A stretch of DNA of 63,960 bases, filler included, from Salisapilia sapeloensis CBS 127946 (taxonomy: Eukaryota; Protista; Oomycota), in assembly GCA_023334545.1 (NCBI GenBank). It is 11 parts of 11 records of this genome, joined end to end, with 100 filler letters (N's around TTAATTAATTAA, not from the genome) between each part and the next. Parts side by side here need not be neighbours in the genome. Positions count along the whole stretch, not along the records: positions 48,986 to 62,858 come from JAADVB010000395.1; 10 more parts are not named here. The stretch is one strand, 5' to 3'. The first letter of the stretch is position 1; each line of letters opens with the position of its first letter. Of this stretch, positions 1-63,960 are shown piece by piece. Below the pieces are notes generated by a model that saw only the letters and a program-made list of their open reading frames with translations, was not told the origin of the DNA and ran no database searches. A program made the translations under genes and the position numbers.

Positions 1-211
1 GGATTTGTTCCGACGGTCGAGAGGGGGTGCGTCGAGTAGACGATGGTGGCATATCTCGGTACGCAGCTAGCTTCCGACCAAGATACGCTCGTGCAATGCT
101 CGGTAGCTGCCGGATCGCGGTTGTGGGGATAAGAAAACATCCTTCAGGTAGAGTGCCAAGAGGGTTGTAGTAGACGGTGGTGTTTGCGCTGGACGTCGGA
201 TTCGAGAGTGA
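1..211. repeat. Left arm of contig-terminal inverted repeat (partner 6815..7025), unclassified repeat family
   Basis: 1..211 is the reverse complement of 6815..7025: identical for 141 nt, one mismatch at position 142, matching again to 211. Weaker similarity appears to continue inward. Confidence 0.93.
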
Positions 212-3200
212 GTCAAGTGAAGTAAGAGCGCCGAACTCGGTTACGGCGTTGCGTTGAATCGTTCTACGGACTTGCATTGTATACTGTATGCATTGGTTGA
301 AGCAAAAGTAGATACGTGGTTGGTTGCACAGATACAAAAACGATGCTCTCACTTTTCAATATTCACGAATGTGTCGCATCGGACGAGAGAGTCGGCATTG
401 GTCTTTTATGCATCCTAGTGGCGATGTCGAGCCAGATGATGACGAATGGAAGGATGCTTTTGAATAAGTGCCCTACAACTGGATTCCAGATTCTTGCGAT
501 CTTTTCGAATTTGTTGATGGCGTATCGAGCTCGCGGACGTAATGGATCGGGTTGACAATAAGGCTAAGACGGAGCTCTACAATAAACACTTGGAGTGTAG
601 CATCCAGTGAGATATAACTGCATCATCAAGTCTGCTTAGATAATCGTACGTTTCAACGCCCAATGCACCAGACATATCCACACTCGGATATCGCAGACTG
701 CAGGCTCGTCTGTCGTACTTTCGAAACGAAGTCGTTAACTCTACTTCCGACCAGCAATGGCAGACGTATTATTGACGATCAAGGATTTGCCCCGCGCTTA
801 CTTTAATGCTGAGGGTTTAATTACGTGAAGTAAACAAAGTATGTGCTTACACGATGCAGGGTGTGTTATTTACAAGACTAAACCATGCGTGACAACTGGT
901 CAAAGCGGAACATATCTAAAGTCTTGTAGATCTCTTCCTGAAAACCTGATGGACTGGGTCGACAAAGTTTTACACAAGTGGGATCCAATTGCCGCTGATA
1001 GTCATGTACATGGTTGTTTTGAACTGGGTGTGCTATCGCAATGTCGAATGTGGAGATTTTATCGTGGGTAATGCCAGCACGAGCAACTTCTAGTCTCTGA
1101 TGACGAGATATCCTCGACGGCCATTTCTAAAGCATACTTATGGAATATGCCAAGTGTATAAATTGCCTTATGGATGCACTTTACAGATAGATTGGCTAAT
1201 CGTCTAGCAATGCACTCATCTGTTCAATTCTTATCCGGGCATTAGCGCACTTCGTTAGTTTGCTTGTAGCTTAATCGAAGGCAACACTACAGTTGCTTTC
1301 GAATGCGTTCGACATTTTGGTCCGAGCCATACTTTCGACGCAGGCATTGACTAAAATCAAGTGCGTATGCGAACGACGGTGCTTTAACTACGGACTATCG
1401 GATCCTGGAATGCAACATTCTGGAATTTTTCCACGAATGGGCGACAATGCAGAATCCTATACGTAGAAAGGATAGTTCGCACAGGTTTCTATCAAGCCTA
1501 CGAGTTTCCCAATGACCATAGGCAAATAAAAGATTGCATTAAAGTTTAATGCAGTACGTTCTTCTTTGATCAAAATGCTTCAGTCTTTTTAGCCAAATAT
1601 TTCACAGGCCTCAAGATATTGCTCTCATGTACAAGCATTCACATATGGTCGCTGGACTGGTAAATTCTGATCACGAATTCATGGCGACTCGGTGCCACAG
1701 GCTACTTTAACATGGACTATAGAGTATCAGAATAATCTTGGCACATCTCGTCGTCAGATATCCAACTTAAGCACAGCATGATGTTGGTTCTATCGCTTCC
1801 ACTCGCGCTAGCGCTAGCGTATCCATCCTTGTGTGACAAAAAAATGGCTAAATTTCCATATATTTCAGGAGTAGTGATGCCGATGCTTATTTACAATGCG
1901 CGCCAGGATTTCGAAAAGATTTGCAGTGTTGGGACATCAAGATCCATTACTTGCTACGCGATTATTTTTTTTCGATGTTAGACCTGGCGTCATGATGACG
2001 AGTCTCTCCAAAACTTTACATTGATTGGTATCGACGCTACCGCAAGCTGCTTTCAGTGGTCTCACGGAGTACCATGCGTTCGGAATTAAAACTACACGGG
2101 AAACTTAAACCGGTATTCACAGCTTACAGATATTAAACGAATACTTCAAGTGACGAGAAGCTATATTTTGAACCAATCTGTTAATATCGGTACTCAAGCA
2201 TAGCAATAACAATGTGACTAGCCTAAGTAAGCTCATCTTGAAGTGAACTAAGCGTGCTAGCATAGGCTGAAGCTATGGCCATAGCCATAGTCAATAGTTG
2301 TGTTGCTTTACCATTTAGACAAAGTGACATGAGAGAGCTTCACCATAAAACGATATTCGAAACGATCACAGTTATTTTTAAATGAACGATGAATTCAAAG
2401 AATGAGCGTGCACCTCGTTTTGTTTCTTCTACAATTTTACTCGAATTAGAAAGAGCGAGCGAACTTGGAGCGCGTATTATGTTTTCATGGTAGTTATAAT
2501 CGCGACAGGCGAACAAAGAGCTGCCTTAAACTTTATGATGCAATCTGAACCTTGGACGCATTCATTTACTTCCCTATGCTTTACATCTTCGCATGGTTCT
2601 TGTTCGAAGACCCATGTTCATTATTTTAGTTTTCTCGGACGATACTTCTGTGTATTCATTATCGCTTCATCTTTTAAACGAGATAAATCTCCATGGTACT
2701 ATTATACCTGCCAAAGCCACTTCCTTTTACAGTCATTTCATTTGTTGTGATGTGAAGGTATATCTTTTGCTTTGAAGCTTACCTTTTCAATGAATAGTAT
2801 CCATCATCATATAGCTATTGATCTTATGCAAATACTTGCATGCAGAATACTCTGCAATCTCTTTTCCTAGCCTCTGTGATTTTACTGTAAAAGTCATTGC
2901 TCCTACTGTTATGCCGAGCTTAAACCGCCTGAGATCCCAACGCAAGCATTTTAAATAGGTAATTAATTATGTATTTAGCAGCGGTGCGAAATGACCGCCT
3001 CAGTCTGGACAGGTCAGCAGCACACTCTCACATAATAACTCTACCAACCAAGAAAACATTGCTGCTCACGCCAGGGAATAACTTACAATTTTCCATAAGC
3101 GAATTCCCATTGTAGCATTTCATAAAAAGCATGATAACGTGGAAACTCAAGAAAAGATCTTTTCGCTTTGTGTGACTTTAAATTAATTCTATGTATGAAA

Positions 3201-4166
3201 TTCCAAGTTGAAGCTACATTATAGCTGTATAGGTATTTTCTTGTGCGTCCAAAATCAAATAGCATACCTTGGCTTTTTAATATGGATTTCGCGAAGTTGT
3301 TATATAGCACATCCAATCATGTCATATTGCACTCCTTGCTTTTGCTCGAAGCTTTGGCAATCCGCGAAGATACTTGCGATACATTCGCAGAAAATTGTTT
3401 GAAAATAGATATCGAACGCACAAATCAAACTGCGTGCTCCTACCTTTTGCAACAGCTAGAATCCATGTGCCTTCTTTTGCGGGCGAATACCACAATAGAT
3501 ACACTGTGCTGCATAAAAGATATTGATTCCTTGTATAATCACGCTAGCTTGCATTTGCCTCGCTAATAGCTCACTATGATGCACTCCACGTTAAATTATA
3601 ATATTGCCTCCCTGCTTGACTTATTCTCATTTTCATCAATACGTTTGAATACGCAGTAGGTGATGGAACAGGTTTTAATGGTATGCCAAACGTCTCATTT
3701 TAGCATCGCGGAAACCAAAAATAGCTCAACATAAGCTTCAAGTTACTTTTGCCATCAACTTTCCATACACAATACACTGCACAGTGACTTGAAAGTGATC
3801 AAGTGTACGCCAATAAGTACTTAAAGTGCATCATAAGTCCAGACGCGATCATTAAAGCGTGGATGAGAACATAGACTTCCAAGACGTTGTTAGCTTAACG
3901 TTTTTACAGCCAGTACTAACGCATGTGCATGTAGGGTACATCGTTCAAAAATAGATTATTTTTCTTGATCCACATATATTTTTATGCTGAGGTAGCCCAA
4001 GGCAGAGGTAGACCGAGGACGTGGTATTGCCCTTCCCACGCCCTAGCTCACTCCTTTCCATAGTTAAGAAAAGATCGTATACGTTGGAGGGACCAGCAAG
4101 CCGTATGTACAAAGATAGATCTGCTCTGCCTCCGAAGACCATTTACCTACTGCTTTTGCCTGCAGT

Positions 4167-4182
4167 CCTCATTTTAAGTTTC
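4167..4182 (+). promoter_or_regulatory. Oomycete INR/FPR-like core promoter element
   Basis: CCTCATTTTAAGTTTC fits the oomycete consensus GCTCATTYBNNNWTTY at 15/16 positions and lies about 60 nt upstream of the ATG at 4244. Confidence 0.55.
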
Positions 4183-4243
4183 CAGTCTCAGCGCTCAAGC
4201 ACATCTTGCGCCTTCAATCAACTATACACGTAGAAGATAGACA

Positions 4244-5149
4244 ATGGCATCAAGGTCACAGCTAAGCAACGGGGCTAATGACAGCACTGCTGTAAAGTCA
4301 GAACCCAACCTGAATCAATCGAACAAGTCTTCATCAAACGATCGTCCCTACTATGGAAAGTGCCAGTACAAGACTGGCAAATGCTTCAACGAGCGCACTT
4401 TAAAGCGTAACGGCGATGTGCATTCGCTCTGCGAGGAGCATCGTCTCAAGCAAAACTTTATCCAGCGTCGAAGCGACCGCAAGTACCAGGCGTTGCATGC
4501 AATGCGGCGCCGAGAGCGTTCACAACGCAAGGCTGTATTCAAGAAGCAAATGTCCATGGCTGTGGCACAGCAGCTCTTTTACGAGCACCAACAACAAAAG
4601 AATTTGGCTGTACCCAGCTATATGTACGAACACTCTGCAGCAAACATGACTCATTCCAACTCTGATTCGACTATCCCCGCGTATACACAACCGGGTCATT
4701 GTAGTCAAAAGTCCGAAGCTGATCCCGACATGTCTAGTAATTTCGTGTACAATGTCGACACTAATGAAGATCCACAAGAGTCAAGCGAGCAGCTACACTA
4801 TGACAATGATGAGTTAAAGGCCAATAAGCGTGGTACAAAGCGCTCCCGGGCAACGTGCTCGGAACCAGATATGCCATCGCACTCTGTGAAAGTGAAAAAT
4901 TTTACATCAGAGTTGTCTAATTCTGAAGGAAGCAACAAAGTCGCTCGAATGGATCAAAGCACTGGTTATCAAAATGATGTGAACGAGACACCAACAGGTG
5001 TGGATGGAGCGAATGTAAACACTTCATCATTTATCGCGCCTGAAGTTGCCAACGAACCGTGGTCGCCTATCCTCTCGACAGTCTCAATTTCGAAAGAGTT
5101 TTGGAGTGAAGACGATCTAGATTTCCTCCACAATGCTCTCCTCGCTTAA
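4244..5149 (+). CDS. Oomycete-type protein with N-terminal C-x6-C-x15-C-x2-H motif and basic helix (putative nucleic-acid-binding regulator), 301 aa
   Basis: CQYKTGKCFNERTLKRNGDVHSLCEEHRLKQNFIQRRSDRKY, followed by a basic/Gln-rich helix and a low-complexity tail. Uninterrupted ORF with an upstream promoter motif. Confidence 0.75.
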   Translation: MASRSQLSNGANDSTAVKSEPNLNQSNKSSSNDRPYYGKCQYKTGKCFNERTLKRNGDVHSLCEEHRLKQNFIQRRSDRKYQALHAMRRRERSQRKAVFKKQMSMAVAQQLFYEHQQQKNLAVPSYMYEHSAANMTHSNSDSTIPAYTQPGHCSQKSEADPDMSSNFVYNVDTNEDPQESSEQLHYDNDELKANKRGTKRSRATCSEPDMPSHSVKVKNFTSELSNSEGSNKVARMDQSTGYQNDVNETPTGVDGANVNTSSFIAPEVANEPWSPILSTVSISKEFWSEDDLDFLHNALLA

Positions 5150-6814
5150 AGCGTGCGAGAGGGACCTTCGAAGAGCTTTATCTTCCAAGTAACGTAAACA
5201 ATTGAAATCAATCCGATTATAAACTAAATTTGGAATAGTTGTTTTAGATTTAATCACCCCATGAATGAAAATGAACTAAATATTTTATCATTCTTCTTGA
5301 AGCAACCAATAGTGGGCCTAAAGTACTGGAATTGGACAACATTTATCCGTCATCTGTGTTCGAGATTATCGCCGGCAACCTGAATAAATATCGGACTTTA
5401 AAATAATCAGCATCCGATATTTACATATTAGACTCCAAAGTATCAAAATCTGACGATCAAAATATCCGCATCAGAACGCAAGAAATATAAGACAACATTC
5501 TACTACTTTGAACCCCCTAATGTGTAGTTATCCACAATAAGTTCAAATGCCAAACTTCAGTGAGGTTGAAGCATTTAAACTGTCCAAATAATGGTAGATG
5601 ATCGGGGCAACTGCAGGAAGGCGGCATCGTTCCCTGTTACGATCATCGTACTTTCAAAGAAGTTTCCTGATCGCGTAGAAAATCAACAGGTTGACACCAG
5701 ATCATACTACTTCAACTAAACCCAATACGGTGCACTCAAACATCTAAATGCATGCTGCCGTGTTTGCGTCAGCTATACTATGCGATAGTTTGTCAAATGC
5801 AATGCACAGAGCATCACTGCATGAGGTATCTAGATGTACCCATCCCTTGCCCGGTTGCATTCTGATTTGCTACAGTCCCTACCGCACAGTCGCACCTTGG
5901 CGCACGCATGCTTTCGTTTCCAGTCATTTACGTACTGGAGTAACTAGTGACAACGCTCTAAATTCAGGATAGTATAAAACAGAAAGACTAGATATCTGTC
6001 TTCATAACACAAACATAATTAAACTTTACACTCATGCCAGCCTCGCTGCTGTATGTTTTAGCGAAGACATTCATGCAACACCTCGATACTGGTGAACTAC
6101 ATGCGATCCCCACCGGGATATTCGCAGAAAGATACCGAGTTGCAATCAGCAGATGAGGCGGTTGACTGCTTTGGTACTTTTAAATTCCAGCTGGTTTCAG
6201 AGGCGTATAAGCTCGGTAGGATACAATTTCCAAGCATTGCGGTGGTCATCACTAGTCGGTCAACACTCGTCCGTCTTCATCAAGGCATACATGTACTCCT
6301 ACCAGTCATACTAAAAGCCCATTTCAGCAGACCTGCAGTTTGAACTAAAGTAGAGCTGTGATTAAACTCATGGAGTGTGATGTCTGGTGCCTGCTGTGTA
6401 GAAACATGTAACTGTTCCCATGCCAACTCGATGAAAAGAGTCCACCCCGCGCGCTCAGCTGCAGCTGTTCATCGCGATTCCACTCAGTTATCTTGTCGCC
6501 AATTTCGTCCGCTTTGTCAACGACCTCAATGCGCTATCAATGGTTCTGAAAAGAGCACGAGCGTCAGTACGACAGTCGTAAGGCGCTTGCATCACAAGAA
6601 TCCTTTCATCCACCATCTTCTGGCCACACATCGATACCACGTAAGAGAATTTAAAAACAACAACACTGTGACACGTTACTTTGCATTCGATGCGCCATCA
6701 CTGTCTTGTCTACCACCTCGCCCACACTCTTGCGTCGACAAAAAGATCACGCGATAGTCTGCCTGGTTCCTGCCGGCTACTTCGAAAAAGCTTCTCGATC
6801 CAGACTCGATTTCA

Positions 6815-7025
6815 TCACTCTCGAATCCGACGTCCAGCGCAAACACCACCGTCTACTACAACCCTCTTGGCACTCTACCTGAAAGATGTTTTCTTATCCC
6901 CACAACCGCGATCCGGCAGCTACCGAGCATTGCACGAGCGTATCTTGGTCGGAAGCTAGCTGCGTACCGAGATATGCCACCATCGTCTACTCGACGCACC
7001 CCCTCTCGACCGTCGGAACAAATCC
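6815..7025. repeat. Right arm of contig-terminal inverted repeat (partner 1..211)
   Basis: Reverse complement of 1..211; ends exactly at the linker. Confidence 0.93.
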
Positions 7026-7125
7026 NNNNNNNNNNNNNNNNNNNNNNNNNNNNNNNNNNNNNNNNNNNNTTAATTAATTAANNNNNNNNNNNNNNNNNNN
7101 NNNNNNNNNNNNNNNNNNNNNNNNN
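7026..7125. other. Artificial contig linker (44N-TTAATTAATTAA-44N)
   Basis: 100 nt; the core gives stop codons in all six frames; the same unit recurs ten times. Confidence 0.99.
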
Positions 7126-7127
7126 CA

Positions 7128-7268
7128 TGCCCCAAATTCGTTCGATCGTTGGCAGAGAAGTGTCTTTCGAATAACCCGGACGATCGCCCGACTGCCGTCA
7201 ATATCCAGTACTACTTCCACGAATTGATGAAGCATGGGTCATCTCAGGACGATGCTACCTTTGAATGA
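7128..7268 (+). CDS. TKL protein kinase, C-terminal fragment (5' truncated by contig edge)
   Basis: My translation: CPKFVRSLAEKCLSNNPDDRPTAVNIQYYFHELMKHGSSQDDATFE*, which is kinase subdomain XI (CLxxxPxxRPTA). Confidence 0.75.
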   Translation, partial: CPKFVRSLAEKCLSNNPDDRPTAVNIQYYFHELMKHGSSQDDATFE

Positions 7269-8051
7269 AAGAAAAACCAGCATGAATAAAAATACGACTT
7301 AGACGCATCCAATGCAAAATTTGACGACACAATATTAACAAGTATCTATTGCCCGAGATTGCCAATACCGCAGAATGTCGAAATTCTTCATACCTAGTGA
7401 AAGCTATTAGACAGGTTGTAATAAAATTATGAGCACTCTGTCTTTCTACCAACCTCTTTGAGTATATTAGAAAGAAGAAAATGTTAGTCTTAGACTCATC
7501 CCTTTAACAATATGTTCCTGATAGCTTTTGTTTGATGTCCACCAAGCTAGAGCCAGGTTTCTACTATAGGCAGCACTCAAACGTACTAGTTGTAAATAAA
7601 ACTTCTATTGCATATTCGTAAAGAATGTTGGCCACTGATGCTGCCATGATTCTCAACCTTTAAATCTTTAAAGAGTCGTAAATGGGCTCGGCAATCGATA
7701 CTTGCAATTCTGCTAGAACCTTCCTTTCGTCCACTCGTCGATGCGAAAACGTTCACATTGTGTAGTGCATTTCCAATATGAGTACGATAGTAGATTGTAT
7801 AACTCGAATTGTAAAGATTGCATTCGTTTGCTAATAGCACGCCAGACTTTTTATAATTACGAATCACGCTAAAGCTTTGACATACAGACGTTAATGATTT
7901 GGTAGCCATCACAGCAATGTTTGTGGATACATTGCCACCAACTTAGGTTTCATTCGAAAAGACTTCAGTGCCCATTATTGATTTGATTGCTGTCATTCTG
8001 CCCGCGCATGATACAGTAATGGATTTAATATTTATGCAGGATTTGGCCTTG

Positions 8052-8066
8052 TCATTTTTCATTTGC
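8052..8066 (+). promoter_or_regulatory. INR + FPR core promoter motif upstream of trypsin-like gene
   Basis: TCATTTT (INR, YCAYTYY) followed by CATTTGC (FPR, MWTTTNC), 35 nt upstream of the ATG at 8101. Confidence 0.55.
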
Positions 8067-8100
8067 ACGGATCGACCAACAACTTCCAAAAGCTGAAAAG

Positions 8101-9237
8101 ATGCACTCACTTTCTACTCGATTAGTAGCTATTTTAATAATTTCTCTCCAAGCAGTCTTTGCAACCTATGAAACGATTACAAGGGCTCGGCAGAACGATA
8201 GCCCCTCGATGCAATTTGACTTCCACAATGGGTTCAACCAGTCTGTTGATTATTCCTCTGTGAACACAACTAATAATGAAGAAAATCGCGTTTATCACGG
8301 TTCGCGAGTCACGGATATAAACCAAGTGCCGTACATTGTTTCACTTCTGATTCTGAAAAAAGCGGATGATAAATATGAATGGGAATGGACTCGGTGTGGT
8401 GCTATCTTAATTGCGCCAAAATATCTTCTTACTGCAGCACACTGCGTGGTACTTTACGATGAAGAAACCGGCGAATCTACGCTTACCAATTTAGTCTATG
8501 CTGGAGTTCATTCCTTGCAAAGCAAATTGAATGTACCTTCGAGGAATGTATTCCCAGTTGCTAGAATGTACGTACCGGAAAGGTACGACCTTTTTGAGAA
8601 TGCAGGCTGTGATGTGGCAGTGCTGGAACTAAACGAGGAGGTGCCCGAGGAGTATCGCCATTTTGCAACTCTAGCACATCCGGATGAAGACGCAGGTGAT
8701 ATGGTACATGCAGGAGCAACACTTTACGGATGGGGAGAAACTTCGGAATATAAGACAAACTCGGAAGATCTATTGAAAGGGAATGTTGTCATCATGAGCT
8801 ATGAAGACTGTAAATCTAATACGGATTTGCCTGTTAGAGGTGAGACAGATGACGGTGTTGACGACATTTATATATCAAAAAGTCACATATGCTACGCAGA
8901 AACGTACCAGATAAATTGTCATGGAGACTCTGGTGGACCTATAATCGTCAAGGACAAGGTTGTTGGGATTATTAGTTTGGGAAGTGAAGTTTGTGATCCA
9001 AAATCACCGGCACTGGGCATACGAGTGACTGCGGTTTGGGACTTTATTAATGAGTATGCTCACTTGGGTCTAGAAAGAAACAAAGATAGCAGTCGATGGA
9101 GTGATGATCCTGACACTGCACCGGATAGTGCTGGTCCTGGATATGAGACTGAGCTAGTTGTATTAGGGTCAGAGTTTGGGCTGAGTTATGGTGTTGACGT
9201 CGATATGCCTCATTCATCCCAAAGTAGGAACTCTTGA
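8101..9237 (+). CDS. Secreted S1 (trypsin-fold) serine protease, acidic, intact triad, 378 aa
   Basis: Hydrophobic N-terminus; pro-region ending EENR|VYHG; LLTAAHC (His), CDVAVLEL (Asp), CHGDSGGP (Ser). Confidence 0.93.
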   Translation: MHSLSTRLVAILIISLQAVFATYETITRARQNDSPSMQFDFHNGFNQSVDYSSVNTTNNEENRVYHGSRVTDINQVPYIVSLLILKKADDKYEWEWTRCGAILIAPKYLLTAAHCVVLYDEETGESTLTNLVYAGVHSLQSKLNVPSRNVFPVARMYVPERYDLFENAGCDVAVLELNEEVPEEYRHFATLAHPDEDAGDMVHAGATLYGWGETSEYKTNSEDLLKGNVVIMSYEDCKSNTDLPVRGETDDGVDDIYISKSHICYAETYQINCHGDSGGPIIVKDKVVGIISLGSEVCDPKSPALGIRVTAVWDFINEYAHLGLERNKDSSRWSDDPDTAPDSAGPGYETELVVLGSEFGLSYGVDVDMPHSSQSRNS

Positions 9238-10101
9238 ATGAACATGAAGTCAGTTGAATCATCTCAAACTGCATGTGGCAGGTACAGGTTGTCTATTTGT
9301 TTGGTTAGATTATGTAATAGTACTCTTTTGGTTCTAGTCTCTGAAGGTCACTGCTATCTCGTTCTTGCCAAGGTGCGCTTCGCCTGGTTCGATGCTATTT
9401 TAATCTTTACTTACGATATCATGGAATTGGTAAGTACGAGCTACTAAGTAACGCGCAGTATTGTCCGGTAGGCAAAGCATACAACAATGTGACTCTGCTT
9501 CCCCTACATACTGGTGACAAGTACGGAGAACGAGTCATCGAAGGACTGGAAGCTTTAAGCAATAGTAGCGTATTCGTCCTCGCTGTGTCGATGATATGAC
9601 GTAGAGTTGGTACTTTGGGAGTTGATTGGTAACCCCGTCGTAATAATTATCAGGATTATGTCTGCGATTTCGCCTACTCAATCTATAGATTGTCATGCTG
9701 CGTGATTCAGAGCGAGCATATCATTCTCGTTGGCTTGTCTATCTATGATACGTGCACAGTGCTTGGATGCATACTAGGAAATGACGTAAACGCATTATAA
9801 TGGGGCCCTCTTTGTCTCTTTCCAGTCAAGAGCTATAGTCTACATTGTTCGACGTGCCAGTCATGCGCTTAAAATCACTTTTGCGCCTGTCAATTGCTGC
9901 AGTGGCAGAGCTGTGCTATTCGCATGAATCACTTATGTACGCTCCAAAGCAGAGAAGAAGATATCTCATTCACAGCTCGATGCTAACCACACTAGGTACT
10001 GCCAATCGAGATCTTGAGTAGAGAAATATAGACATGTCACGTTGTTGAATACACAGCTCAAACACCAATGTACTATTGAAACAACATTTAAAGTCAGGAG
10101 T

Positions 10102-11031
10102 TCAATTTCCATTATCACTGCCGTCTAGACCAAGTCCCGCCGCTTGATTGATAAATTTCCAAACAGCGCTAATTTTAACGAAGACTTCCAAATTTTTTCC
10201 GGTGCAGGCACTCCATCCCCAAGATACTATACCAATCAGCTCTCCGTCTCGAATTAATGGTCCGCCGCTGTCACCTTTGCATGCTTGCTGCTTCTTTTCG
10301 CCTCTTCGCCTCTTCGCGGCTTTCACGCAAAGGTTCGCATTCGATACTTTCGGTTTGCCCTTACGCGGAAGGTAATAGAAAAAAGATAATATTTTACACG
10401 CCCTAATGTTGACAACGTTGACTCTATCGGCTACAAGAAGCTGATTCGATCGGCGAGATTTTCGGCGATACCTTCCCCAACCATAGATCTTGGCTTTCCC
10501 AGTTTTGTCCAAGTAAGGTTCACTACGGCTAAGCGGTGTGTATCTGCGTTGTTTTGACCGTGATACATTTCTCTCAAGTCTGATGACAGCAACGTCGTAT
10601 TCACCTGTCACTGCATTGAAATCTGGATGCACGAATGTATCTATCATATGGACAACTTCTCCTTGGCCTCCACGGATACTCCGATAATTTGAATCGATGG
10701 TAACATTAATCGAAACCAAGCGATTTGATGGCAAACCTGCATCGTAGACGCAATGTGCAGCAGTCAAAACAGCATCTCCAGATAGTAGAGATCCAGTACA
10801 AGCTATCTTATGACCAGATTCAAACGTTATATTTAAGAGTACAACGTGAACATCATCACTTTTCGAAAGTGGTCTACCGTTGGCGATACGATTTTCATTT
10901 CTTTCCGAGAAATTCAAGCTAACCGGCGTTGATACAGTGCCTTCGTCATAAAATTCCTCCATGGGTGCAGTGCATTCTGAGGTGAAGGATAGTAGCGACA
11001 AGCATAAGATGAAATATCCTAGCGAAGGCAT
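10102..11031 (-). CDS. Secreted S1 (trypsin-fold) serine protease, basic, intact triad, 309 aa
   Basis: Signal-like N-terminus; ENR|IANG; VLTAAHC, YDVAVIRL, CKGDSGGP, GIVSWG. Confidence 0.93.
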   Translation of the reverse strand: MPSLGYFILCLSLLSFTSECTAPMEEFYDEGTVSTPVSLNFSERNENRIANGRPLSKSDDVHVVLLNITFESGHKIACTGSLLSGDAVLTAAHCVYDAGLPSNRLVSINVTIDSNYRSIRGGQGEVVHMIDTFVHPDFNAVTGEYDVAVIRLERNVSRSKQRRYTPLSRSEPYLDKTGKAKIYGWGRYRRKSRRSNQLLVADRVNVVNIRACKILSFFYYLPRKGKPKVSNANLCVKAAKRRRGEKKQQACKGDSGGPLIRDGELIGIVSWGWSACTGKNLEVFVKISAVWKFINQAAGLGLDGSDNGN

Positions 11032-12139
11032 AATCGTAATGTCAGCACGGAAGCAAATGTAGCAGTAAAGAATCTAAAATAGACATGCCGCTTCTGTCAA
11101 GTGATCCGAGGTAGTGATGCCCGCACATGCGCGCTTCGGCATTTGAAATGATTCTTTATTGGCCTATAAACTTGATAGTAAAGCTTTAGGGAATTACTGT
11201 TCATAGGGAGGGACCAGAGGTGATTTTGACAAGTTAATTTCATTGAAATGTTCCCAGTTTTGGCTTTGTTGATGTCACCATCTCTTTTCGACTATAGAAA
11301 CTATGCTTAGCTTATCTTCACTCTACAAAGCGGTGTCACGCCTTGCTAGATATCTTGAATAAAATTAACTCAGATATGGTTCCGACAGAGGATAATCGAT
11401 GGACGGCGAAGCTCGACGTCACGTTACCACGATAGATGTCGAAATTCCTACATAAACACTGTAATGTTTTTAAAAACGATTGCGGTCCTAGCACTCTACT
11501 AGTAGAAAGTGCTTTGAAGTGCACAAATGCAGTAAGTAGCTGCAGTTGCTTCAACCAGAATGCTGCTCTTCAACAACACTGGCGATTCTAGATAGGCAAT
11601 GGTAACCTAGAATAATTAGGTGGAAACTTAGCCTATGTGGGAAAGTGGTAATTGAAACTTCTAAGTATAATTTGCTTTTTAAGTTACCTTCTATGACGCA
11701 AGTGCTGTGAGACCGGAGTTGGTTTAATAAAGCAAGAGTGAAAATAGCTTGAAAGATACTGATGATCGAATGCGTAGAATCAAGTGACCATGGACATCAA
11801 TCAATCGTAGATGACATCATTTTCGATGTCATCTTTAATCAGCTAGACGATATATCGAAAAACTTCGGTAAGCGCATGAAAGGGTTTTAACTCAAGTATT
11901 CAACCTAGACAAGTACGAAACGTCAAACAAGTATCTAAATAATGTCTCGACTCTGTTGAATAGGATCTATACGATTATTTTAAATGATAAAAACAAGCGA
12001 TGCAAGAATGCAGTAATACGTAGAGAAAACAATTAAAGAAGAATTTGAATGTGTCTTCCAAGGTTAGTGCATATGGTGTTAATCACCAAGTAAGAGAAAT
12101 AAAAATTTGATGCATCTTGCTTATCTCTTTTCATATAAT

Positions 12140-12655
12140 TCACCATGAACGATCCTTTAGGATACTCCGTAGCTTATATGCAATTTCCGTCGCGCGCGGA
12201 CGCTCAATGGGATTAAAGGAAAGACATCGCATGCCCAAGTCTCGAATGGCAGGTGGGCATGTGTCGCTAAAGCTTGGTTGGATCGTACCTTCGGCAACAC
12301 GATTCAATAAGGCAACATCTGCCATCTCACCACCGCTGGATGATTGAGCATCAAAGTACGGCAATTCGTGTGTGTCCAATTCAGAAAGAACGACCCCAAA
12401 AGAATAACAATCGGAACTATCATCGTACGTTCCGTCGCCAGTAAGAACCTCCGGTGCGAGCCATTTGGCCGTTCCAACACCAGTGGTGTTTGTCCCGACT
12501 TCACTCGAGTACCGACTGACACCAAAATCAGTCACTTTAGCTTCATTCATTTCGGACAACAGGATGTTGGGGGACTTGAGATCTCGATGGAGGAGAGGTG
12601 GTAGGAACGAATGCACATAGACCAAGGCTTCTGCAACTCCAACGGCGATACGCAA
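12140..12655 (-). CDS. TKL protein kinase, C-terminal half (5' truncated by contig edge)
   Basis: HRDLKSPNILL, DFGVSR, GVGTAKWLAPEVL, DCYSFGVVLSELDTHELPY, RPRA. Confidence 0.93.
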   Translation of the reverse strand: MRIAVGVAEALVYVHSFLPPLLHRDLKSPNILLSEMNEAKVTDFGVSRYSSEVGTNTTGVGTAKWLAPEVLTGDGTYDDSSDCYSFGVVLSELDTHELPYFDAQSSSGGEMADVALLNRVAEGTIQPSFSDTCPPAIRDLGMRCLSFNPIERPRATEIAYKLRSILKDRSW

Positions 12656-12656
12656 C

Positions 12657-12756
12657 NNNNNNNNNNNNNNNNNNNNNNNNNNNNNNNNNNNNNNNNNNNN
12701 TTAATTAATTAANNNNNNNNNNNNNNNNNNNNNNNNNNNNNNNNNNNNNNNNNNNN
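12657..12756. other. Artificial contig linker
   Basis: 44N-TTAATTAATTAA-44N. Confidence 0.99.
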
Positions 12757-12861
12757 GAGTGGTTTGGTTACTATGGCGGAGGTCCGTACTACGGCTACGG
12801 TTTTGGATACCCAGGCTATGGCTTTGGCGGCTACGGTCCGTATGGCTACCCCGGATGGTAA
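12757..12861 (+). CDS. Gly/Tyr/Pro-rich protein, C-terminal fragment (putative wall or spore structural protein)
   Basis: My translation: EWFGYYGGGPYYGYGFGYPGYGFGGYGPYGYPGW*; open to the contig edge. Confidence 0.6.
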   Translation, partial: EWFGYYGGGPYYGYGFGYPGYGFGGYGPYGYPGW

Positions 12862-13139
12862 CTTGTGCTTCAAGTCGTATTGAGGATATATGAAGCAAGA
12901 GAAGAGCTTAAGATTACAGGAATATAAATGGGCATGTCAGCGTTGATTTCTTGGTTAAAGGAATGTTTGACGCAATAGGAAAGACGCAAAACTCGTTGCA
13001 AGCAACACGCTCAATTTGTTGTTTATGTAAGGAAAGCAAATGCAAAGTTCCGTTTTGGAAGCAAAAGTCTGTTTGGAAGACCACATTGGTGTCAATGGCC
13101 TCCACTTCAGAATCAAAATTGTGCTCCAAATTCTTTGAC

Positions 13140-14879
13140 TTATGCATCGCAGTCTTTGTGAGCAGGTGGCGTCGCCGCGGTGCTGTCGCCCGTAGCGGGA
13201 GTGTCCTTATCAGCCGCAGGAGACTTGTCCTCCGTAGCCGGAGTGTCTTTAGCAGGCGTAGAGTAGTCACCACCAGAGGCAGTGGACTTATCCTCCGTGG
13301 CAGGAGTGTCCTTAGCAGGCGTAGTGTAGTCACCACCGGAGACAGGCGAGTCGTTCTCCGTGGCGGGAGTGCCCTCAGCAGAAGTAGAGTAGTCACCACC
13401 AGCAGACGCCTCAAAGTCACCCTCACCAGGGCTGACTTGACCGGCCTCATCCTCGCTCTCGTCAAGAGTCTCACCGGCAGGGCCTTCACCATCACCAGAT
13501 TCCGGGGCACTGCTGGCATCTTCCGAAGCCGGCTCTTCCTCGCTCTCCTCAGTCTCAGGGAGTTCAACCTCGTCACCGTCCTCGGTCTGACTCGGTGCCA
13601 CCGACGGCGTATCGGTCTCAACACTGGCCTCCTCACTCGCAGAGGCGTCGCCACCGGCACTAGCGCTAGCCTCGGCACTGGCGCTAGTCTCAGCACTGGC
13701 GCTAGCCTCAGCACTGGCGCTAGCCTCAGCACTTGCCTCAGTGGCCGGTACGCTCGGGGTCGTGCAGTCCTCACCTTCACTGCAGACGACACAGACCTGA
13801 GCGTACAGGTCACGACGGCAAGAGCTCTCGTCCGCACACGCGTCCGTGTTGTCCGAGCACGGCGGGTTCTGAGCGTAAAGCTGCTCCTTGGTCGGTAGCG
13901 GCTTCATGTTCGGGTTTGACTTGGTGTACTCGTTGTACTTCTTGACGAGCTTTTCAGCACGCTCGGCATTCGCCTGCTCATCGAATGGATTGGCCCAGAA
14001 GTTGGACTCGAGGTCAGACGTCGGCGTGCAGTCCTGGTTGTTGAAGCCGTCGCACCAGAACTCGGTCTTGCCATCTCTACAGAACTCCTCGTAGTTGGCG
14101 TAGCCCATGTCCGTGATGCCGACGAGGTCATCAATCGGGAGGTAACCAAGGATTTCGTAGCTGAACAGACACTCGCACGGGTTACCATTGGCATCCGTGG
14201 ACGAGTACATGCACTCTCCACCCGGCTCCTGGCCAAAGGCACAGACACCACCAGGAGACTTGGTACGGCACTCTTCCGTCTTGTCGCTGAAGCCACCGAG
14301 GTAGCACGAGTTCGGGAGCGAAAACCAAATGTTGTTCGGGTACGGCGCACGGAGGTCGGTCTCACGGTAGTCACCACCGAGGAAGAGGCCGAGGTCGTCC
14401 TGTCCGTTCGTGCCGCCGAATTGGTAGCACGATTCCGGACGGTTTCCATCGCCGTCGATGATGGTGCACATGCCACCGTCCATAGCAATGAACGGTCCGA
14501 GTTCGTGCAGACCAACGCTGTCGTAGACATCCATCGCGGCCTTTGGCTGCTTGACCTTCATCTCGTAGAAGACGACGTTGGCCATGTTGTTCTTACGGAC
14601 GCAGCCGTTGTCCTTGACGTTGATACCTTCGGCCTGGACGTACATGAGAGCACCTTCGACACTGGCGAGGTTGACCGTGTCCAAAGCACCTTCCCATTTC
14701 TCTTCAAAGTTGTCACCGTAGATGGACATGTAGACACCATGCTCGGCATCCCATTCTGGCGTGTCACCCTGGACGCGAGCCAAGATGGACGTGACGGTCT
14801 TGAATTCGTCACCAGGGACAGCGGCCGTGGCGACGGCGAGCGCACTGGCGACGGTCGAAGCGAAAAGCTGTGTCTTCAT
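13140..14879 (-). CDS. Secreted oomycete mucin-like cell-wall protein (Cys-rich globular domain + acidic Ser/Thr/Ala/Pro repeat tail), 579 aa
   Basis: Signal peptide MKTQLFASTVASALAVATAA; block LDTVNLASVEGALMYVQAEGIN...CVRKNNM, which I recall from oomycete mucin-like proteins; ASAEAS and GGDYxTPAKDTPATEDKS repeats. Confidence 0.85.
   Translation of the reverse strand: MKTQLFASTVASALAVATAAVPGDEFKTVTSILARVQGDTPEWDAEHGVYMSIYGDNFEEKWEGALDTVNLASVEGALMYVQAEGINVKDNGCVRKNNMANVVFYEMKVKQPKAAMDVYDSVGLHELGPFIAMDGGMCTIIDGDGNRPESCYQFGGTNGQDDLGLFLGGDYRETDLRAPYPNNIWFSLPNSCYLGGFSDKTEECRTKSPGGVCAFGQEPGGECMYSSTDANGNPCECLFSYEILGYLPIDDLVGITDMGYANYEEFCRDGKTEFWCDGFNNQDCTPTSDLESNFWANPFDEQANAERAEKLVKKYNEYTKSNPNMKPLPTKEQLYAQNPPCSDNTDACADESSCRRDLYAQVCVVCSEGEDCTTPSVPATEASAEASASAEASASAETSASAEASASAGGDASASEEASVETDTPSVAPSQTEDGDEVELPETEESEEEPASEDASSAPESGDGEGPAGETLDESEDEAGQVSPGEGDFEASAGGDYSTSAEGTPATENDSPVSGGDYTTPAKDTPATEDKSTASGGDYSTPAKDTPATEDKSPAADKDTPATGDSTAATPPAHKDCDA
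13185..13410 (-). repeat. Coding tandem repeat, about 57-bp unit (GGDY[S/T]TPAKDTPATEDKS-like)
   Basis: About 3-4 degenerate copies visible in DNA and protein. Confidence 0.75.
13658..13740 (-). repeat. Coding tandem repeat, 18-bp unit (CACTGGCGCTAGCCTCAG on + strand; ASAEAS)
   Basis: About 4 near-identical copies. Confidence 0.85.
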
Positions 14880-14923
14880 GACGTTCGAAGGTTGGAAGAC
14901 TCTTACTCCGGTGGAGACGGGTA

Positions 14924-14939
14924 AAAAGTGGAAATGGCT
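14924..14939 (-). promoter_or_regulatory. INR/FPR-like core promoter upstream of mucin-like gene
   Basis: Minus-strand AGCCATTTCCACTTTT resembles GCTCATTYBNNNWTTY, about 45 nt upstream of the ATG at 14879. Confidence 0.45.
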
Positions 14940-15669
14940 GTGGCACCAGCAGCGTGGGCAGAAGGCATTACAACTACGCGATGCCTGGATACGCTCGTCG
15001 AAGACTAAGCTGACGCAAGAAGCTCATCATGTAACGAAATACGATGATTCATGGTATTTAAATCACGCTGAGATAGATGTATGTTAATCTTCTACTAGTC
15101 GAAAGCAGCACGTAGACGTGTCTGCGAAAAGCTCCCTTTCATGTTCAAGAGGAGAGGAACGACAGGATCGAGATGACAGCCGCAGTCTGGTACGAGATCT
15201 CCTTCCGTCGTACCATTGAGCTGAGTCGACAACCAGACGACTGGCTGATAGAAGGCTCCATGTAGGGTGAGTTTTATACCGCCACACACACAAGATGTAT
15301 CAGGCCACTAACAATATACGTGGCTATTCGAAGTAGGCTAAACTCAATCAAAGACACCGTAGGAAGGACAGGAAAGAGGAAAGTTGACTGAATAGACTGT
15401 CATTAGCTTGTGTGTGTTACGAAGAACATAAGTGGGCAGGGAAGAGTTATTCCTTGAATATCCGTTCAAGTCGCTCTCTCTTTCGACTTGTTATCCCACT
15501 TTTTAATCGTTCTGATCGGTGTAATGACTTGGCTGCTTGCGCGTATCCACATGATCTCCCACGCTCCCTCTCGATTTGGTGGCAAGAAAAGAAAAGAAAA
15601 AGACAATGATTGGTTGCGCTTCGTATTCTTTATTTGGTTATCCAAAATCCATACATGGCCACCGGTCGC

Positions 15670-16254
15670 CTAGCAGACCGAGTCGAATGCAGCAAACTGC
15701 TTCGATAGACTACGGTTGAGCGAGCAGTGGGATACCGGGTGCTCGTCCATATCTTGGACGGCCGGGTCACTTACATTTGTTCCTTTGCCGACCATTTGGA
15801 CGGCCGCATCCAACGACTTGGACTTTTCTGCCACATCATTGTACGAAGAGCTAAAGTAGCGGCTGTCGCGGACACCCAGAAAGTCCATAAGTATTTGCAC
15901 GACGCCCTTGCGGGTGGAACACTGCTGGAGCTCATGAGGCTGGCGCCGTCTCAGCTCGCACAGCACGCGGAGCAAAAAGTCGCGCAAGCTCTGCTCGTCA
16001 CACGTCCGGAGGTTGGCCATTGGCGAGCAAGCGGCGCAGACTTCACACACTGAGTCCTCCGACTTGTTCCGCGCCATGGCGCCGACGAGTCTGAACATGT
16101 GGATGACGCTCTTCAGGTCGTCCTTGGTCTTGTACGCAGACGTGGAGGATCCTTTCGCCGATACTTTGACCTGATACATCTTGGTGCCGCCCATTGCCGG
16201 CGCTTCCGACACGCGGACTTGGAGGCAGCAGTCACCAGCACAATCGTCTCTCAT
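15670..16254 (-). CDS. Hypothetical protein, 194 aa (CxxCxxC motif)
   Basis: Uninterrupted GC-rich ORF with protein-like composition (CEVCAAC; FLLRVLCEL; QILMDFLGVRD). Family not identified. Confidence 0.65.
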   Translation of the reverse strand: MRDDCAGDCCLQVRVSEAPAMGGTKMYQVKVSAKGSSTSAYKTKDDLKSVIHMFRLVGAMARNKSEDSVCEVCAACSPMANLRTCDEQSLRDFLLRVLCELRRRQPHELQQCSTRKGVVQILMDFLGVRDSRYFSSSYNDVAEKSKSLDAAVQMVGKGTNVSDPAVQDMDEHPVSHCSLNRSLSKQFAAFDSVC

Positions 16255-16805
16255 CGCTCTTGTATTTGCGTGTGTGTGTGTTTTTTAAATAGTGGCAAGA
16301 GATCGTTTCAAGTTGTGAACAAAGTCACGGCACGGCGCGTGAATTCTGACACGAAAGAAGGTCGTGGATGAAGCCCAACTTGAACGAGGCTCTCGGGTCC
16401 AGCGGCGCGTTTTCGAGTGAGCTGTGAAGTGGAAAGGAAGGAGCGGCCAGGGTCGAGGGTCGGATGGCTAGCGTTACTGGAAATTTGACCGCCTGTCAAA
16501 CGTCTGATTGGATATTGCGAATTTGTAGCTGGGTGTATTCAAGGTCGCAGACTCGCTCTTCTTGATGGGAGAGGCGTGATTGGTGAAAATTATACGCGAT
16601 GACCGGGTGCACTGAATTTTTATCCCTTTTTCGCAGTTAGAGACGACAGGACGTGTCGTGTGGAGACGATCTTCTCGTACGAAGACATGGCCTTGTAAAA
16701 GTATACATCTAGAATGTTTACTACGTAAATCAGCTGATACTTTTTACCCATCCTTTGGTTATCTTTCGCACCTGCGTGATGAAATTCTTTTCTTTTTTTC
16801 CAAAG

Positions 16806-19442
16806 TTAAACGTCATGTCGTTCTTCGTACGCGACCGTTCGAAGGACGCGGATCGCAATGTCGAGATCCTGGTCGCAAATTTTTTCCCACTGTCCCTCCA
16901 CACGCGCAACTTGCCGTACGAGCCGTTTCACCGTCGCGATCTTGCTTTCTGTGTTCTCGGTGCTCTCTGTCTCTTCAACCGGCAACGTCGAAGCAGGTGA
17001 CGTCGATAGAAAATTGCCTTTCGCTTCCTTGCACTTGATGCCTTCTACGTACGCGAGAAAGCCAGACCTTGCACTTGCACTTGGCAAGTGAAAGCCCAGG
17101 TGCGTGGGTACGTTGCTTTTCGCTAAAAAGCGATAGAGAGCAGCCATACACGCCTCTTGTCCCAGCGTTTCCGACAGCCAGAGACAAGCGAATGCACGTG
17201 TAAAGAGCGCATGCACACAAGAAACGTCCGCTGGCGTCGTCACCTGTACATCCGACAGCGTTTCTTCAATGCAACCTAGTAAAACGACTCGAATCTCGTC
17301 TGATGGGTGGCTTTCACCTATGACTACGATCGATTCAAGTACTTGAACAAATTGCTCTTGTCGATTCCGCTTCAATATCGGACCAAGCGGATGTAGTAGT
17401 TTCAACAGCGCTTCTAACACCGGTTGGAGGCTGCGATCAGATAGTAGATACTTGGCAGCGAGGGATACACTCTTCGTAGTCAATTGCACGAGAATACATT
17501 CTAATTCGACGCGTTCATTCGTGTCTTGCTTTTGCTGTCGATTCACAAGAATCAATCGACCTAAGATCGCACCAATCCGTAGGTTACTTGCACTCGAAAA
17601 CATCGATGACGGCATCTCTGCCAGTAAAAACTGCCAGAACTCAAAAGTTAGACGCAACGTACGATCAATCCAATCCTCTACCACTTGCTCTTTCGCAAGA
17701 TACAAAAGTACATTTGCATCTGTGCAAAGTAGCTCCAGTAACTTCCATACACGTTCTCGTTCGTTGGTCATGTCATACTGTATCGGTCCATTCGCCAATG
17801 CTTCTTCCACTTCCTTATCAAAGTATTCGACTAGTAGCTTTTGCATGTCGGAATCAACGACAGGATAGAGATATTGTACGAGATGTTCTATATACTCCAT
17901 GCCATCCGACTGGAGATACCAATCAATCAAACTAGACCACATCGCTTGTTTCTGCCTACGATCTAAATACTCATGACAAAGAAGCTCTTGCATCACGTTC
18001 ATTGCAACGATCCGAATTGGACCGGACGGATGGACACACTGCTTCAACAACAAGACGTGGAGACTAGACAAGTCCGTGACGAACGTACAAAGGTGCACAA
18101 GCGGAGTGATAAAGAGAGTCAAATGTGGAGGAACGCTTGTGAACTGTTGAAAGAGCAGTTGGAGAGCCGCTAGTAGCTGCGTGTCTTGATCGAATGCAGT
18201 CGTAGCTCTGTCCTCTTCTTCCAACTCACTCGTGTCGACACTCCGCAGGTCTTGACTATCTGCCATGACAGTCGCTGTGAGCAGGATATAGCTAGCATGA
18301 TGTTTCTGAGCATCTTGGAAGCGGGACTGGAAGTCGTCTGAGAAGAGGAGAGTAGACATGGTTTCCGCGACGGAGGCAGGAAGGACAGAGGTACTGGTTG
18401 GTGGTAGTAAGAAAGATGTGATAGATGAGATGGACTGCAGGATTAGACTTTGCAGAGGAGATAGAGAGGAGACGTCTAGTAGGTGAGAAATAACGAAAAG
18501 TAACGTCTGTAAGAGCTCTTCTAGCCACTACAAACGCATATGAGACCAAGAGAAATGGAAGCAACGTATGCAGAACTACCTGAGGGGATGCGTGGCTAGC
18601 GAAACGGTGGAATTGGGTGTGGAAAGCTTTCCAGAAGAGCTGGAATGCACGTAAACGATGCTTGGACTCGGCGATAAGCTCGCTTTCGATCGAAATAGGA
18701 AGGAGTATACGTTCAATGGCGTAGCGTGCAGCTTCCAGCATGTCTTTAACAACGAAAGAAGATGGGGATTCGATCTGGGAAGAATTTAAAAGCAGCTCGC
18801 CGAACCTTGTGGATAGTTTCGTCAAGTTCTACGTCCGTAGAGGTTATAAAAATACACTACACGCTTTTTATTCTACTCATATACCTTCCAAATGAACGTC
18901 ATGAGCCTTAGATGAACTATATTTGCTTCTGCTTTCTCCACAACTGTCTGATGAGTATGAAAGAGGTACTTGGCACTGTTTAATATCCATTCTTTCATCT
19001 CGTCTGTCGTCTCTTGGACTCTATTTGTCATTTGGAAGAGCTCTTGTAAGCTTAAATTACCACACTCGATCCATGTTGCTTCCTGCGTTTGAATAATAGC
19101 TTGAGAACTGCATAAAGCAGTAGATATAAATGGTAAAACTTGTCTCCAGATGCTAATGGAGGTCGTAGAATCCTGTTCTTCCTGATCACAATAAGATTTT
19201 AAAGTTCTATGGATAAAAGAGAAGAGAGGAACGAGATCTGTGTCACATGCATCAATGCATGTAGGCGCGATAGGCAGTAGAAGCTGTAGCACTTGCGCAG
19301 TGCATGCAGTGTCAACGGCTACTTGGTCCACTGGGTCAGATAAATTGACCGACACCCAGTGACGGAGACTGGTAATGTCTTTAGATGCACATATAACACT
19401 TAAACCATCGATATCGATGGAAGTGGCAGCTGGAGACGCCAT
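16806..19442 (-). CDS. Multi-exon helical-repeat (ARM/HEAT-like) hypothetical protein
   Basis: Three consecutive Leu-rich minus-strand ORFs (18873..19583, 18292..18825, 16806..18359). One GT-AG intron resolved at 18829..18884; probable start MASPAATS at 19442; other introns not resolved. Confidence 0.65.
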
Positions 19443-20027
19443 GAACGAGTAGCTCGATTGGTGCAAACTCTCGTGGTGGCGTTTTAGTGTCTTTGAAGTT
19501 GACTGTCTGATAATCATACATCCAACAACTACAAAACTGCACACCACCATCATGAAAACTGAAGCATTTGCAGACGTGTACATGATATAGTAAGAGTTTA
19601 TACACTGAAAACATACAACACAGAGCTATATGATGCTAATCGTATAGCAAAACTTGTTGCCAGATCGATCGAATGCCTTTAAAATGGATACTCTATCGAT
19701 TCAGCAGAGTTATATTAGACAGTAGTGAGCATAAATATAATTCCATTTGTCTCGCTTTCATGCTGTATGAACAGCATCGGCATGATCTAACAATCTCCTG
19801 TACCTATGCTTACATTCTACACTGCACTCTATCTCTCGTTAATCGACGAGTGAATGCATCAACGGTGTATAGCTCCTTGTCATGATAACTTCAATACAAC
19901 TACAACACCATGGCTCTACGTCCACTACCTTTGTCCAGGGAACTTTTAAAGACACAAGAGGTATCTTGAAAGTGTCCGACGTAATGTATTGACTAAAAGA
20001 CTCGGGAAGATCTAGTACCTCCACGAT

Positions 20028-21564
20028 CTAGTTTTCTTCTAAAATCGGAATGAAAAGAGGTTTCTCCAGCACAAATGGCATCTTCTCTAGCTCTTCACAC
20101 ATCGAACGCACTTGGCTCAGCTTGGCCTTGTCCGTCGTCACGACGAACTGGACGCTACTGCGATCCACGATAGGTGCCTGGAGGACGGCAAAGATGGACA
20201 CACCGGACTTTTCAGCTAATTCACCCACGCTCTTGATGATACCCGTGCCATCCGAGATGGTCATACGGACAAAGAACTGCGCATCATAGTTCGGCTCGAG
20301 CTGCGCAGGCGCATCGGCATTGAACGGGGCTGTGGTCATCTCGTTCTTAGACAGCTGCAGGATGTCGTTCATGACCGAATTGGCCGTCGGGAAGCGTCCA
20401 GCGCCTTCACCGACCAACGCACTCGAGTTGAGATTGTCCGACCAGATGTTAACCATGTTGGTGGCGCCGTTAATGCTCGCAATGACGTTGGAGCGGGAGA
20501 CGACGACTGGCGACACGTACACAGCAATCTGCTGCGGTGTTGAGTCAGTCGCTGGAGCGAGACGCTTGGCCACACCCAGGAGCTTGATGGTACTGTTCAT
20601 CATCTTGGCGTATCCAAAGTCAGCCGACGTGATGCGAGAAATACCGGTGGTCGGAATCTCACTTGGCTTCACAGCACTTCCAAACGACAGTTTGGTCAGA
20701 AGCGCCAATTTCGACTGGACGTCAAATCCATCTACATCAGCACTCGGGTCAGCCTCCGCGAAACCAAGGTCCTGTGCCTCCTTCAGGACAGCGTCGTAGG
20801 CCACGCCCTCTGCTTCCATCTACATTTCCACGGTTTAGTTCACTTCTCTAGGTCATTTTGGAGATATACAAAGCTAAATGTTGCATAATGGCAGGTTTAC
20901 TATTTAAATAGGGTAGAACCACCATCAACAATGTTAAATTGGCTAGAATCATGAAGATACTAGATGATGGATAGAGTATATAGTGAAGATAAGATATAAA
21001 ACTTTGCCAAAGTAGCCGTATTGCGCGTAGACGTACCTTAGATAGCATGTAGTTGGTAGTGCCGTTCATGATGCCAGCGATCTCCGTGATGCTGTCGCTG
21101 CTAAAGTCGCCCTGGAGGGTGTGGATGATCGGGATGCCACCACAGACTGCAGCTTCATAGCCGAACTTGACGTTGGGCTGTTGCTTGAGCAAATCCATGA
21201 TCTCGGGTAGGTAGTTGGCCAAAAGAGCCTTGTTCGCCGTGATGACGTGCTTGCCACGTTGGATGGCTGTGAAGACGACATCCTTGGCGTCAGTCACGCC
21301 GCCCATAAGTTCAACGACGCAATTGATAGACTCATCGTCTAGAATGTCATTGTACTTGGACGTGAAAGTAGTTTGCTTGGAATCCAAGGATGGCACGTCT
21401 CGTTCCTTTTGCAAGTTCTGGACGCAGATTTTAACAATCTGCGCATCAACACCGCTAGCAGCGTACTTGGCAGCCTTGGATGAGTGGTGGAGCAACTCAA
21501 AGACACCGGCACCGACTGTGCCACAGCCAAAGAGACCAATCTTGAGAGGAATACGCGTCACCAT
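20028..21564 (-). CDS. hom: Homoserine dehydrogenase with C-terminal ACT-like domain; exons 21564..21037 and 20819..20028 (439 aa)
   Basis: GLFGCGTVG NAD-binding motif, VITANKALLA, YEAAVCGGIPII, GIMNGTTNYML, GFAEADPSADVDGFD, GEGAGRFPTANSV; GT-AG intron 20820..21036 restores the frame. Confidence 0.93.
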
Positions 21565-21708
21565 GCTTAATACTTTCTATGAGTGCCACGAAGAGAGGAT
21601 TCGAATATATTTATCAGATATAATCGGACGTTTGTACGTGCTTTTCTATAGATACAATCGAAAAGATATGAAATGGCGTATGCGCAAAAATGAGATCTTG
21701 AAAAGGTT

Positions 21709-22524
21709 TTAGGAAGAGCTATTGAGATCCGATGGCACGAAACGGATTGTGAGCGAAGTACGTGTGCCTTGGTTTACTTGGTCGATGCTGTGCAAATAGT
21801 GTTGGTAGGCGTCGTCTTTAAAGAGTAGTAAACTCCGCGGTTCCAATTCAAACTGTACTTCGGGAGACGGAGGAGACGGCGTGTCTGTACTAGTGCGACG
21901 TTTTTGGAAATTCACTCGAGAAGCAGCACCAGTGCTGAGAATGGCGACGAGAGGGTAGTAGCTAGGTCCGTCTGTGTGAGGTAGAATGCCGTCACCGATC
22001 GCATATTCGTTGATGAGCACGTGATTGGGAGTATGTGCTTCGTCGAAAATCTCGTTTTCGACTAGTGATTGAGCAATTGGCTGTAGCCAGGATGGAAGAG
22101 TCTCAGGCTTAAACGGCGCCCTCACCTCCCCACCCCATCGCTGCAGCCTACGATTACGCAGCTCGACCCATTGGTCATTGTTTTCAGACGCGTAGATGCA
22201 GTTTCGAATCGCGTCCTCTTCTGCTTTCGATATCCAATTAGGAATATAGTACACGGTCGGTATATCGCCTTTACGATAAGTCGTGAGGTCTATCGGCGAC
22301 CTACAAGCTACAATTATCCTTCCATTCATCAAAGCGACTACGATGCTCCATTCTCACTACCTTTTCTGCCACTCTGAAAGCACCAATTGACGACATTCGT
22401 TCGCTTTCTTGCTATCAACCGTTTTGCCTGATCCACATGTATCCGTCGAGCTACCTTCTATCTCGTTTTTCTCAGTCACACGAGCGCGACGACGCTCCTC
22501 CTGCATGAGCTGCTTGAAATCCAT
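21709..22524 (-). CDS. ALKBH6: AlkB-family 2OG-Fe(II) dioxygenase, ALKBH6-like; exons 22524..22361 and 22300..21709 (251 aa)
   Basis: VYYIPNWIS, RRLQRWGG, PNHVLINEY, GILPHTDGP (HxD), YLHSI, RTSLTIR; 60-bp GT-AG intron keeps the frame. Confidence 0.88.
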
Positions 22525-23137
22525 ATTCCAATTTGCAATTTGTGTGCGAGTTTGTAGTTTTGCTTCGTCTCATCTTATTCTCATTTAGCATGAATTGGGC
22601 AAAATGGAGACGAGTTGGTCAGCAGATACCTTCGGAAAGCTGGTCAATCTTCCATCCACGCATTCCAACAGTCACACTTGTTCCGAAAGAATCGTTAAAA
22701 GTGAAGAAATCGAAGACAATACCGTTTATTCAAGCTCGTATGTCGATTTTTCATTCCATTCTTCCTATGCCAATTAATGTCTTCGACGATAGATGTACGT
22801 CCATCCAAGTTGCAAACACAGGTATATTCAAACGTATACCAGTAGTGTCTATGAAATGTCCTCACAAATTGGATCGGTTTGATATAGATATTTCGACTTG
22901 GTACGGCGATCGGAGTGTCTGCAGCCGTCTATCAATTCATCACCAATCTCCATGTCATCCCGATTACCAATCGATTGCAAGTCGTAGCTTTATCTCAAGA
23001 AGATGAATGTGTATGTTAGCAATATAGTCATTAAAGTCTTTCTCCTGTAACCTGTTCCGACAGGACATTGGAAACGAAAGCGCACAGGAAGACTTACAGA
23101 ACGCAACGTTCATCACGCATGGACCTAGGTACCGCAT

Positions 23138-24022
23138 GTGTATGGATGTCACGGCGTAAGTTACTTACTACCGTATACTCATACTTATCAAGTGCCATCT
23201 AACGACGGCTTCAGTCGACTAATAGGCGTCTCTGAGCACCTTTTTCCTCGAAACTACGATTGGGAAGTATACCTCGTCGATGACCCGAACATACAGAATG
23301 CATCTTGCTATCCAGGCGGCAAGATTGTCATCTACACTGGGATGTTAGACCTCCTTGACATGGTAGTAGATCAACTAGATATCGTAGAAAGTAAACATGC
23401 AGCGCTCGCAGTCGTTCTCTCGCACGAGATCGGCCATGCGTTAGCTCGACATACTGCCGAGACGCTAAGCCTACTTCCATTGTCAGTCGCTCGAACAGTC
23501 CTAACGTACCAAAGTCCTCTTCTCGTATACTTGTTTCAATACCTCATGGACCTTCCAACTTCTCGTCGCCACGAAGCCGAAGCTGACCACATTGGTATCA
23601 TGCTAATGGCGAGTGCTTGCTACGATCCGATTGAAGCTCCTCGCTTCTGGTTCGCATGTAAAAAGTTACATGAGATGGAAGGTGGGTCGTGGGACCTCGA
23701 TTTCCTATCGACTCATCCGTCCGACTCGAGTCGACAGAGAAAGTTGGAAAAGCTCGTGGAAGAAGCGAGGCAAGTCCAGAAGAGTCGGAGCTGGTGTGTT
23801 GAGCTTCAGGAAAGAGTAGTGAAAGCTTTACGTGTCAAGCCAGACAGTGACGTGATGCGTCGCATGAGGCTGTTTCTGGCTTCGGAAGATGGAATGGAGT
23901 TAGCTAGGAGGACAACAGTGAATACACGCCATGAAATGGAGAACGTTGAAATCCAAAAAGCCATGGACATCGAGAGAAAACAGCATGCAGTATTAAAAGA
24001 AGCACAAACAAGTTTGGAATGA
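23138..24022 (+). CDS. OMA1: M48 metallopeptidase, OMA1-like (main exon; 5' exons probably extend to about 22591, unresolved)
   Basis: WEVYLVDDP, NASCYPGGKIVIYTG, LSHEIGHALARH (HExxH), SRRHEAEADHIG, FLSTHPSD. Confidence 0.85.
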   Translation: MYGCHGVSYLLPYTHTYQVPSNDGFSRLIGVSEHLFPRNYDWEVYLVDDPNIQNASCYPGGKIVIYTGMLDLLDMVVDQLDIVESKHAALAVVLSHEIGHALARHTAETLSLLPLSVARTVLTYQSPLLVYLFQYLMDLPTSRRHEAEADHIGIMLMASACYDPIEAPRFWFACKKLHEMEGGSWDLDFLSTHPSDSSRQRKLEKLVEEARQVQKSRSWCVELQERVVKALRVKPDSDVMRRMRLFLASEDGMELARRTTVNTRHEMENVEIQKAMDIERKQHAVLKEAQTSLE

Positions 24023-24064
24023 AGCAAAGTATTTGTCAAGTTCAATTACGTTACATGACTATTG

Positions 24065-25238
24065 TTAACGATAGGATCGTCCAAATCCCATGAAGAACTC
24101 GGGCTCAATCTTACCTCGTGCATTGCGTCGATTCTCTTCCTCTCGCTCTTGCTGTTCTTTGATCTGCTGTTCTCGCGTCCGTACCAAGTTTCTCGTATTC
24201 TCGATCGCTTGACGTTCTCTCTCTACTTCCCACTGGACAAGATTCTTTCTCAATTCATCATTTCTCTTCTTCTCTTCCTCCACTTCTTTCCTCTCTTGAT
24301 CTAGTTCATCCAGCTTTTGTCGAATCAACGTATCGTTTTTATTCAGGAAAGCTCGTGTCTGTTGCTTAGATAAACCTTTCCAATGGTCTACTCGAACACG
24401 TCGACCGTCCTGGTCCTGAAGACCATTGTTGACTGGCTGTTCGCTCAGTAGCACGCCATTGATCGTACTCTCCAGTTCCATTTGCTCCAACTGACTTTCC
24501 AATGCTTGTTCCATTTCCATTCGGTGTCGACGTTCTTCCATCTGCCGAACATTTTCGGACTTTACATCCATCGCCGCCCGTGCTTTCGTTCGAGCCATGG
24601 CTTCCTCTAATTGCTCCTGGACGTTGTTCACTTGGATGATGTACTCTCGATACTCGCTCTCAGACATTCGCTCTCGAAGCTTCCCACTTTCTCTCTCTTT
24701 TTGCTGCTCAATCAGCCACTGCGACAGTTGCAGCCTCTGCAGTCTCTCTCTCTCCGTCTTTTGCGGATCTTCCCCTTCAAAGCCCTGCGCAGCAGATACA
24801 CCACAGTCTTGAACGACCGTCGGTTTCTGGAAGAACTGATGCTCTTGCTGATTATGCTGCATCCGCTGCTGTCGCTGCGCATCCCAGAACCTGGTCAACT
24901 TGACGGCTTCCTTCGCTTCGACACTATGCTGTTGTTCATCCAGCTGAAACAAGGCACGTCGAATACGTTCACCCTCCGCAGCCTCCTCCTGCTCCAAGTT
25001 CTTCATCTGTTCATTATGGAGCTGCTTCTCATGTAGCTGAGCTTTCAGTCCAGCAATATCAGCCTACAGTCCATCGTCATCCAAGTTACCACTGCCATTT
25101 TCAAAAGCAAACGTATCCTACCCCAATCGACCGCAGTCTTCCTGGTCCTAACGACTTCAACCGTTCATTCTCTCTCCTACGTCTTGCTTCCACCCTCTGC
25201 AATTCCTGAGCTTCACTTATCAACGGTTGTCCATCCAT
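24065..25238 (-). CDS. RIBC: RIB43A-like coiled-coil axonemal protein (2 exons; first about 25238..25121, second about 25063..24065)
   Basis: First exon EAQELQRVEARRRRENERLKSLGPGRLRSIG; CGVSAAQGFEGED, RERLQRLQLSQWL, VDHWKGLS, terminal FFMGFGRSYR are RIB43A-family features. Confidence 0.8.
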
Positions 25239-25328
25239 CCTCTTTCTTACAAAATGATAGAAAGATGCCAGAGATATAAATACAAAACCACTATAAATAA
25301 AAAAAGAAAAGAAAACGTTTCAATTATC

Positions 25329-27466
25329 TCATACGGCTTCCTGTCTCCTTTCCTCTTCTTCCACGACCTTCAAGTGCTCTTCCACCGTCCCTTCGAGCAA
25401 CACAGGAGCCTTGACCCCATGCACCACATCTTCATCCACATACACACCCGTGACATCTTTTCGATCCGGAAGCTCGAACATGGTCTCCATCAACATTTTC
25501 TCCACAATGCCACGAAGACCTCTCGCGCCAGTGTTCCGCTCTAGCGCTCGATCCGCCACGGCTTCCAACGCGCCTTGCGTCATGTGGAACTCAACGTTAC
25601 TGAGTGCAAACAACGCCTTGAACTGTTTCAATAATGAGTTCTTCGGCTCCGAAAGTACTTGCACTAGTTCCTGTCGTGTCAAGCCTGAAGTCGAGACGAG
25701 GACAGGGAAGCGTCCGACAAACTCGGGGATCAACCCATACGACACGAGATCCTGTGGCTCGGCCTTATTCATCAAATTCCCAATCTCCTTGGCTTTACTC
25801 ATATGCGTATTCTTCATCTGCGCACCAAAACCGATTGAAGCTTCAGCCGTTCGACCCGAAACGAGACGTTCTAAACCAGCAAACGCTCCGCCACAGATGA
25901 AGAGAATGTTGGTCGTATCGATCGTAATGAATTCACCGCGAGGATTCTTCCGACCTCCTTTTTCCGGAACGTTGACAGTAGAACCTTCGAGGATCTTCAA
26001 AAGCGCTTGTTGGACACCTTCGCCCGATACGTCGCGTGTGATACTAACGTTCTCACTCTTGCGACTGATCTTATCGATTTCATCCAAATACACAATGCCA
26101 CGCTGTGTAGCTTGTAAATCGTAGTTTGCCGCTTGGTACAGCTTGTACAAGACTGACTCAACGTCTTCTCCGACGTAACCAGCTTGCGTGAGAGTAGTAG
26201 CATCCGCAATGACAAGAGGCACGTTTACTAATTTCGCTAATGTTTTCGCTAAAAGCGTTTTGCCAGAACCAGTCGGACCAACGAGCAAGACGTTCGTCTT
26301 GTCTAATTCCACTTCATCCAGATGATGCAACTTGTCCATCGCAATCGACGAACCGTAAGGCGTCGAGCTCGTGCTATGTGCACATTAGTAAAAGAACAGG
26401 AAAGAGGAGTGTACCATCGAAGTACCTAGTGGCGACACTCTCCAGGTTGAGCTCAGCCTTCTTCTCGTCGACTTCTCGAAGGACTTCCTCGAGTAAGAGC
26501 CGACGACCGACAGGCGAGAGGTTCGGAGGTAGCTCTCCGAGGTCGATACGATCCGAATTCGCGGCAGAAGCTGTCATGGCGCTCTTCGCCGCGCGTGCTT
26601 CCGACGACTGCGCTTCTTTCCGAGCACTTAGGAGCTCCAGTGCACTTAGACGCTTGTAGTGGTTATGGACACCGACGCTAAGAGCGCGTTTGACGTGCTC
26701 CTGACCAATGACGTACGAGTTCAGACCGTCATAAATCTCTCTTGGCGTCAGGATGTGCGGACCGGATGCTGGGGGTTCATTCCCAGACGACTCGAATGCT
26801 TCATTCGCTAGTTTATTGTACTCTCCATCAGCTAGTTGATCATAAACCACAAATGAGCTTTTATCCTCTACAAGTCGGTATTTGTACATGATTAGAGAGA
26901 AATGTACCTTGCATGCTGGCCTTTTGACGACTGTCGCTAGTGTATTGACTCCCACTCTTGTCGTTTCTGCTCTTCTCACGAAGACTCTCGGCCGTATGAG
27001 GGGTCGTCGTCACGGTGGAGGAAGAAAGCGACCGTAAGGCGGCACTGGATGCCATATTCTTCCCGTGTCCCTGCAACTCGCCTGAATTCGGATCCGTCGA
27101 TGCTTTCGGAACGTTGAAATACTGCGCACATGATTCGCACTTCATAATGTCCCCAGGCTTCAGCGGCTGATGCGTCGTGTCTGCATCGTGGCTCTGGGCA
27201 GAACTAAGTGGAGGTGCCTTCTTCAGACCACGTCCGCAGTTCGGACACATGAACGGACCGAGCGAACCGCCATGTCCGAGAGATGCAAAAGCGCGGACGG
27301 GAGGCGTTGAAGTGCCACGAAAGTGGCTGCTTGGAGGCGAAGGAAACAAGTGCGGAGTAAAAGAAGTAGACGGAACTTTTACTATCGTTTGACTAGATGG
27401 AAAGAGAGGCTTTAGAGACGTGGAGAGGAACCTCGAGCCGCGACGAAGCGGAAGACTTGCCTGCAT
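25329..27466 (-). CDS. CLPX: Mitochondrial ClpX AAA+ chaperone; exons 27466..26908, 26867..26426, 26373..25329 (681 aa)
   Basis: Basic/Ser-rich presequence, [79 protein letters not shown]. Proposed introns of 40 and 52 bp give a continuous frame. Confidence 0.93.
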
Positions 27467-27751
27467 GCTTCTTTACACGTTTCGAGGAAAGAAAGATTTA
27501 GTTTGACTAGGGATTTGTATAGAAGGGAGATATGAGACGAAGCCATATGCGTAAGAAGGCATGAAATGTACTTTATGATCGAGCGAAACGGGCGAGAGGG
27601 GCGCAAGTGACAAGAAGTAGTCGGAGAGAAAGGAGGAAAAGGACAAGAGTGCAGGTGAGAGATTTGTTGGTATTTATGTTTACAGCGTCTGTATTGGTGG
27701 TATGCTGGAAGTATCTTTCTGACGATCTATGTGGTAACGTAGAAAAGTGTC

Positions 27752-28255
27752 ATGGCGTTGGAACCGAGTGGACCGATGGAGCATGCACAGCGTTGCTGGT
27801 CTTCACCTAAGCATCAGTTATTGTACTTGTGGATCACCATCATTGTAAGTAGAACGGACGTTTCGGATAGAGTTCTTGACATTTAATGCGAACTGTGCTT
27901 TCAGTTCTTTGGCTTTATCTACAGCCTCGTGGCGATCGCAGCAGCAGTGAGCAATTCGGGTCATCACTTGTCTAGCTCGAGGTCTCTTGGATTTGTTGGT
28001 GTATGGTCCATGCTCATGGTCGCCGGACTCTCGGTGGGCGGCACTATGGTCATGCGACGTTACAAGACACGTTTCGCGGTTGGCTTTCTGCTCGGCGTCG
28101 TGCTCATGATGGCGTTCCAAATGCTGTCGCTGAGTGTGATGTTTGCCGGTACCGCAGTGCTCGGTCTTGAAGAGCGCAAGAAGGAAGGACACAGCACGAA
28201 TGTGGCAGCTAACAATGCTGGTGCGGTCTTCTCCACCGTCCTCTTTCTGCTATAC
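27752..28255 (+). CDS. Multi-pass membrane protein, 3' truncated (exons 27752..27844, 27905..28255)
   Basis: GTAAGT...CAG 60-bp intron; four hydrophobic segments; next donor GTAAG at 28256 just before the contig end. Confidence 0.7.
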
Positions 28256-28285
28256 GTAAGCGCTTTTCCATTACACGAAATACCA

Positions 28286-28385
28286 NNNNNNNNNNNNNNN
28301 NNNNNNNNNNNNNNNNNNNNNNNNNNNNNTTAATTAATTAANNNNNNNNNNNNNNNNNNNNNNNNNNNNNNNNNNNNNNNNNNNN
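28286..28385. other. Artificial contig linker
   Basis: 44N-TTAATTAATTAA-44N. Confidence 0.99.
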
Positions 28386-28526
28386 CAGCATTGAGCTCTT
28401 CGCCATTTCATTGGGACGGAGTACAGTGTGAGTCGCAAATATCGCTTATTATTTCGTCTACTACTGTGCTATTCTTGTTCCGGAATAATAGTGAAGAGCT
28501 AACTAGCGCAAGCAAAGCGAAAAGCT
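28386..28526. repeat. 141-bp terminal inverted repeat, left arm (partner 30751..30891)
   Basis: Exact reverse complement of 30751..30891; identity stops abruptly on the inner side. Confidence 0.95.
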
Positions 28527-28849
28527 CAAGTAGAGAAAATGTAGCTTCAACCTGAAGGACTTCTGACGAGAAATCATGATACGCTCGACACTCGTCCAGC
28601 CAAAACACGACAGAGGAACGAAAGATACACATAAATGGGAAAGTGAATAGCGATACACGAGGAAAACGAATCACCAGACCTGGGCATTGATTTCTATAAC
28701 AATTCATTCATGTTTCTTTTCATAATACTCATTAATCCGCCGAATAATACAACCTTCGAGAAATACATTAAAATATGTGTATTTCACAGTCCTGCTTAGT
28801 GAGCCATGTTGGCTTTGGAGTAAAGAAGTCGAGGTGCTATTATTCAGTA

Positions 28850-29130
28850 CTGTATTTTTCTCCAAGTAGCTACGAAGGAACCGTCGTTGCGTATTGTGCG
28901 CCCCTGTCCTCGCTAGAGCTATAGACGATCTCAATGATCTCGATACTATGACTACACGCTCGTGGCAATTTAGGACAGCAATCGAGTCATCCAGTACACG
29001 GTGTACCTTGAACGGTCGTAGACATACTTCGACCCTTTCAGAGACGAAGGAACGACTTGTAGACACTCTAGACCGGCCCACTAGACACTTTCGAGCATGC
29101 TCTTTCCATAGGTGCCAAAACTGGAATTTT
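28850..29130 (-). mobile_element. Possible decayed Ty1/copia integrase-like remnant
   Basis: Stop-interrupted minus-strand translation SMLESV*WAGLECLQVVPSSLKGSKYVYDRSRYTVYW...RGQGRTIRNDG loosely resembles copia integrase (LELVHSD..PSLGGSKY..DDYSRY..; K.IRSDNG). Judged by eye only. Confidence 0.25.
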
Positions 29131-30750
29131 GAAAAACAAGTATGGTCGTCGACTCAAGCTCACTGTCTTGGGTTTTGCGCTCGAGGATGCTTTGTTGGCG
29201 ACTTGGCTCTTCCGCGGCATACAAAAAGCTAGTCACTCAAACCAACAACGCCGACTGTAGGGAAAGTGTTGCGAATTCTGGACTCACTAGCTTTTTATGA
29301 TCTCGAAAAGTCGCGGATCGAGCGAACACTCGAGCATGCGGAGATAGCGACCTCGAGTCGACCATCAGAACCTTTGATTTTTCGAATATCTAATTTTGGC
29401 ATGGATAGATAGAGCGCACTCCAAAGCGTATCATGGGATGGTCCAGGGGCTCTACATGTCATCCCTTGCCTCATTAGAGCTCGATGAAAACCCCATTCGT
29501 CCTTTCGAGTATCTCTACTTAAAGTTTGTAGGAACGCACCTCAAGCTAGAAAGCGAAAGGCCAGAGGATGGAATCTGGATGCTCACGAGTAGATTGAAGA
29601 GCAAGCGAGTACGTCTACTATGCTTTCAACACCCGCAGAGAAATACACAAAAGTTATTTTGTGATATCTACTTGTTGACGACTTGAGATCAATCTCACAT
29701 TGTCTGCTTCGTCTCGGAGGAGGCCGTATTGGACGCTCAGGACCTCGTATATGGTGGCGTGCATATCGCGCATGCAACGCGAAGACGCGCTAAAGGTTCT
29801 CAATTTTTGCATTGGACTCAAACTCAACTATAAATTTGTGAGTGATGACCATCTTAGCAATGCCTCCGTCCTCGCAGATACTCGTTCTAGCACTCATCGA
29901 ATGCGAAAGCCAGGACGATCTGGGATTCTGTCTTGAGCGCGTATACGAAATCGGGCTATTTTGCGGTTGCCTGACCACCGCCCTGCATGCACATAGCGCG
30001 TCAATCTCGAAGATGTCGTTCAAAGGTTTCTGCATGTACCCCAGTGTCGAAAGCATGTCTGTTCAGGAATGCATTTCCATGTGCCCCTCTCCAGGGGAAT
30101 AATTAAATGAAGTAGGCCGTGGTCGCGCTGAATCAGTGTTCAGAGGAATTGGGTACGAGCATGTTGTCAGTCTATTCATAATAATCGAATTGGCAAACTC
30201 TGCGGTCGTTGAAAATCGCTGATCTTGTTTGCTACTTCCCCTTGGAAACCCAACGTAGCACTTTAATACAACTTTCCCACCAAATAAGGAGTACAAAGTC
30301 AAGTGGTCGGTGGTGCCAATAGAAACGCCGCTTCATATTTTTGGTCTAACTCGCCTCTCGAGCTACATCCTCTGTTGTAATTGACGTTTCCATTGCCATG
30401 CTCGCTGTAGCAGGATCTATGTGAAAGCTGCAACATATAGATGACGTTCTTGAAGCGAATTAGGCCTGAATCGATATACCCTTCGACATCATCTACCTTT
30501 TCGTGCATTTTAATAAAGGCAATTAAAGAGACATAATACCGATCACAGATCGCACGTGCTTGTTCTCATATTACATATTTTGTCTCGCATAATAGCTGAT
30601 TGCCCTCTCAACGAACATGACCTTGCTTCTTTTTGGTCTATGTCTGTCTTCTTCTTAAGTGCAATCAAGAGGAAACGATCTTCGATAAGACTTCAGGTCA
30701 AGCCTGGTGCTCGAAATGTGCATTTAAAAAAGCGCGCGAAAGACTCGATA

Positions 30751-30891
30751 AGCTTTTCGCTTTGCTTGCGCTAGTTAGCTCTTCACTATTATTCCGGAAC
30801 AAGAATAGCACAGTAGTAGACGAAATAATAAGCGATATTTGCGACTCACACTGTACTCCGTCCCAATGAAATGGCGAAGAGCTCAATGCTG
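30751..30891. repeat. 141-bp terminal inverted repeat, right arm (partner 28386..28526)
   Basis: Exact reverse complement of 28386..28526. Confidence 0.95.
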
Positions 30892-30991
30892 NNNNNNNNN
30901 NNNNNNNNNNNNNNNNNNNNNNNNNNNNNNNNNNNTTAATTAATTAANNNNNNNNNNNNNNNNNNNNNNNNNNNNNNNNNNNNNNNNNNNN
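30892..30991. other. Artificial contig linker
   Basis: 44N-TTAATTAATTAA-44N. Confidence 0.99.
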
Positions 30992-31037
30992 AAGGTCGTG
31001 GCAGGAAAGCCATCCGCATTCGACAGAGTCTTACCTT

Positions 31038-31337
31038 TTGGATGCAGGTAAGCACAGTCAAATGGTACCGTGGCGTTCCAGTATGCCCTCACATTGTTCT
31101 ACGCACGTCGAGCCTCAAAGCAGTGATGAAGACGAAAGTCGTGAACGCAAGCGGCTTCGGATGGAGGAAACAAGATACCGACTGGAGCGCAAAAAGCTAC
31201 GATACGAGGTGGAAATCACGCGCCTGAGACTGGAGACAGAGCGTGTGTTATCTCGGCACACGTCGTCGGGCGCGGGTGTGGTTGTAGAGGAGGCCGATGT
31301 AGTGATGGCTGGGCGCAATGAAAAGGTGAGTGAATGA
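31038..31337 (+). CDS. Probable C-terminal coiled-coil segment of a protein truncated at the contig edge
   Basis: SSDEDESRERKRLRMEETRYRLERKKLRYEVEITRLRLETERVL is a charged heptad-like helix in a GC-rich stretch. Confidence 0.45.
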   Translation: MDAGKHSQMVPWRSSMPSHCSTHVEPQSSDEDESRERKRLRMEETRYRLERKKLRYEVEITRLRLETERVLSRHTSSGAGVVVEEADVVMAGRNEKVSE

Positions 31338-32590
31338 TCCGTCAGAATAGAGGTAAATGCTCTGTCTGGGACTCTGTTGATCAACTGGGATGGTTCGCGT
31401 ATGCAGTGGAATCGTGTATCAACAAGAGAGATAACCGGAAGGGATGGAAGGAGTACACGAATTTGGCTTTGTTGCGCAGTTGAGTGAGTTACCAATGAGT
31501 CGAAGAGACGCGTTCTGTAGCTCATGAACAGATGCAAGACAGCAACCTCCTACAGTGAGGCGAACATCGGGGCGTCAACTCGAACGTTTTTCTCAAGAGT
31601 CTACAGTATCACAGAAATTATCACTTTCGCGATTTTTAAGCACTCGTGTGAAGCATGAAAGACCCACTTTGGCGTCTTGCAGATAAACAGAATCGCGATC
31701 AATGAACAAACGACGCGAGTGGATGGTACTGATGGACACCTCTACTTATTTGCAAGTGACTATCGAAAGGATGCACTCGTACGTGCTGGAAGGCAGCCGA
31801 TTCACTATTGTGTACCTATAGCGCGACAGGTCCGGCATCAATATCATACTTGCCACAGATCATGCGTCCATTGCTCCTCAAGACCTGAACCAGGGTAGCT
31901 TCCTCCCCTTGGTTTCTGCCGCGTACATTGAAGGCTTATGGCGGCTTCAGTTTGCTTCTTGTCTCTGGTTTCACAAACAACATAGACTTTTACATTGGTA
32001 GTACGATGGTACTTAATTCAATCTTGAAACCAAATGTGTCCAATGATTCCTTTCCACTTCAGTATGGATCAATAGCGGAACTGGGAAGTAACTATTTAAT
32101 AGAAATGGATTATCAACGCAATACCGCCAATTATTCATTGACTGAGAACGCAGATAGTATTTATGCACATCAGAGCACGGTCTATTTCATAGCATCCTTT
32201 GAAAGAGTCAAAATTTGAAGATCACACAAAAGTTAGCAACAGTCTGTGTCCATGCTCGCCTTCACCGGTCGGCAGAAGTATCGAGCTTTTCAGACTACCG
32301 GACGATAAAAACATCGGAGCTCAACACATGAACTTGTAAGACGGCTTTTGACAACTTGCTCCCCTACTAATATTATACATTTACCCGTGGATATGCAAAA
32401 TTCCATGTACTAGACTTGCGGGATATAAAAGATGGCAGAGTACATGCAAATATCCTCGCATGCATTCGAGTCGCGGAAGTAACTTTTGAATTTGCATCTT
32501 ATCAACCAAACGAAATACCCGTTCGTACAACGTTTATTTTCTTAACTATACTCAATCGCGGACTTTGCAATAGACGCACATCCGCAGCCC

Positions 32591-32851
32591 CTACTTTAGC
32601 AGCTCATGAATGGTGTACAGCACCTTTGCAGGAATCGTTCTCGCCGAAGGATCCAAGCTTACACAGGCCTTAGCAAGCTCTTCCATTTCATCGTTTTCAC
32701 CTGTGGATAATTGAATTTCCACACGACCGATGGCGACCAGCTGTAACAGGGCAAAGTCGGGTCGTGGGTTTCCACTAGACACTTCACGAGCATGGCTGTA
32801 AGGTAGCTTGTGCGTGTCTAATTCAGAAAGCACCACACCAAAGGAGAAAAT
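32591..32851 (-). CDS. TKL protein kinase, C-terminal fragment (5' truncated)
   Basis: IFSFGVVLSELDTHKLPY...LAKACVSLDPSART; paralogous to 12140..12655. Confidence 0.85.
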   Translation of the reverse strand: MFSFGVVLSELDTHKLPYSHAREVSSGNPRPDFALLQLVAIGRVEIQLSTGENDEMEELAKACVSLDPSARTIPAKVLYTIHELLK

Positions 32852-32852
32852 G

Positions 32853-32952
32853 NNNNNNNNNNNNNNNNNNNNNNNNNNNNNNNNNNNNNNNNNNNNTTAA
32901 TTAATTAANNNNNNNNNNNNNNNNNNNNNNNNNNNNNNNNNNNNNNNNNNNN
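32853..32952. other. Artificial contig linker
   Basis: 44N-TTAATTAATTAA-44N. Confidence 0.99.
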
Positions 32953-33934
32953 AAAAGTCTATTTTGTCTAAGAGGTATAGAGCTGGAAAGGTCGCATGGA
33001 TCTACGGACACTTCAAGAACAAACAGAAACATGAGGTATGGTAATTTGGACTTGATCATGCGCTTCGCACGGTACAGCCGACTATTACGGAGCGTTAGAA
33101 CATATAGAAGGTTTTAATGTGAGAATTGTACACATATAGATGCTTAAAATAGCGGAAGGCGATGATATCTTTGTAGATTTCCAACACGCTATCGGATATT
33201 GCTGTATCAGAAGGCTTTATTAAGACGCGTCCAAGTTAGTAGAACCGTCTTATAGCGTCACACCCCCGACGCATACCTTCCGATGCGCCGATTATAAGGT
33301 TATCCCTCTCGACAAATCTAAGATCTAAAAATGCACGTGCCCGATGGCCGATAGGAGCTCTCGTCGTTCGGCTAGCTTGGTTACGCAGTATGAGAGCGAT
33401 GACACTTGCTCTGACGTTCGTCTTACTTAAGCATGCATAAAATGCCCTTTCGATATCGGAGCTGGTACGACTTAGCTTTCAAAGGTATGGCAGTTACGCA
33501 GATTGACAAAGATAATCGTACAGACAGGAGACTTTGAGAGGACTAATCCTTGGCACCTAGTGCTTCAATGGAAGTTTTATCACTATTGTAGAACAAATAC
33601 GAAATCGAGGCGCTGACTCTGCTCATCCGGTAATGCTGACTTAGCTGCAAGTGCTGCTCAGTCGTACTTAGGAGTAATCGCCTGCTTATATTTTATCATT
33701 GTTAATTTAGCTGCCGCCTGTTTTGCAAGTGTCCGAGATGCCACACGTTCTATAAATGTGTTCAGATACATCAATACAAATAGCTTAAATGGTTCAGAAG
33801 ATAAGTAGCTGACATAGATAGAAAGCAACACAGCACGATTTGAACTTTTGAAACCTTGCATATAACTTTAAATTGCAAAAGTAAATGTATTGCATCTTGC
33901 TAGATCTCGTTGCATCTTTCACATTGTCCATCGC

Positions 33935-36900
33935 TTACAAGCTTTTAAGTACCTCAGCGATCTCCTCTACACGGCATTTAGTTGTAAAAGCTGGCTCAAT
34001 CTTCTGCAAGCCATCTTGCTTAAGAAGCCAGTTCGCGACTTCCACGTACCCCAGGTATGATGCGAACATCGCCGCCGAGCACTCCTTCTCTTCCCAATTT
34101 TCAGAAAGATGATCCTCGCGCACTCGAAGGTTCATCGTGTCGTTTACGCTGAAGCCATCCCCAATAATTACTTTCGCCCAGGCTACAAAGCTTTCTATAT
34201 CGTCTGCACTAATCTTCACAGCGTAATGGAGTGGGTGCGCTCGAAATTGTCTCTTTGAAACTTTCGAAAGGTTAGCAAACGTATTATTTGCGTTCACTAG
34301 TAATGGTACAGAGCTTTTTCCGTCTGTATACTTGCCCTTATAGTTTTCTTCGTTTTCCTGATCTTGCATCTTTTCAATTTCACCCAGTATACGAAGTTGA
34401 TTTGCTTTCCGATAAACGTTCCTGTCCTCTTGGTTCATATACTCATCATCATGACTTTCTTTGTCCGTATCGTCGGTCTTCTCTAATGTATCTAAAAAAG
34501 AAGCGTTTGCGTTACTACTACTAAGTTCAGTCTCACTAGGCTTTAATTTTCTCGGTTCGTCTCCAGCTTCAGTGTTCAACCGAGCTTTTGCTTCTTTAAG
34601 CTTAGCTGCAAATTTGTCGAAAGGAATGGCAGACTGTTTCAGTATGCTTTTTAACTCTTCCTTAAAGACTAGCTTTCCGTCGACCCCCTTATGCATATCT
34701 GTGATGGCGTCGAGTACAAGCCCCAAATCATCCATAAATACCACAGATGTCAAGAGTGCTTTAATGTGATAGCCTCCAAAGACAGCTAACGATGTACAAA
34801 GAATTGATGAGCTATGACGAACCTTTTCTTTTTGAGCCTCTCGATTTTCTTTCGTCTTAAGTGCTGCGACCAGTGCATCAAACTTGGCCTCAATTATCTG
34901 TATGCCCCATTCTGTAACCTTGAGACGCTGACCACGCTCTTTAATGATAGTTTCCATCCGTCGCACCCAAGTAAGGTTCCCTGCGTTGACTTGTGAGATT
35001 CTATTTAAAAAATTGTCTTTCTGTGCTTCAGAGATCAAATCTCGGTTTCTCAGTTTTGAAAGAATTGACATTAAAAGCTCTCGGTCATGACCTTCATAGC
35101 CAAAACAGCGACGGACGGCAATGTCCAAGCCTTTTTTTATAAATGGCTTCAATGATTCCGGCTTTAAGAAGCAGACAGCAAAATTGATGGCAAGATTGGC
35201 ATCCTTCATGCACGTTGAAAAGAATAGCGCTGTCTCAATTAAATCGATTTGATCAAGTGTTGACAGGCCTCCGCTCCTAAGCAACTTCTGAGTACACTCT
35301 TCGTACTGAACATTCATAGCTTCTACAATCTTTTCTCGCGTTTTATCCTTAAGTATTTCACTTTCTGCTGTTTCCGAAACCAACATATTGTTGTTGGTGC
35401 TTTCGTAGGGGTCGATTCCATGACATATCATGCGCTCCAGTGCAATCAAATTTTGGAACCTGACAGCCCGTTGCATCAATGTCAATTCGTCTAAGAATAC
35501 AGCGGTTTTAATCCATTCTTTGTTGCTGGCGCTTTTTAAAATGGTACGTCTCTTGCAAGTATCACTTGTTTTAAATGCAAAATAAACCATTTCGACTTTG
35601 TGCTGAAGCAAGGTAAAAGCGAGCTCACGTCTCCACTCCGAGTTTTTCATACTACCCTTTATTCCCCTCACCTTTCTGTCGCCAGTAAACATCTCCTCAG
35701 ATGATCCTCGAACAATCGACTGCCGTAAAACCCCTAGCAATGTTTCTGGATCTTCAGTCTGAAGCGCATTTTCAAGCGATGCGAACCTTTTAATGAGAGG
35801 CACCATACTATTTGCGATTGGGCTTTCGAAAGCATATACCATTGCAGGTTTATAATCATGGAATCTTTCGTATGGATTTGCGCCTTGCTTTAATAACAAA
35901 TGTAGGATTTTTGGAGGTCCATCTTGGATCGCCTTTTGTTCGACTAACTCGTTTAACGCAAGATCTTGACGTAAGTCTTTTAGACACGGTTCTTGCTCTA
36001 GTAACGCCTGAGTGGCTGATTCAAATTGGGTTTTGATGGCTTCACATAATAGCGTTTGACCAGCATCACCCTTGTACTGAATAGAAGCACCATGATCTAA
36101 GAGGTACAAGAAAACTTTGTCCTTTGAATAATGACCAGGTGAAGCAACGGCATGATAAAGTGGTGACTTTCCTGCAGCATCCAAGGCATTAATATCTGCT
36201 CCATATTTTACGAGAAGATCAACTAGTTCCACATTTTCTATACGGGCAGCATGGTGTAAAGCTGTTTGGCAAGATTCGTCCGCCACTGCAACGTCAGCAC
36301 CATTTTTCAATAGAAACTTTACATCATCCAGTCGTCCTCCTTGGGCAGCGTTTAAAAGCTGGATGTTTTTATCGCGATTCTGTTCATTAACGTCCATTTT
36401 ACTCGCTACCGGAGTATCCTTTTCATCCGATAAAGATACTCGGTTCTTACTGTTCTCGCTATTCAATAATTGTTGACCGACCATCGCGCTATCTGATGAG
36501 TAGTATTTCGCTTCGATTTGAGCATCTTGGTTAATACGGTCATTCTTGTGCCTTGATTGATTTATGGCGTCCGATGGTGCTTTTCCCGCTGTGTCGATCC
36601 AACCTTTATCAGCATCTTCCGAAACAAAAATCTCTTCATTTTTGGCGTTTAGTCTGACTTCGGCTTCTTTCAGCTTGGGGGCAAACTCATCTGGAGGAAT
36701 ATGAGCTTTCTCTAGCACATGTTTTACACCCTCATTGATAACCATAACATTATTGACGCCCTCCGAAGTCTCTGTGATGGCATCGAGTACAATCCCCGGG
36801 TCGTTCACATTTATCACAACCTCTAGCATCTCTTTGATGGCAGCACCTCCGAAAAGAGCGAGGGATGCACAAGTGAGCGAGATGGCCAGACGGATCTTTT

Positions 36901-38584
36901 CGTTCTCAGCGTCCCGCTCATCCTTTTCTTGGAGAGCAGCTACCAGACCGCTATAGCTGTTCTGAAGTGTCTTTAGCCCCTTCTCCGTACTAGTCAGACG
37001 CTCGTCGAGTTTTTGGATGGAAGCTTTCATGCCTCGCACCCAGTCCGTGTTCTCCGTGTTCACTGTGGTTGCTTTCGAAAGAAATTTACCCTTGTCCTCT
37101 TCTGAAAGCAAACATCGCTTTTCCAACCATACTATGAGCTTAATGAATAAGTCTCGGTCCCTATTTTCGTAGAGAAAGCAGCGGCGTGTTGCCATGTCTA
37201 AGCCTTCTTGAATGAAATCCTTTAGCTTCTTGGACTGAAGATGCTCAATGGCTAAATTCATACCAACGCTAATGTCGTGCATGGAGGTTGAGAAGAAGAG
37301 CATTGAGCTTATCAGTTCAGATCGGTCTGTTATGGATATGTCTCGACTCTCGGCAAGTTTGTGGACATGCTCTGTGTACTGGAGCTTCAGAATCTCCATT
37401 ACCTTGTCTCGTGTATCACTCTTGAGTGCTTTCACTTCATCTGAATCGGAGGCTAGCTGATGGTTGTTGATGCTTTCCTCGGGTTCGACTCGGTAACATA
37501 TCATGCGCTCTAGTGCCTTCAGATTTTGCGAGTGTACAGCTCGCTGCATTAACGTCAGCCCGCCCTCATACTTGGCTGTTTGAATCCATTTCTTGTCGTT
37601 GATCCAATCGATAATGGCATCTCTCTCGTTCGCCATTCTTGTACCAAATGCACAGTACAGCATTTCGACTTTATGGTCATGCATGGCTCGGGTATGTGTA
37701 CGCTTCCTCTCAGAATCCTTCAGAGCATCTGCAGCTTCTTGTAGCCTTTCATAGCTAGATACCATCTCGTTCATGGACATCTTCGAAACTTCTTGACACC
37801 AGATAGACACCAAATCAGTATCTTTGCTACTTTCATAGGGATCTAGGCCGTAAACGAGCATACGCTCCAGTGCGGCCCTATATCGTAAGGCCACCGCTCG
37901 CTGCATCAATGTCGATCCATCCGAGAATGTCGCCTTCTGGATCCAGTTCTCATCGCCAATCCATTCGAAAATGGCATCACGCTCCTTACTGTCTTCTGTC
38001 TCGAATGCAAATAAGACCATGTCGACTTTGTGGTCGTGCATGGCATAAGTGAGTGCACGCTTCCACTCGGAGTCCGCCCTACCTTCTGCAGCTTTTTTAA
38101 TCTCGTTGTAGGTAGCTTTCATCTCATTCACATCTCTTTGAGCGATCGACTGACGTAGGACGCCTTGAACAGTCTCTCGCTTTTTACTTTCCATGGCTCT
38201 CGTAAGACTTGTAAATGGTTCCAAAGCAGAAACAACGCGTCTCGCGTCATCGCTTTTGTTGGCATGGTACATTACATTTCTGCCGTCATGGCCTGTTGCA
38301 TTCGGGTTTGCTCCCCATTCAGCCAACATCCTTGTCGCTTCTACGTGTCCATCAGCAGCAGCGATATGAAGTGGAGTCCAGCCATATTTATCATGTTCGT
38401 TCACTTTTCCACCATTGCGTAGTAGCATATCCATCATCTTCACGTGTCCACGCCTAGCAGCCATATGAAGTGGAGTCCAGCCACCTTTATTCTGCTTGTT
38501 CGCATCTCCACCATTGCGTAGTAGCACATCCACCACCTCCACATGTCCATTCTGAGCAGCAGCATGAAGTGGAGTCCAACCATC
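33935..38584 (-). CDS. Large ankyrin-repeat protein with internally duplicated helical / coiled-coil / hydrophobic modules (>1535 aa, 5' truncated)
   Basis: GWTPLHxAAxxGH repeats at the N-terminus; second ankyrin block QTALHHAA/KSPLYHAV; repeated blocks HKVDMVLFAF/HKVEMLYCAF/HKVEMVYFAF and FFSTSM...RRCF / FFSTCM...RRCF. Confidence 0.9.
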   Translation of the reverse strand, partial: DGWTPLHAAAQNGHVEVVDVLLRNGGDANKQNKGGWTPLHMAARRGHVKMMDMLLRNGGKVNEHDKYGWTPLHIAAADGHVEATRMLAEWGANPNATGHDGRNVMYHANKSDDARRVVSALEPFTSLTRAMESKKRETVQGVLRQSIAQRDVNEMKATYNEIKKAAEGRADSEWKRALTYAMHDHKVDMVLFAFETEDSKERDAIFEWIGDENWIQKATFSDGSTLMQRAVALRYRAALERMLVYGLDPYESSKDTDLVSIWCQEVSKMSMNEMVSSYERLQEAADALKDSERKRTHTRAMHDHKVEMLYCAFGTRMANERDAIIDWINDKKWIQTAKYEGGLTLMQRAVHSQNLKALERMICYRVEPEESINNHQLASDSDEVKALKSDTRDKVMEILKLQYTEHVHKLAESRDISITDRSELISSMLFFSTSMHDISVGMNLAIEHLQSKKLKDFIQEGLDMATRRCFLYENRDRDLFIKLIVWLEKRCLLSEEDKGKFLSKATTVNTENTDWVRGMKASIQKLDERLTSTEKGLKTLQNSYSGLVAALQEKDERDAENEKIRLAISLTCASLALFGGAAIKEMLEVVINVNDPGIVLDAITETSEGVNNVMVINEGVKHVLEKAHIPPDEFAPKLKEAEVRLNAKNEEIFVSEDADKGWIDTAGKAPSDAINQSRHKNDRINQDAQIEAKYYSSDSAMVGQQLLNSENSKNRVSLSDEKDTPVASKMDVNEQNRDKNIQLLNAAQGGRLDDVKFLLKNGADVAVADESCQTALHHAARIENVELVDLLVKYGADINALDAAGKSPLYHAVASPGHYSKDKVFLYLLDHGASIQYKGDAGQTLLCEAIKTQFESATQALLEQEPCLKDLRQDLALNELVEQKAIQDGPPKILHLLLKQGANPYERFHDYKPAMVYAFESPIANSMVPLIKRFASLENALQTEDPETLLGVLRQSIVRGSSEEMFTGDRKVRGIKGSMKNSEWRRELAFTLLQHKVEMVYFAFKTSDTCKRRTILKSASNKEWIKTAVFLDELTLMQRAVRFQNLIALERMICHGIDPYESTNNNMLVSETAESEILKDKTREKIVEAMNVQYEECTQKLLRSGGLSTLDQIDLIETALFFSTCMKDANLAINFAVCFLKPESLKPFIKKGLDIAVRRCFGYEGHDRELLMSILSKLRNRDLISEAQKDNFLNRISQVNAGNLTWVRRMETIIKERGQRLKVTEWGIQIIEAKFDALVAALKTKENREAQKEKVRHSSSILCTSLAVFGGYHIKALLTSVVFMDDLGLVLDAITDMHKGVDGKLVFKEELKSILKQSAIPFDKFAAKLKEAKARLNTEAGDEPRKLKPSETELSSSNANASFLDTLEKTDDTDKESHDDEYMNQEDRNVYRKANQLRILGEIEKMQDQENEENYKGKYTDGKSSVPLLVNANNTFANLSKVSKRQFRAHPLHYAVKISADDIESFVAWAKVIIGDGFSVNDTMNLRVREDHLSENWEEKECSAAMFASYLGYVEVANWLLKQDGLQKIEPAFTTKCRVEEIAEVLKSL

Positions 38585-38586
38585 TT
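38330..38586 (-). repeat. 99-bp-period ankyrin-coding tandem repeat with high DNA identity
   Basis: ATGAAGTGGAGTCCA and CCACCATTGCGTAGTAGCA recur at 99-bp spacing; the contig breaks inside the array. Confidence 0.85.
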
Positions 38587-38686
38587 NNNNNNNNNNNNNN
38601 NNNNNNNNNNNNNNNNNNNNNNNNNNNNNNTTAATTAATTAANNNNNNNNNNNNNNNNNNNNNNNNNNNNNNNNNNNNNNNNNNNN
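38587..38686. other. Artificial contig linker
   Basis: 44N-TTAATTAATTAA-44N. Confidence 0.99.
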
Positions 38687-38827
38687 ACTTTGCAGTGCCA
38701 AGGATGCTGGGATCGAATGCATGCATCAAACTATAGAGTGCGTGGCTTCTTCGTTGCACCCAGTTTGCGGATCACAACGACGTGACTCGGGAGCTTTCCG
38801 ACATGACATCATTTCCAGATGCTGGGG
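38687..38827. repeat. 141-bp terminal inverted repeat, left arm (partner 40192..40332)
   Basis: Exact reverse complement of 40192..40332. Confidence 0.95.
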
Positions 38828-40191
38828 CGAATCATTTGAGATCGGAATCTGGATCTAGTTACCCTGTGTAGGACTTCGATGGACTTGAATGATTACTAAA
38901 GCTGTGGTTAAAAGAGTGTGTACGTGCGGGATATATTGTGTTGACACGGAAGTGACTAGGAATGATTTAACAGTGCTAAAACTTGGAGCGTTGTCGTGTA
39001 TGCGAGGAACGAAAAACTTGGACTTTTGCAGCTGTAAGCTGAAGGTCACGCTTCAGAGTGAGCGATATAATCGTTTTCATACTACTTTTACTAAAAAGAT
39101 GGATCATTCGGTGTTCGGCGATGTGTGCTGGCTATGGTAGCAACAGTGGGCGGACAAAGGCTTACGCGTTGATATTACATGTGAAGTACTGGTTCCTCGA
39201 TCTAGCTTGATTTAAAGAGCAGAATAGCTTATATTCGATCAGGTATATCTACTTTGTCCGTTCCGGCAAAGCGACATCTTTGTGGAGCTTTGGGCAGACT
39301 AAGAGTCATGTTCCAGGTATGTAAATCGTTTTGGAGATATCTAAACTATTGCGATTCCTGGACTGCGAATACATGATTCTGCAGAAGCTATCCATTTACT
39401 CGATAGATGCGAAAGACGCGAAACAAATTTATCAATTGAAGCTAAAGCTGCTGAATCTATATAGTTTTGTGGTGCATTCCATACTGCCGTCGATAAGAAA
39501 ATATGTAGTTCTTTGTCAAATTTGGTGGCAGTGTCATGGCTAAAATATTGGTGCTGTTCTATTTGTAAAGCTGGCATTTTCATCGTTAATATCTGCGGCC
39601 TGGCATCACCAAAATACGACGAAGCAAAGCAGAGCTCATCATTCGCTTTTATCTAAGTTCATTTAAACACAGATAGTAAAGGTGAACGTGGTAGTGTGAA
39701 TGTCCGTAGTCTGATGTATTTCACTGTAAAACGCTCAAGCTCTGGTGAGAGTAGTGGTGGCATTCTGAGCGAAAAAAAGAGTGAACTTCTTTCGAATGCT
39801 GCAATACGACCGATGGCTATGGCGTTGTAAGAAAATTTAAGTAGTACATTTTATTATACGAATAAGGGGAGCATGCAATAGATGTCATTGACGGCTACTT
39901 CACCTAGGCAAAGATTGCACATTCATCTTGCCACATGCTCTTGCTGTTAAATCATGGTAAGCTGTACATTGCGCAGAGGGAAGTACTTAGATTCGACACA
40001 CTGGTTAGTTGCCTACTTTTACATCTAGTTACTGCAGCTTTGCCAAAGACACAATCTGCTCGCATCCAATTGATGCACCGTAATAACTTCTATTTCCTAG
40101 ACTTTTCATCGCTAATACCGACTACCTACAAAGCAGAAACCATCAACTGAACCCAACGAGGCCATTGTTACCCCCGATGCCAAACAATACA

Positions 40192-40332
40192 CCCCAGCAT
40201 CTGGAAATGATGTCATGTCGGAAAGCTCCCGAGTCACGTCGTTGTGATCCGCAAACTGGGTGCAACGAAGAAGCCACGCACTCTATAGTTTGATGCATGC
40301 ATTCGATCCCAGCATCCTTGGCACTGCAAAGT
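40192..40332. repeat. 141-bp terminal inverted repeat, right arm (partner 38687..38827)
   Basis: Exact reverse complement of 38687..38827. Confidence 0.95.
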
Positions 40333-40432
40333 NNNNNNNNNNNNNNNNNNNNNNNNNNNNNNNNNNNNNNNNNNNNTTAATTAATTAANNNNNNNNNNNN
40401 NNNNNNNNNNNNNNNNNNNNNNNNNNNNNNNN
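40333..40432. other. Artificial contig linker
   Basis: 44N-TTAATTAATTAA-44N. Confidence 0.99.
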
Positions 40433-41347
40433 CTTCTATACTTCGACGCATCCCATCAAGTCATGGCTTTCGACGACATTGACCGCTTAGACACGGTGGT
40501 ATCATCCAGCATTGTCGACAATCACAGAAACACCACTGAAGAGAATCGTATCAGCAATGGTCATCTGGCGGGAGGCGATGAGACCTCTGTTGTAAGCATT
40601 GCGAGCTATTACGACGATTCGACTGAAGGCCGCATTTGCGCGGGTGCTCTGATCAGTACAAAATCTGTGGTGACTGCAGCTCATTGTGTCATGGACATCG
40701 GAGATGTGAAGCCTAACATCATTGTGTCTGTCGGAACTGCTGCCAATATCGATACTCAGCTATCAGATCATTATATTCAAGTAGCCCATCGATACATAAA
40801 CGACAACTTTAGCAACTCAAATTCCCACGTTCTGGATTACGACATTGCGGTGTTGGAGTTGAAAACGAGCACAGAGAGAACTGGTGCGAATCCAGTCGAT
40901 TTCAACGACCCTTTTCCACAAAAAATTTACTATGATGCAAAAATGTATGGGTGGGGGAAATACAGTAAGCAAGAAGAAGAGTATATGGGAGGTGCGGGGT
41001 ACGCAGATTTGCTTCGAAAGCTCTCGGTTTCTCTCTCCAATGTATCGAATGAGGAGTGTCAAGCAAAATACAAGAAGAACAACATTGATATTAAGTTGAC
41101 CGATCGCTTATTTTGCGGGGTTGTGCACAAAGACCCGGAATCACACTCGAGAGTGTTCAACAAGAACAATACTGATGTCTTTCCAATCGCTTGTGGAGAT
41201 AATGGCGCGCCTGTTATCACCGCTGCCAAAGTGGTCGCGATGAACGTATATTCTATGTGTAGGAATGTGGACGAACCAGTTCCTGGAGTCTACATACGCA
41301 CAGGGCATAAAGATATCAAAGACTTTCTGCTTAAGCATGTTGAATGA
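40433..41347 (+). CDS. Trypsin-fold serine-protease homolog lacking the catalytic Ser (GIP-like pseudoprotease); probably 5' truncated
   Basis: EENR|ISNG, VVTAAHC and YDIAVLEL retained, but GDSGGP is replaced by CGDNGAP. The frame is open from the contig edge to the ATG at 40463. Confidence 0.88.
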   Translation, partial: LLYFDASHQVMAFDDIDRLDTVVSSSIVDNHRNTTEENRISNGHLAGGDETSVVSIASYYDDSTEGRICAGALISTKSVVTAAHCVMDIGDVKPNIIVSVGTAANIDTQLSDHYIQVAHRYINDNFSNSNSHVLDYDIAVLELKTSTERTGANPVDFNDPFPQKIYYDAKMYGWGKYSKQEEEYMGGAGYADLLRKLSVSLSNVSNEECQAKYKKNNIDIKLTDRLFCGVVHKDPESHSRVFNKNNTDVFPIACGDNGAPVITAAKVVAMNVYSMCRNVDEPVPGVYIRTGHKDIKDFLLKHVE

Positions 41348-41769
41348 GCGAAGTAGTCGGGTTTCTAAGGTTGTAACCAAAGTGCCTGTATTGGATCCGA
41401 TCTTCTCCCTATAACCAAACTTCATTGCTCGGTATTTGTGCATTTATACAGCTCCTTTTCGTATGAAACTTGACGCCAAATTCTGCATTGTTTGTAGTTG
41501 CTACAATGGAAAGCTATACTAAAGTCATTTATAAAACAAAACTTTCGTAAACAAATTTACCACAAACATATACTATGTGGTCACCTATTTAAGTCCAACG
41601 ACGGTTGGCAATTGGGCGTTCGTTTTTCATTCTGGCATCTCCATGCTTCATTCAGTTTGGTCTATCCCCACTACTTTTATTACGAATGACATGTTCGATA
41701 GTAGAAGAGAGTGTGACTTTAACAACGAACACTGCAAAAAGTACTACGAGAAGACGAAGTTGTGAATTC

Positions 41770-41869
41770 NNNNNNNNNNNNNNNNNNNNNNNNNNNNNNN
41801 NNNNNNNNNNNNNTTAATTAATTAANNNNNNNNNNNNNNNNNNNNNNNNNNNNNNNNNNNNNNNNNNNN
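41770..41869. other. Artificial contig linker
   Basis: 44N-TTAATTAATTAA-44N. Confidence 0.99.
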
Positions 41870-42987
41870 CGTTAGATCCCATGGACATATATCAGGATGG
41901 AGTGACGATCGAGTACCAAAGTATCCTCTCGCTCGAAGCACTCTGCTTCTCTTTCATTGAAAAAGTTGAGGTCGTCCATGATATTGTCGAATGGCTAGGT
42001 CTAGTGACTCCTCTTTCGCATTACGAGGTCACTGGCAGCTAGGACGGATACTCCGAGTACGTTTCCAGAGCAAATAATATACTAGGAACGATGCAATTCC
42101 GCACGGGCAATGACGACTTGTATAAAGACTTCGTTGAGGAAGAGGAAGCAATTATACATTATCTATTTTTATCGGTTGAAGCGTAGTTAATCAACCTGCA
42201 TTGAAACCACTTTTTGCATGGAGAACGTAGTCATCTAGAATATTTTTTGCAGCCCCATTGCATATACAACAACATTTTCTAGATACGCAGAGCATGCGAA
42301 CATTTATGTGGCTACTCATGCACGCTTTAAAAGCTCACCATAGGTGTGGAGCGACTTAAATAGTCGAGTAACCGGCGTACAGACCCAAGCTATTAACTTC
42401 AATCTGACTTCAATAATTTATTAGAAAATATCATTCATATAAGCTATATTAATACGGACCAGCACTAAATTGTGTCATCGTACGCTCATTATGATAAGCA
42501 TGGCGAATCATATAAGTGTTGGCCGTTTACTGCGCATGTTGGAAAACAGTAAGCAACACCATGTACCTAGACCCTTTCTCAAAAGGCCATGAACAATTAT
42601 GACTAACTGTATTCTTTGTGGACGTACTGTAGGTCGAAGTAGCCAAGGAGGAGCTCAGCAGATCGACTTCTGTGTTGACAGAACGGTTGGATGACGATCG
42701 CAAGAATGAAGACAAAGATGAAGGAAGTGGAGGAAACAGTTGTGCATCATTGGATAGCTTATCTGACCATAAAAGCCTTTCCAACTTGCGCGTTGTCATG
42801 GTACTGATCATAATATTCGTATATCTATAAGAACATTCATGACGTATATGGGAGCAGGCAACGATCTCTTCTGCCATCCAAGCTTCTCAAAGTTCCAAGG
42901 AGATGAAGTAAGGCTTTTCAACATATTTTTTGAATGAGTCATTGAATTGAGTCATATAGCAACGTCGTAATCGCATTTGTCAATGCA

Positions 42988-45900
42988 TTGATATCACAAG
43001 CGATTGATGACTGCAAGCCCAAAAAGACAGTTCTAGCCCAATGGGGCAAAAGAGCAAAGCGCAATTTTACTCTCTTAGATTGGACGGCTATTACATGCAG
43101 CCAATATCAACAAGAAGATATTGTCTTCCGTCTACTGCTACAAAGGATGAATACGACGGAAGAGAAGAAAAAGCAGATGTCTGCTTGCCTCGTTCTATAT
43201 GAGCTACTTCAGTACCGCCGTCATTTCATTATCCGTACTACTAAAGAGAGCATTGAAGCTATACAACAACGACGTCAAGACGTGCTTTCCTTCGTTCGTC
43301 CACTTTGCCGTCTAGTAAACGCAGGTATAATTGTTAGATCGTACATAGTCCATACCAAAGCTCACCTCTTGCACCTCTTCTAGACACCGTCGATAGTCGT
43401 CCAACAAGGCTTGCGTCGGTAGCGCAAGAAGCTCTTATCATGTCTTGCTCTTTCCTATCGATACTCTGGTGGCATACACATTTCCCTCCAGACGAACTAC
43501 ACTCGCTTGCAGTACGTTTCATGCCTTATAATCCATATAGTAGGGCTCACTGTCCATATCTGCATGCTAATGAAGCACTTTAATAGAAAGGCATGGAGTG
43601 TGCATTGGCTGCAATGGTAACTTGGCATCAAAAGTCACAACGAAAGGCATTTCTCGTGATGGCGGCACAACTACTTCAATCCTATATCCAGCAGTACGAT
43701 GTACTGCAACAGAGTGACAGCTCTGATCTTTTAGAGGCTGCTGCTGAAAGAATGATCTGGCATTGGTCTGCCAGTGCCATGCTCTTCACCTCCCAAAGTG
43801 ACGTTATGGCAAAAGTTCGAAGCAATCGTTCAGCTCATCTAAAGTCTCTATTAGGCAGGTGGAATGCTGCTGGACAGGATGTCGAAAAGCAACCTCTTGA
43901 CGTTCTAATTGCTGAAATACGTCAATTTTGTCTCATCGCACAGACCACGTCATCTGCCCAAGGCGAAATGGATGACGTTCTATCCTCACCCAATAGACAA
44001 ATGTGTCTGCTTATGACGTTGGTCATCGCTTTGAGGAAGTCGAAGGAGTTTGGAGACAGAGAATCAAACGATTTTCTTATACGAATCTTACGGCATGTTT
44101 TTCTACGAGAAAACAGTCCGTTGCAGCGTGAAGATGCACAGAGACTAGTGCATTGTATAGTCAATATCATTGCCATCCCACGTCAATCGACTACAACTCC
44201 ACCAGATCGGAAAGAAACGCTCGGTTGGTTCTTAAGTGAGCTTCTTTTACAATGGGAACTGCATCTCCCATCCTCGTTTAAGCAGCTACTAGCATCGCGT
44301 ACACATATTTCGGTCATTATGGAAGCCTTACAAGTCATTCGGCATAGTCTCTTAGCAATATCGCATGAAGAAGAGCCAGGAAAAGCACGAATGTGGACAC
44401 TTGAGTTCACTTCGTACGTGTTCCTACTTTTACAACATCCAGACTTATATATTCGACAGAAAGCGTTAGCTCTAGTACCATATCTGGCCCATGAAGAATG
44501 CATTCGATATCTAGTGAAGATCGATGATACCACGAGTACAGCAGTGCTCGCCTGGCTGTTTAGAACAGTCAATGACGACCGTCTTCCATCCCTCCTTACG
44601 TTCTTCCTCGATACATGTCACCATGGACCTATGTCATCTTTGCAGAGCTATGCATCAAGTCCTGGAAAAATCGTAGCACCAACCCCATGTGACATCGAAG
44701 AGCTACAAGCACATCAAGGTCGAATGATACGGATCTCTACTGGATGGATACATACACTTCCAGCTTCACGTCGATCAACTGTGATGCAAATACTCTTAAG
44801 GAAATTGTTTGCCTCATCACAGGAACAGTATCTCTTTAAACTACTTCAAACGATGACCGAAAGAGGATGGCTTGAGCATACTTTCTCAACGATCGTATCC
44901 GAAACAGTTAGCTGGATGAAGTTCCAGCCACGCTTAACGGATGACTTGCTTGACGATTCGTCTGACGCATCCGTCGATGCTATTCAAGCACTCTTGTTCT
45001 CTCGACTAGCACCAGTACTTGTATTTCGAATCGTGCCTTCTTGTTTCTTTCGGAATGAGACAGAGGCACCATATTATTGCTCCATAGAAGATCTGGAGCA
45101 TGTTGAAAACTACGTCAGTCGTGTCCAAGAGCCTGGCATGACTAGTCGTATGTCTACTTTGTTCCATTTACTACTTCGGTCGATATTAGACCCGATGGAG
45201 TTTAAGGAAGTGAAGCAGATATCAGTAGAAATTCTTTCCAAACTCTCCCCAGCACAGGTGGTTCCTGCCCTTTCTTCTCACTTGTGTGCACTCAATCGAT
45301 CGTTATCTTCGACACCTTCCAGCGCCATGCCAGAGATAAAAGCGTTGCTGCATGGAATACAAATTCCAGCGGAGTGTGATATCATGACGGGCAAATTGAT
45401 TGTATATTGCTTTAATCTTTTCGTCAGTAACGAAGAAGCATTGGAGAGGGAGGAAGAACTGGTGCTGAATACTACTTGGGTGATGCCCCTGTTGCTATCA
45501 CTACCAACTCCATCTAACTACCCCAACTCGATGCGACCACACATCATTGACTTGCGGACTGGATGTGTCGAGTGCTTATCTATCTTATTGTTACAGTTTA
45601 TCGAGAAGGGAAGTGAAGCGATGGCGAAAGCACTACTCCACGTATGGGTGGCATGGATTTGTCACGGAGCTGCTGCACTGGAAAATGCCCATGAAGACAG
45701 GTTGGCAGGTATCATGCAGAGTAGACTAGAAAATAGTGGTTTGAAGCTTGCCACGCTCGAGTTACGTATCAGCTGCTGCTACGTTCTACAACGGTATCAC
45801 TTGGATGGCTTCCACGTATTTACTTCCTTGGCTAACACTATGCGGTGTAGAACGATCGCACGTTTGGATGCTTCAACACATTCTAGCTCTCTACTGTCAC

Positions 45901-46076
45901 CAGCTCTCTCGAAACTTTTCAAAGTTCTGGAAAGTGATACGGATAAACTACTCGTCCAATCCTGCGCAGAGGTACTGATAACAATGTTTTTTATTCCATT
46001 CTCGTTCCGTACTACAACTTTAAACCGAATAGGTCGTCCAAGCATTCACCACCAAGTTTCCCACCAACTCCAATAG
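42988..46076 (+). CDS. Multi-exon ARM/HEAT-like helical-repeat protein (exact ends unresolved)
   Basis: ORFs 42988..43383 and 43593..46076 linked by a small exon (DTVDSRPTRLASVAQEALIM...); Leu-rich helical pattern; LLFSRLAPVLVFRIVP and MEFKEVKQISVEILSKL. Confidence 0.7.
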
Positions 46077-46312
46077 TCAGTAGTATCCAAAAGCCAAGAT
46101 ATCCAGATAAGCATTCAATAGAATCCATCATTTCCAGCCTTAATCGATGAATAGTATCTATCCATCTCTTCAAGATTCAGCACTTCAACAATTTCTCACA
46201 ATTTTGTTCTCTTTGCATCTTTTTTATCCAATAGAATCCACCAAATGATTTTTTTCCGATCTAAAGATCCACTTGGACTTCAAAACTCAATTTGCCACGA
46301 ACGACACAAGTG

Positions 46313-48562
46313 ATGAATACGACGGCACGACCTCCTCAAGATATCTTTGAAAGGTCTGATGAACTGCGTTCACTAACACCACCGCACCTTGTTTCCGAAA
46401 CTTTGCAAAAAGGTCCGATTCCAACGAATGAGTGGTATGGAAACCTTCTAGCTTGGGATAGTGCGACGCAAGCGAAGAGTGATGCGCTCTTTGCTTGTCC
46501 ATACACGTACAACTTTGAGCAGGGTGCTTTCTCGATTAGTTACTTGCAGCACTATCGAACGGACGGACCAAAGAATGATAACGATGCGATCAAGTTTTAC
46601 TTTTATCCACCGACGTTGAAGAACTTGACACTGTCGTCGGAAGAGTTTGCGCATGATCGCGCGGGAGCTGGAAGAGGGACAACGATTGACGGGTGGGATG
46701 ATCTCGGATTTACGTTGACGATCAAGGAGGGTGAGAAACCTGCGGATCAGCAAGGGTGGATGAGGACGTACTTGGCGCTTGGCAACGCATTCACGACTGT
46801 TCAATACCACGATCTGCATGCCCAGCTCTCGTCGGAGCATGCGTTTGAGTTCGTTAATGGTGCTCCATGCCAGGATGGTCAGCAATATCAAGGAAACGAG
46901 TTTATCATTTCATTGAACAACGGGCAAAAGTGGATGATGTTCCTTTACCCGACAAGCGGTAGTCACGGAGACCAACAGACAGCAACTGTAAAGGTTCAAG
47001 GCAATACTTTGGTGACGCCAGACAAGTTTACTGGCATTGTGCAACTAGCCTACATCTCAACTGCTCAACACACGAACGATCTGCATGATGCAAGGGTCCA
47101 AGAATTATACCAATCCACCTCCGGTGTATTCGCAAAAGGTGCAACACTAAAGTATAGCTGTGATGGAATGAGCTTCAGTTATGACTGGCGTCTCGTGAAC
47201 GTTCGTTCTTCTGGCGCGCACGAGTACCTTCACTTCATGCTGGAGCATCTGCATCAGCTCATGGATAGATCGAGTGCTCAGTATCATGAAGAGCTGTCTT
47301 TAAGAGCAAATACCCGCGGCGCGATGCATGCGTACACTGTGTCAGCCGATTCGAGCCACTGGAAGTTTAAGATCCCTCAATCTGCTCGAGACATTGTCGA
47401 TCGATGCACAGACTTTTACCCTCAGAATGGAAATCTAAGTCCAGAAGACGTATCTAATTTGAAGCTATGTCGCATTCTACAAGACGAAGTCCATGGCGAC
47501 TGGAATCAAGCCATTCCACATGAAGGTAGCTACTACTTTAAGGGCAAAGCGTTGCAAAAGTTTGGTACAATGTGTCTTTTGGCTAAACGTCTGGGTGACT
47601 CGACGAACCCAGAGATGAAAGACGTGGCGCAAACGGGTATTGACAAACTACGCTCGTTGATGGAAGCGTTTGTACAGAACAAGTCGGCGTACCCTCTTGT
47701 CTACGATACCGTGTACAAAGGCATCGTGACAAGCGAAGCAGTGGTGAAGAAGGATCCGAATGCCGACTTTGGCAATGGCACGTACAACGACCATCACTAT
47801 CACTACGGCTATCTAATCGCAGCCGCCGCGATCTTGCTCTACCTCGATCCAGAGTGGAGCAAGACGACTCAAGGCGCGAAATTGATGGCATTCACCGACA
47901 CACTTATCCGTGATGTCATGAATGCAAACGTCGATGATGAATACTTTCCTCGGTTCCGAAACTTTTGCTTCTACCTCGGTCATTCATACTCGCATGGCGT
48001 GACACCGATGGCAGACGGTAAAGATGAAGAGAGTACGTCGGAAGAAGCGAATTTCTACTACGGTGTTGCTCTATACGCTCGTGTGACGCAGAACCAAAAG
48101 CTAAGTGATCTTGCAAAGCTCATGCTCAGTGTCAACACACTTGGCATCAACACGTATGTCTTCCTGTGCGACGACAACAAGATCCATCCACCAGAATTTG
48201 TCAAGAACTGCCTGACTGGCATCTACTTTGACAACAAATGCGACTACGCGACATGGTTCAGTCCGAATAAGGAATGCATTCATGGCATTCAGATGCTGCC
48301 AGTGTCTCCAGTGACAGATGCCGTCCGACCAGCACGATTCGTCAAGCAAGAGTGGGATCGCGTGCTGAGCAAACTACCGTTCGTACAAGACTGGAAAGCG
48401 CATCAGTCTGGCTGGACATCCCTACTCTTTGCTAACTATAGCGCCGTGGACAAACGCAAGGCATGTGAAGTCTTGCTGGAGTGTCCGATGGATGATGGAC
48501 TCAGTCGCGCGTGGGCTCTGTACCTTGCCCACACGAGAATGCCAAGCGAAATCGGTTTCTAA
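46313..48562 (+). CDS. Glycoside hydrolase family 81 endo-1,3-beta-glucanase, no evident signal peptide
   Basis: PIPTNEWYGNL, YYFKGKALQK, DFGNGTYNDHHYHYGY, FPRFRNFCFYLGHSYSHG, GKDEESTSE catalytic motif, IHGIQMLPVSP. First ATG at 46313. Confidence 0.95.
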   Translation: MNTTARPPQDIFERSDELRSLTPPHLVSETLQKGPIPTNEWYGNLLAWDSATQAKSDALFACPYTYNFEQGAFSISYLQHYRTDGPKNDNDAIKFYFYPPTLKNLTLSSEEFAHDRAGAGRGTTIDGWDDLGFTLTIKEGEKPADQQGWMRTYLALGNAFTTVQYHDLHAQLSSEHAFEFVNGAPCQDGQQYQGNEFIISLNNGQKWMMFLYPTSGSHGDQQTATVKVQGNTLVTPDKFTGIVQLAYISTAQHTNDLHDARVQELYQSTSGVFAKGATLKYSCDGMSFSYDWRLVNVRSSGAHEYLHFMLEHLHQLMDRSSAQYHEELSLRANTRGAMHAYTVSADSSHWKFKIPQSARDIVDRCTDFYPQNGNLSPEDVSNLKLCRILQDEVHGDWNQAIPHEGSYYFKGKALQKFGTMCLLAKRLGDSTNPEMKDVAQTGIDKLRSLMEAFVQNKSAYPLVYDTVYKGIVTSEAVVKKDPNADFGNGTYNDHHYHYGYLIAAAAILLYLDPEWSKTTQGAKLMAFTDTLIRDVMNANVDDEYFPRFRNFCFYLGHSYSHGVTPMADGKDEESTSEEANFYYGVALYARVTQNQKLSDLAKLMLSVNTLGINTYVFLCDDNKIHPPEFVKNCLTGIYFDNKCDYATWFSPNKECIHGIQMLPVSPVTDAVRPARFVKQEWDRVLSKLPFVQDWKAHQSGWTSLLFANYSAVDKRKACEVLLECPMDDGLSRAWALYLAHTRMPSEIGF

Positions 48563-48885
48563 GGATCGGAGCTACTAGGAACGCAGTAGCCATTGCAATT
48601 TGTTAAAGCAAAGAGTACGAGTTTAAGTTGGAAATGATCCTTGCATGTACGAGTTGACTTGCATCGTTCCGAGTATATTATTTGCTCTGGAAACGTACTC
48701 GGAGTATCCGCCCTAGCTGCCAGTGACCTCGTAATGCGAAAGAAGAGTCACTAGACCTAGCCATTCGACAATATCATGGACGACCTCAACTTTTTCAATG
48801 AAAGAGAAGCAGAGTGCTTCGAGCGAGAGGATACTTTGGTACTCGATCGTCACTCCATCCTGATATATGTCCATGGGATCTAACG

Positions 48886-48985
48886 NNNNNNNNNNNNNNN
48901 NNNNNNNNNNNNNNNNNNNNNNNNNNNNNTTAATTAATTAANNNNNNNNNNNNNNNNNNNNNNNNNNNNNNNNNNNNNNNNNNNN
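48886..48985. other. Artificial contig linker
   Basis: 44N-TTAATTAATTAA-44N. Confidence 0.99.
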
Positions 48986-51900
48986 CTATGGGTCGGAATG
49001 ACGTTTGTCGATGGGAACAATGCACTGCTACCCCAGTGCTTTGCCAAGGACACGAGCGGCAAGGTCTGTGGCCAGCCACTGTGGCCGGCCAAGTCGAACA
49101 ATGCGCGAGGTTCTGCCTCTTCCTCCTGCCGCGAACGAGAGTGCAGCCGACCGGCCGAGTTTGTGTGTTGTAATCGCTTCCATGACCGTGGACTCTGCCG
49201 TGGTTGCGGGAAGACGAGCCAGGAGCGTCTTCGGGGTCCTCCGTCTAAGCACGCTTCCACGCACATCTACGACGCGCAGGTGGCCAATTTCCACCACAAC
49301 GGAACGCTATTTCTGAAAGACTTCCAGTCTCGCCGCCCGCCCGAGAGAGACATCCACTGGGGAACGACGAAGCGATTGTCGTGTCCCAACCTCGTCGGTG
49401 TGGTGGTGCTGGCCAAGCGTGGAGGCGCCCTTCGTTTGACGGACGAGATATACTGGGGAAAGGTCGCTCTACACGGCGAGTCACGCCATGAGGCCCGTAA
49501 GCGTCAAGAAGGTTGTCTTGTGATTGAGTTCCTGGAGTATGACACAAGCGGGTCCGAAAACCCCATCATGAGCCGAGGCATGGAAGCAGGCAGCTCGGTC
49601 GCTATCATCGATTGCCAGACGTTCACGCCTGAGTTTGTGCCGGTGCTGAAAGCGCTGGAACGGCAGCGGTCGATGCCCACGCCTTTCGAGAATGGTTCCC
49701 TAGTTAACATCAACGCTAGTATCCAGTGCGACGTCGGCCAAGTTGGGAACATGGATGACGATGATGCTTATGCTCCCGATACACAGGCGGATGCTTATTA
49801 CCTTGCGGACGAAACGATTATGAACTCTGTAGACAACATTCTCGGAGACAGCAAATTGGATCCGATCGTCCAAATCCGCCGTCACCGCCACGTGTGCCGG
49901 GATCTGAAAGCAGAGTTGATATCGCTGCTCGTGGACTCCACCCTCGATCCTGGCCAGCTCCAGAGTCTTGAAAAAGCTTTGATTCACCCCGTCCACTGCA
50001 CGCTCGGACCCCCAGGTGCTGGAAAGTCGTATCTCGGAGTGGTGACTGTGCGAGCGCTCTTGCTTATCCGGAAGTACTGGCAGCGAGTGTTTCCATCGAT
50101 TGGCCAGCCGCCTATACTGGTTCTTTCCTACAAGAACCACGCCATTGACGAGTTTCTGCTCGACCTCGTCAAATCCGATCCATTTCTGGGTTATCAGACC
50201 GCCCAACAAGGCAACCGGTACACACGGCAAGGAGGGTTCAAGCCTCTCGTTCGCATCGGAGGAGGGTGCAGTGAGCCGAAACTAGCTCCCTATGGCGAGT
50301 ACAACTTGCGGTCGTCGATGCACAGCGTCGTACGCATCGAGAAAGAAATTGAGGAGTGCCTCCAAGCTCTAGACGCTACGAGTGTGGTACAGGGTGACAT
50401 TCTGTCCATCTTTGAGGCACGACTGGTGATCCAAGATCAGGCAAAGGCTGATGGAAAGGCGCAGAATAAAGAGGACCGTGGCATCCTTTTCGAGGCAGCT
50501 ATGAGCTTGGCTCGGTGCATCACCGCAGTCCACGAGATCAAGAGACTCCGTCACTCGAGTCACGTTGCCAACATGGGAGATAATACTCAAGACCATGACT
50601 TTTACGCCAAAGGCGGCGGAAGCTCGGATGATAGCGAAGAAGAAGAAGAGGAGACGGGTTCAGACACGGACGTGGAGCTCGGAAACAAGCTGCGAGATTT
50701 TGTCTATAGCCTGAACGCTCTAAGTGGAAGCGGAGTCAGCTCAGTTCCTCTCAACGTCAACGTTCTTTCTTCGCTGCATGTTGCTATCAAGCACTATGGC
50801 CCGGTTGCTTCCCATCCGATCGAGCTACTCTATCGCTGGATGACAGGGTTTAAGCCCAATCCACCGTGTGAATTCTCTCAGGACAAATGCTCCGAGGTTG
50901 CGACCGCAGGTGGATGCTACTGCCAACTGCACCGCTGCAACTATGAGGTGCAGGACGTCGGACAATGCACGAATGAAGTCGTGTTTGAAGGTGTAGCATT
51001 CTGTGTCCTGCACAAGTGCTCAGATACAGATTGCGCTGAGCCTCGTCTTTTCGAAGGGCAAAAGTACTGTATGGAGCACACGTGCTACATATGTCTCGAG
51101 CAAGGAGCGGCTCTACCCAACAAGGCAGCGGAAGCTCCACCTAGAAACACGTGCGAGGAGCATCCTCTGTGCTGGTACTCGGGTGCCAGTGGCGTATGCA
51201 GCAATCTGGCGACGACCACTTCAGACTGCTGCGAATTCCATAAGCCAGTGTGTTGCAAGGGAATGACGAGAAAAGGGAAGCCGTGCAAGTTGGATGCTTG
51301 GAAAGATGGAAATGGATACTGTCAGGCCCATAAGAAGCAGGGCGCCAATAGTGAAAGGGCTTCGAAAGCCGCTGTAGCCAGTGGTCCCAAGCCATCCGCA
51401 CCGTCGTACCAAAGTGTTCTCGAGCAAAAGCAATGCTCAGCGTTGAATCGCAAAGGCAAGCCTTGTAAGGGAACCGCCTTGCCTGGGCTTCCGTTTTGCG
51501 TGGACCACCGCAGCCAGTCTTCTGCGCAGACGAACACGAGCAGCTTTACTGCAAGTGTATTTTCGAGCGTCGGCCAGGCCTTAGGAGGTCAAGAGATGAT
51601 GCAGACGACTGCACAGGACTCCACTGAAGAGGGCTTGGAAGAGAAAGCTCCAGCTAGTGCAGTAGGCGACGATGGTCAGGACCTCGCGAGTAAGCCCGCT
51701 GCGAGCAACAACGACGATGAAGCTTCAAGCAAAGATGTGGATGAAGTGGGCTCTCACTCGTTCACGTCGTCCGATAGCTTCGTTGATGCAATTGATGCAG
51801 ACGCAGACGTGTTAGATGATGAAATCGAAGAGTCGGAGCACCTCCAGCATCTCCGAGAAGTGGGCGACGTGAACACCGTCGACCGTATGGAGGAAGAAAT

Positions 51901-54900
51901 AGTCGACGAAGATGATGAAATGGAGAAACTGTCGCCACTGGATACGGCCGACATGGACGGGGAAGGAGAGCTGATCGACACGACAGAATGGCAGTGGTCG
52001 TTCAGTTTCGAAAAGAGATGGGGCTGCATTCTGGCGTTGCTGCGAGAGTGGAGAGTGCTCGAGCAGGACCTTCGCACCGACGTCCGTGACTTGATCTCGG
52101 TCAAGAAAGTAAAGTTGCAGAACGAAAAGGTCAAAGCCAAGGCTCAAGTGTTCGAAGGCAAAGCTGTGATTGGAGGCACGATGACCGGTTGCGTGTCGCG
52201 TCTGGAGGCGGTTCGAGCGACCAAGCCGTTTTGCATCATCGTAGAAGAAGCGAGCGAGGTGCTCGAGCCGCTGCTCTTTTCCTGTCTCTCACCTACCACC
52301 TGTAAGCTGGAAATGATCGGCGACCATTACCAGCTCCAACCACAAGTGATGTCTCGCTTCGACTTTGAGAAGGTGAACAAGATCAGCATCTCACTTTTTG
52401 AGCGTCTCATTCGCGCACCGCCCGAGCACCAAGTACCTTATGACACACTGTCGGTTCAGCGACGTATGCGCCGAGATATCTGCGATCTCACACGTGAACT
52501 GTACACTGACATTGTGGAGATCGAGGACCACGAGCAATGCCAGCGGAAGACGATTGACTGGAAGTCAACAAGTGGTCTAGATGCATGGAGTATGAAGATT
52601 TCGCAGATGAGTCAACGTCCGCTTGATATTGTCGAAGGAAAAGGAAGAGAAGTTCCTGGTGTGGCACCGCACTTGTTCTTCTGGAAACACACTGGAAGCC
52701 AGGAGCGAGCACAAGTCGGGCTGAGTCGAGTGAATCCGCGGGAGGCGGACATGGTGGTGAATTTGGCGCAGTACCTGGTCCAGTGCGGTGTGCCGCATGA
52801 GTCGATTGCAATTCTCACGCCGTACAAGGGTCAGTTGATGCTTCTTCGGAAGCAGATCATGAGCACCAAGAGCTTTGTCAAGTCGATCAAAATTGGTCGA
52901 GGAGCCGAGAGGAAGACGGTTCCAAAGTGCGTCCTCTCTACGGTGGACCGTTTTCAAGGCGACGAAGCTGATATTACGCTCATCTCTCTTGTTATCGACG
53001 GAAAGTCGCGCACTCCATTTGTGAAACTCCGGAACCGGATGATCGTCTTGCTGAGCCGCGCGCGTATTGGGATGTTCATCGTCGGCAACGCGGACTACTT
53101 TGATCAAGTGTCTCACTGGCAGCAAACAATCGACCGTCTGAGTCAAAGCGCCCCGTCCGACAGTTTGCCAGCGTTGAACGCAAGCTGTGAAATGTATGAC
53201 GGAGCACGCATTGGGTCCGAGTTACCGCTTTGCTGCCCCGTGCATCGGTCGTCCAAGAAGGAGGCAAAGGCAGCCAGCGACCTCAAGCTGGGCTTTTGCC
53301 AGGTCGAGTGCACCGAGTCACTCAAGTGCGGACACGAGTGTGGGAAAAAGTGCCACTACCCAGACGTGAGCACGCACAAGTCCACATGTGACGTTGAGAT
53401 GGAGGTGCCGTGCATACGCCACGTTCAAAAGAAGCAATGCCACAAAGTATGCTGCGCTACTGGAGAGACCACATTTAAAGCCGCGCTCCGAAAGTACGAG
53501 TGTGACGTCAAGGTGAATATCCAGCTCCCTTGTCTACACGAGAAGGCGGTCACATGTGGCGAAGAAACGAAGATTCTGAACGAGTCATTAGCCCCGCCAA
53601 AGTGTATGGAAAGAGCCTTTACGCCGTACGTGTACCCCGATTGCCTGCATTCGCTCGACTGCAGCTGTGTCGAGTACTACTCGTACAAGGACGGAAACGT
53701 ACCCCATTGCACCAAGAAGACCGATTTCACGCCTCCGTGCGGCCACACTATCAGCGTCAACTGCTACCGGCGGAAGAGCCTTGTGGCCAATCCAGAGACG
53801 TTCGTATGCTCGCAGACAGTGTGGATGGAACTCCCTCGATGCGGTCACCAAGCTTGCGTGTCGTGTCCGCAAGCTCAGGCGCTCGTGCGGTGGAGCGGCC
53901 GTGGTCTCGAGGAGGCGGATGTCGTTCGGGAGGGCGAGGTATACGGGGAGATGGATTACCCGTGCACCGCCAAAGTCAGCTTTGTGCGTCGTTGCGGACA
54001 CCGAGAGGAGATGGTGTGTGAGCGAGCTTTCGCGAATGCGCTAGCTTCCTCTACGTGCCAGGAGAAGAAAGCGTTCCGAAACCCGGAATGCGGTCATATC
54101 TTCCACACGACCTGCTCCATGATAACAAAGCTGGTGCAAAAGGCTGCCCAGAACCTCGGCGCCTATGGCCAAACACCTCGAACGACGGCGGTGATCAGAG
54201 TCAAGGAAGGAACTGAGGATGCCGAGTTCCGGAACTTCAAGCTGAATGTCCAGTGCAAAGCCACTGTCACCGTCGAGCGAAGCTGCGGCCATGTGCAGGA
54301 GAAGCAGTGCCAAGATGCGCGCCACATCAAGGACAACTGCACCGAAAAGGTCATCACGGAACGACCAACGTGTCGTCATAAGGTCGTGCTACCCTGCAGC
54401 GATGCTATTCTACTCACCACATGGCACCCTTGGGACATTGCGACGGACGCTGCAACCGTGGATCTCTTCCGTGGAAGCTCCGTCTTACTCGACACTCTCT
54501 CGCCGCCGGATGAAGTGTCTCCGGTCTCGCTACCCGAGTGCACTCAATCGGTAACGCTGCGGCGAGCAAAAACTTGTGGTCATGATGTTCGAATGAAGTG
54601 TTGTGATGCGCTTCGATCTTTGCAAGGACAAGAGGACACAGAGAGTGCGCGCTGCAACGCCACAGTCGTAAAGAAGCTGTCATGCGGGCACGAGATGACA
54701 GCGACGTGCTGCACGAACGTCTCCAAGACGAAGTGCAAAGAGAAGGTGGAGAAACCTTGCTGGAACAGTGCCAAGTGTGGCCAGAACGTCTCTGTGCAGT
54801 GCTTTGCTTCTTCTATTGGTGCAGTGCAGTGCGACTCGAAGACGGATTGGACGTGTGCCGCAGGGCACACCTTCCAGGTGGCTGAGTGCCAGCTCGGTGT

Positions 54901-57900
54901 CGCTCAGGATTGTCCGTCCTGCGCTGTCGATAAGGTAGAGATGGAGAAAGATAACATCATCACGCTCGTCGAAGACGACGATGCAGAGCCGCTGAAGTGG
55001 ATGAACAAGTGTTTGGAACCCGCAATCCCGCCTCTTGCTTCCCAAGTTACCGCGTCTACGACACGAGGAGCAATGGTCGAATTTGCACAGCGGCAGTTGG
55101 CTCTTGTGGAGCGCTTTCAAAGCTGGATGGAGAGAGAGAAGGACATTTGGTCGCGTGCGCTGTTCCGCCCTCAAGCCGTTCCGATCTTTGGCATCCGGCA
55201 AGGGAAGAAGAACAAGATGAGCGAGAAGCTCGAGTCGTTCGAGCTGAAAGACTTTCCTTCGGCCCCAGGCGGTCGTGGCCTCGAGCTATATGAGGCGACA
55301 CAAGCAAACTTTGACGCGGTGACTTCGAGCAAATCCAAGCAAGTAATCGTGTTTGGTATCATGTACACGCTCGGCATCCTGTCCGACCCGAAGAGCTATC
55401 CGAAGAACGAGAAGTCTAAAAAGAAGCGACAGACACAGTCGCAAGCATTTGCTCAGCTGGATAAATGGATAACGACTCAGCAGAATAAGCACGGGTACGA
55501 CGCGATGTTCACGTCGAGCAGAAAGATGGCGAAAGACACTGTATTCAAACACGTCGGGAAGCTAATGCTGTGGGAGCCATTCACAGCGGTTCCGACCCAC
55601 GAGATGGAGTTGACGGGGGAGAATTACGATGCGATTCGACGCTGCCTATCCACCGAATCTTGCTGGAAGGAGGGTCATGAGCACGTTAAATTCAGTCGCG
55701 CATGGAAAGACAAAGAAACTTCTGGTGTGTCCGAATCTGCCGCTTCGAGCGAGGAATGGCGAAAGGTTGATGAACTACTGAGTACCTCGTTTGCGTGGGC
55801 GGATGGACTGGAGCTGGAACACCCTTGGAAGGGAAGTTCACTGTGCTGTGGCGAGCACACCTTGCCCGACCAAGTGAAGCGTAGACTCCAGAACAACCTT
55901 CATTTCATTCGAGACGCGCCCCATGCAGCGCCGAAAATTGACACGTCCAAGCGTCCTGGACCGTTTTCAGGCATCAAGCATCTTCAAAACGTGGTAGAGA
56001 ACCATCCGTTTGATGAAGCGCAGCTCTTCATGGCTCTTGAGCTACTCCACGTTTCAAGCTCGAATAGTACGTCCGACGTGGAAACATGTCTCAAAGAGTA
56101 CGTGGACCTGATGCAGTCCCAAAGACGCCCGTGCCACCCTCTCTTCGTGGTCGCAGCCGCTCGGACTGGTGCATGCTTGAACCCCACAGCGTCAGACTCT
56201 ACGGACCTACTAGCGCTTTTCCGTGTGCTGTATCCGGACGCGAGCGACATGTGGCTCGATCCAAAGGAGGGCGTGGCCCCTCTTTCTCCTGCATCCAACG
56301 TGTCGGCATCGAGAACGTTGGCTGGGTCCTCCGACGATATCCAGCAAGCGTGGTTGTTGCTGCAGCAGGAGTCTAGCATTCGATCCGATGCGATGGACGA
56401 GCTGCTAAAGATGGTCGGTTTGCGGAAAGTGAAACTCGCTGCGATCGAAATGTTCAAGAGCGCACTGCAGTTCCAAAAGATGACGGCAAAGCAGCAACAG
56501 AAGAATGTAATTTCCCATAACTACTGCTTCAGTGGAAATCCCGGTACTGGGAAGTCGGTCTCGGCTAAGCTCTTTGCTCAGATCCTGCACGACTCGGGGA
56601 CACGAAGAAAGAGCACTGCCGAGCTGTGCACCGCACAAGAGCTCAAGGACGGATCTTCGTCCGATTTTCGGAAAAAGGTGCAGAAAGCCATGGGCGGCGT
56701 GCTCTTCATCGACGAGTGCTACGAGCTAGACCCAGCGGCCGACGCAAAAGGCAAGCCGATCGTGGCGGAGCTGCTCACTGCCGCAGAGGATCATCGGGGA
56801 GACTTATCCATCATCCTCGCCGGGTACCAAGACGACATTCATGAGAAGCTGTACAAGTACAACGACGGCTTTGCAAGTCGCTTTGAAGAAGTCTACTTCG
56901 AGGACTTTGAGGAGTCAGAGCTGCGAGCGATATGGGATAGGCTGCTGCGAGAGCGAGAGTGGGCGGCCGAGGATATCTGCGGTCGCGTAGCTTGCCGACG
57001 CCTTGCTCGTGCCAGCGGACGAAAAGGCTTCGGGAACGCCCGTGAAGTTCGCAAGGTGTTCGAACGCGTCACCCAGCGAGCGATGAATCGGAGAGACTTT
57101 GACGGGTCGCTTGAGATCCGGCCGGTGGATATTCTTGGTGAGCGGCCGACTGAAAACCCGAAGTTGGCAGAGCTCCAGAAAGAGCTCGAGGGCAAGGTCG
57201 GCTGGAAGCGCATCAAGGCAGCTGTGCAGGAATTAATTGACGTGTGCGACGCCAACTACGAGCGGGAGCTGAAAGGGCAAGACACGGCCCCGGTGTTCTT
57301 GAGCCGCTTGCTTCTAGGCGCGCCGGGGACGGGCAAAACGACATTTGCCAGCATCTTTGGTCGGCTCCTTAGATATCTAAACTTCTTATCAAACGGCGAC
57401 GTCGTGATGAAAGCCGCGAGCGACTTTGTCGGGCAGTACATAGGCCAGTCGCAAACGAAAACGAACGATATTTTGAAGCTTGCGAAGGGCAAGGTACTGG
57501 TGATCGATGAAGCGTACGCTCTAAACGACAACCACTTTGGGAAGCAAGTGCTGGACGTACTTGTGGAAAAGGTGCAGGGAACAGAGAGCGACGACATAGC
57601 GGTCCTGCTACTTGGCTATGAAGAGAACATGCTGGAGATGCTGCGCACGCAGAACCCTGGACTTGCGCGTCGTTTTCCGAAGGAGTACGCGCTCTACTTT
57701 GATGACTACTCGGAGCACGAGCTGCTCGAAATCTTCCAGAAGCAGTGCGCAACGAAGCATGTTGCATGTCCTTGGAAAGTGTCCGAAATCGTGCTTCAGC
57801 GTCTGGCGATGCAGAAGAGACAAAAGCACTTTGGAAACGCTGGTGCTGTTCTAGCACTTCTTCACAATGCCATTGCAAAGGCCACGACTCGGACGGCGCC

Positions 57901-59227
57901 TGGTGAGTCGATTGTACTGACGGAAGAAGACGTCGAGAGCGACATGCACCGACGTGCACTTGACAGAGCGCCAGCCGGTAGGCGTCAGGATGGAAACTCA
58001 GATCCGCTGGCAGCACTGGATAAGCTTTATCGTGTCGACAACGTCAAGAAGGAACTAGTTCGCCTGAAAGCGTTGCTAGAGGTGGCGCAACGGGAAGGGT
58101 CGGAGGCTCCGAGCATTGGACACTTTGTCTTCCGCGGCGCACCAGGCACTGGTAAGACGACTGTCGCTCGCACGATGGCGCAGATTTTGCATGCGATGGG
58201 CGTCATCGCCACCGACAAGTTCGTAGAAACCTCTGGCTTGAATCTAACGGGAGAGTACGTCGGACAGACGAAGAAGAAGGTGGAGGAGCAGCTGGAGCAG
58301 GCGTGCGGCGGTCTGCTCTTCATTGACGAGGCGTACGAAGCTGGGAAGGGGCATTTCGGAGAGGAGGCGATGACATCGCTCTTGGCGGCAATGACCAATC
58401 CAAAGTACAGCGGGCTTGTCATCATTATCGCGGGTTACAGTCAAGAGCTGGATGAGATGCTGGATCGCAATGCCGGACTTAAGAGCCGCTTTACGCGCTT
58501 CTTGGACTTTCAGGATTGGGAGGTGGACGACTGTATTCAGTTCACCATTGAAAAGGCAAAGAAAGAGGACTTTGAGCTGGCACCAGACGCGATCGGATCG
58601 CTCTCGCAGACGTTCAGGGAACTTCGTCAGCTGCCTGGATTTGGAAACGGACGAGATGTCATAAAGGTATGGGAGGGCATGGTCGAGTATCGAGCTCAGC
58701 GTGTTCTGGGTAAGCCAGAGCTAGTTCGACAGCTGACAATGGAGGATGCCGATGCTGCAGGTCACCGGGTCGTTGAAAGCCGCATGCCACCGACCTTTAC
58801 AAAGCGGATGCAAAAGAACCCCCCGCCAGACCTTCCAGTAGCAATTGGTGCGGACTTTTCGAATGCGCCGCGACGATCTACAGACACTGCAAAATGTGGG
58901 ATCGAGGAGAAGCAGGAGCACAGCTTTATGTCCGACACGGACCATCGAGACCCCGGCGTCTCAGACGAAGTATGGGAAGAAGTGGCTGAAGCCAAAGCCG
59001 CATTTCAGAAATTAACGGAGGATGCTGAACGTTGTGCGGATCCGAAGAAAAAGGAAGACGCAAAAAAGAAGTTGAAAGACTTTCAAGCAGTGCAGAAGAA
59101 GTTGCGGCAGCTGGGCAAATGCCCTGTTGGCTTTGCGTGGCTAAAAGTTGCATGTGGGTGGCGGTGTGCTGGTGGCTCTCACGCGGTTACCGATGAACAA
59201 CTGGAGAAGCTCTTTACGGCAGGATAA
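48986..59227 (+). CDS. ZNFX1-like SF1 RNA helicase / NF-X1 zinc fingers / RZ-like finger / three CbbX-SpoVK-type AAA+ domains (>3409 aa, 5' truncated)
   Basis: Helicase motifs GPPGAGKS (50006), SYKNHAID, EEASE (52244), IGDHYQL, SLFERL, LTPYKGQ, TVDRFQG, SRAR (53054). Many CGH-type fingers 53231..54840. Walker A GNPGTGKS (56534), GAPGTGKT (57317), GAPGTGKT (58136), each with IDE Walker B. Frame open to the contig edge. Confidence 0.93.
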   Translation, partial: LWVGMTFVDGNNALLPQCFAKDTSGKVCGQPLWPAKSNNARGSASSSCRERECSRPAEFVCCNRFHDRGLCRGCGKTSQERLRGPPSKHASTHIYDAQVANFHHNGTLFLKDFQSRRPPERDIHWGTTKRLSCPNLVGVVVLAKRGGALRLTDEIYWGKVALHGESRHEARKRQEGCLVIEFLEYDTSGSENPIMSRGMEAGSSVAIIDCQTFTPEFVPVLKALERQRSMPTPFENGSLVNINASIQCDVGQVGNMDDDDAYAPDTQADAYYLADETIMNSVDNILGDSKLDPIVQIRRHRHVCRDLKAELISLLVDSTLDPGQLQSLEKALIHPVHCTLGPPGAGKSYLGVVTVRALLLIRKYWQRVFPSIGQPPILVLSYKNHAIDEFLLDLVKSDPFLGYQTAQQGNRYTRQGGFKPLVRIGGGCSEPKLAPYGEYNLRSSMHSVVRIEKEIEECLQALDATSVVQGDILSIFEARLVIQDQAKADGKAQNKEDRGILFEAAMSLARCITAVHEIKRLRHSSHVANMGDNTQDHDFYAKGGGSSDDSEEEEEETGSDTDVELGNKLRDFVYSLNALSGSGVSSVPLNVNVLSSLHVAIKHYGPVASHPIELLYRWMTGFKPNPPCEFSQDKCSEVATAGGCYCQLHRCNYEVQDVGQCTNEVVFEGVAFCVLHKCSDTDCAEPRLFEGQKYCMEHTCYICLEQGAALPNKAAEAPPRNTCEEHPLCWYSGASGVCSNLATTTSDCCEFHKPVCCKGMTRKGKPCKLDAWKDGNGYCQAHKKQGANSERASKAAVASGPKPSAPSYQSVLEQKQCSALNRKGKPCKGTALPGLPFCVDHRSQSSAQTNTSSFTASVFSSVGQALGGQEMMQTTAQDSTEEGLEEKAPASAVGDDGQDLASKPAASNNDDEASSKDVDEVGSHSFTSSDSFVDAIDADADVLDDEIEESEHLQHLREVGDVNTVDRMEEEIVDEDDEMEKLSPLDTADMDGEGELIDTTEWQWSFSFEKRWGCILALLREWRVLEQDLRTDVRDLISVKKVKLQNEKVKAKAQVFEGKAVIGGTMTGCVSRLEAVRATKPFCIIVEEASEVLEPLLFSCLSPTTCKLEMIGDHYQLQPQVMSRFDFEKVNKISISLFERLIRAPPEHQVPYDTLSVQRRMRRDICDLTRELYTDIVEIEDHEQCQRKTIDWKSTSGLDAWSMKISQMSQRPLDIVEGKGREVPGVAPHLFFWKHTGSQERAQVGLSRVNPREADMVVNLAQYLVQCGVPHESIAILTPYKGQLMLLRKQIMSTKSFVKSIKIGRGAERKTVPKCVLSTVDRFQGDEADITLISLVIDGKSRTPFVKLRNRMIVLLSRARIGMFIVGNADYFDQVSHWQQTIDRLSQSAPSDSLPALNASCEMYDGARIGSELPLCCPVHRSSKKEAKAASDLKLGFCQVECTESLKCGHECGKKCHYPDVSTHKSTCDVEMEVPCIRHVQKKQCHKVCCATGETTFKAALRKYECDVKVNIQLPCLHEKAVTCGEETKILNESLAPPKCMERAFTPYVYPDCLHSLDCSCVEYYSYKDGNVPHCTKKTDFTPPCGHTISVNCYRRKSLVANPETFVCSQTVWMELPRCGHQACVSCPQAQALVRWSGRGLEEADVVREGEVYGEMDYPCTAKVSFVRRCGHREEMVCERAFANALASSTCQEKKAFRNPECGHIFHTTCSMITKLVQKAAQNLGAYGQTPRTTAVIRVKEGTEDAEFRNFKLNVQCKATVTVERSCGHVQEKQCQDARHIKDNCTEKVITERPTCRHKVVLPCSDAILLTTWHPWDIATDAATVDLFRGSSVLLDTLSPPDEVSPVSLPECTQSVTLRRAKTCGHDVRMKCCDALRSLQGQEDTESARCNATVVKKLSCGHEMTATCCTNVSKTKCKEKVEKPCWNSAKCGQNVSVQCFASSIGAVQCDSKTDWTCAAGHTFQVAECQLGVAQDCPSCAVDKVEMEKDNIITLVEDDDAEPLKWMNKCLEPAIPPLASQVTASTTRGAMVEFAQRQLALVERFQSWMEREKDIWSRALFRPQAVPIFGIRQGKKNKMSEKLESFELKDFPSAPGGRGLELYEATQANFDAVTSSKSKQVIVFGIMYTLGILSDPKSYPKNEKSKKKRQTQSQAFAQLDKWITTQQNKHGYDAMFTSSRKMAKDTVFKHVGKLMLWEPFTAVPTHEMELTGENYDAIRRCLSTESCWKEGHEHVKFSRAWKDKETSGVSESAASSEEWRKVDELLSTSFAWADGLELEHPWKGSSLCCGEHTLPDQVKRRLQNNLHFIRDAPHAAPKIDTSKRPGPFSGIKHLQNVVENHPFDEAQLFMALELLHVSSSNSTSDVETCLKEYVDLMQSQRRPCHPLFVVAAARTGACLNPTASDSTDLLALFRVLYPDASDMWLDPKEGVAPLSPASNVSASRTLAGSSDDIQQAWLLLQQESSIRSDAMDELLKMVGLRKVKLAAIEMFKSALQFQKMTAKQQQKNVISHNYCFSGNPGTGKSVSAKLFAQILHDSGTRRKSTAELCTAQELKDGSSSDFRKKVQKAMGGVLFIDECYELDPAADAKGKPIVAELLTAAEDHRGDLSIILAGYQDDIHEKLYKYNDGFASRFEEVYFEDFEESELRAIWDRLLREREWAAEDICGRVACRRLARASGRKGFGNAREVRKVFERVTQRAMNRRDFDGSLEIRPVDILGERPTENPKLAELQKELEGKVGWKRIKAAVQELIDVCDANYERELKGQDTAPVFLSRLLLGAPGTGKTTFASIFGRLLRYLNFLSNGDVVMKAASDFVGQYIGQSQTKTNDILKLAKGKVLVIDEAYALNDNHFGKQVLDVLVEKVQGTESDDIAVLLLGYEENMLEMLRTQNPGLARRFPKEYALYFDDYSEHELLEIFQKQCATKHVACPWKVSEIVLQRLAMQKRQKHFGNAGAVLALLHNAIAKATTRTAPGESIVLTEEDVESDMHRRALDRAPAGRRQDGNSDPLAALDKLYRVDNVKKELVRLKALLEVAQREGSEAPSIGHFVFRGAPGTGKTTVARTMAQILHAMGVIATDKFVETSGLNLTGEYVGQTKKKVEEQLEQACGGLLFIDEAYEAGKGHFGEEAMTSLLAAMTNPKYSGLVIIIAGYSQELDEMLDRNAGLKSRFTRFLDFQDWEVDDCIQFTIEKAKKEDFELAPDAIGSLSQTFRELRQLPGFGNGRDVIKVWEGMVEYRAQRVLGKPELVRQLTMEDADAAGHRVVESRMPPTFTKRMQKNPPPDLPVAIGADFSNAPRRSTDTAKCGIEEKQEHSFMSDTDHRDPGVSDEVWEEVAEAKAAFQKLTEDAERCADPKKKEDAKKKLKDFQAVQKKLRQLGKCPVGFAWLKVACGWRCAGGSHAVTDEQLEKLFTAG

Positions 59228-60579
59228 CATGAAAACTCGTATTAAACTTTGCTTAAGAACTTGTTGCCTGATCTTTTTGCATGCACGCAAGCGTACCTTG
59301 GTCCCTATACTGGGCGCAAGCGATCTTGTCTTTCATTTTCTTGTTTATGACGCTAATTTACAACTACGAAGAGATCGATTATTAAACAGTGACTAGCTTG
59401 AATAGATAAGGATATGCGATGTCTGCAGAAGGGATATGCTTCAAAAAGTTAACAAGCATATCTTGACTATGGAATATTCATAATGCTGAAGAAGTATAAT
59501 GTTTGGTGAAGTTGGCTGCGCTGTTGAGATGTCAATTTAGAATAGTTTTTGGTAGAGCAGGATATTTGTTTTTCAAGCAATTTCACATATTCGATGCATC
59601 CCACAACAATGAACTCTGAAATGTTCAGCGATTTGATAAATGCGTCGTCGTAAATTCTCGTGTGGATGAAGTAGCATATAGGAAGCAACTCATGGCTTTC
59701 TATTTTAGCACTATAGCAATTAAGTGCAGTTCTTTCGACTAGTAAGGAAATCTCAAATACTCGATTGTTTGCTTCTACCCATATTATGGATAAGATCTCT
59801 TCGAATTGAAACTGTTCATAGCTGGACTGCATCATCAACAAAATTGCTTAGAGGCGTGAGGAATGAAGATGAATTGAGCTACAAGAGTCTACCCAGATAA
59901 GATGAATGTTTTTCAAACCGGTATCTATGCATTTGCTTAAGCGAATAAATGTAGTGATCGCTGACTTCCCATCTATTTAATCTGCCCACCCATGTTAATA
60001 CTATCGATATTTTCGGTCGTGATGCATGAGTGTTATTGAGGCCTTTATTACAAAAATGATCTCCAGGAGCATATAATTGGAAACATGACCGTGTGCAGGT
60101 AATCTTCGTGTGCCTTGATGTATATACGACTATTTCAAATAGAATAGATCACACGCAAACAATGAGCACAGAGGCCGTAGGAACTCCACTTGAAAATCAC
60201 CTTCTAATTTTTAAGCTTTAGTTTCACACTGCATTTGCTGATGAAGATCATTGGTAGAGCAGTGGCACGAAGCGTGGTAAAATTACGCAAGACCAAAGAG
60301 CACACGACTAATAGGGGGATCAAAGTATTCGAAATGTTTCCGATAACTCTGAAATCTAGGCACCTATAAATTTAGCTTTCCTATCCTATATCTCGTTTTC
60401 CGATTTCAAAATATCGAGTACCTCCAGAGGTATCCGATATCTAAATATTGGAATCGGATAAGTTTCAAGGACGAAACCATTTCTGTTTTAGCTTGTGTTG
60501 CCTGAAACAGTTAGCAACGCGTTCGAAGAAACGGCGTGAGAAGTACTAAAAGGAGCATTACACAAGGAGCGCTCCGGAA

Positions 60580-61295
60580 ATGGATGAGGAATGGCAAGCT
60601 GAAGATGCTACAGGTATGTCGGACGAAAACGTCGCTGTCGTATCGAAAACTTACCTGGCTACCGGTGACTACCTATTTCTCGTGACGTGGTTGGAGAACG
60701 AAACAAACTTTGAAAAGATTTATGGCGCCTCACGTACAACAGGAGTAGGCAAAGGTTATAAGAAAACAAAGATGGCTGGTTACGTAGAGATGGCTTCACA
60801 TCTCTACAAGTTTTCGAAGAACGAAAGCTTTCGATGATTGTCGGCTAAAAGCATGCAGCAGAGATGGGAACACTACGTAATGCGCTTCAAGAAAATTTAC
60901 AAAGTAGGACACAAACCGACCTTGGTTTATCTAAAACCGACATTAAAAAGGAGCGTCTATTACCCCAAAACTTAAGCAGCTATGCCCCCAGTTCAACCGA
61001 ATGGTTTGTATGTTCGGAAATCGGCCGAACGTAAGTCCACCCTCGAATTTACAACTTGGCCTTCCCGAAGGAGTTGCGGCTGGTGGTATTGTCACTTCGG
61101 CAAATGATATCACAGTCAAAAGCGTCGAATATCCATCAAGATGAGCTCGAAAGATTAAGTGAAGACCAATACAATGATGAAGTCGCTCCATGCGTATATC
61201 AAAGCAAGGAAAATGAAGAAGATGATGCTTTCTCAACTATGCGCACGGAAACACCGAAAAATTCGAGCTCGTCTGTCTTCGACGTAGATGTTTGA
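60580..61295 (+). pseudogene. Decayed Myb/SANT-like gene (possibly transposon-associated)
   Basis: LVTWLENETNFEKIYG...MASHL...*LSAKSMQQRWEHY.../TDLGLS.../KLKQLCPQFNRMVCMFGNRPNVSPP. One in-frame TGA (60835..60837) and at least two frameshifts are needed to join these blocks, which I recall from an oomycete multicopy family. Confidence 0.55.
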
Positions 61296-61707
61296 TCTAT
61301 GAATTGGGTATGTAGATTAGTTTCTCGTAGAAACGTGGGCTGGTTGAGATAGCTACGAAAGTGTGGAGATCGGTTGTTTTAAGATCCCACAAGCTTTCAA
61401 GTATCGCAGGTCGTCACTTTCCGATTTACTTTTATGCATGCTTAAAAAGGAGTAATATTTCCTCTGGTCGAGCTTTGGGTGTAACAACTAACTCGACCTC
61501 CTTAGTACACAATCACTTTTTCTTTTCTTATCTACGCCAGAGTTGAGCCACAGAAAGATACAAATTGACAAACATACCAAGTATACACAACTTTTTTCGA
61601 TGCTAGTACAGAAACCAACATTATCGACTGAAAACTACTATGTGTATAATATGTCCATGTACTCGCACTTCTTCTCTTCGTGTATTGGATCATCAGTTAT
61701 AGGAAAA

Positions 61708-62856
61708 TTAATCTTTCTTCACTACTGCTGGCTTCTCTTGGTACATTGTCACATTTTTACCGAGTGACAAGCCGTAGCGACTATTGTACTGTTCAAGCGT
61801 CTGAATGTCTTCATCTGCTCGACAAAAGTAGAGCTCTCTTTCGATGTGGTACATGAGGTGCGGTCGAATGTAGTGGAAGGCGACAGAGTCCGGCGCACAG
61901 CATTCTTCCTTGTTGCGAATTCCGCCAAGGTTTTGATGGTATAGTATCGACCATGGAGCCATCTTGTCTGGACTGAGCCAGTACATGTTATGCGGTTTAT
62001 CCCAGTGCCAGCGTTCCCTCCCTTTGTAGTCTCTCGTGTCCCACGGGTAGACGCTTTCCCACATCATACAGAACGAGATGGAGGTATCTTCCGGAAGCGT
62101 GCGGCCCATCGTGTTGGAAAGACAGGTATTGCCGTTCATGCGCTCAACAAAGCGGGTCAAGTAGAGCTTGTTCATGGCATATCCGGGTCCACCCGAGTTA
62201 AATACCCATCGATCCCATCGTGACACAAACTCTTCCTTAAGCTTTGGATCCACAATAAACTTTTCCACTTTCGCTTGCGTCAAGTTGAACCGATGCCCGA
62301 CTTGGATCGGCTCCGTCTTGTGTCGCATGACCATCTCTGGGCGACGAACGTACGCACGAACGTTGTCGACAATGACATATGCATCATCATCTGCCTTGTA
62401 GAACCAGTCGTAGTCATTTCGATAATGGTCATATACGTACTGGAGACTAACTTTTGTCTTTAGCCAGAGATGTTTGTGGTCAGATGGAACTTCAAAGCCT
62501 ATGACAGGGAAAGACAAGCTCCCAACGTCGATCGTACCGCTCACGTTGCTGAAAAACACGAGCTTATCACAGCGCTGGCCCCACGTTTCAGCAACCGACC
62601 GAGCTTTCGTCTCATGATACACCGATATTGTGTTCACGAAGCAAAAGAGGCGAGGGTAGATGCCAGTCTGCGAGCCGTTCTTGTACGGCCCTTTGTCCAC
62701 ATCGATAAGGCGCAGAGCTGGCCGAGATTGCTCGAGATCCTTAGCACACAAAGTCTTTCGGCTCCACCGAGCGGAGGCGTTTTGGTTTTTAGGCTTGAAT
62801 GTCGCCGTATCACTGACTGCATCGGTAGTGGCAAGATAGACGAAGCTCACAAGTAC
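61708..62856 (-). CDS. GT31 beta-1,3-galactosyltransferase, C1GALT1-like (5' truncated)
   Basis: RLFCFVNT, TWGQRCDKLVFFS, LWLKTK, YDWFYKADDDAY (DxD), FNSGGPGY, EDTSISFC, AFHYI. Confidence 0.92.
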   Translation of the reverse strand, partial: VLVSFVYLATTDAVSDTATFKPKNQNASARWSRKTLCAKDLEQSRPALRLIDVDKGPYKNGSQTGIYPRLFCFVNTISVYHETKARSVAETWGQRCDKLVFFSNVSGTIDVGSLSFPVIGFEVPSDHKHLWLKTKVSLQYVYDHYRNDYDWFYKADDDAYVIVDNVRAYVRRPEMVMRHKTEPIQVGHRFNLTQAKVEKFIVDPKLKEEFVSRWDRWVFNSGGPGYAMNKLYLTRFVERMNGNTCLSNTMGRTLPEDTSISFCMMWESVYPWDTRDYKGRERWHWDKPHNMYWLSPDKMAPWSILYHQNLGGIRNKEECCAPDSVAFHYIRPHLMYHIERELYFCRADEDIQTLEQYNSRYGLSLGKNVTMYQEKPAVVKKD

Positions 62857-62858
62857 CA

Positions 62859-62958
62859 NNNNNNNNNNNNNNNNNNNNNNNNNNNNNNNNNNNNNNNNNN
62901 NNTTAATTAATTAANNNNNNNNNNNNNNNNNNNNNNNNNNNNNNNNNNNNNNNNNNNN
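62859..62958. other. Artificial contig linker
   Basis: 44N-TTAATTAATTAA-44N. Confidence 0.99.
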
Positions 62959-63817
62959 GCCCGTGACTTTTTGCAGCAGCTATAGACTTGTAATCATGTT
63001 GTAGTAAATTGCATGGATGTATACAGGCCTTATAGTGTATATAGCTTATTTAAGCTCTGGGCGCGGTACAAGCAGAGAAAAATATACTATTAGCATTTGG
63101 GATTGACGTTTGTAAAATAGCTACACATACAACTTATTATAAACCTCTTTGTGTTAGATATAGAAATGTTATATGACACTCAATTAGATGCACGAGCAAC
63201 TATTTCTTTAACTGTGTATACACTTTTTATAAGGTTTATATGAAATGAAAAAGAAATCACCTGCATCAATTAAGTGTATCCCTTTTCATTTCTATACAAA
63301 GTGCAGATTCTGTCATCGTTTATTGGGTATGTCTCTAAAGCGAGATTATTGTCGGGCGCAATGTGATTGATTTTATACGCAAACACTTTAGAAGGCTGTA
63401 CAGATCCTTCTCATAAAAAGAGGTTTGACTGTACCACTTGTGGAAAAGTCGTCCGCACGACCTTATGTCCAATCATTTGGAGCCTGTACGGCTGATTACG
63501 TAAATGTATGCTATACTTTAATCAAGTCATAAAGATAAACCTCTTCTAAATGATATGACTCATGGATGCATTTAGTATCATATATAGAAGAGTATAGTTT
63601 TTCTAAGGTGTCATTTGTCACAACTTTATATAAATATACTATATCGGTGGGTTGACTGTTTATCATATGTGAAAGGATATCTATTTTTTCAGGGTTTAGT
63701 TATGACAGGTTCGGCTGTATACGGTCAGTTCGCAATCTGGGGGGTGATTCACTAATCGGCTTACGTATCGACCTTCAGGAGAGAAGAGGAACAGATACTT
63801 TAAAGAGCTACATCTGA

Positions 63818-63960
63818 ATGACCATGGATAGCTTTCATTCGATGCTACGAGATGCTGCCGGCCAACGCCCTGCCGGTGACGCGTCCAATGGGAGTGCCCA
63901 GATGCCGACGCACAACATGCTGATGTCCCAAGGCTTCTCCATGCCGGCAGACACGTCCAA
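63818..63960 (+). CDS. Possible 5' end of a gene running off the window
   Basis: MTMDSFHSMLRDAAGQRPAGDASNGSAQMPTHNMLMSQGFSMPADTS, open to the window end; abrupt GC rise after AT-rich upstream DNA. Confidence 0.45.
   Translation, partial: MTMDSFHSMLRDAAGQRPAGDASNGSAQMPTHNMLMSQGFSMPADTS

What the first reader, a model, noticed from the sequence alone, without database searches (positions are those of the whole stretch)
48986..59227. Giant ZNFX1-like helicase fused to an RZ-like finger and three AAA+ ATPases: candidate innate-immunity or RNA-silencing machine
Seen: one uninterrupted 10.2-kb frame with a complete Upf1-like SF1 helicase (EEASE motif II as in ZNFX1-type proteins), about ten NF-X1-like Cys/His fingers, an RZ-like finger, a roughly 480-aa unassigned region, three AAA+ modules and a terminal Cys/His motif. 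Established: ZNFX1 proteins act in viral RNA sensing (human), inherited silencing (C. elegans ZNFX-1) and the RDRC complex (S. pombe Hrr1); RNF213 is an immune E3 that couples tandem AAA+ domains to an RZ finger. Inference: this protein unites the ZNFX1 RNA-sensing half with an RNF213-like AAA+ and E3 logic in one chain. I recall uncharacterised fungal predicted proteins with helicase plus CbbX-like AAA domains but know of no functional study, and none in oomycetes.
Basis: partly seen in the sequence, partly recalled or inferred. Interest (0 to 1): 0.85.

Follow-up and report, generated by a model that had tools for sequence, protein, structure and literature searches.

The report
ZNFX1-like helicase fused to AAA+ ATPases
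This is a real, transcribed, intron-free oomycete gene for a giant protein (over 3,413 residues) that joins a ZNFX1-type RNA helicase to a PARP-like domain, a TPR-like domain and three CbbX-type ATPase motors; it belongs to an old, widespread eukaryotic family that nobody appears to have studied.

Summary
Window 48986-59227 (+) is one open frame of 3,413 codons, cut at its 5' end by the piece edge; orthologues carry 100-370 more N-terminal residues. Four RNA runs hold it as single gap-free contigs that stop 15-112 nt after the stop codon, so it is not a chimera.

Domains, N to C:
- A UPF1-like SF1 helicase with VEEASE motif II and a ~620-aa insertion.
- Eleven CxH..C fingers; the first ones align to human ZNFX1.
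- A degenerate RZ-like knuckle. It keeps the zinc ligands and the nucleophile Cys but lacks the base His.
- The "unassigned" 480 aa, which fold as a PARP-like domain without the H-Y-E triad plus a TPR-like domain.
- Three intact CbbX/EccA-type AAA+ modules.
- A near-invariant C-terminal motif (CPxGFxW..WRCxGGSH).

More than 90 co-linear relatives exist in oomycetes, chytrids, diatoms, plasmodiophorids, cnidarians and Diplonema. They form a clade well apart from canonical ZNFX1. All are annotated "hypothetical", and I found no paper on them.

My best guess, which is inferred, is an RNA-triggered helicase-plus-unfoldase that remodels RNPs in RNA surveillance, silencing or defence.

The parts
48986..49945 (+). 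Conserved N-terminal region (aa 1-320) with a Cys-rich module. The true N-terminus lies left of the piece edge.
   Evidence: Identity to family members is 0.25-0.51 per 50-aa bin. The conserved pattern GMTFxxGNxALxPxC..C..C..H..G.C..C is seen. Orthologues extend 100-370 aa further upstream.
49943..50185 (+). Start of helicase lobe 1A, with motif I GPPGAGKS (aa 341-348, nt 50006-50029).
   Evidence: Pfam AAA_11 covers aa 320-396. Motif I is invariant in the family apart from A for T in this protein.
50183..52045 (+). A helicase insertion of about 620 aa, at the position of ZNFX1 insertion 1C. It holds six [F/Y/C]CxxH knuckles (aa 645-842) and an acidic stretch (aa 861-1000, 31% D/E).
   Evidence: Regex and composition. 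Weak DUF5763 and zf-TRM13_CCCH hits. Conservation is low. Human ZNFX1 has a large 1C insertion with an acidic plug helix (10.1101/2025.10.14.682297).
52058..53125 (+). Helicase motif II (VEEASE, nt 52241-52258) through lobe 2A (motifs III-VI).
   Evidence: Pfam AAA_11 covers aa 1025-1124 and AAA_12 covers aa 1134-1369. The region aligns to human ZNFX1 9q9z residues 1049-1350. UPF1, Aquarius, SEN1 and DNA2 hits appear.
53138..54790 (+). Cys/His finger stalk: eleven C-x-H-x5-6-C units.
   Evidence: Positions are given. The first fingers align to the human ZNFX1 NFX1-type fingers, residues 1352-1450. Orthologues carry Pfam PF26600 zf-CHCC_shd and PF26601 zf-CHCC_ins.
54848..54922 (+). RZ-like knuckle W-x-C1957-x3-H1961-x6-C1968-x7-C1976-P-x-C1979. 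It has no IGGxxH and no base His.
   Evidence: Pfam PF20173 is sub-threshold. hhalign against canonical RZ gives 81% probability, E 1.2e-5. C, H, C, C, C are invariant in 30 family members.
54986..55633 (+). PARP-like (ADP-ribosyltransferase-fold) domain without a conserved H-Y-E triad: a pseudo-PARP.
   Evidence: The AF2 model has pLDDT about 70-93 here. VIA Z is 8.9 for RCD1, 8.6-8.9 for SRO1, 8.0 for the TASOR pseudo-PARP and 7.2-8.3 for PARP10/13/14/15 and tankyrase. Foldseek on PDB, Swiss-Prot and AFDB gives PARP and MbcT hits. An ESM Atlas PARP cluster gives TM 0.64. No invariant His, Tyr or Glu. No sequence-level PARP match.
55835..56323 (+). TPR-like helical repeat domain just before the AAA+ modules.
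   Evidence: VIA Z is 7-8.5 against Sgt1, PP5, Naa15, PlcR and other TPR domains over model residues 300-462. This is weak for a helical fold.
56420..57097 (+). AAA+ module 1: Walker A GNPGTGKS at nt 56534-56557, Walker B LFIDEC at nt 56702-56719. It has no CbbX-type GxY[IV]G pore-loop motif.
   Evidence: Pfam AAA. Family alignment. Module HMMs. AF2 model.
57200..57907 (+). AAA+ module 2: Walker A GAPGTGKT at nt 57317-57346, Walker B LVIDEA at nt 57497-57514, with motifs FVGQYIGQS and NPGLARRF.
58025..58717 (+). AAA+ module 3: Walker A at nt 58136-58165, Walker B at nt 58316-58333, with motifs LTGEYVGQT and NAGLKSRF. This is the module most like CbbX and EccA1.
   Evidence: phmmer gives EccA1 9lur 3.8e-38 and CbbX 3syk 4.7e-32, with alignments. 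Foldseek gives CbbX at TM-by-target 0.68-0.70 and 30% identity.
58964..59113 (+). Long helical hairpin, preceded by a disordered linker (aa ~3270-3318).
   Evidence: AF2 helices 888-910 and 914-937; pLDDT is below 50 for residues 831-879.
59120..59224 (+). C-terminal conserved motif C-P-x-G-F-x-W-x5-G-W-R-C-x-G-G-S-H-x-V-x-D-x2-L, predicted as three short strands plus a helix.
   Evidence: Invariant C, P, G, W, G, W, C, G, H in 25 sequences. A profile search finds 1,390 representative proteins at E<=1e-3. The motif is unrelated to RZ.
59225..59339 (+). Stop codon (59225-59227) and a short 3' UTR. The transcript contigs end at 59242, 59276, 59330 and 59339.
   Evidence: read laying.

Best explanation
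SHOWN. The piece carries the 5'-truncated, intron-free, transcribed gene of an oomycete member of an ancient clade of ZNFX1-like proteins that I could not find described.

The chain runs as follows:
- a UPF1-type SF1 RNA helicase with ZNFX1's deviant EEAx Walker B and a large insertion holding Cys/His knuckles and an acidic stretch;
- a stalk of 11 NFX1/CHCC-type zinc fingers;
- a degenerate RZ-type knuckle;
- a PARP-fold domain lacking a catalytic triad;
- a TPR-like domain;
- three CbbX/EccA-type AAA+ modules with intact Walker A/B, and a CbbX-like pore-loop Tyr in modules 2 and 3;
- a helical hairpin;
- a near-invariant small Cys/His motif.

INFERRED mechanism.
1. The helicase loads on single-stranded RNA and hydrolyses ATP only when RNA displaces the acidic part of its insertion, as in human ZNFX1.
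2. This brings the C-terminal AAA+ array to the RNA-bound target. The TPR-like and pseudo-PARP domains act as substrate or adaptor docks, as TPR does in EccA and as pseudo-PARPs do in TASOR, RCD1 and ZAP.
3. The AAA+ modules pull on polypeptide tails to unfold or strip proteins from that RNP. To do so they probably have to complete a ring by self-association.
4. The RZ-like Cys might accept ubiquitin, but without the base His this is doubtful.

INFERRED role: RNA surveillance against viruses, transposons or aberrant transcripts, by analogy with ZNFX1, ZNFX-1 and Hrr1.
For: Gene reality:
- The ORF is uninterrupted.
- GC3 is uniform at 0.57-0.66, like the neighbouring gene at 0.59.
- Four RNA runs from two samples each give a single contig with 0 mismatches, gaps or joints over 53400-59276 and 56900-59339.
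- Those contigs end 15-112 nt after the stop codon, and depth is zero over the next 3.5 kb.
- One contig is 11,651 nt long, so it reaches about 1.3 kb left of the piece.

Family:
- 51 co-linear full-length homologues at 35-47% identity, and 102 with the helicase-finger region.
- All motifs are conserved.
- The P. cactorum orthologue is also a single exon.

Domains:
- Pfam.
- Human ZNFX1 9q9z at 5.5e-45, EccA1 at 1e-36, CbbX at 4e-30.
- PARP-like fold from four structure libraries, including a search that does not rely on Foldseek.

RNA role:
- Orthologues in other lineages add N-terminal CCCH fingers, RRMs or RanBP2 fingers.
- ZNFX1's RNA-gated ATPase and acidic plug are described in 10.1101/2025.10.14.682297.

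The C-terminal motif travels with CbbX-type AAA. 28 of 48 sampled hits have PF00004. It also occurs in fungal helicase, NACHT-like and ubiquitin-like-domain proteins.
Against: - No experiment exists for any family member.
- The number of AAA+ modules varies (3, 4 or 5), so a simple 'dimer of three makes a hexamer' model cannot be general.
- AF2 gives no confident inter-module geometry (pTM 0.49).
- The PARP-like assignment rests on predicted structure only. Z of 8-9 is at the upper edge of what the tool calls common, and there is no sequence signal.
- The TPR-like match is weak for a helical fold.
- Homology of the acidic stretch to ZNFX1's plug helix was not tested.
- The RZ-like finger lacks the catalytic His, and no Miz/Z-RING was found, so the ubiquitin arm may be absent.
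- The link to immunity or silencing is by analogy with distant paralogues at only 25-31% identity.
Confidence: 0.55

Rival explanations
1. It is a housekeeping RNP or RNA quality-control machine, not a defence or silencing factor. A UPF1-like helicase is coupled to an unfoldase that recycles or disassembles ordinary mRNPs, stalled translation or decay complexes, or granules.
For: The closest solved helicases after ZNFX1 are UPF1, Aquarius, SEN1 and SMUBP-2. The gene is expressed in all four RNA runs, apparently without special induction. The phylogeny broadly follows organismal groups, as expected for a conserved cellular function.
Against: The distribution is patchy. In these searches the family turned up in no plant, Dikarya fungus or vertebrate, which is unusual for core machinery. 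The C-terminal motif also occurs in NACHT-like and other conflict-type fungal proteins. Pseudo-PARP and RZ-like elements are typical of immune or silencing proteins.
Confidence: 0.25
2. This is the reader's model: a ZNFX1 orthologue that works as an E3 ubiquitin ligase, with an active RZ finger regulated by an RNF213-like AAA+ core.
For: The RZ-like knuckle keeps the four zinc ligands and the Cys at the nucleophile position in all 30 family members. hhalign against canonical RZ gives 81% probability. In RNF213 and ZNFX1, ATP-dependent modules regulate RZ activity (10.1101/2025.09.05.674436).
Against: The general-base His and the IGGxxH segment are absent, and the finger is below Pfam's gathering score. 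No conserved Miz/Z-RING was found. The AAA+ modules are CbbX/EccA-type, not dynein/RNF213-type. The domain order is the reverse of RNF213. The family is a separate clade from canonical ZNFX1.
Confidence: 0.15
3. It is an artefact or foreign DNA: an assembly or gene-model chimera of a helicase gene and an AAA+ gene, or a gene brought in by a virus or mobile element.
For: Size and domain count are unusual. Some public orthologue models are fused to kinases or carry odd names. The flanking DNA is much more AT-rich, at 40% GC.
Against: The same co-linear architecture occurs in more than 50 independent genomes and transcriptomes. RNA contigs span the junction without joints. The DNA contig is continuous. 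GC3 is uniform and equals the neighbouring gene's. There are no repeats or mobile-element ORFs nearby. The window protein sits inside the peronosporalean oomycete clade.
Confidence: 0.03

Closest known systems
Human ZNFX1 (also C. elegans ZNFX-1 and S. pombe Hrr1)
   Same: It shares the UPF1-like SF1 helicase with a deviant EEAx Walker B. It also has a very large insertion in lobe 1A with an acidic segment, and NFX1-type zinc fingers directly after the helicase. An RZ-type knuckle follows, with the same Zn-ligand and nucleophile-Cys spacing (10.1101/2025.10.14.682297).
   Different: Identity to canonical RZ-type ZNFX1 proteins is only 25-31%, and the family is a separate clade. The RZ-like element is internal, truncated and lacks the base His. 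No Miz/Z-RING was detected. The protein has about 1,450 extra C-terminal residues (pseudo-PARP, TPR-like, three AAA+ modules and the terminal motif). Whether an armadillo domain is present is unknown, because the 5' end is missing.
CbbX (red-type Rubisco activase) and mycobacterial EccA1
   Same: Each of the three modules is a CbbX/SpoVK/EccA-type AAA+ with AAA_lid_6, the NxGLxSRF motif and, in modules 2 and 3, the GxY[IV]G pore-loop position. EccA1 scores 3.8e-38 and CbbX 4.7e-32. From my own knowledge, not tested here, EccA1 likewise has a TPR domain in front of its AAA+ domain.
   Different: CbbX and EccA have one AAA+ module per chain and form homohexamers. Here 3 modules (4 or 5 in relatives) are in tandem in a chain that also carries an RNA helicase. 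There is no link to Rubisco or to type VII secretion.
RNF213
   Same: It is also a giant protein that combines ATPase modules with an RZ-type finger, and it works in cell-autonomous immunity.
   Different: RNF213 has six dynein-like AAA units followed by an E3 module with RING and RZ. Here the AAA+ modules are classical CbbX-type, lie C-terminal to the RZ-like knuckle, and number three. No RING was found.
Pseudo-PARP domains: TASOR (HUSH complex), RCD1/SRO, ZAP/PARP13, PARP9
   Same: The predicted ART/PARP fold has no H-Y-E triad. The best structural matches are exactly these inactive PARP domains (Z 7.2-8.9, about 150 of about 180 residues aligned).
   Different: There is no detectable sequence similarity, the domain context is different, and function is unknown.

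Membership tests
ZNFX1/Hrr1-type helicases | UPF1-like SF1 helicase core with motifs I-VI | tested here: met
   Pfam AAA_11 and AAA_12. PDB ZNFX1, UPF1 and Aquarius hits. Motifs are conserved.
ZNFX1/Hrr1-type helicases | Deviant Walker B, EEAx instead of DExx | tested here: met
   VEEASE at aa 1086-1091 is invariant in the family. Human ZNFX1 has EEAA.
ZNFX1/Hrr1-type helicases | Large regulatory insertion 1C with an acidic plug helix | tested here: inconclusive
   There is an insertion of about 620 aa at the corresponding place, with a 31% D/E stretch. Homology to the plug helix was not tested.
ZNFX1/Hrr1-type helicases | NFX1-type zinc-finger stalk directly after the helicase | tested here: met
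   The region aligns to 9q9z residues 1352-1450. There are eleven CxH..C units. Pfam PF01422 itself gave no hit. Orthologues carry zf-CHCC_shd and zf-CHCC_ins.
ZNFX1/Hrr1-type helicases | RZ finger: Zn ligands C-H-C-C and a nucleophile Cys | tested here: met
   C1957, H1961, C1976, C1979 and C1968 have the human spacing, except one residue fewer between the nucleophile Cys and the next Zn-ligand Cys. They are invariant in 30 members. hhalign gives 81% probability.
ZNFX1/Hrr1-type helicases | RZ finger: general-base His (IGGxxH) and a Pfam PF20173 score above the cut-off | tested here: not met
   There is no conserved His after CPxC. The score is 14.8-19.3 bits against a cut-off of 27. Only 10 of 30 members give even weak hits.
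ZNFX1/Hrr1-type helicases | Miz / Z-RING E2-binding domain | tested here: inconclusive
   Only sub-threshold RING-type hits. The CGHIFHTTC element is not conserved as a RING. No structural model of this region was made.
ZNFX1/Hrr1-type helicases | N-terminal armadillo dimerisation domain | not testable with these tools
   The 5' end lies outside the piece. The N-termini of oomycete orthologues gave no Pfam hit.
ZNFX1/Hrr1-type helicases | Groups with canonical ZNFX1 in similarity and phylogeny (orthology) | tested here: not met
   Family members score at least 327 bits, and canonical PF20173/PF25396 proteins at most 127 bits. The two groups split with 100% SH-aLRT on a quick tree.
CbbX/EccA/SpoVK-type AAA+ | Classical AAA+ core with Walker A GxxGxGKT and Walker B hhhhDE | tested here: met
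   All three modules have them, and they are conserved family-wide.
CbbX/EccA/SpoVK-type AAA+ | AAA_lid_6 lid and the NxGLxSRF motif; best matches are CbbX and EccA | tested here: met
   PF17866 at 1.4e-17. EccA1 at 3.8e-38 and CbbX at 4.7e-32. Foldseek CbbX at TM 0.70.
CbbX/EccA/SpoVK-type AAA+ | Pore-loop aromatic residue (CbbX GQYIG) | tested here: met
   Module 3 GEYVG aligns to CbbX GQYIG. Module 2 has GQYIG. Module 1 lacks it.
CbbX/EccA/SpoVK-type AAA+ | Homohexameric ring | not testable with these tools
   Only a monomer model was made, with pTM 0.49. The module number varies from 3 to 5 in relatives.
RNF213 | Six dynein-like AAA units followed by an E3 module with RING and RZ | tested here: not met
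   There are three CbbX-type modules. AAA_5 appears only as an overlapping weak hit. There is no RING. The RZ-like knuckle precedes the AAA+ modules.
PARP / ADP-ribosyltransferases | ART fold | tested here: met
   Predicted structure only. Z is 7.2-8.9 against many PARP domains, covering about 150 of 180 residues, in four libraries. Confidence is moderate.
PARP / ADP-ribosyltransferases | Catalytic H-Y-E (or R-S-E) triad and a sequence match to PF00644 | tested here: not met
   No invariant His, Tyr or Glu in 30 sequences; the invariant residues are two Pro, and Gly, Asn and Asp are nearly invariant. No Pfam or PDB sequence hit.

The most novel reading that the evidence does not exclude
This family ('ZNFX1-AAA') is an ancient eukaryotic RNA-triggered effector that has not been recognised. 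A ZNFX1-type helicase senses foreign or aberrant RNA. It then directly drives a built-in CbbX-type unfoldase, docked through a pseudo-PARP/TPR adaptor, to dismantle viral or transposon RNPs. The C-terminal CPxGFxW..WRCxGGSH element would be a new small domain, possibly metal-binding or oligomerising, shared with fungal NACHT-like and helicase conflict proteins.
Probability: 0.3. Interest if true: 0.8.

Novelty: new variant of a known kind. Interest (0 to 1): 0.62.

Why it matters
ZNFX1-type helicases sit at the centre of antiviral RNA sensing in humans, inherited RNAi in nematodes and heterochromatic RNAi in fission yeast. Their effector logic is only now being worked out.

This family shows a different, conserved solution. 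The same kind of helicase and finger stalk is fused to protein-remodelling AAA+ motors, a pseudo-PARP and a TPR-like dock instead of, or in addition to, an E3 module. It occurs in crop-pathogenic oomycetes, plasmodiophorids, chytrids, diatoms and cnidarians.

If it acts in RNA surveillance, it offers three things:
- a tractable entry into oomycete and diatom defence against viruses and transposons;
- a natural experiment on how RNA sensing is coupled to effector ATPases;
- two new domain assignments, a cryptic PARP-like fold and a widespread C-terminal motif with 1,390 representative protein clusters and no Pfam family in the copy searched.

Tried and rejected
- ESM Atlas feature search with the C-terminal 69 aa gave nothing above noise (best score 0.61).
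- I tested whether the C-terminal motif is a second or split RZ finger. hhalign probability is 1.9%, so I rejected this.
- I tested CGHIFHTTC at aa 1702 as a RING or Miz element. It is not conserved as such and is just another CGH finger.
- Sequence evidence for PARP: Pfam on the region gave only the RZ hit. A profile of 30 sequences against PDB gave only chance hits at E about 1.
- A search for stand-alone relatives of the pseudo-PARP/TPR module found only a fragment of the same family from Peronospora destructor.
- 'Three modules dimerise into a hexamer' as a general rule is weakened by relatives with 4 and 5 modules.
- Foreign or mobile origin: GC3 is uniform and host-like, and there are no repeats or recognisable ORFs in the 2.5-kb AT-rich spacer.
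- Literature searches for this architecture (ZNFX1 with AAA+, Phytophthora, oomycete, CbbX or zf-CHCC) found nothing relevant.
- The careful maximum-likelihood tree did not finish in time, so only the quick tree is reported.
Full report
**1. The observation**

Within the piece (48986-62858), the + strand holds one frame of 3,413 sense codons from the very first base to TAA at 59225-59227. The first ATG (48998) falls in a motif, GMTF, that is internal and conserved in relatives. Relatives carry 100-370 more residues upstream. The frame is therefore cut by the piece edge and the true start is missing.

GC is 53-57% across the ORF, and GC3 is even along it at 0.57-0.66. The neighbouring gene has GC3 of 0.59. 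The 2.5-kb spacer downstream is 40% GC and has no repeats or recognisable ORFs.

**2. Is it one gene?**

Four RNA-type runs from two samples of one study each hold the locus as a single contig. There are 0 mismatches, 0 gaps and 0 joints over 53400-59276 and over 56900-59339.

All four contigs end at 59242, 59276, 59330 or 59339, which is 15-112 nt after the stop codon. Depth is zero across the following 3.5 kb, including the next gene. A DNA run, in contrast, is continuous across this stretch.

This pattern shows that the libraries are RNA and that the mRNA ends just after the stop. It also shows there is no intron or join between the finger stalk, the middle domains and the AAA+ modules. One contig is 11,651 nt long. 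If it is co-linear, which I infer but did not check, it starts about 1.3 kb left of the piece, which fits the missing N-terminus.

The P. cactorum orthologue is also a single 11,754-nt exon.

**3. Anatomy (aa numbered from 48986)**

- *Helicase.* Pfam finds AAA_11 (aa 320-396 and 1025-1124) and AAA_12 (aa 1134-1369). The best solved relative is human ZNFX1 (9q9z, 5.5e-45), followed by Aquarius, UPF1, SEN1 and DNA2. Motif I is GPPGAGKS (aa 341-348) and motif II is VEEASE (aa 1086-1091). This matches the deviant EEAx Walker B described for ZNFX1.
- *Insertion.* About 620 residues lie between the two helicase parts, at the place of ZNFX1's insertion 1C. They include six [F/Y/C]CxxH knuckles (aa 645-842) and a 31% D/E stretch (aa 861-1000). 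Human ZNFX1 is auto-inhibited by an acidic helix in insertion 1C. Homology of the two acidic elements was not tested.
- *Finger stalk.* Eleven C-x-H-x5-6-C units follow the helicase (aa 1448-1908). The first ones align residue by residue to the NFX1-type fingers of human ZNFX1. Orthologues are tagged with the newer Pfam families zf-CHCC_shd and zf-CHCC_ins.
- *RZ-like knuckle, aa 1955-1979.* The pattern is W-x-C-x3-H-x6-C-x7-C-P-x-C. The four zinc-ligand positions and the Cys at the position of human C1860 are invariant in 30 relatives. hhalign against three canonical RZ fingers gives 81% probability and E 1.2e-5 over 28 columns. However, the IGGxxH segment with the general-base His (human H1881) is absent, and Pfam's RZ model stays below its cut-off. 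It is an RZ-derived knuckle whose catalytic competence is doubtful.
- *The 'unassigned' 480 residues.* AlphaFold2 with a 30-sequence alignment gave a confident model (mean pLDDT 81.9) with two domains.
  - *First domain (aa ~2001-2216).* It matches ADP-ribosyltransferase/PARP domains in every library tried.
    - Foldseek on PDB, Swiss-Prot and AFDB clusters returns PARP9/10/14, tankyrase, SRO/RCD1, MbcT and diphtheria toxin.
    - VIA-align gives Z 8.9 for RCD1, 8.6-8.9 for SRO1, 8.0 for the TASOR pseudo-PARP, and 7.2-8.3 for PARP10/13/14/15 and tankyrase, with about 150 of about 180 residues aligned. The same ranking appears in the search that does not rely on Foldseek.
    - An ESM Atlas PARP cluster gives TM 0.64 by target.
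    - The Z values are only at the upper edge of what the tool calls common, and there is no sequence-level signal. I rate the fold assignment at about 75%.
    - No His, Tyr or Glu is invariant in this domain across 30 sequences. If it is a PARP fold, it is a pseudo-enzyme like its best matches.
  - *Second domain (aa ~2284-2446).* It resembles TPR domains with Z of 7-8.5, which is weak for a helical fold.
- *AAA+ modules.* Three modules cover aa 2479-2704, 2739-2974 and 3014-3244.
  - Each has Walker A GxPGTGK[ST], Walker B hhhhDE[AC]Y, the NxG[LF]xSRF/RRF motif and a lid (PF00004 at 3e-41, AAA_lid_6 at 1.4e-17). These features are conserved across the family.
  - Module 3 alone scores 3.8e-38 against EccA1 and 4.7e-32 against CbbX. 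Its GEYVG aligns to CbbX's GQYIG pore-loop position.
  - Module 2 has GQYIG. Module 1 lacks this motif.
  - Foldseek's best match is CbbX, at TM 0.68-0.70 and 30% identity.
  - These are classical CbbX/EccA/SpoVK-type modules, not dynein/RNF213-type.
- *C-terminus.* After a disordered linker and a long helical hairpin, the protein ends in C-P-x-G-F-x-W-x5-G-W-R-C-x-G-G-S-H-x-V-x-D-x2-L. It is predicted as three short strands plus a helix.
  - C, P, G, W, G, W, C, G and H are invariant in 25 sequences.
  - A 46-position profile finds 1,390 representative proteins at E<=1e-3, usually at the extreme C-terminus.
  - 28 of 48 sampled hits carry CbbX-type AAA.
  - Others are a basidiomycete SF1 helicase, a NACHT-like (NPHP3_N) fragment, a ubiquitin-like-domain protein and proteins with up to 16 tandem copies. 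They come from basidiomycetes, ascomycetes, a lichen and a euglenid.
  - The motif has no Pfam model in the copy searched and is unrelated to RZ.
  - With only two Cys and one His invariant, its chemistry is open.

**4. The family**

A full-length search found 51 co-linear proteins at 35-47% identity. They come from these groups:
- Oomycetes: Phytophthora, Peronospora, Bremia, Nothophytophthora, [Pythium] brassicae, Saprolegnia, Aphanomyces.
- Chytrids.
- Diatoms.
- Spongospora.
- Chromera.
- Diplonema.

All are 'hypothetical' or carry only generic names.

A search with the helicase-finger region added Thraustotheca, Plasmodiophora, Hydra, Clytia and a beetle record. It also showed a sharp gap: family members score at least 327 bits, while canonical RZ- or ZNFX1-domain proteins score at most 127 bits at 25-31% identity.

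A quick ML tree separates the two groups with 100% SH-aLRT. It places the window protein inside a 99%-supported clade of peronosporalean oomycetes, outside both the Phytophthora-type and Pythium-type subclades. The careful tree search did not finish.

The number of AAA+ modules is 3, 4 or 5 depending on lineage, and the extra ones are copies of module 3. In other lineages the N-terminus has gained CCCH fingers, RRMs or RanBP2 fingers. This independently points to RNA as the substrate.

**5. How it probably works**

*Shown:* the architecture, the conservation of all NTPase motifs, transcription as one mRNA, and membership of a distinct ZNFX1-like clade.

*Inferred:*
- The helicase binds and tracks on single-stranded RNA and may be gated by its acidic insertion, as in ZNFX1.
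- The finger stalk acts as a rigid spacer.
- The pseudo-PARP and TPR-like domains act as docking modules.
- The CbbX-type modules thread and remodel proteins on the bound RNP. CbbX does this with the Rubisco large-subunit tail and EccA is thought to do it with secretion substrates; both statements are from my own knowledge.

Ring completion by self-association is plausible, since ZNFX1 dimerises and polymerises. It is unproven, and the variable module number argues against a simple 3+3 model.

A ubiquitin-transfer role for the RZ-like Cys is possible, but it is weakened by the missing His and the absence of a detectable Miz/Z-RING.

The biological role, whether antiviral, anti-transposon or other RNA surveillance, rests on analogy.

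**6. Comparison and novelty**

The protein works like a ZNFX1-type helicase joined to an EccA/CbbX-type motor. It is not an orthologue of canonical ZNFX1, and it fails the defining features of RNF213.

I found no paper on this architecture. The two recent ZNFX1 mechanism preprints do not mention it.

It is a new variant of a known kind. Its sequences are already in databases, but it is uncharacterised. Two domain assignments made here are, as far as I could find, new: the pseudo-PARP and the widespread terminal motif.

Noticed in passing
window 61708-62850 (-): A 380-aa ORF with a Fringe-like glycosyltransferase domain (PF02434 at 8.4e-11, weak Galactosyl_T). It runs convergent to the giant gene. 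Its depth is zero in all four RNA runs that express the giant gene.
   Followed up: partly
window 59340-61707: A spacer of about 2.4 kb at 40% GC between the two genes. It has no ORF with a Pfam hit, no direct or inverted repeats, and is not transcribed in the four RNA runs.
   Followed up: yes
P0052, P0053, P0117 (hits of the C-terminal-motif profile): Some proteins consist largely of tandem copies of the CPxG[FY]xW..[WY]RCxGGxH unit. P0052 has 16 matched stretches, each preceded by a short helix. No Pfam family in the copy searched covers the unit. It looks like an undescribed small eukaryotic domain.
   Followed up: partly
family members P0004, P0030, P0221, P0222, P0237 and others: The number of tandem AAA+ modules differs by lineage. 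There are 3 in the window protein, Pythium-like oomycetes, chytrids and Hydra. There are 4 in Phytophthora, Peronospora, Bremia and diatoms. There are 5 in three other sequences. The extra modules are duplicates of module 3.
   Followed up: partly
public orthologue records: Several orthologues carry misleading automatic names or fused gene models, including 'Serine/threonine-protein kinase mph1', 'M-phase phosphoprotein 8', 'SWIM-type domain-containing', 'replication-associated recombination protein RarA' and 'Protein kinase domain-containing'. A beetle (Zophobas morio) record sits on a very long branch, which may reflect contamination or transfer.
   Followed up: no
window 50006-50029, 56534-56557, 56702-56719, 59183-59191: The window protein deviates from otherwise (near-)invariant family residues at several motifs. 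Helicase motif I is GPPGAGKS (family GPPGTGKS). AAA1 Walker A ends in GKS (most have GKT). AAA1 Walker B is DECY (family DEAY). The terminal motif is SHAV (family SHFV). It also has a long terminal branch (0.65) in the tree.
   Followed up: no
AFDB cluster and ESM Atlas hits to model m8803e2b2c8e4: B-box zinc-finger proteins of Phytophthora infestans (D0MWT3), Aphanomyces and Tetrahymena align over almost the whole pseudo-PARP plus helical model at low TM. They may carry a related two-domain module. The sequence search did not confirm this.
   Followed up: partly

What the first reader, a model, noticed from the sequence alone, without database searches (positions are those of the whole stretch)
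54848..54922. RZ-like zinc finger with the putative catalytic cysteine retained
Seen: WTCAAGHTFQVAECQLGVAQDCPSC directly after the NF-X1 array (aa 1951-1975). Established: the RZ finger of RNF213 and ZNFX1 has the pattern C-x2-G-H-x3-[VI]-G-[ED]-C-x8-C-x2-C, and the Cys after E/D is the proposed transthiolation site for RING-independent ubiquitylation, including of LPS by RNF213. Here the pattern holds with a 7-residue spacer and no trailing IGG. Inference: possible E3 activity, internal rather than near the C-terminus.
Basis: partly seen in the sequence, partly recalled or inferred. Interest (0 to 1): 0.7.

Follow-up and report, generated by a model that had tools for sequence, protein, structure and literature searches.

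The report
RZ-like treble-clef finger capping a zinc stalk
The motif is real and conserved in about a hundred relatives of a giant helicase-AAA+ protein. It is a generic treble-clef zinc finger that shares only its first half and one extra cysteine with the RZ ubiquitin-ligase finger, so ligase activity is possible but less likely than a structural role.

Summary
The spacing is C-x3-H-x6-C-x7-C-x2-C, and chance almost never produces it (3 of 50,000 shuffles of the Cys-rich array).

Cys1964 is kept in 102 of 103 relatives (oomycetes, chytrids, diatoms, Hydra and others). The finger is not a full RZ domain:
- Pfam RZ scores 16 bits against a cut-off of 27, and only over profile positions 9-38 of 54. 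True RZ domains score 81-89 bits over positions 4-53.
- The general-base His, the IGG strand, the second beta sheet and the ubiquitin-binding helix are all absent.
- The CPxC starts a 20-residue helix instead.

Profile and shape searches place the finger in the DUF4379 treble-clef superfamily. The RZ finger itself matches that superfamily, and ordinary DUF4379 repeats hit the RZ profile as strongly or more strongly. What is shared specifically with RZ is the Cys at His+7, which occurs in only 2.5% of DUF4379 repeats.

That Cys also corresponds to the fourth ligand of the eleven preceding CCHC units, and it has an invariant partner, Cys1945. I could not read model coordinates, so free versus zinc-bound is unresolved. 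My estimate is about 50% structural and about 22% catalytic.

The parts
48998..59227 (+). Uninterrupted ORF of 3409 aa. Layout: SF1 helicase, Cys/His zinc-finger stalk, terminal finger, conserved middle region, three AAA+ modules, conserved C-terminal motif.
   Evidence: ORF list and translation. Pfam AAA_11/AAA_12, 3x AAA plus AAA_lid_6. 94 relatives at up to 47% identity. Identical contigs without joints in three samples.
49955..53092 (+). UPF1/ZNFX1-like SF1 helicase core (about aa 320-1365), interrupted by a long Cys-rich and acidic insertion.
   Evidence: Pfam AAA_11 (9e-18) and AAA_12 (5.6e-30). ZNFX1-like proteins hit at E 3e-71.
53231..53440 (+). Head of the zinc array (aa 1412-1481): 15 conserved Cys/His in NFX1-like spacing.
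   Evidence: Conserved-column table.
53501..54802 (+). Eleven repeated CCHC units (aa 1502-1935) with spacing C-x7-12-C-x1-5-H/C-x5-7-C. Unit 11 (aa 1913-1935) has four Cys.
   Evidence: Conserved-column table. Units are mutually homologous: unit 10 vs unit 9 Prob 97%, unit 11 vs unit 10 Prob 90%.
54830..54922 (+). Terminal finger (aa 1945-1975). Treble-clef ligands are Cys1953, His1957, Cys1972 and Cys1975. There are two further invariant cysteines, Cys1945 and Cys1964.
   Evidence: conservation. (RZ and DUF4379 similarity). (hairpin 1949-1952 / 1958-1961).
54887..54889 (+). Codon of Cys1964, at His+7, the position of the RZ nucleophile (RNF213 C4516, ZNFX1 C1860).
   Evidence: hhalign alignment. 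Cys in 102 of 103 family rows, against 20 of 799 DUF4379 repeats. Lies in a short, confidently modelled helical turn (pLDDT about 96).
54830..54832 (+). Codon of Cys1945, the second family-specific invariant Cys. It lies four residues before the first strand of the hairpin.
   Evidence: 103 of 103. By strand register it faces Cys1964 at the hairpin base (inference).
54914..54976 (+). Long helix (aa 1973-1993) that starts at the CPxC and pairs with a second helix (about aa 2023-2046) in a helical hairpin.
   Evidence: AlphaFold2 secondary structure. The VIA matches cover only this helical hairpin.
54977..55417 (+). Conserved region after the finger (aa 1994-2140), of unknown fold. It is kept even in paralogs that lost the finger.
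   Evidence: BLAST and alignment A1. Paralogs P0019, P0021, P0024, P0034.
56486..58747 (+). Three CbxX/SpoVK-type AAA+ modules (about aa 2497-3250).
   Evidence: Pfam AAA 3.1e-41 in 3 stretches and AAA_lid_6 in 3 stretches.
59120..59212 (+). Conserved C-terminal motif (aa 3375-3405) of the form C-P-x-G-[FY]-x-W ... G-W-R-C-x-G-G-S-H-[FY]-V.
   Evidence: Regex hit at the extreme C-terminus of 53 of 94 relatives. No Pfam match.

Best explanation
The motif is the last zinc module of a long, rigid Cys/His stalk in a giant ZNFX1-related helicase that also carries three AAA+ modules.

Its fold is a GH-type treble clef of the DUF4379 superfamily, to which the RZ finger also belongs. A beta hairpin carries Cys1953 and His1957 at its tip. 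Cys1972 and Cys1975 (CPxC) sit at the start of a long helix and close one zinc site. That helix runs on into a helical hairpin that ties the stalk to the middle region and the AAA+ modules. This part is shown by sequence and model evidence.

The following part is inferred. Cys1964 lies with the equally invariant Cys1945 at the base of the hairpin, far from that zinc. It corresponds to the fourth ligand of each preceding CCHC unit. It most likely completes a cross-braced zinc site with the knuckle of unit 11 (Cys1921, Cys1927), as in RING/NFX1-type arrays. On this reading the finger is a structural cap and coupling element, not an active site.
For: Fold and family:
- The finger matches DUF4379 repeats at hhalign Prob 96.6%, P 6e-10, over 31 columns without a gap, with the same His-x14-Cys spacing as 505 of 799 repeats.
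- A profile search of 1.84 billion proteins returns tandem DUF4379 proteins as the top hits.
- 29 of the 30 nearest language-model clusters are DUF4379, and shape search finds DUF4379 clusters.
- 22 of 65 members hit Pfam DUF4379, against 8 of 65 for RZ.
- RZ itself matches DUF4379 at Prob 94.7% over 49 columns.

Not a full RZ domain: plus the models.

Structural role of Cys1964:
- The array is 12 regular four-ligand units, and C1945, C1953, H1957 and C1964 fit the unit pattern.
- The finger aligns with standard units so that Cys1964 falls on their fourth ligand (Prob 64%).
- Cys1945 is invariant as well (103 of 103) and by strand register faces Cys1964.
- The Cys sits in a confidently ordered turn (pLDDT about 96). 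The RZ nucleophile, by contrast, lies on an extended or unresolved loop (10.1101/2021.05.10.443411; PMC11549300).
- Of 48,161 solved chains, only four reach Z 2 or more. Two are the NFX1-type finger arrays of Fap1 (Z 3.5, 59 aligned, 20% identity) and ZNFX1 (Z 2.5).
- No RING, U-box or Miz domain was found by Pfam.
Against: - I could not read model coordinates, so no Cys-Cys distance was measured. The cross-brace is inferred from secondary structure and ligand counts.
- Cys at His+7 is rare in DUF4379 (2.5%) but invariant both here and in RZ. Masking it shortens the RZ alignment from 28 to 11 columns.
- The array holds 65 conserved Cys/His, which is 16 x 4 + 1. One residue is therefore spare, and it could be Cys1964.
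- In paralogs the array ends right after a standard unit without any CPxC cap. This suggests the units are self-contained, which would leave Cys1945 and Cys1964 without a zinc.
- The structural matches are weak (Z 2.5-3.5).
- The Miz domain of ZNFX1 was itself found only by comparing predicted and solved structures, after mutants showed a second ligase domain (10.1101/2025.10.14.682297). My failure to see an E2-binding domain therefore carries little weight.
Confidence: 0.5

Rival explanations
1. Minimal RZ-type active site. The treble clef binds one zinc through Cys1953, His1957, Cys1972 and Cys1975. Cys1964 is free and takes ubiquitin (or a ubiquitin-like protein) from an E2 by transthiolation. 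The helicase and AAA+ modules choose or remodel the substrate, as in ZNFX1 and RNF213. A base other than the RZ His would be needed, possibly Cys1945 in a relay.
For: - The spacing is the same as RZ (C-x3-H-x6-C) and the alignment is specific and reciprocal.
- Cys is invariant in 102 of 103 rows, against 2.5% in DUF4379 repeats.
- Homology to DUF4379 and RZ assigns the zinc to the other four ligands, and the strand length puts Cys1964 far from that zinc. The RZ nucleophile likewise sits at the end of the domain opposite the zinc (PMC11549300).
- The count of 65 conserved Cys/His leaves exactly one spare.
- The protein is a relative of ZNFX1, a proven RZ ligase (10.1101/2025.10.14.682297).
Against: - There is no general-base His, no second beta sheet, no IGG strand and no ubiquitin-binding helix. 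In ZNFX1 that helix is needed for activity of the isolated domain.
- The finger is below the RZ threshold, and UniRef names its relatives 'AAA+ ATPase domain-containing' rather than 'RZ-type domain-containing'.
- The flanks of the Cys are not conserved as they are in RZ.
- The Cys lies in an ordered turn beside a second invariant Cys.
- No E2-docking domain was detected.
- Paralogs dispense with the whole finger but keep the rest of the protein.
Confidence: 0.22
2. Cys1945 and Cys1964 form a free dithiol pair at the base of the hairpin with some other job. Candidates are a redox switch or disulfide that stiffens or releases the stalk, or a site for another metal or ligand. Neither zinc cross-bracing nor ubiquitin transfer would be involved.
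For: Both are invariant, both are specific to this family, and by strand register they face each other. Paralog arrays that end after a standard unit suggest that the units are self-contained, which would leave these two without zinc partners.
Against: This is a cytosolic or nuclear type of protein in which every other conserved Cys looks like a zinc ligand. There is no precedent in ZNFX1 or NFX1 arrays. Nothing in the data points to redox chemistry.
Confidence: 0.12
3. The resemblance to RZ is a chance product of a Cys-rich sequence and the motif has no function of its own.
For: The region holds 9% Cys. Sub-threshold zinc-finger hits are common.
Against: The pattern arises in 3 of 50,000 shuffles. 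Column-shuffled profiles never approach the observed score. The motif is invariant across about 100 relatives from several eukaryotic supergroups.
Confidence: 0.01

Closest known systems
RZ-type zinc finger of RNF213 and ZNFX1 (Pfam PF20173)
   Same: CHCC zinc ligands with C-x3-H ... C-x2-C. Gly before the His, an aromatic at His+2, an aliphatic at His+4, Pro after the third Cys. A further invariant Cys at His+7, the position of the nucleophile. Carried by a ZNFX1-related helicase. Profile match Prob 92%.
   Different: Only the first half matches (Pfam positions 9-38, 16 bits against 81-89 bits for true RZ). The loop is one residue shorter. There is no general-base His, no IGG strand or second sheet and no N-terminal ubiquitin-binding helix. 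The CPxC opens a long helix. The residues around the Cys are not conserved. The finger is internal and fused directly to the zinc array.
DUF4379 'probable treble clef zinc finger' (Pfam PF14311), mostly tandem repeats in bacterial, phage and giant-virus proteins
   Same: W-x-C-x2-G-H, aromatic at His+2, His-x14-C-P-x-C spacing. Best profile match (Prob 96.6%, P 6e-10, no gap). Nearest by language-model features and by shape.
   Different: Single copy at the end of a different kind of array, not a tandem repeat. The query itself does not hit the Pfam model at E 1 or better, and 22 of 65 members hit only below threshold. Invariant Cys at His+7 and at Cys-8, which DUF4379 repeats almost never have. 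The conserved Arg of DUF4379 is absent.
NFX1-type / CCHC finger stalk of ZNFX1 and Fap1 (NFX1)
   Same: Same place in the protein, directly after the SF1 helicase. ZNFX1 also contains C-x10-C-G-H-x5-C units. Two of the only four solved chains matching units 11-12 plus the cap at Z 2 or more are Fap1 174-235 and ZNFX1 1288-1364.
   Different: Pfam zf-NF-X1 does not hit. The units here are longer (about 34 aa per four ligands) and more regular. The structural Z scores are low (2.5-3.5).
ZNFX1 as a whole (helicase, 12 zinc fingers, Miz/Z-ring, RZ)
   Same: SF1 helicase followed by a zinc-finger arm and then an RZ-like finger. Sequence relationship over helicase and fingers (E 3e-71).
   Different: No Miz-like domain was detected. 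The finger abuts the array instead of lying about 400 residues downstream. Three CbxX-type AAA+ modules and a conserved C-terminal motif are added. The armadillo N-terminal domain was not looked for.

Membership tests
RZ-type zinc finger (PF20173) | Reaches the curated profile score over the whole domain | tested here: not met
   16.2 bits against a cut-off of 27, positions 9-38 of 54. 8 of 65 relatives hit, best E 0.0096. True RZ domains score 80.8-88.6 bits over positions 4-53.
RZ-type zinc finger (PF20173) | CHCC zinc site with C-x3-H ... C-x2-C | tested here: met
   C1953, H1957, C1972 and C1975 are invariant. The loop is one residue shorter than in RZ. Metal binding itself was not tested.
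RZ-type zinc finger (PF20173) | Strictly conserved non-ligand Cys six residues after the His (the nucleophile) | tested here: inconclusive
   The Cys is present and is kept in 102 of 103 rows. Whether it is free of zinc could not be determined, because no coordinates were available. It also matches the fourth ligand of the CCHC units.
RZ-type zinc finger (PF20173) | Conserved His eight residues after CxxC (general base; H4537 in RNF213, H1881 in ZNFX1) | tested here: not met
   Lys at that place in the query. At most 3 of 103 His in any of the 16 columns after CxxC.
RZ-type zinc finger (PF20173) | Beta sandwich of two two-stranded sheets, preceded by a short ubiquitin-binding helix | tested here: not met
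   AlphaFold2 (pLDDT 88 and 91) gives one hairpin followed by a 20-residue helix. Before the finger lies another zinc unit, not a helix. No RNF213 chain appears among the structural matches.
RZ-type zinc finger (PF20173) | E2-dependent transthiolation activity | not testable with these tools
   Needs E2 discharge or activity-based probe assays.
DUF4379 treble clef (PF14311) | Reaches the curated profile score | tested here: not met
   The query does not hit at E 1 or better. 22 of 65 relatives hit below threshold, best E 4e-4.
DUF4379 treble clef (PF14311) | W-x-C-x2-G-H ... C-P-x-C motif and spacing, with profile-level homology | tested here: met
   hhalign Prob 96.6%, P 6e-10, 31 columns without a gap. 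The family profile retrieves tandem DUF4379 proteins. Language-model and shape neighbours are DUF4379.
NFX1-type zinc finger (PF01422) | Profile match / C-x-H-x-C-x3-C-H spacing | tested here: not met
   No zf-NF-X1 hit in the array at E 1 or better. Only weak structural similarity to the Fap1 and ZNFX1 finger arrays (Z 3.5 and 2.5).

The most novel reading that the evidence does not exclude
Cys1964 is a free nucleophile. On that reading a pan-eukaryotic family of giant helicase-AAA+ proteins (oomycetes, chytrids, diatoms, dinoflagellates, Hydra) carries a stripped-down RZ-type transthiolating ligase site built on a DUF4379-like treble clef. The animal RZ finger would then be a freed and elaborated version of the terminal cap of the NFX1-type finger stalk.
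Probability: 0.2. Interest if true: 0.75.

Novelty: new variant of a known kind. Interest (0 to 1): 0.45.

Why it matters
RZ fingers are the active sites that let RNF213 and ZNFX1 put ubiquitin on lipopolysaccharide and RNA. So far they have been traced back only as far as choanoflagellates, the closest unicellular relatives of animals.

If the conserved Cys here is catalytic, this chemistry would be far older and would be tied to a second kind of giant ATPase machine found across eukaryotes.

If the Cys is structural, which I think more likely, the result is still useful in three ways:
- It places the RZ finger in a large treble-clef superfamily (DUF4379).
- It shows that ordinary DUF4379 repeats can reach the RZ profile threshold, so a match to the motif alone should not be read as an E3 site.
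- It suggests how a catalytic Cys could arise from a zinc ligand at the end of a finger array.

Tried and rejected
- A word-index search restricted to aa 1860-2100 found nothing. The whole-length search was needed to find relatives.
- Sequence and profile searches of solved structures found no RNF213, ZNFX1 or NFX1 chain, only a chance zinc-ribbon hit.
- Foldseek against the PDB gave nothing significant for either model. The second look at its hits gave nothing with Z 2 or more.
- VIA on the 241-residue model matched only the helical hairpin.
- Weak Pfam RING-like hits at aa 1689-1709 were rejected, because the extra His there is not conserved.
- Simple serial and shifted ligand assignments were considered. 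Both need a ligand at each end of a 4-5-residue strand to share one zinc, which the predicted secondary structure makes unlikely. Without coordinates this remains an argument, not a test.
- Literature searches found nothing on the function of DUF4379 or on zinc assignments in Fap1.
- No RNA family or tRNA lies in the piece.
- Laid contigs show that the stretch is present and unspliced in three samples. They cannot show transcription.

Full report
**The observation.** Window 54848-54922 (+) translates to the quoted 25 residues. They are aa 1951-1975 of one uninterrupted ORF, 48998-59227, 3409 aa. Pfam finds:
- an SF1 helicase (AAA_11 and AAA_12, up to aa 1365);
- three AAA modules with AAA_lid_6 (about aa 2500-3250);
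- nothing significant in between.

The spacing is C1953-x3-H1957-x6-C1964-x7-C1972-x2-C1975. It arose in 3 of 50,000 shuffles of the Cys-rich array and in 0 of 5,000 shuffles of the whole protein.

**The family.** A whole-length search found 94 relatives, the best at 47% identity. They come from Phytophthora and other oomycetes (about 45%), many chytrids, diatoms, Spongospora, Chromera, Symbiodinium and Hydra. True ZNFX1-like proteins appear as distant relatives (E 3e-71). None of the close relatives carries the precomputed RZ family. They carry PF26600 and PF26601, which my Pfam copy lacks. UniRef names them 'AAA+ ATPase domain-containing', whereas ZNFX1 proteins are named 'RZ-type domain-containing'. 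The source organism is not among the hits and was not identified. Identical contigs without joints occur in three samples from two studies.

**Conservation.** In 65 aligned relatives the columns W1951, C1953, H1957, C1964, G1967, C1972 and C1975 are invariant or nearly so, and so is C1945. After a profile search of 1.84 billion representatives, 103 family rows were available. Cys1945 is kept in 103 of 103. Cys1964 is kept in 102 of 103, and the exception is a Ser in a 172-aa fragment. The residue before Cys1964 (E/D in RZ) and the RZ Gly are not conserved. No column in the 16 residues after CxxC holds more than 3 His in 103.

**What defines an RZ domain.** This paragraph rests on the literature. 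The domain is a short ubiquitin-binding helix followed by a beta sandwich of two two-stranded sheets. One zinc is held by C4505, H4509, C4525 and C4528 in RNF213 (C1849, H1853, C1869, C1872 in ZNFX1). A non-ligand Cys on a flexible loop is the nucleophile (C4516 / C1860). A His eight residues after the CxxC is the general base (H4537 / H1881). Both catalytic residues lie at the end of the domain opposite the zinc (PMC11549300; 10.1101/2025.10.14.682297; 10.1101/2021.05.10.443411). ZNFX1 additionally uses a Miz-like E2-binding domain.

**Test against RZ.**
- Pfam RZ hits the finger below threshold: 16.2 bits against 27, E 0.008, over profile positions 9-38 of 54 only.
- Eight true RZ domains score 80.8-88.6 bits over positions 4-53.
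- A profile of the family finger against an alignment of 122 true RZ domains gives a local hhalign match of Prob 92%, P 6e-7, over 28 columns and one gap. Cys1964 falls on the RZ nucleophile.
- Controls show the match is specific. 200 column shuffles gave a mean of 10.7 and a maximum of 19.9, against the observed 35.1.
- The RZ profile compared with the whole 628-column array finds only this finger (score 31; the next is 13).
- The finger HMM run on 122 full-length ZNFX1 proteins hits the RZ finger of every one, and its 40 best-scoring hits are all RZ fingers.
- Replacing Cys1964 by Ala in the profile shortens the match to 11 columns.

**The wider class.**
- 22 of 65 members hit Pfam DUF4379 ('probable treble clef'), against 8 for RZ.
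- Language-model features put 29 of the 30 nearest named clusters in DUF4379.
- The big profile search returned, above most family members, proteins with 6-13 tandem matches. Pfam confirms these as DUF4379 arrays (E 1e-120 to 1e-244).
- Two of those ordinary DUF4379 proteins hit the RZ profile at 23.8 and 27.3 bits, on the same positions 9-38/42. That is more than the finger here scores. The best repeat happens to have a Cys at His+7.
- hhalign gives finger vs DUF4379 Prob 96.6%, P 6e-10, 31 columns without a gap, and RZ vs DUF4379 Prob 94.7%, P 6e-8, 49 columns.
- The finger's His-x14-Cys spacing is the commonest one in DUF4379 (505 of 799 repeats).

So the finger, DUF4379 and RZ belong to one treble-clef class, and the partial RZ hit is largely a property of that class. 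What the finger shares with RZ alone is the Cys at His+7, which is present in only 20 of 799 DUF4379 repeats.

**Structure.** AlphaFold2 with family alignments gave confident models (pLDDT 87.7 for aa 1900-2140 and 90.9 for aa 1908-2000). The elements are:
- strands 1949-1952 and 1958-1961, flanking the C1953...H1957 turn;
- a short helical turn 1963-1966 that holds Cys1964 (pLDDT about 96);
- a helix 1973-1993 that starts at the CPxC.

This is a treble clef and not a beta sandwich, and no helix precedes it. The long helix pairs with a second helix, and only this hairpin found matches in the PDB. For the small model Foldseek found nothing. An exhaustive VIA search found only four chains with Z 2 or more. 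Two of them are the NFX1-type finger arrays of Fap1 (Z 3.5, rmsd 3.2, 59 aligned, 20% identity) and of the ZNFX1 stalk (Z 2.5). No RNF213 chain appeared. The shape search of the ESM Atlas found DUF4379 clusters among its nearest models (TM 0.43-0.48; the best row, unnamed, had TM 0.58).

**The array context.** Conserved Cys/His columns show eleven regular four-ligand units from C1502 to C1935, with spacing C-x7-12-C-x1-5-H/C-x5-7-C. Then C1945, C1953, H1957 and C1964 follow in the same order, and finally C1972 and C1975. Standard units are homologous to each other (Prob 97%), and unit 11 is a variant of them (Prob 90%). The finger aligns weakly with standard units so that Cys1964 falls on their fourth ligand (Prob 64%). 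The Cys therefore has two readings: the RZ nucleophile position, or the fourth ligand of a twelfth unit.

Treble-clef homology assigns the finger's own zinc to C1953, H1957, C1972 and C1975. The predicted strands put Cys1964, and by register Cys1945, at the other end of the hairpin. The same geometry holds for C1913 and C1935 in unit 11. Every conserved Cys in such arrays is expected to bind zinc. I therefore infer a cross-braced chain in which the knuckle of each unit is closed by the two cysteines flanking the next hairpin. The last knuckle, having no next unit, is closed by a canonical CPxC. That makes Cys1964 a ligand together with C1921, C1927 and C1945.

This is inference, because the tools return no coordinates. 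Three things count against it. The 65 conserved ligands leave one spare. Chytrid paralogs end their arrays after a standard unit without a cap. Phytophthora kinase-bearing paralogs have lost units 11-12 and the finger while keeping the downstream region.

**Verdict.** The motif is real, ancient and conserved. Its first half is homologous to the RZ finger through the DUF4379 treble-clef class. It is not a member of the RZ family as defined, because four defining features were tested and not met. The conserved Cys at the nucleophile position keeps the ligase idea alive at about 0.2. A structural cap is my best reading at about 0.5. A zinc count on a Cys1964 mutant and an E2~Ub probe experiment would settle it.

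Noticed in passing
window 59120-59212 (aa 3375-3405): A near-invariant motif lies at the extreme C-terminus, of the form C-P-x-G-[FY]-x-W ... G-W-R-C-x-G-G-S-H-[FY]-V-S-D. It is found at the end of 53 of 94 relatives, including ascomycete helicase-AAA proteins that lack the finger array. There is no Pfam match and its function is unknown.
   Followed up: partly
window 53501-54889 (aa 1502-1964): The 'NF-X1 array' is in fact twelve very regular CCHC units (C-x7-12-C-x1-3-H-x5-6-C) separated by linkers of 8-48 residues. Pfam zf-NF-X1 does not recognise them. ZNFX1 contains a few units of the same spacing.
   Followed up: partly
proteins P0215, P0240; alignments: The RZ finger and DUF4379 match profile to profile (Prob 94.7% over 49 columns). 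Ordinary bacterial DUF4379 repeats reach 23.8-27.3 bits on the Pfam RZ model, whose cut-off is 27. The RZ model can therefore cross-hit this class.
   Followed up: partly
proteins P0019, P0021, P0024, P0025, P0034 (Phytophthora paralogs): Three paralogs (P0019, P0021, P0034) have lost units 11-12 and the terminal finger but keep the conserved region after it. P0024 matched only that downstream region, and P0025 matched it likewise. In P0019, P0021 and P0034 the last remaining unit has gained a Cys two residues after the His (C-G-H-x-C-x3-C). Some of these paralogs carry a protein kinase domain.
   Followed up: partly
window 50798-51697 (aa about 600-830): Inside the helicase region lies a run of short Cys/His motifs. 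It gives a sub-threshold hit to DUF5763 (22 bits against 26) and is followed by long acidic, Ser-rich stretches.
   Followed up: no
window 61711-62850 (-): A neighbouring ORF of 380 aa has a Fringe-like glycosyltransferase domain (E 8e-11). It runs to the edge of the piece.
   Followed up: no
window 58986-61985: G+C falls from about 55% inside the ORF to about 40% downstream of its stop codon. No RNA family or tRNA is found there.
   Followed up: no
window 54977-55417 (aa 1994-2140): A conserved region after the finger consists of a helical hairpin and a small alpha/beta part. It includes a W-x-R-P-L-F-x-P motif and has no match in Pfam or in solved structures.
   Followed up: partly
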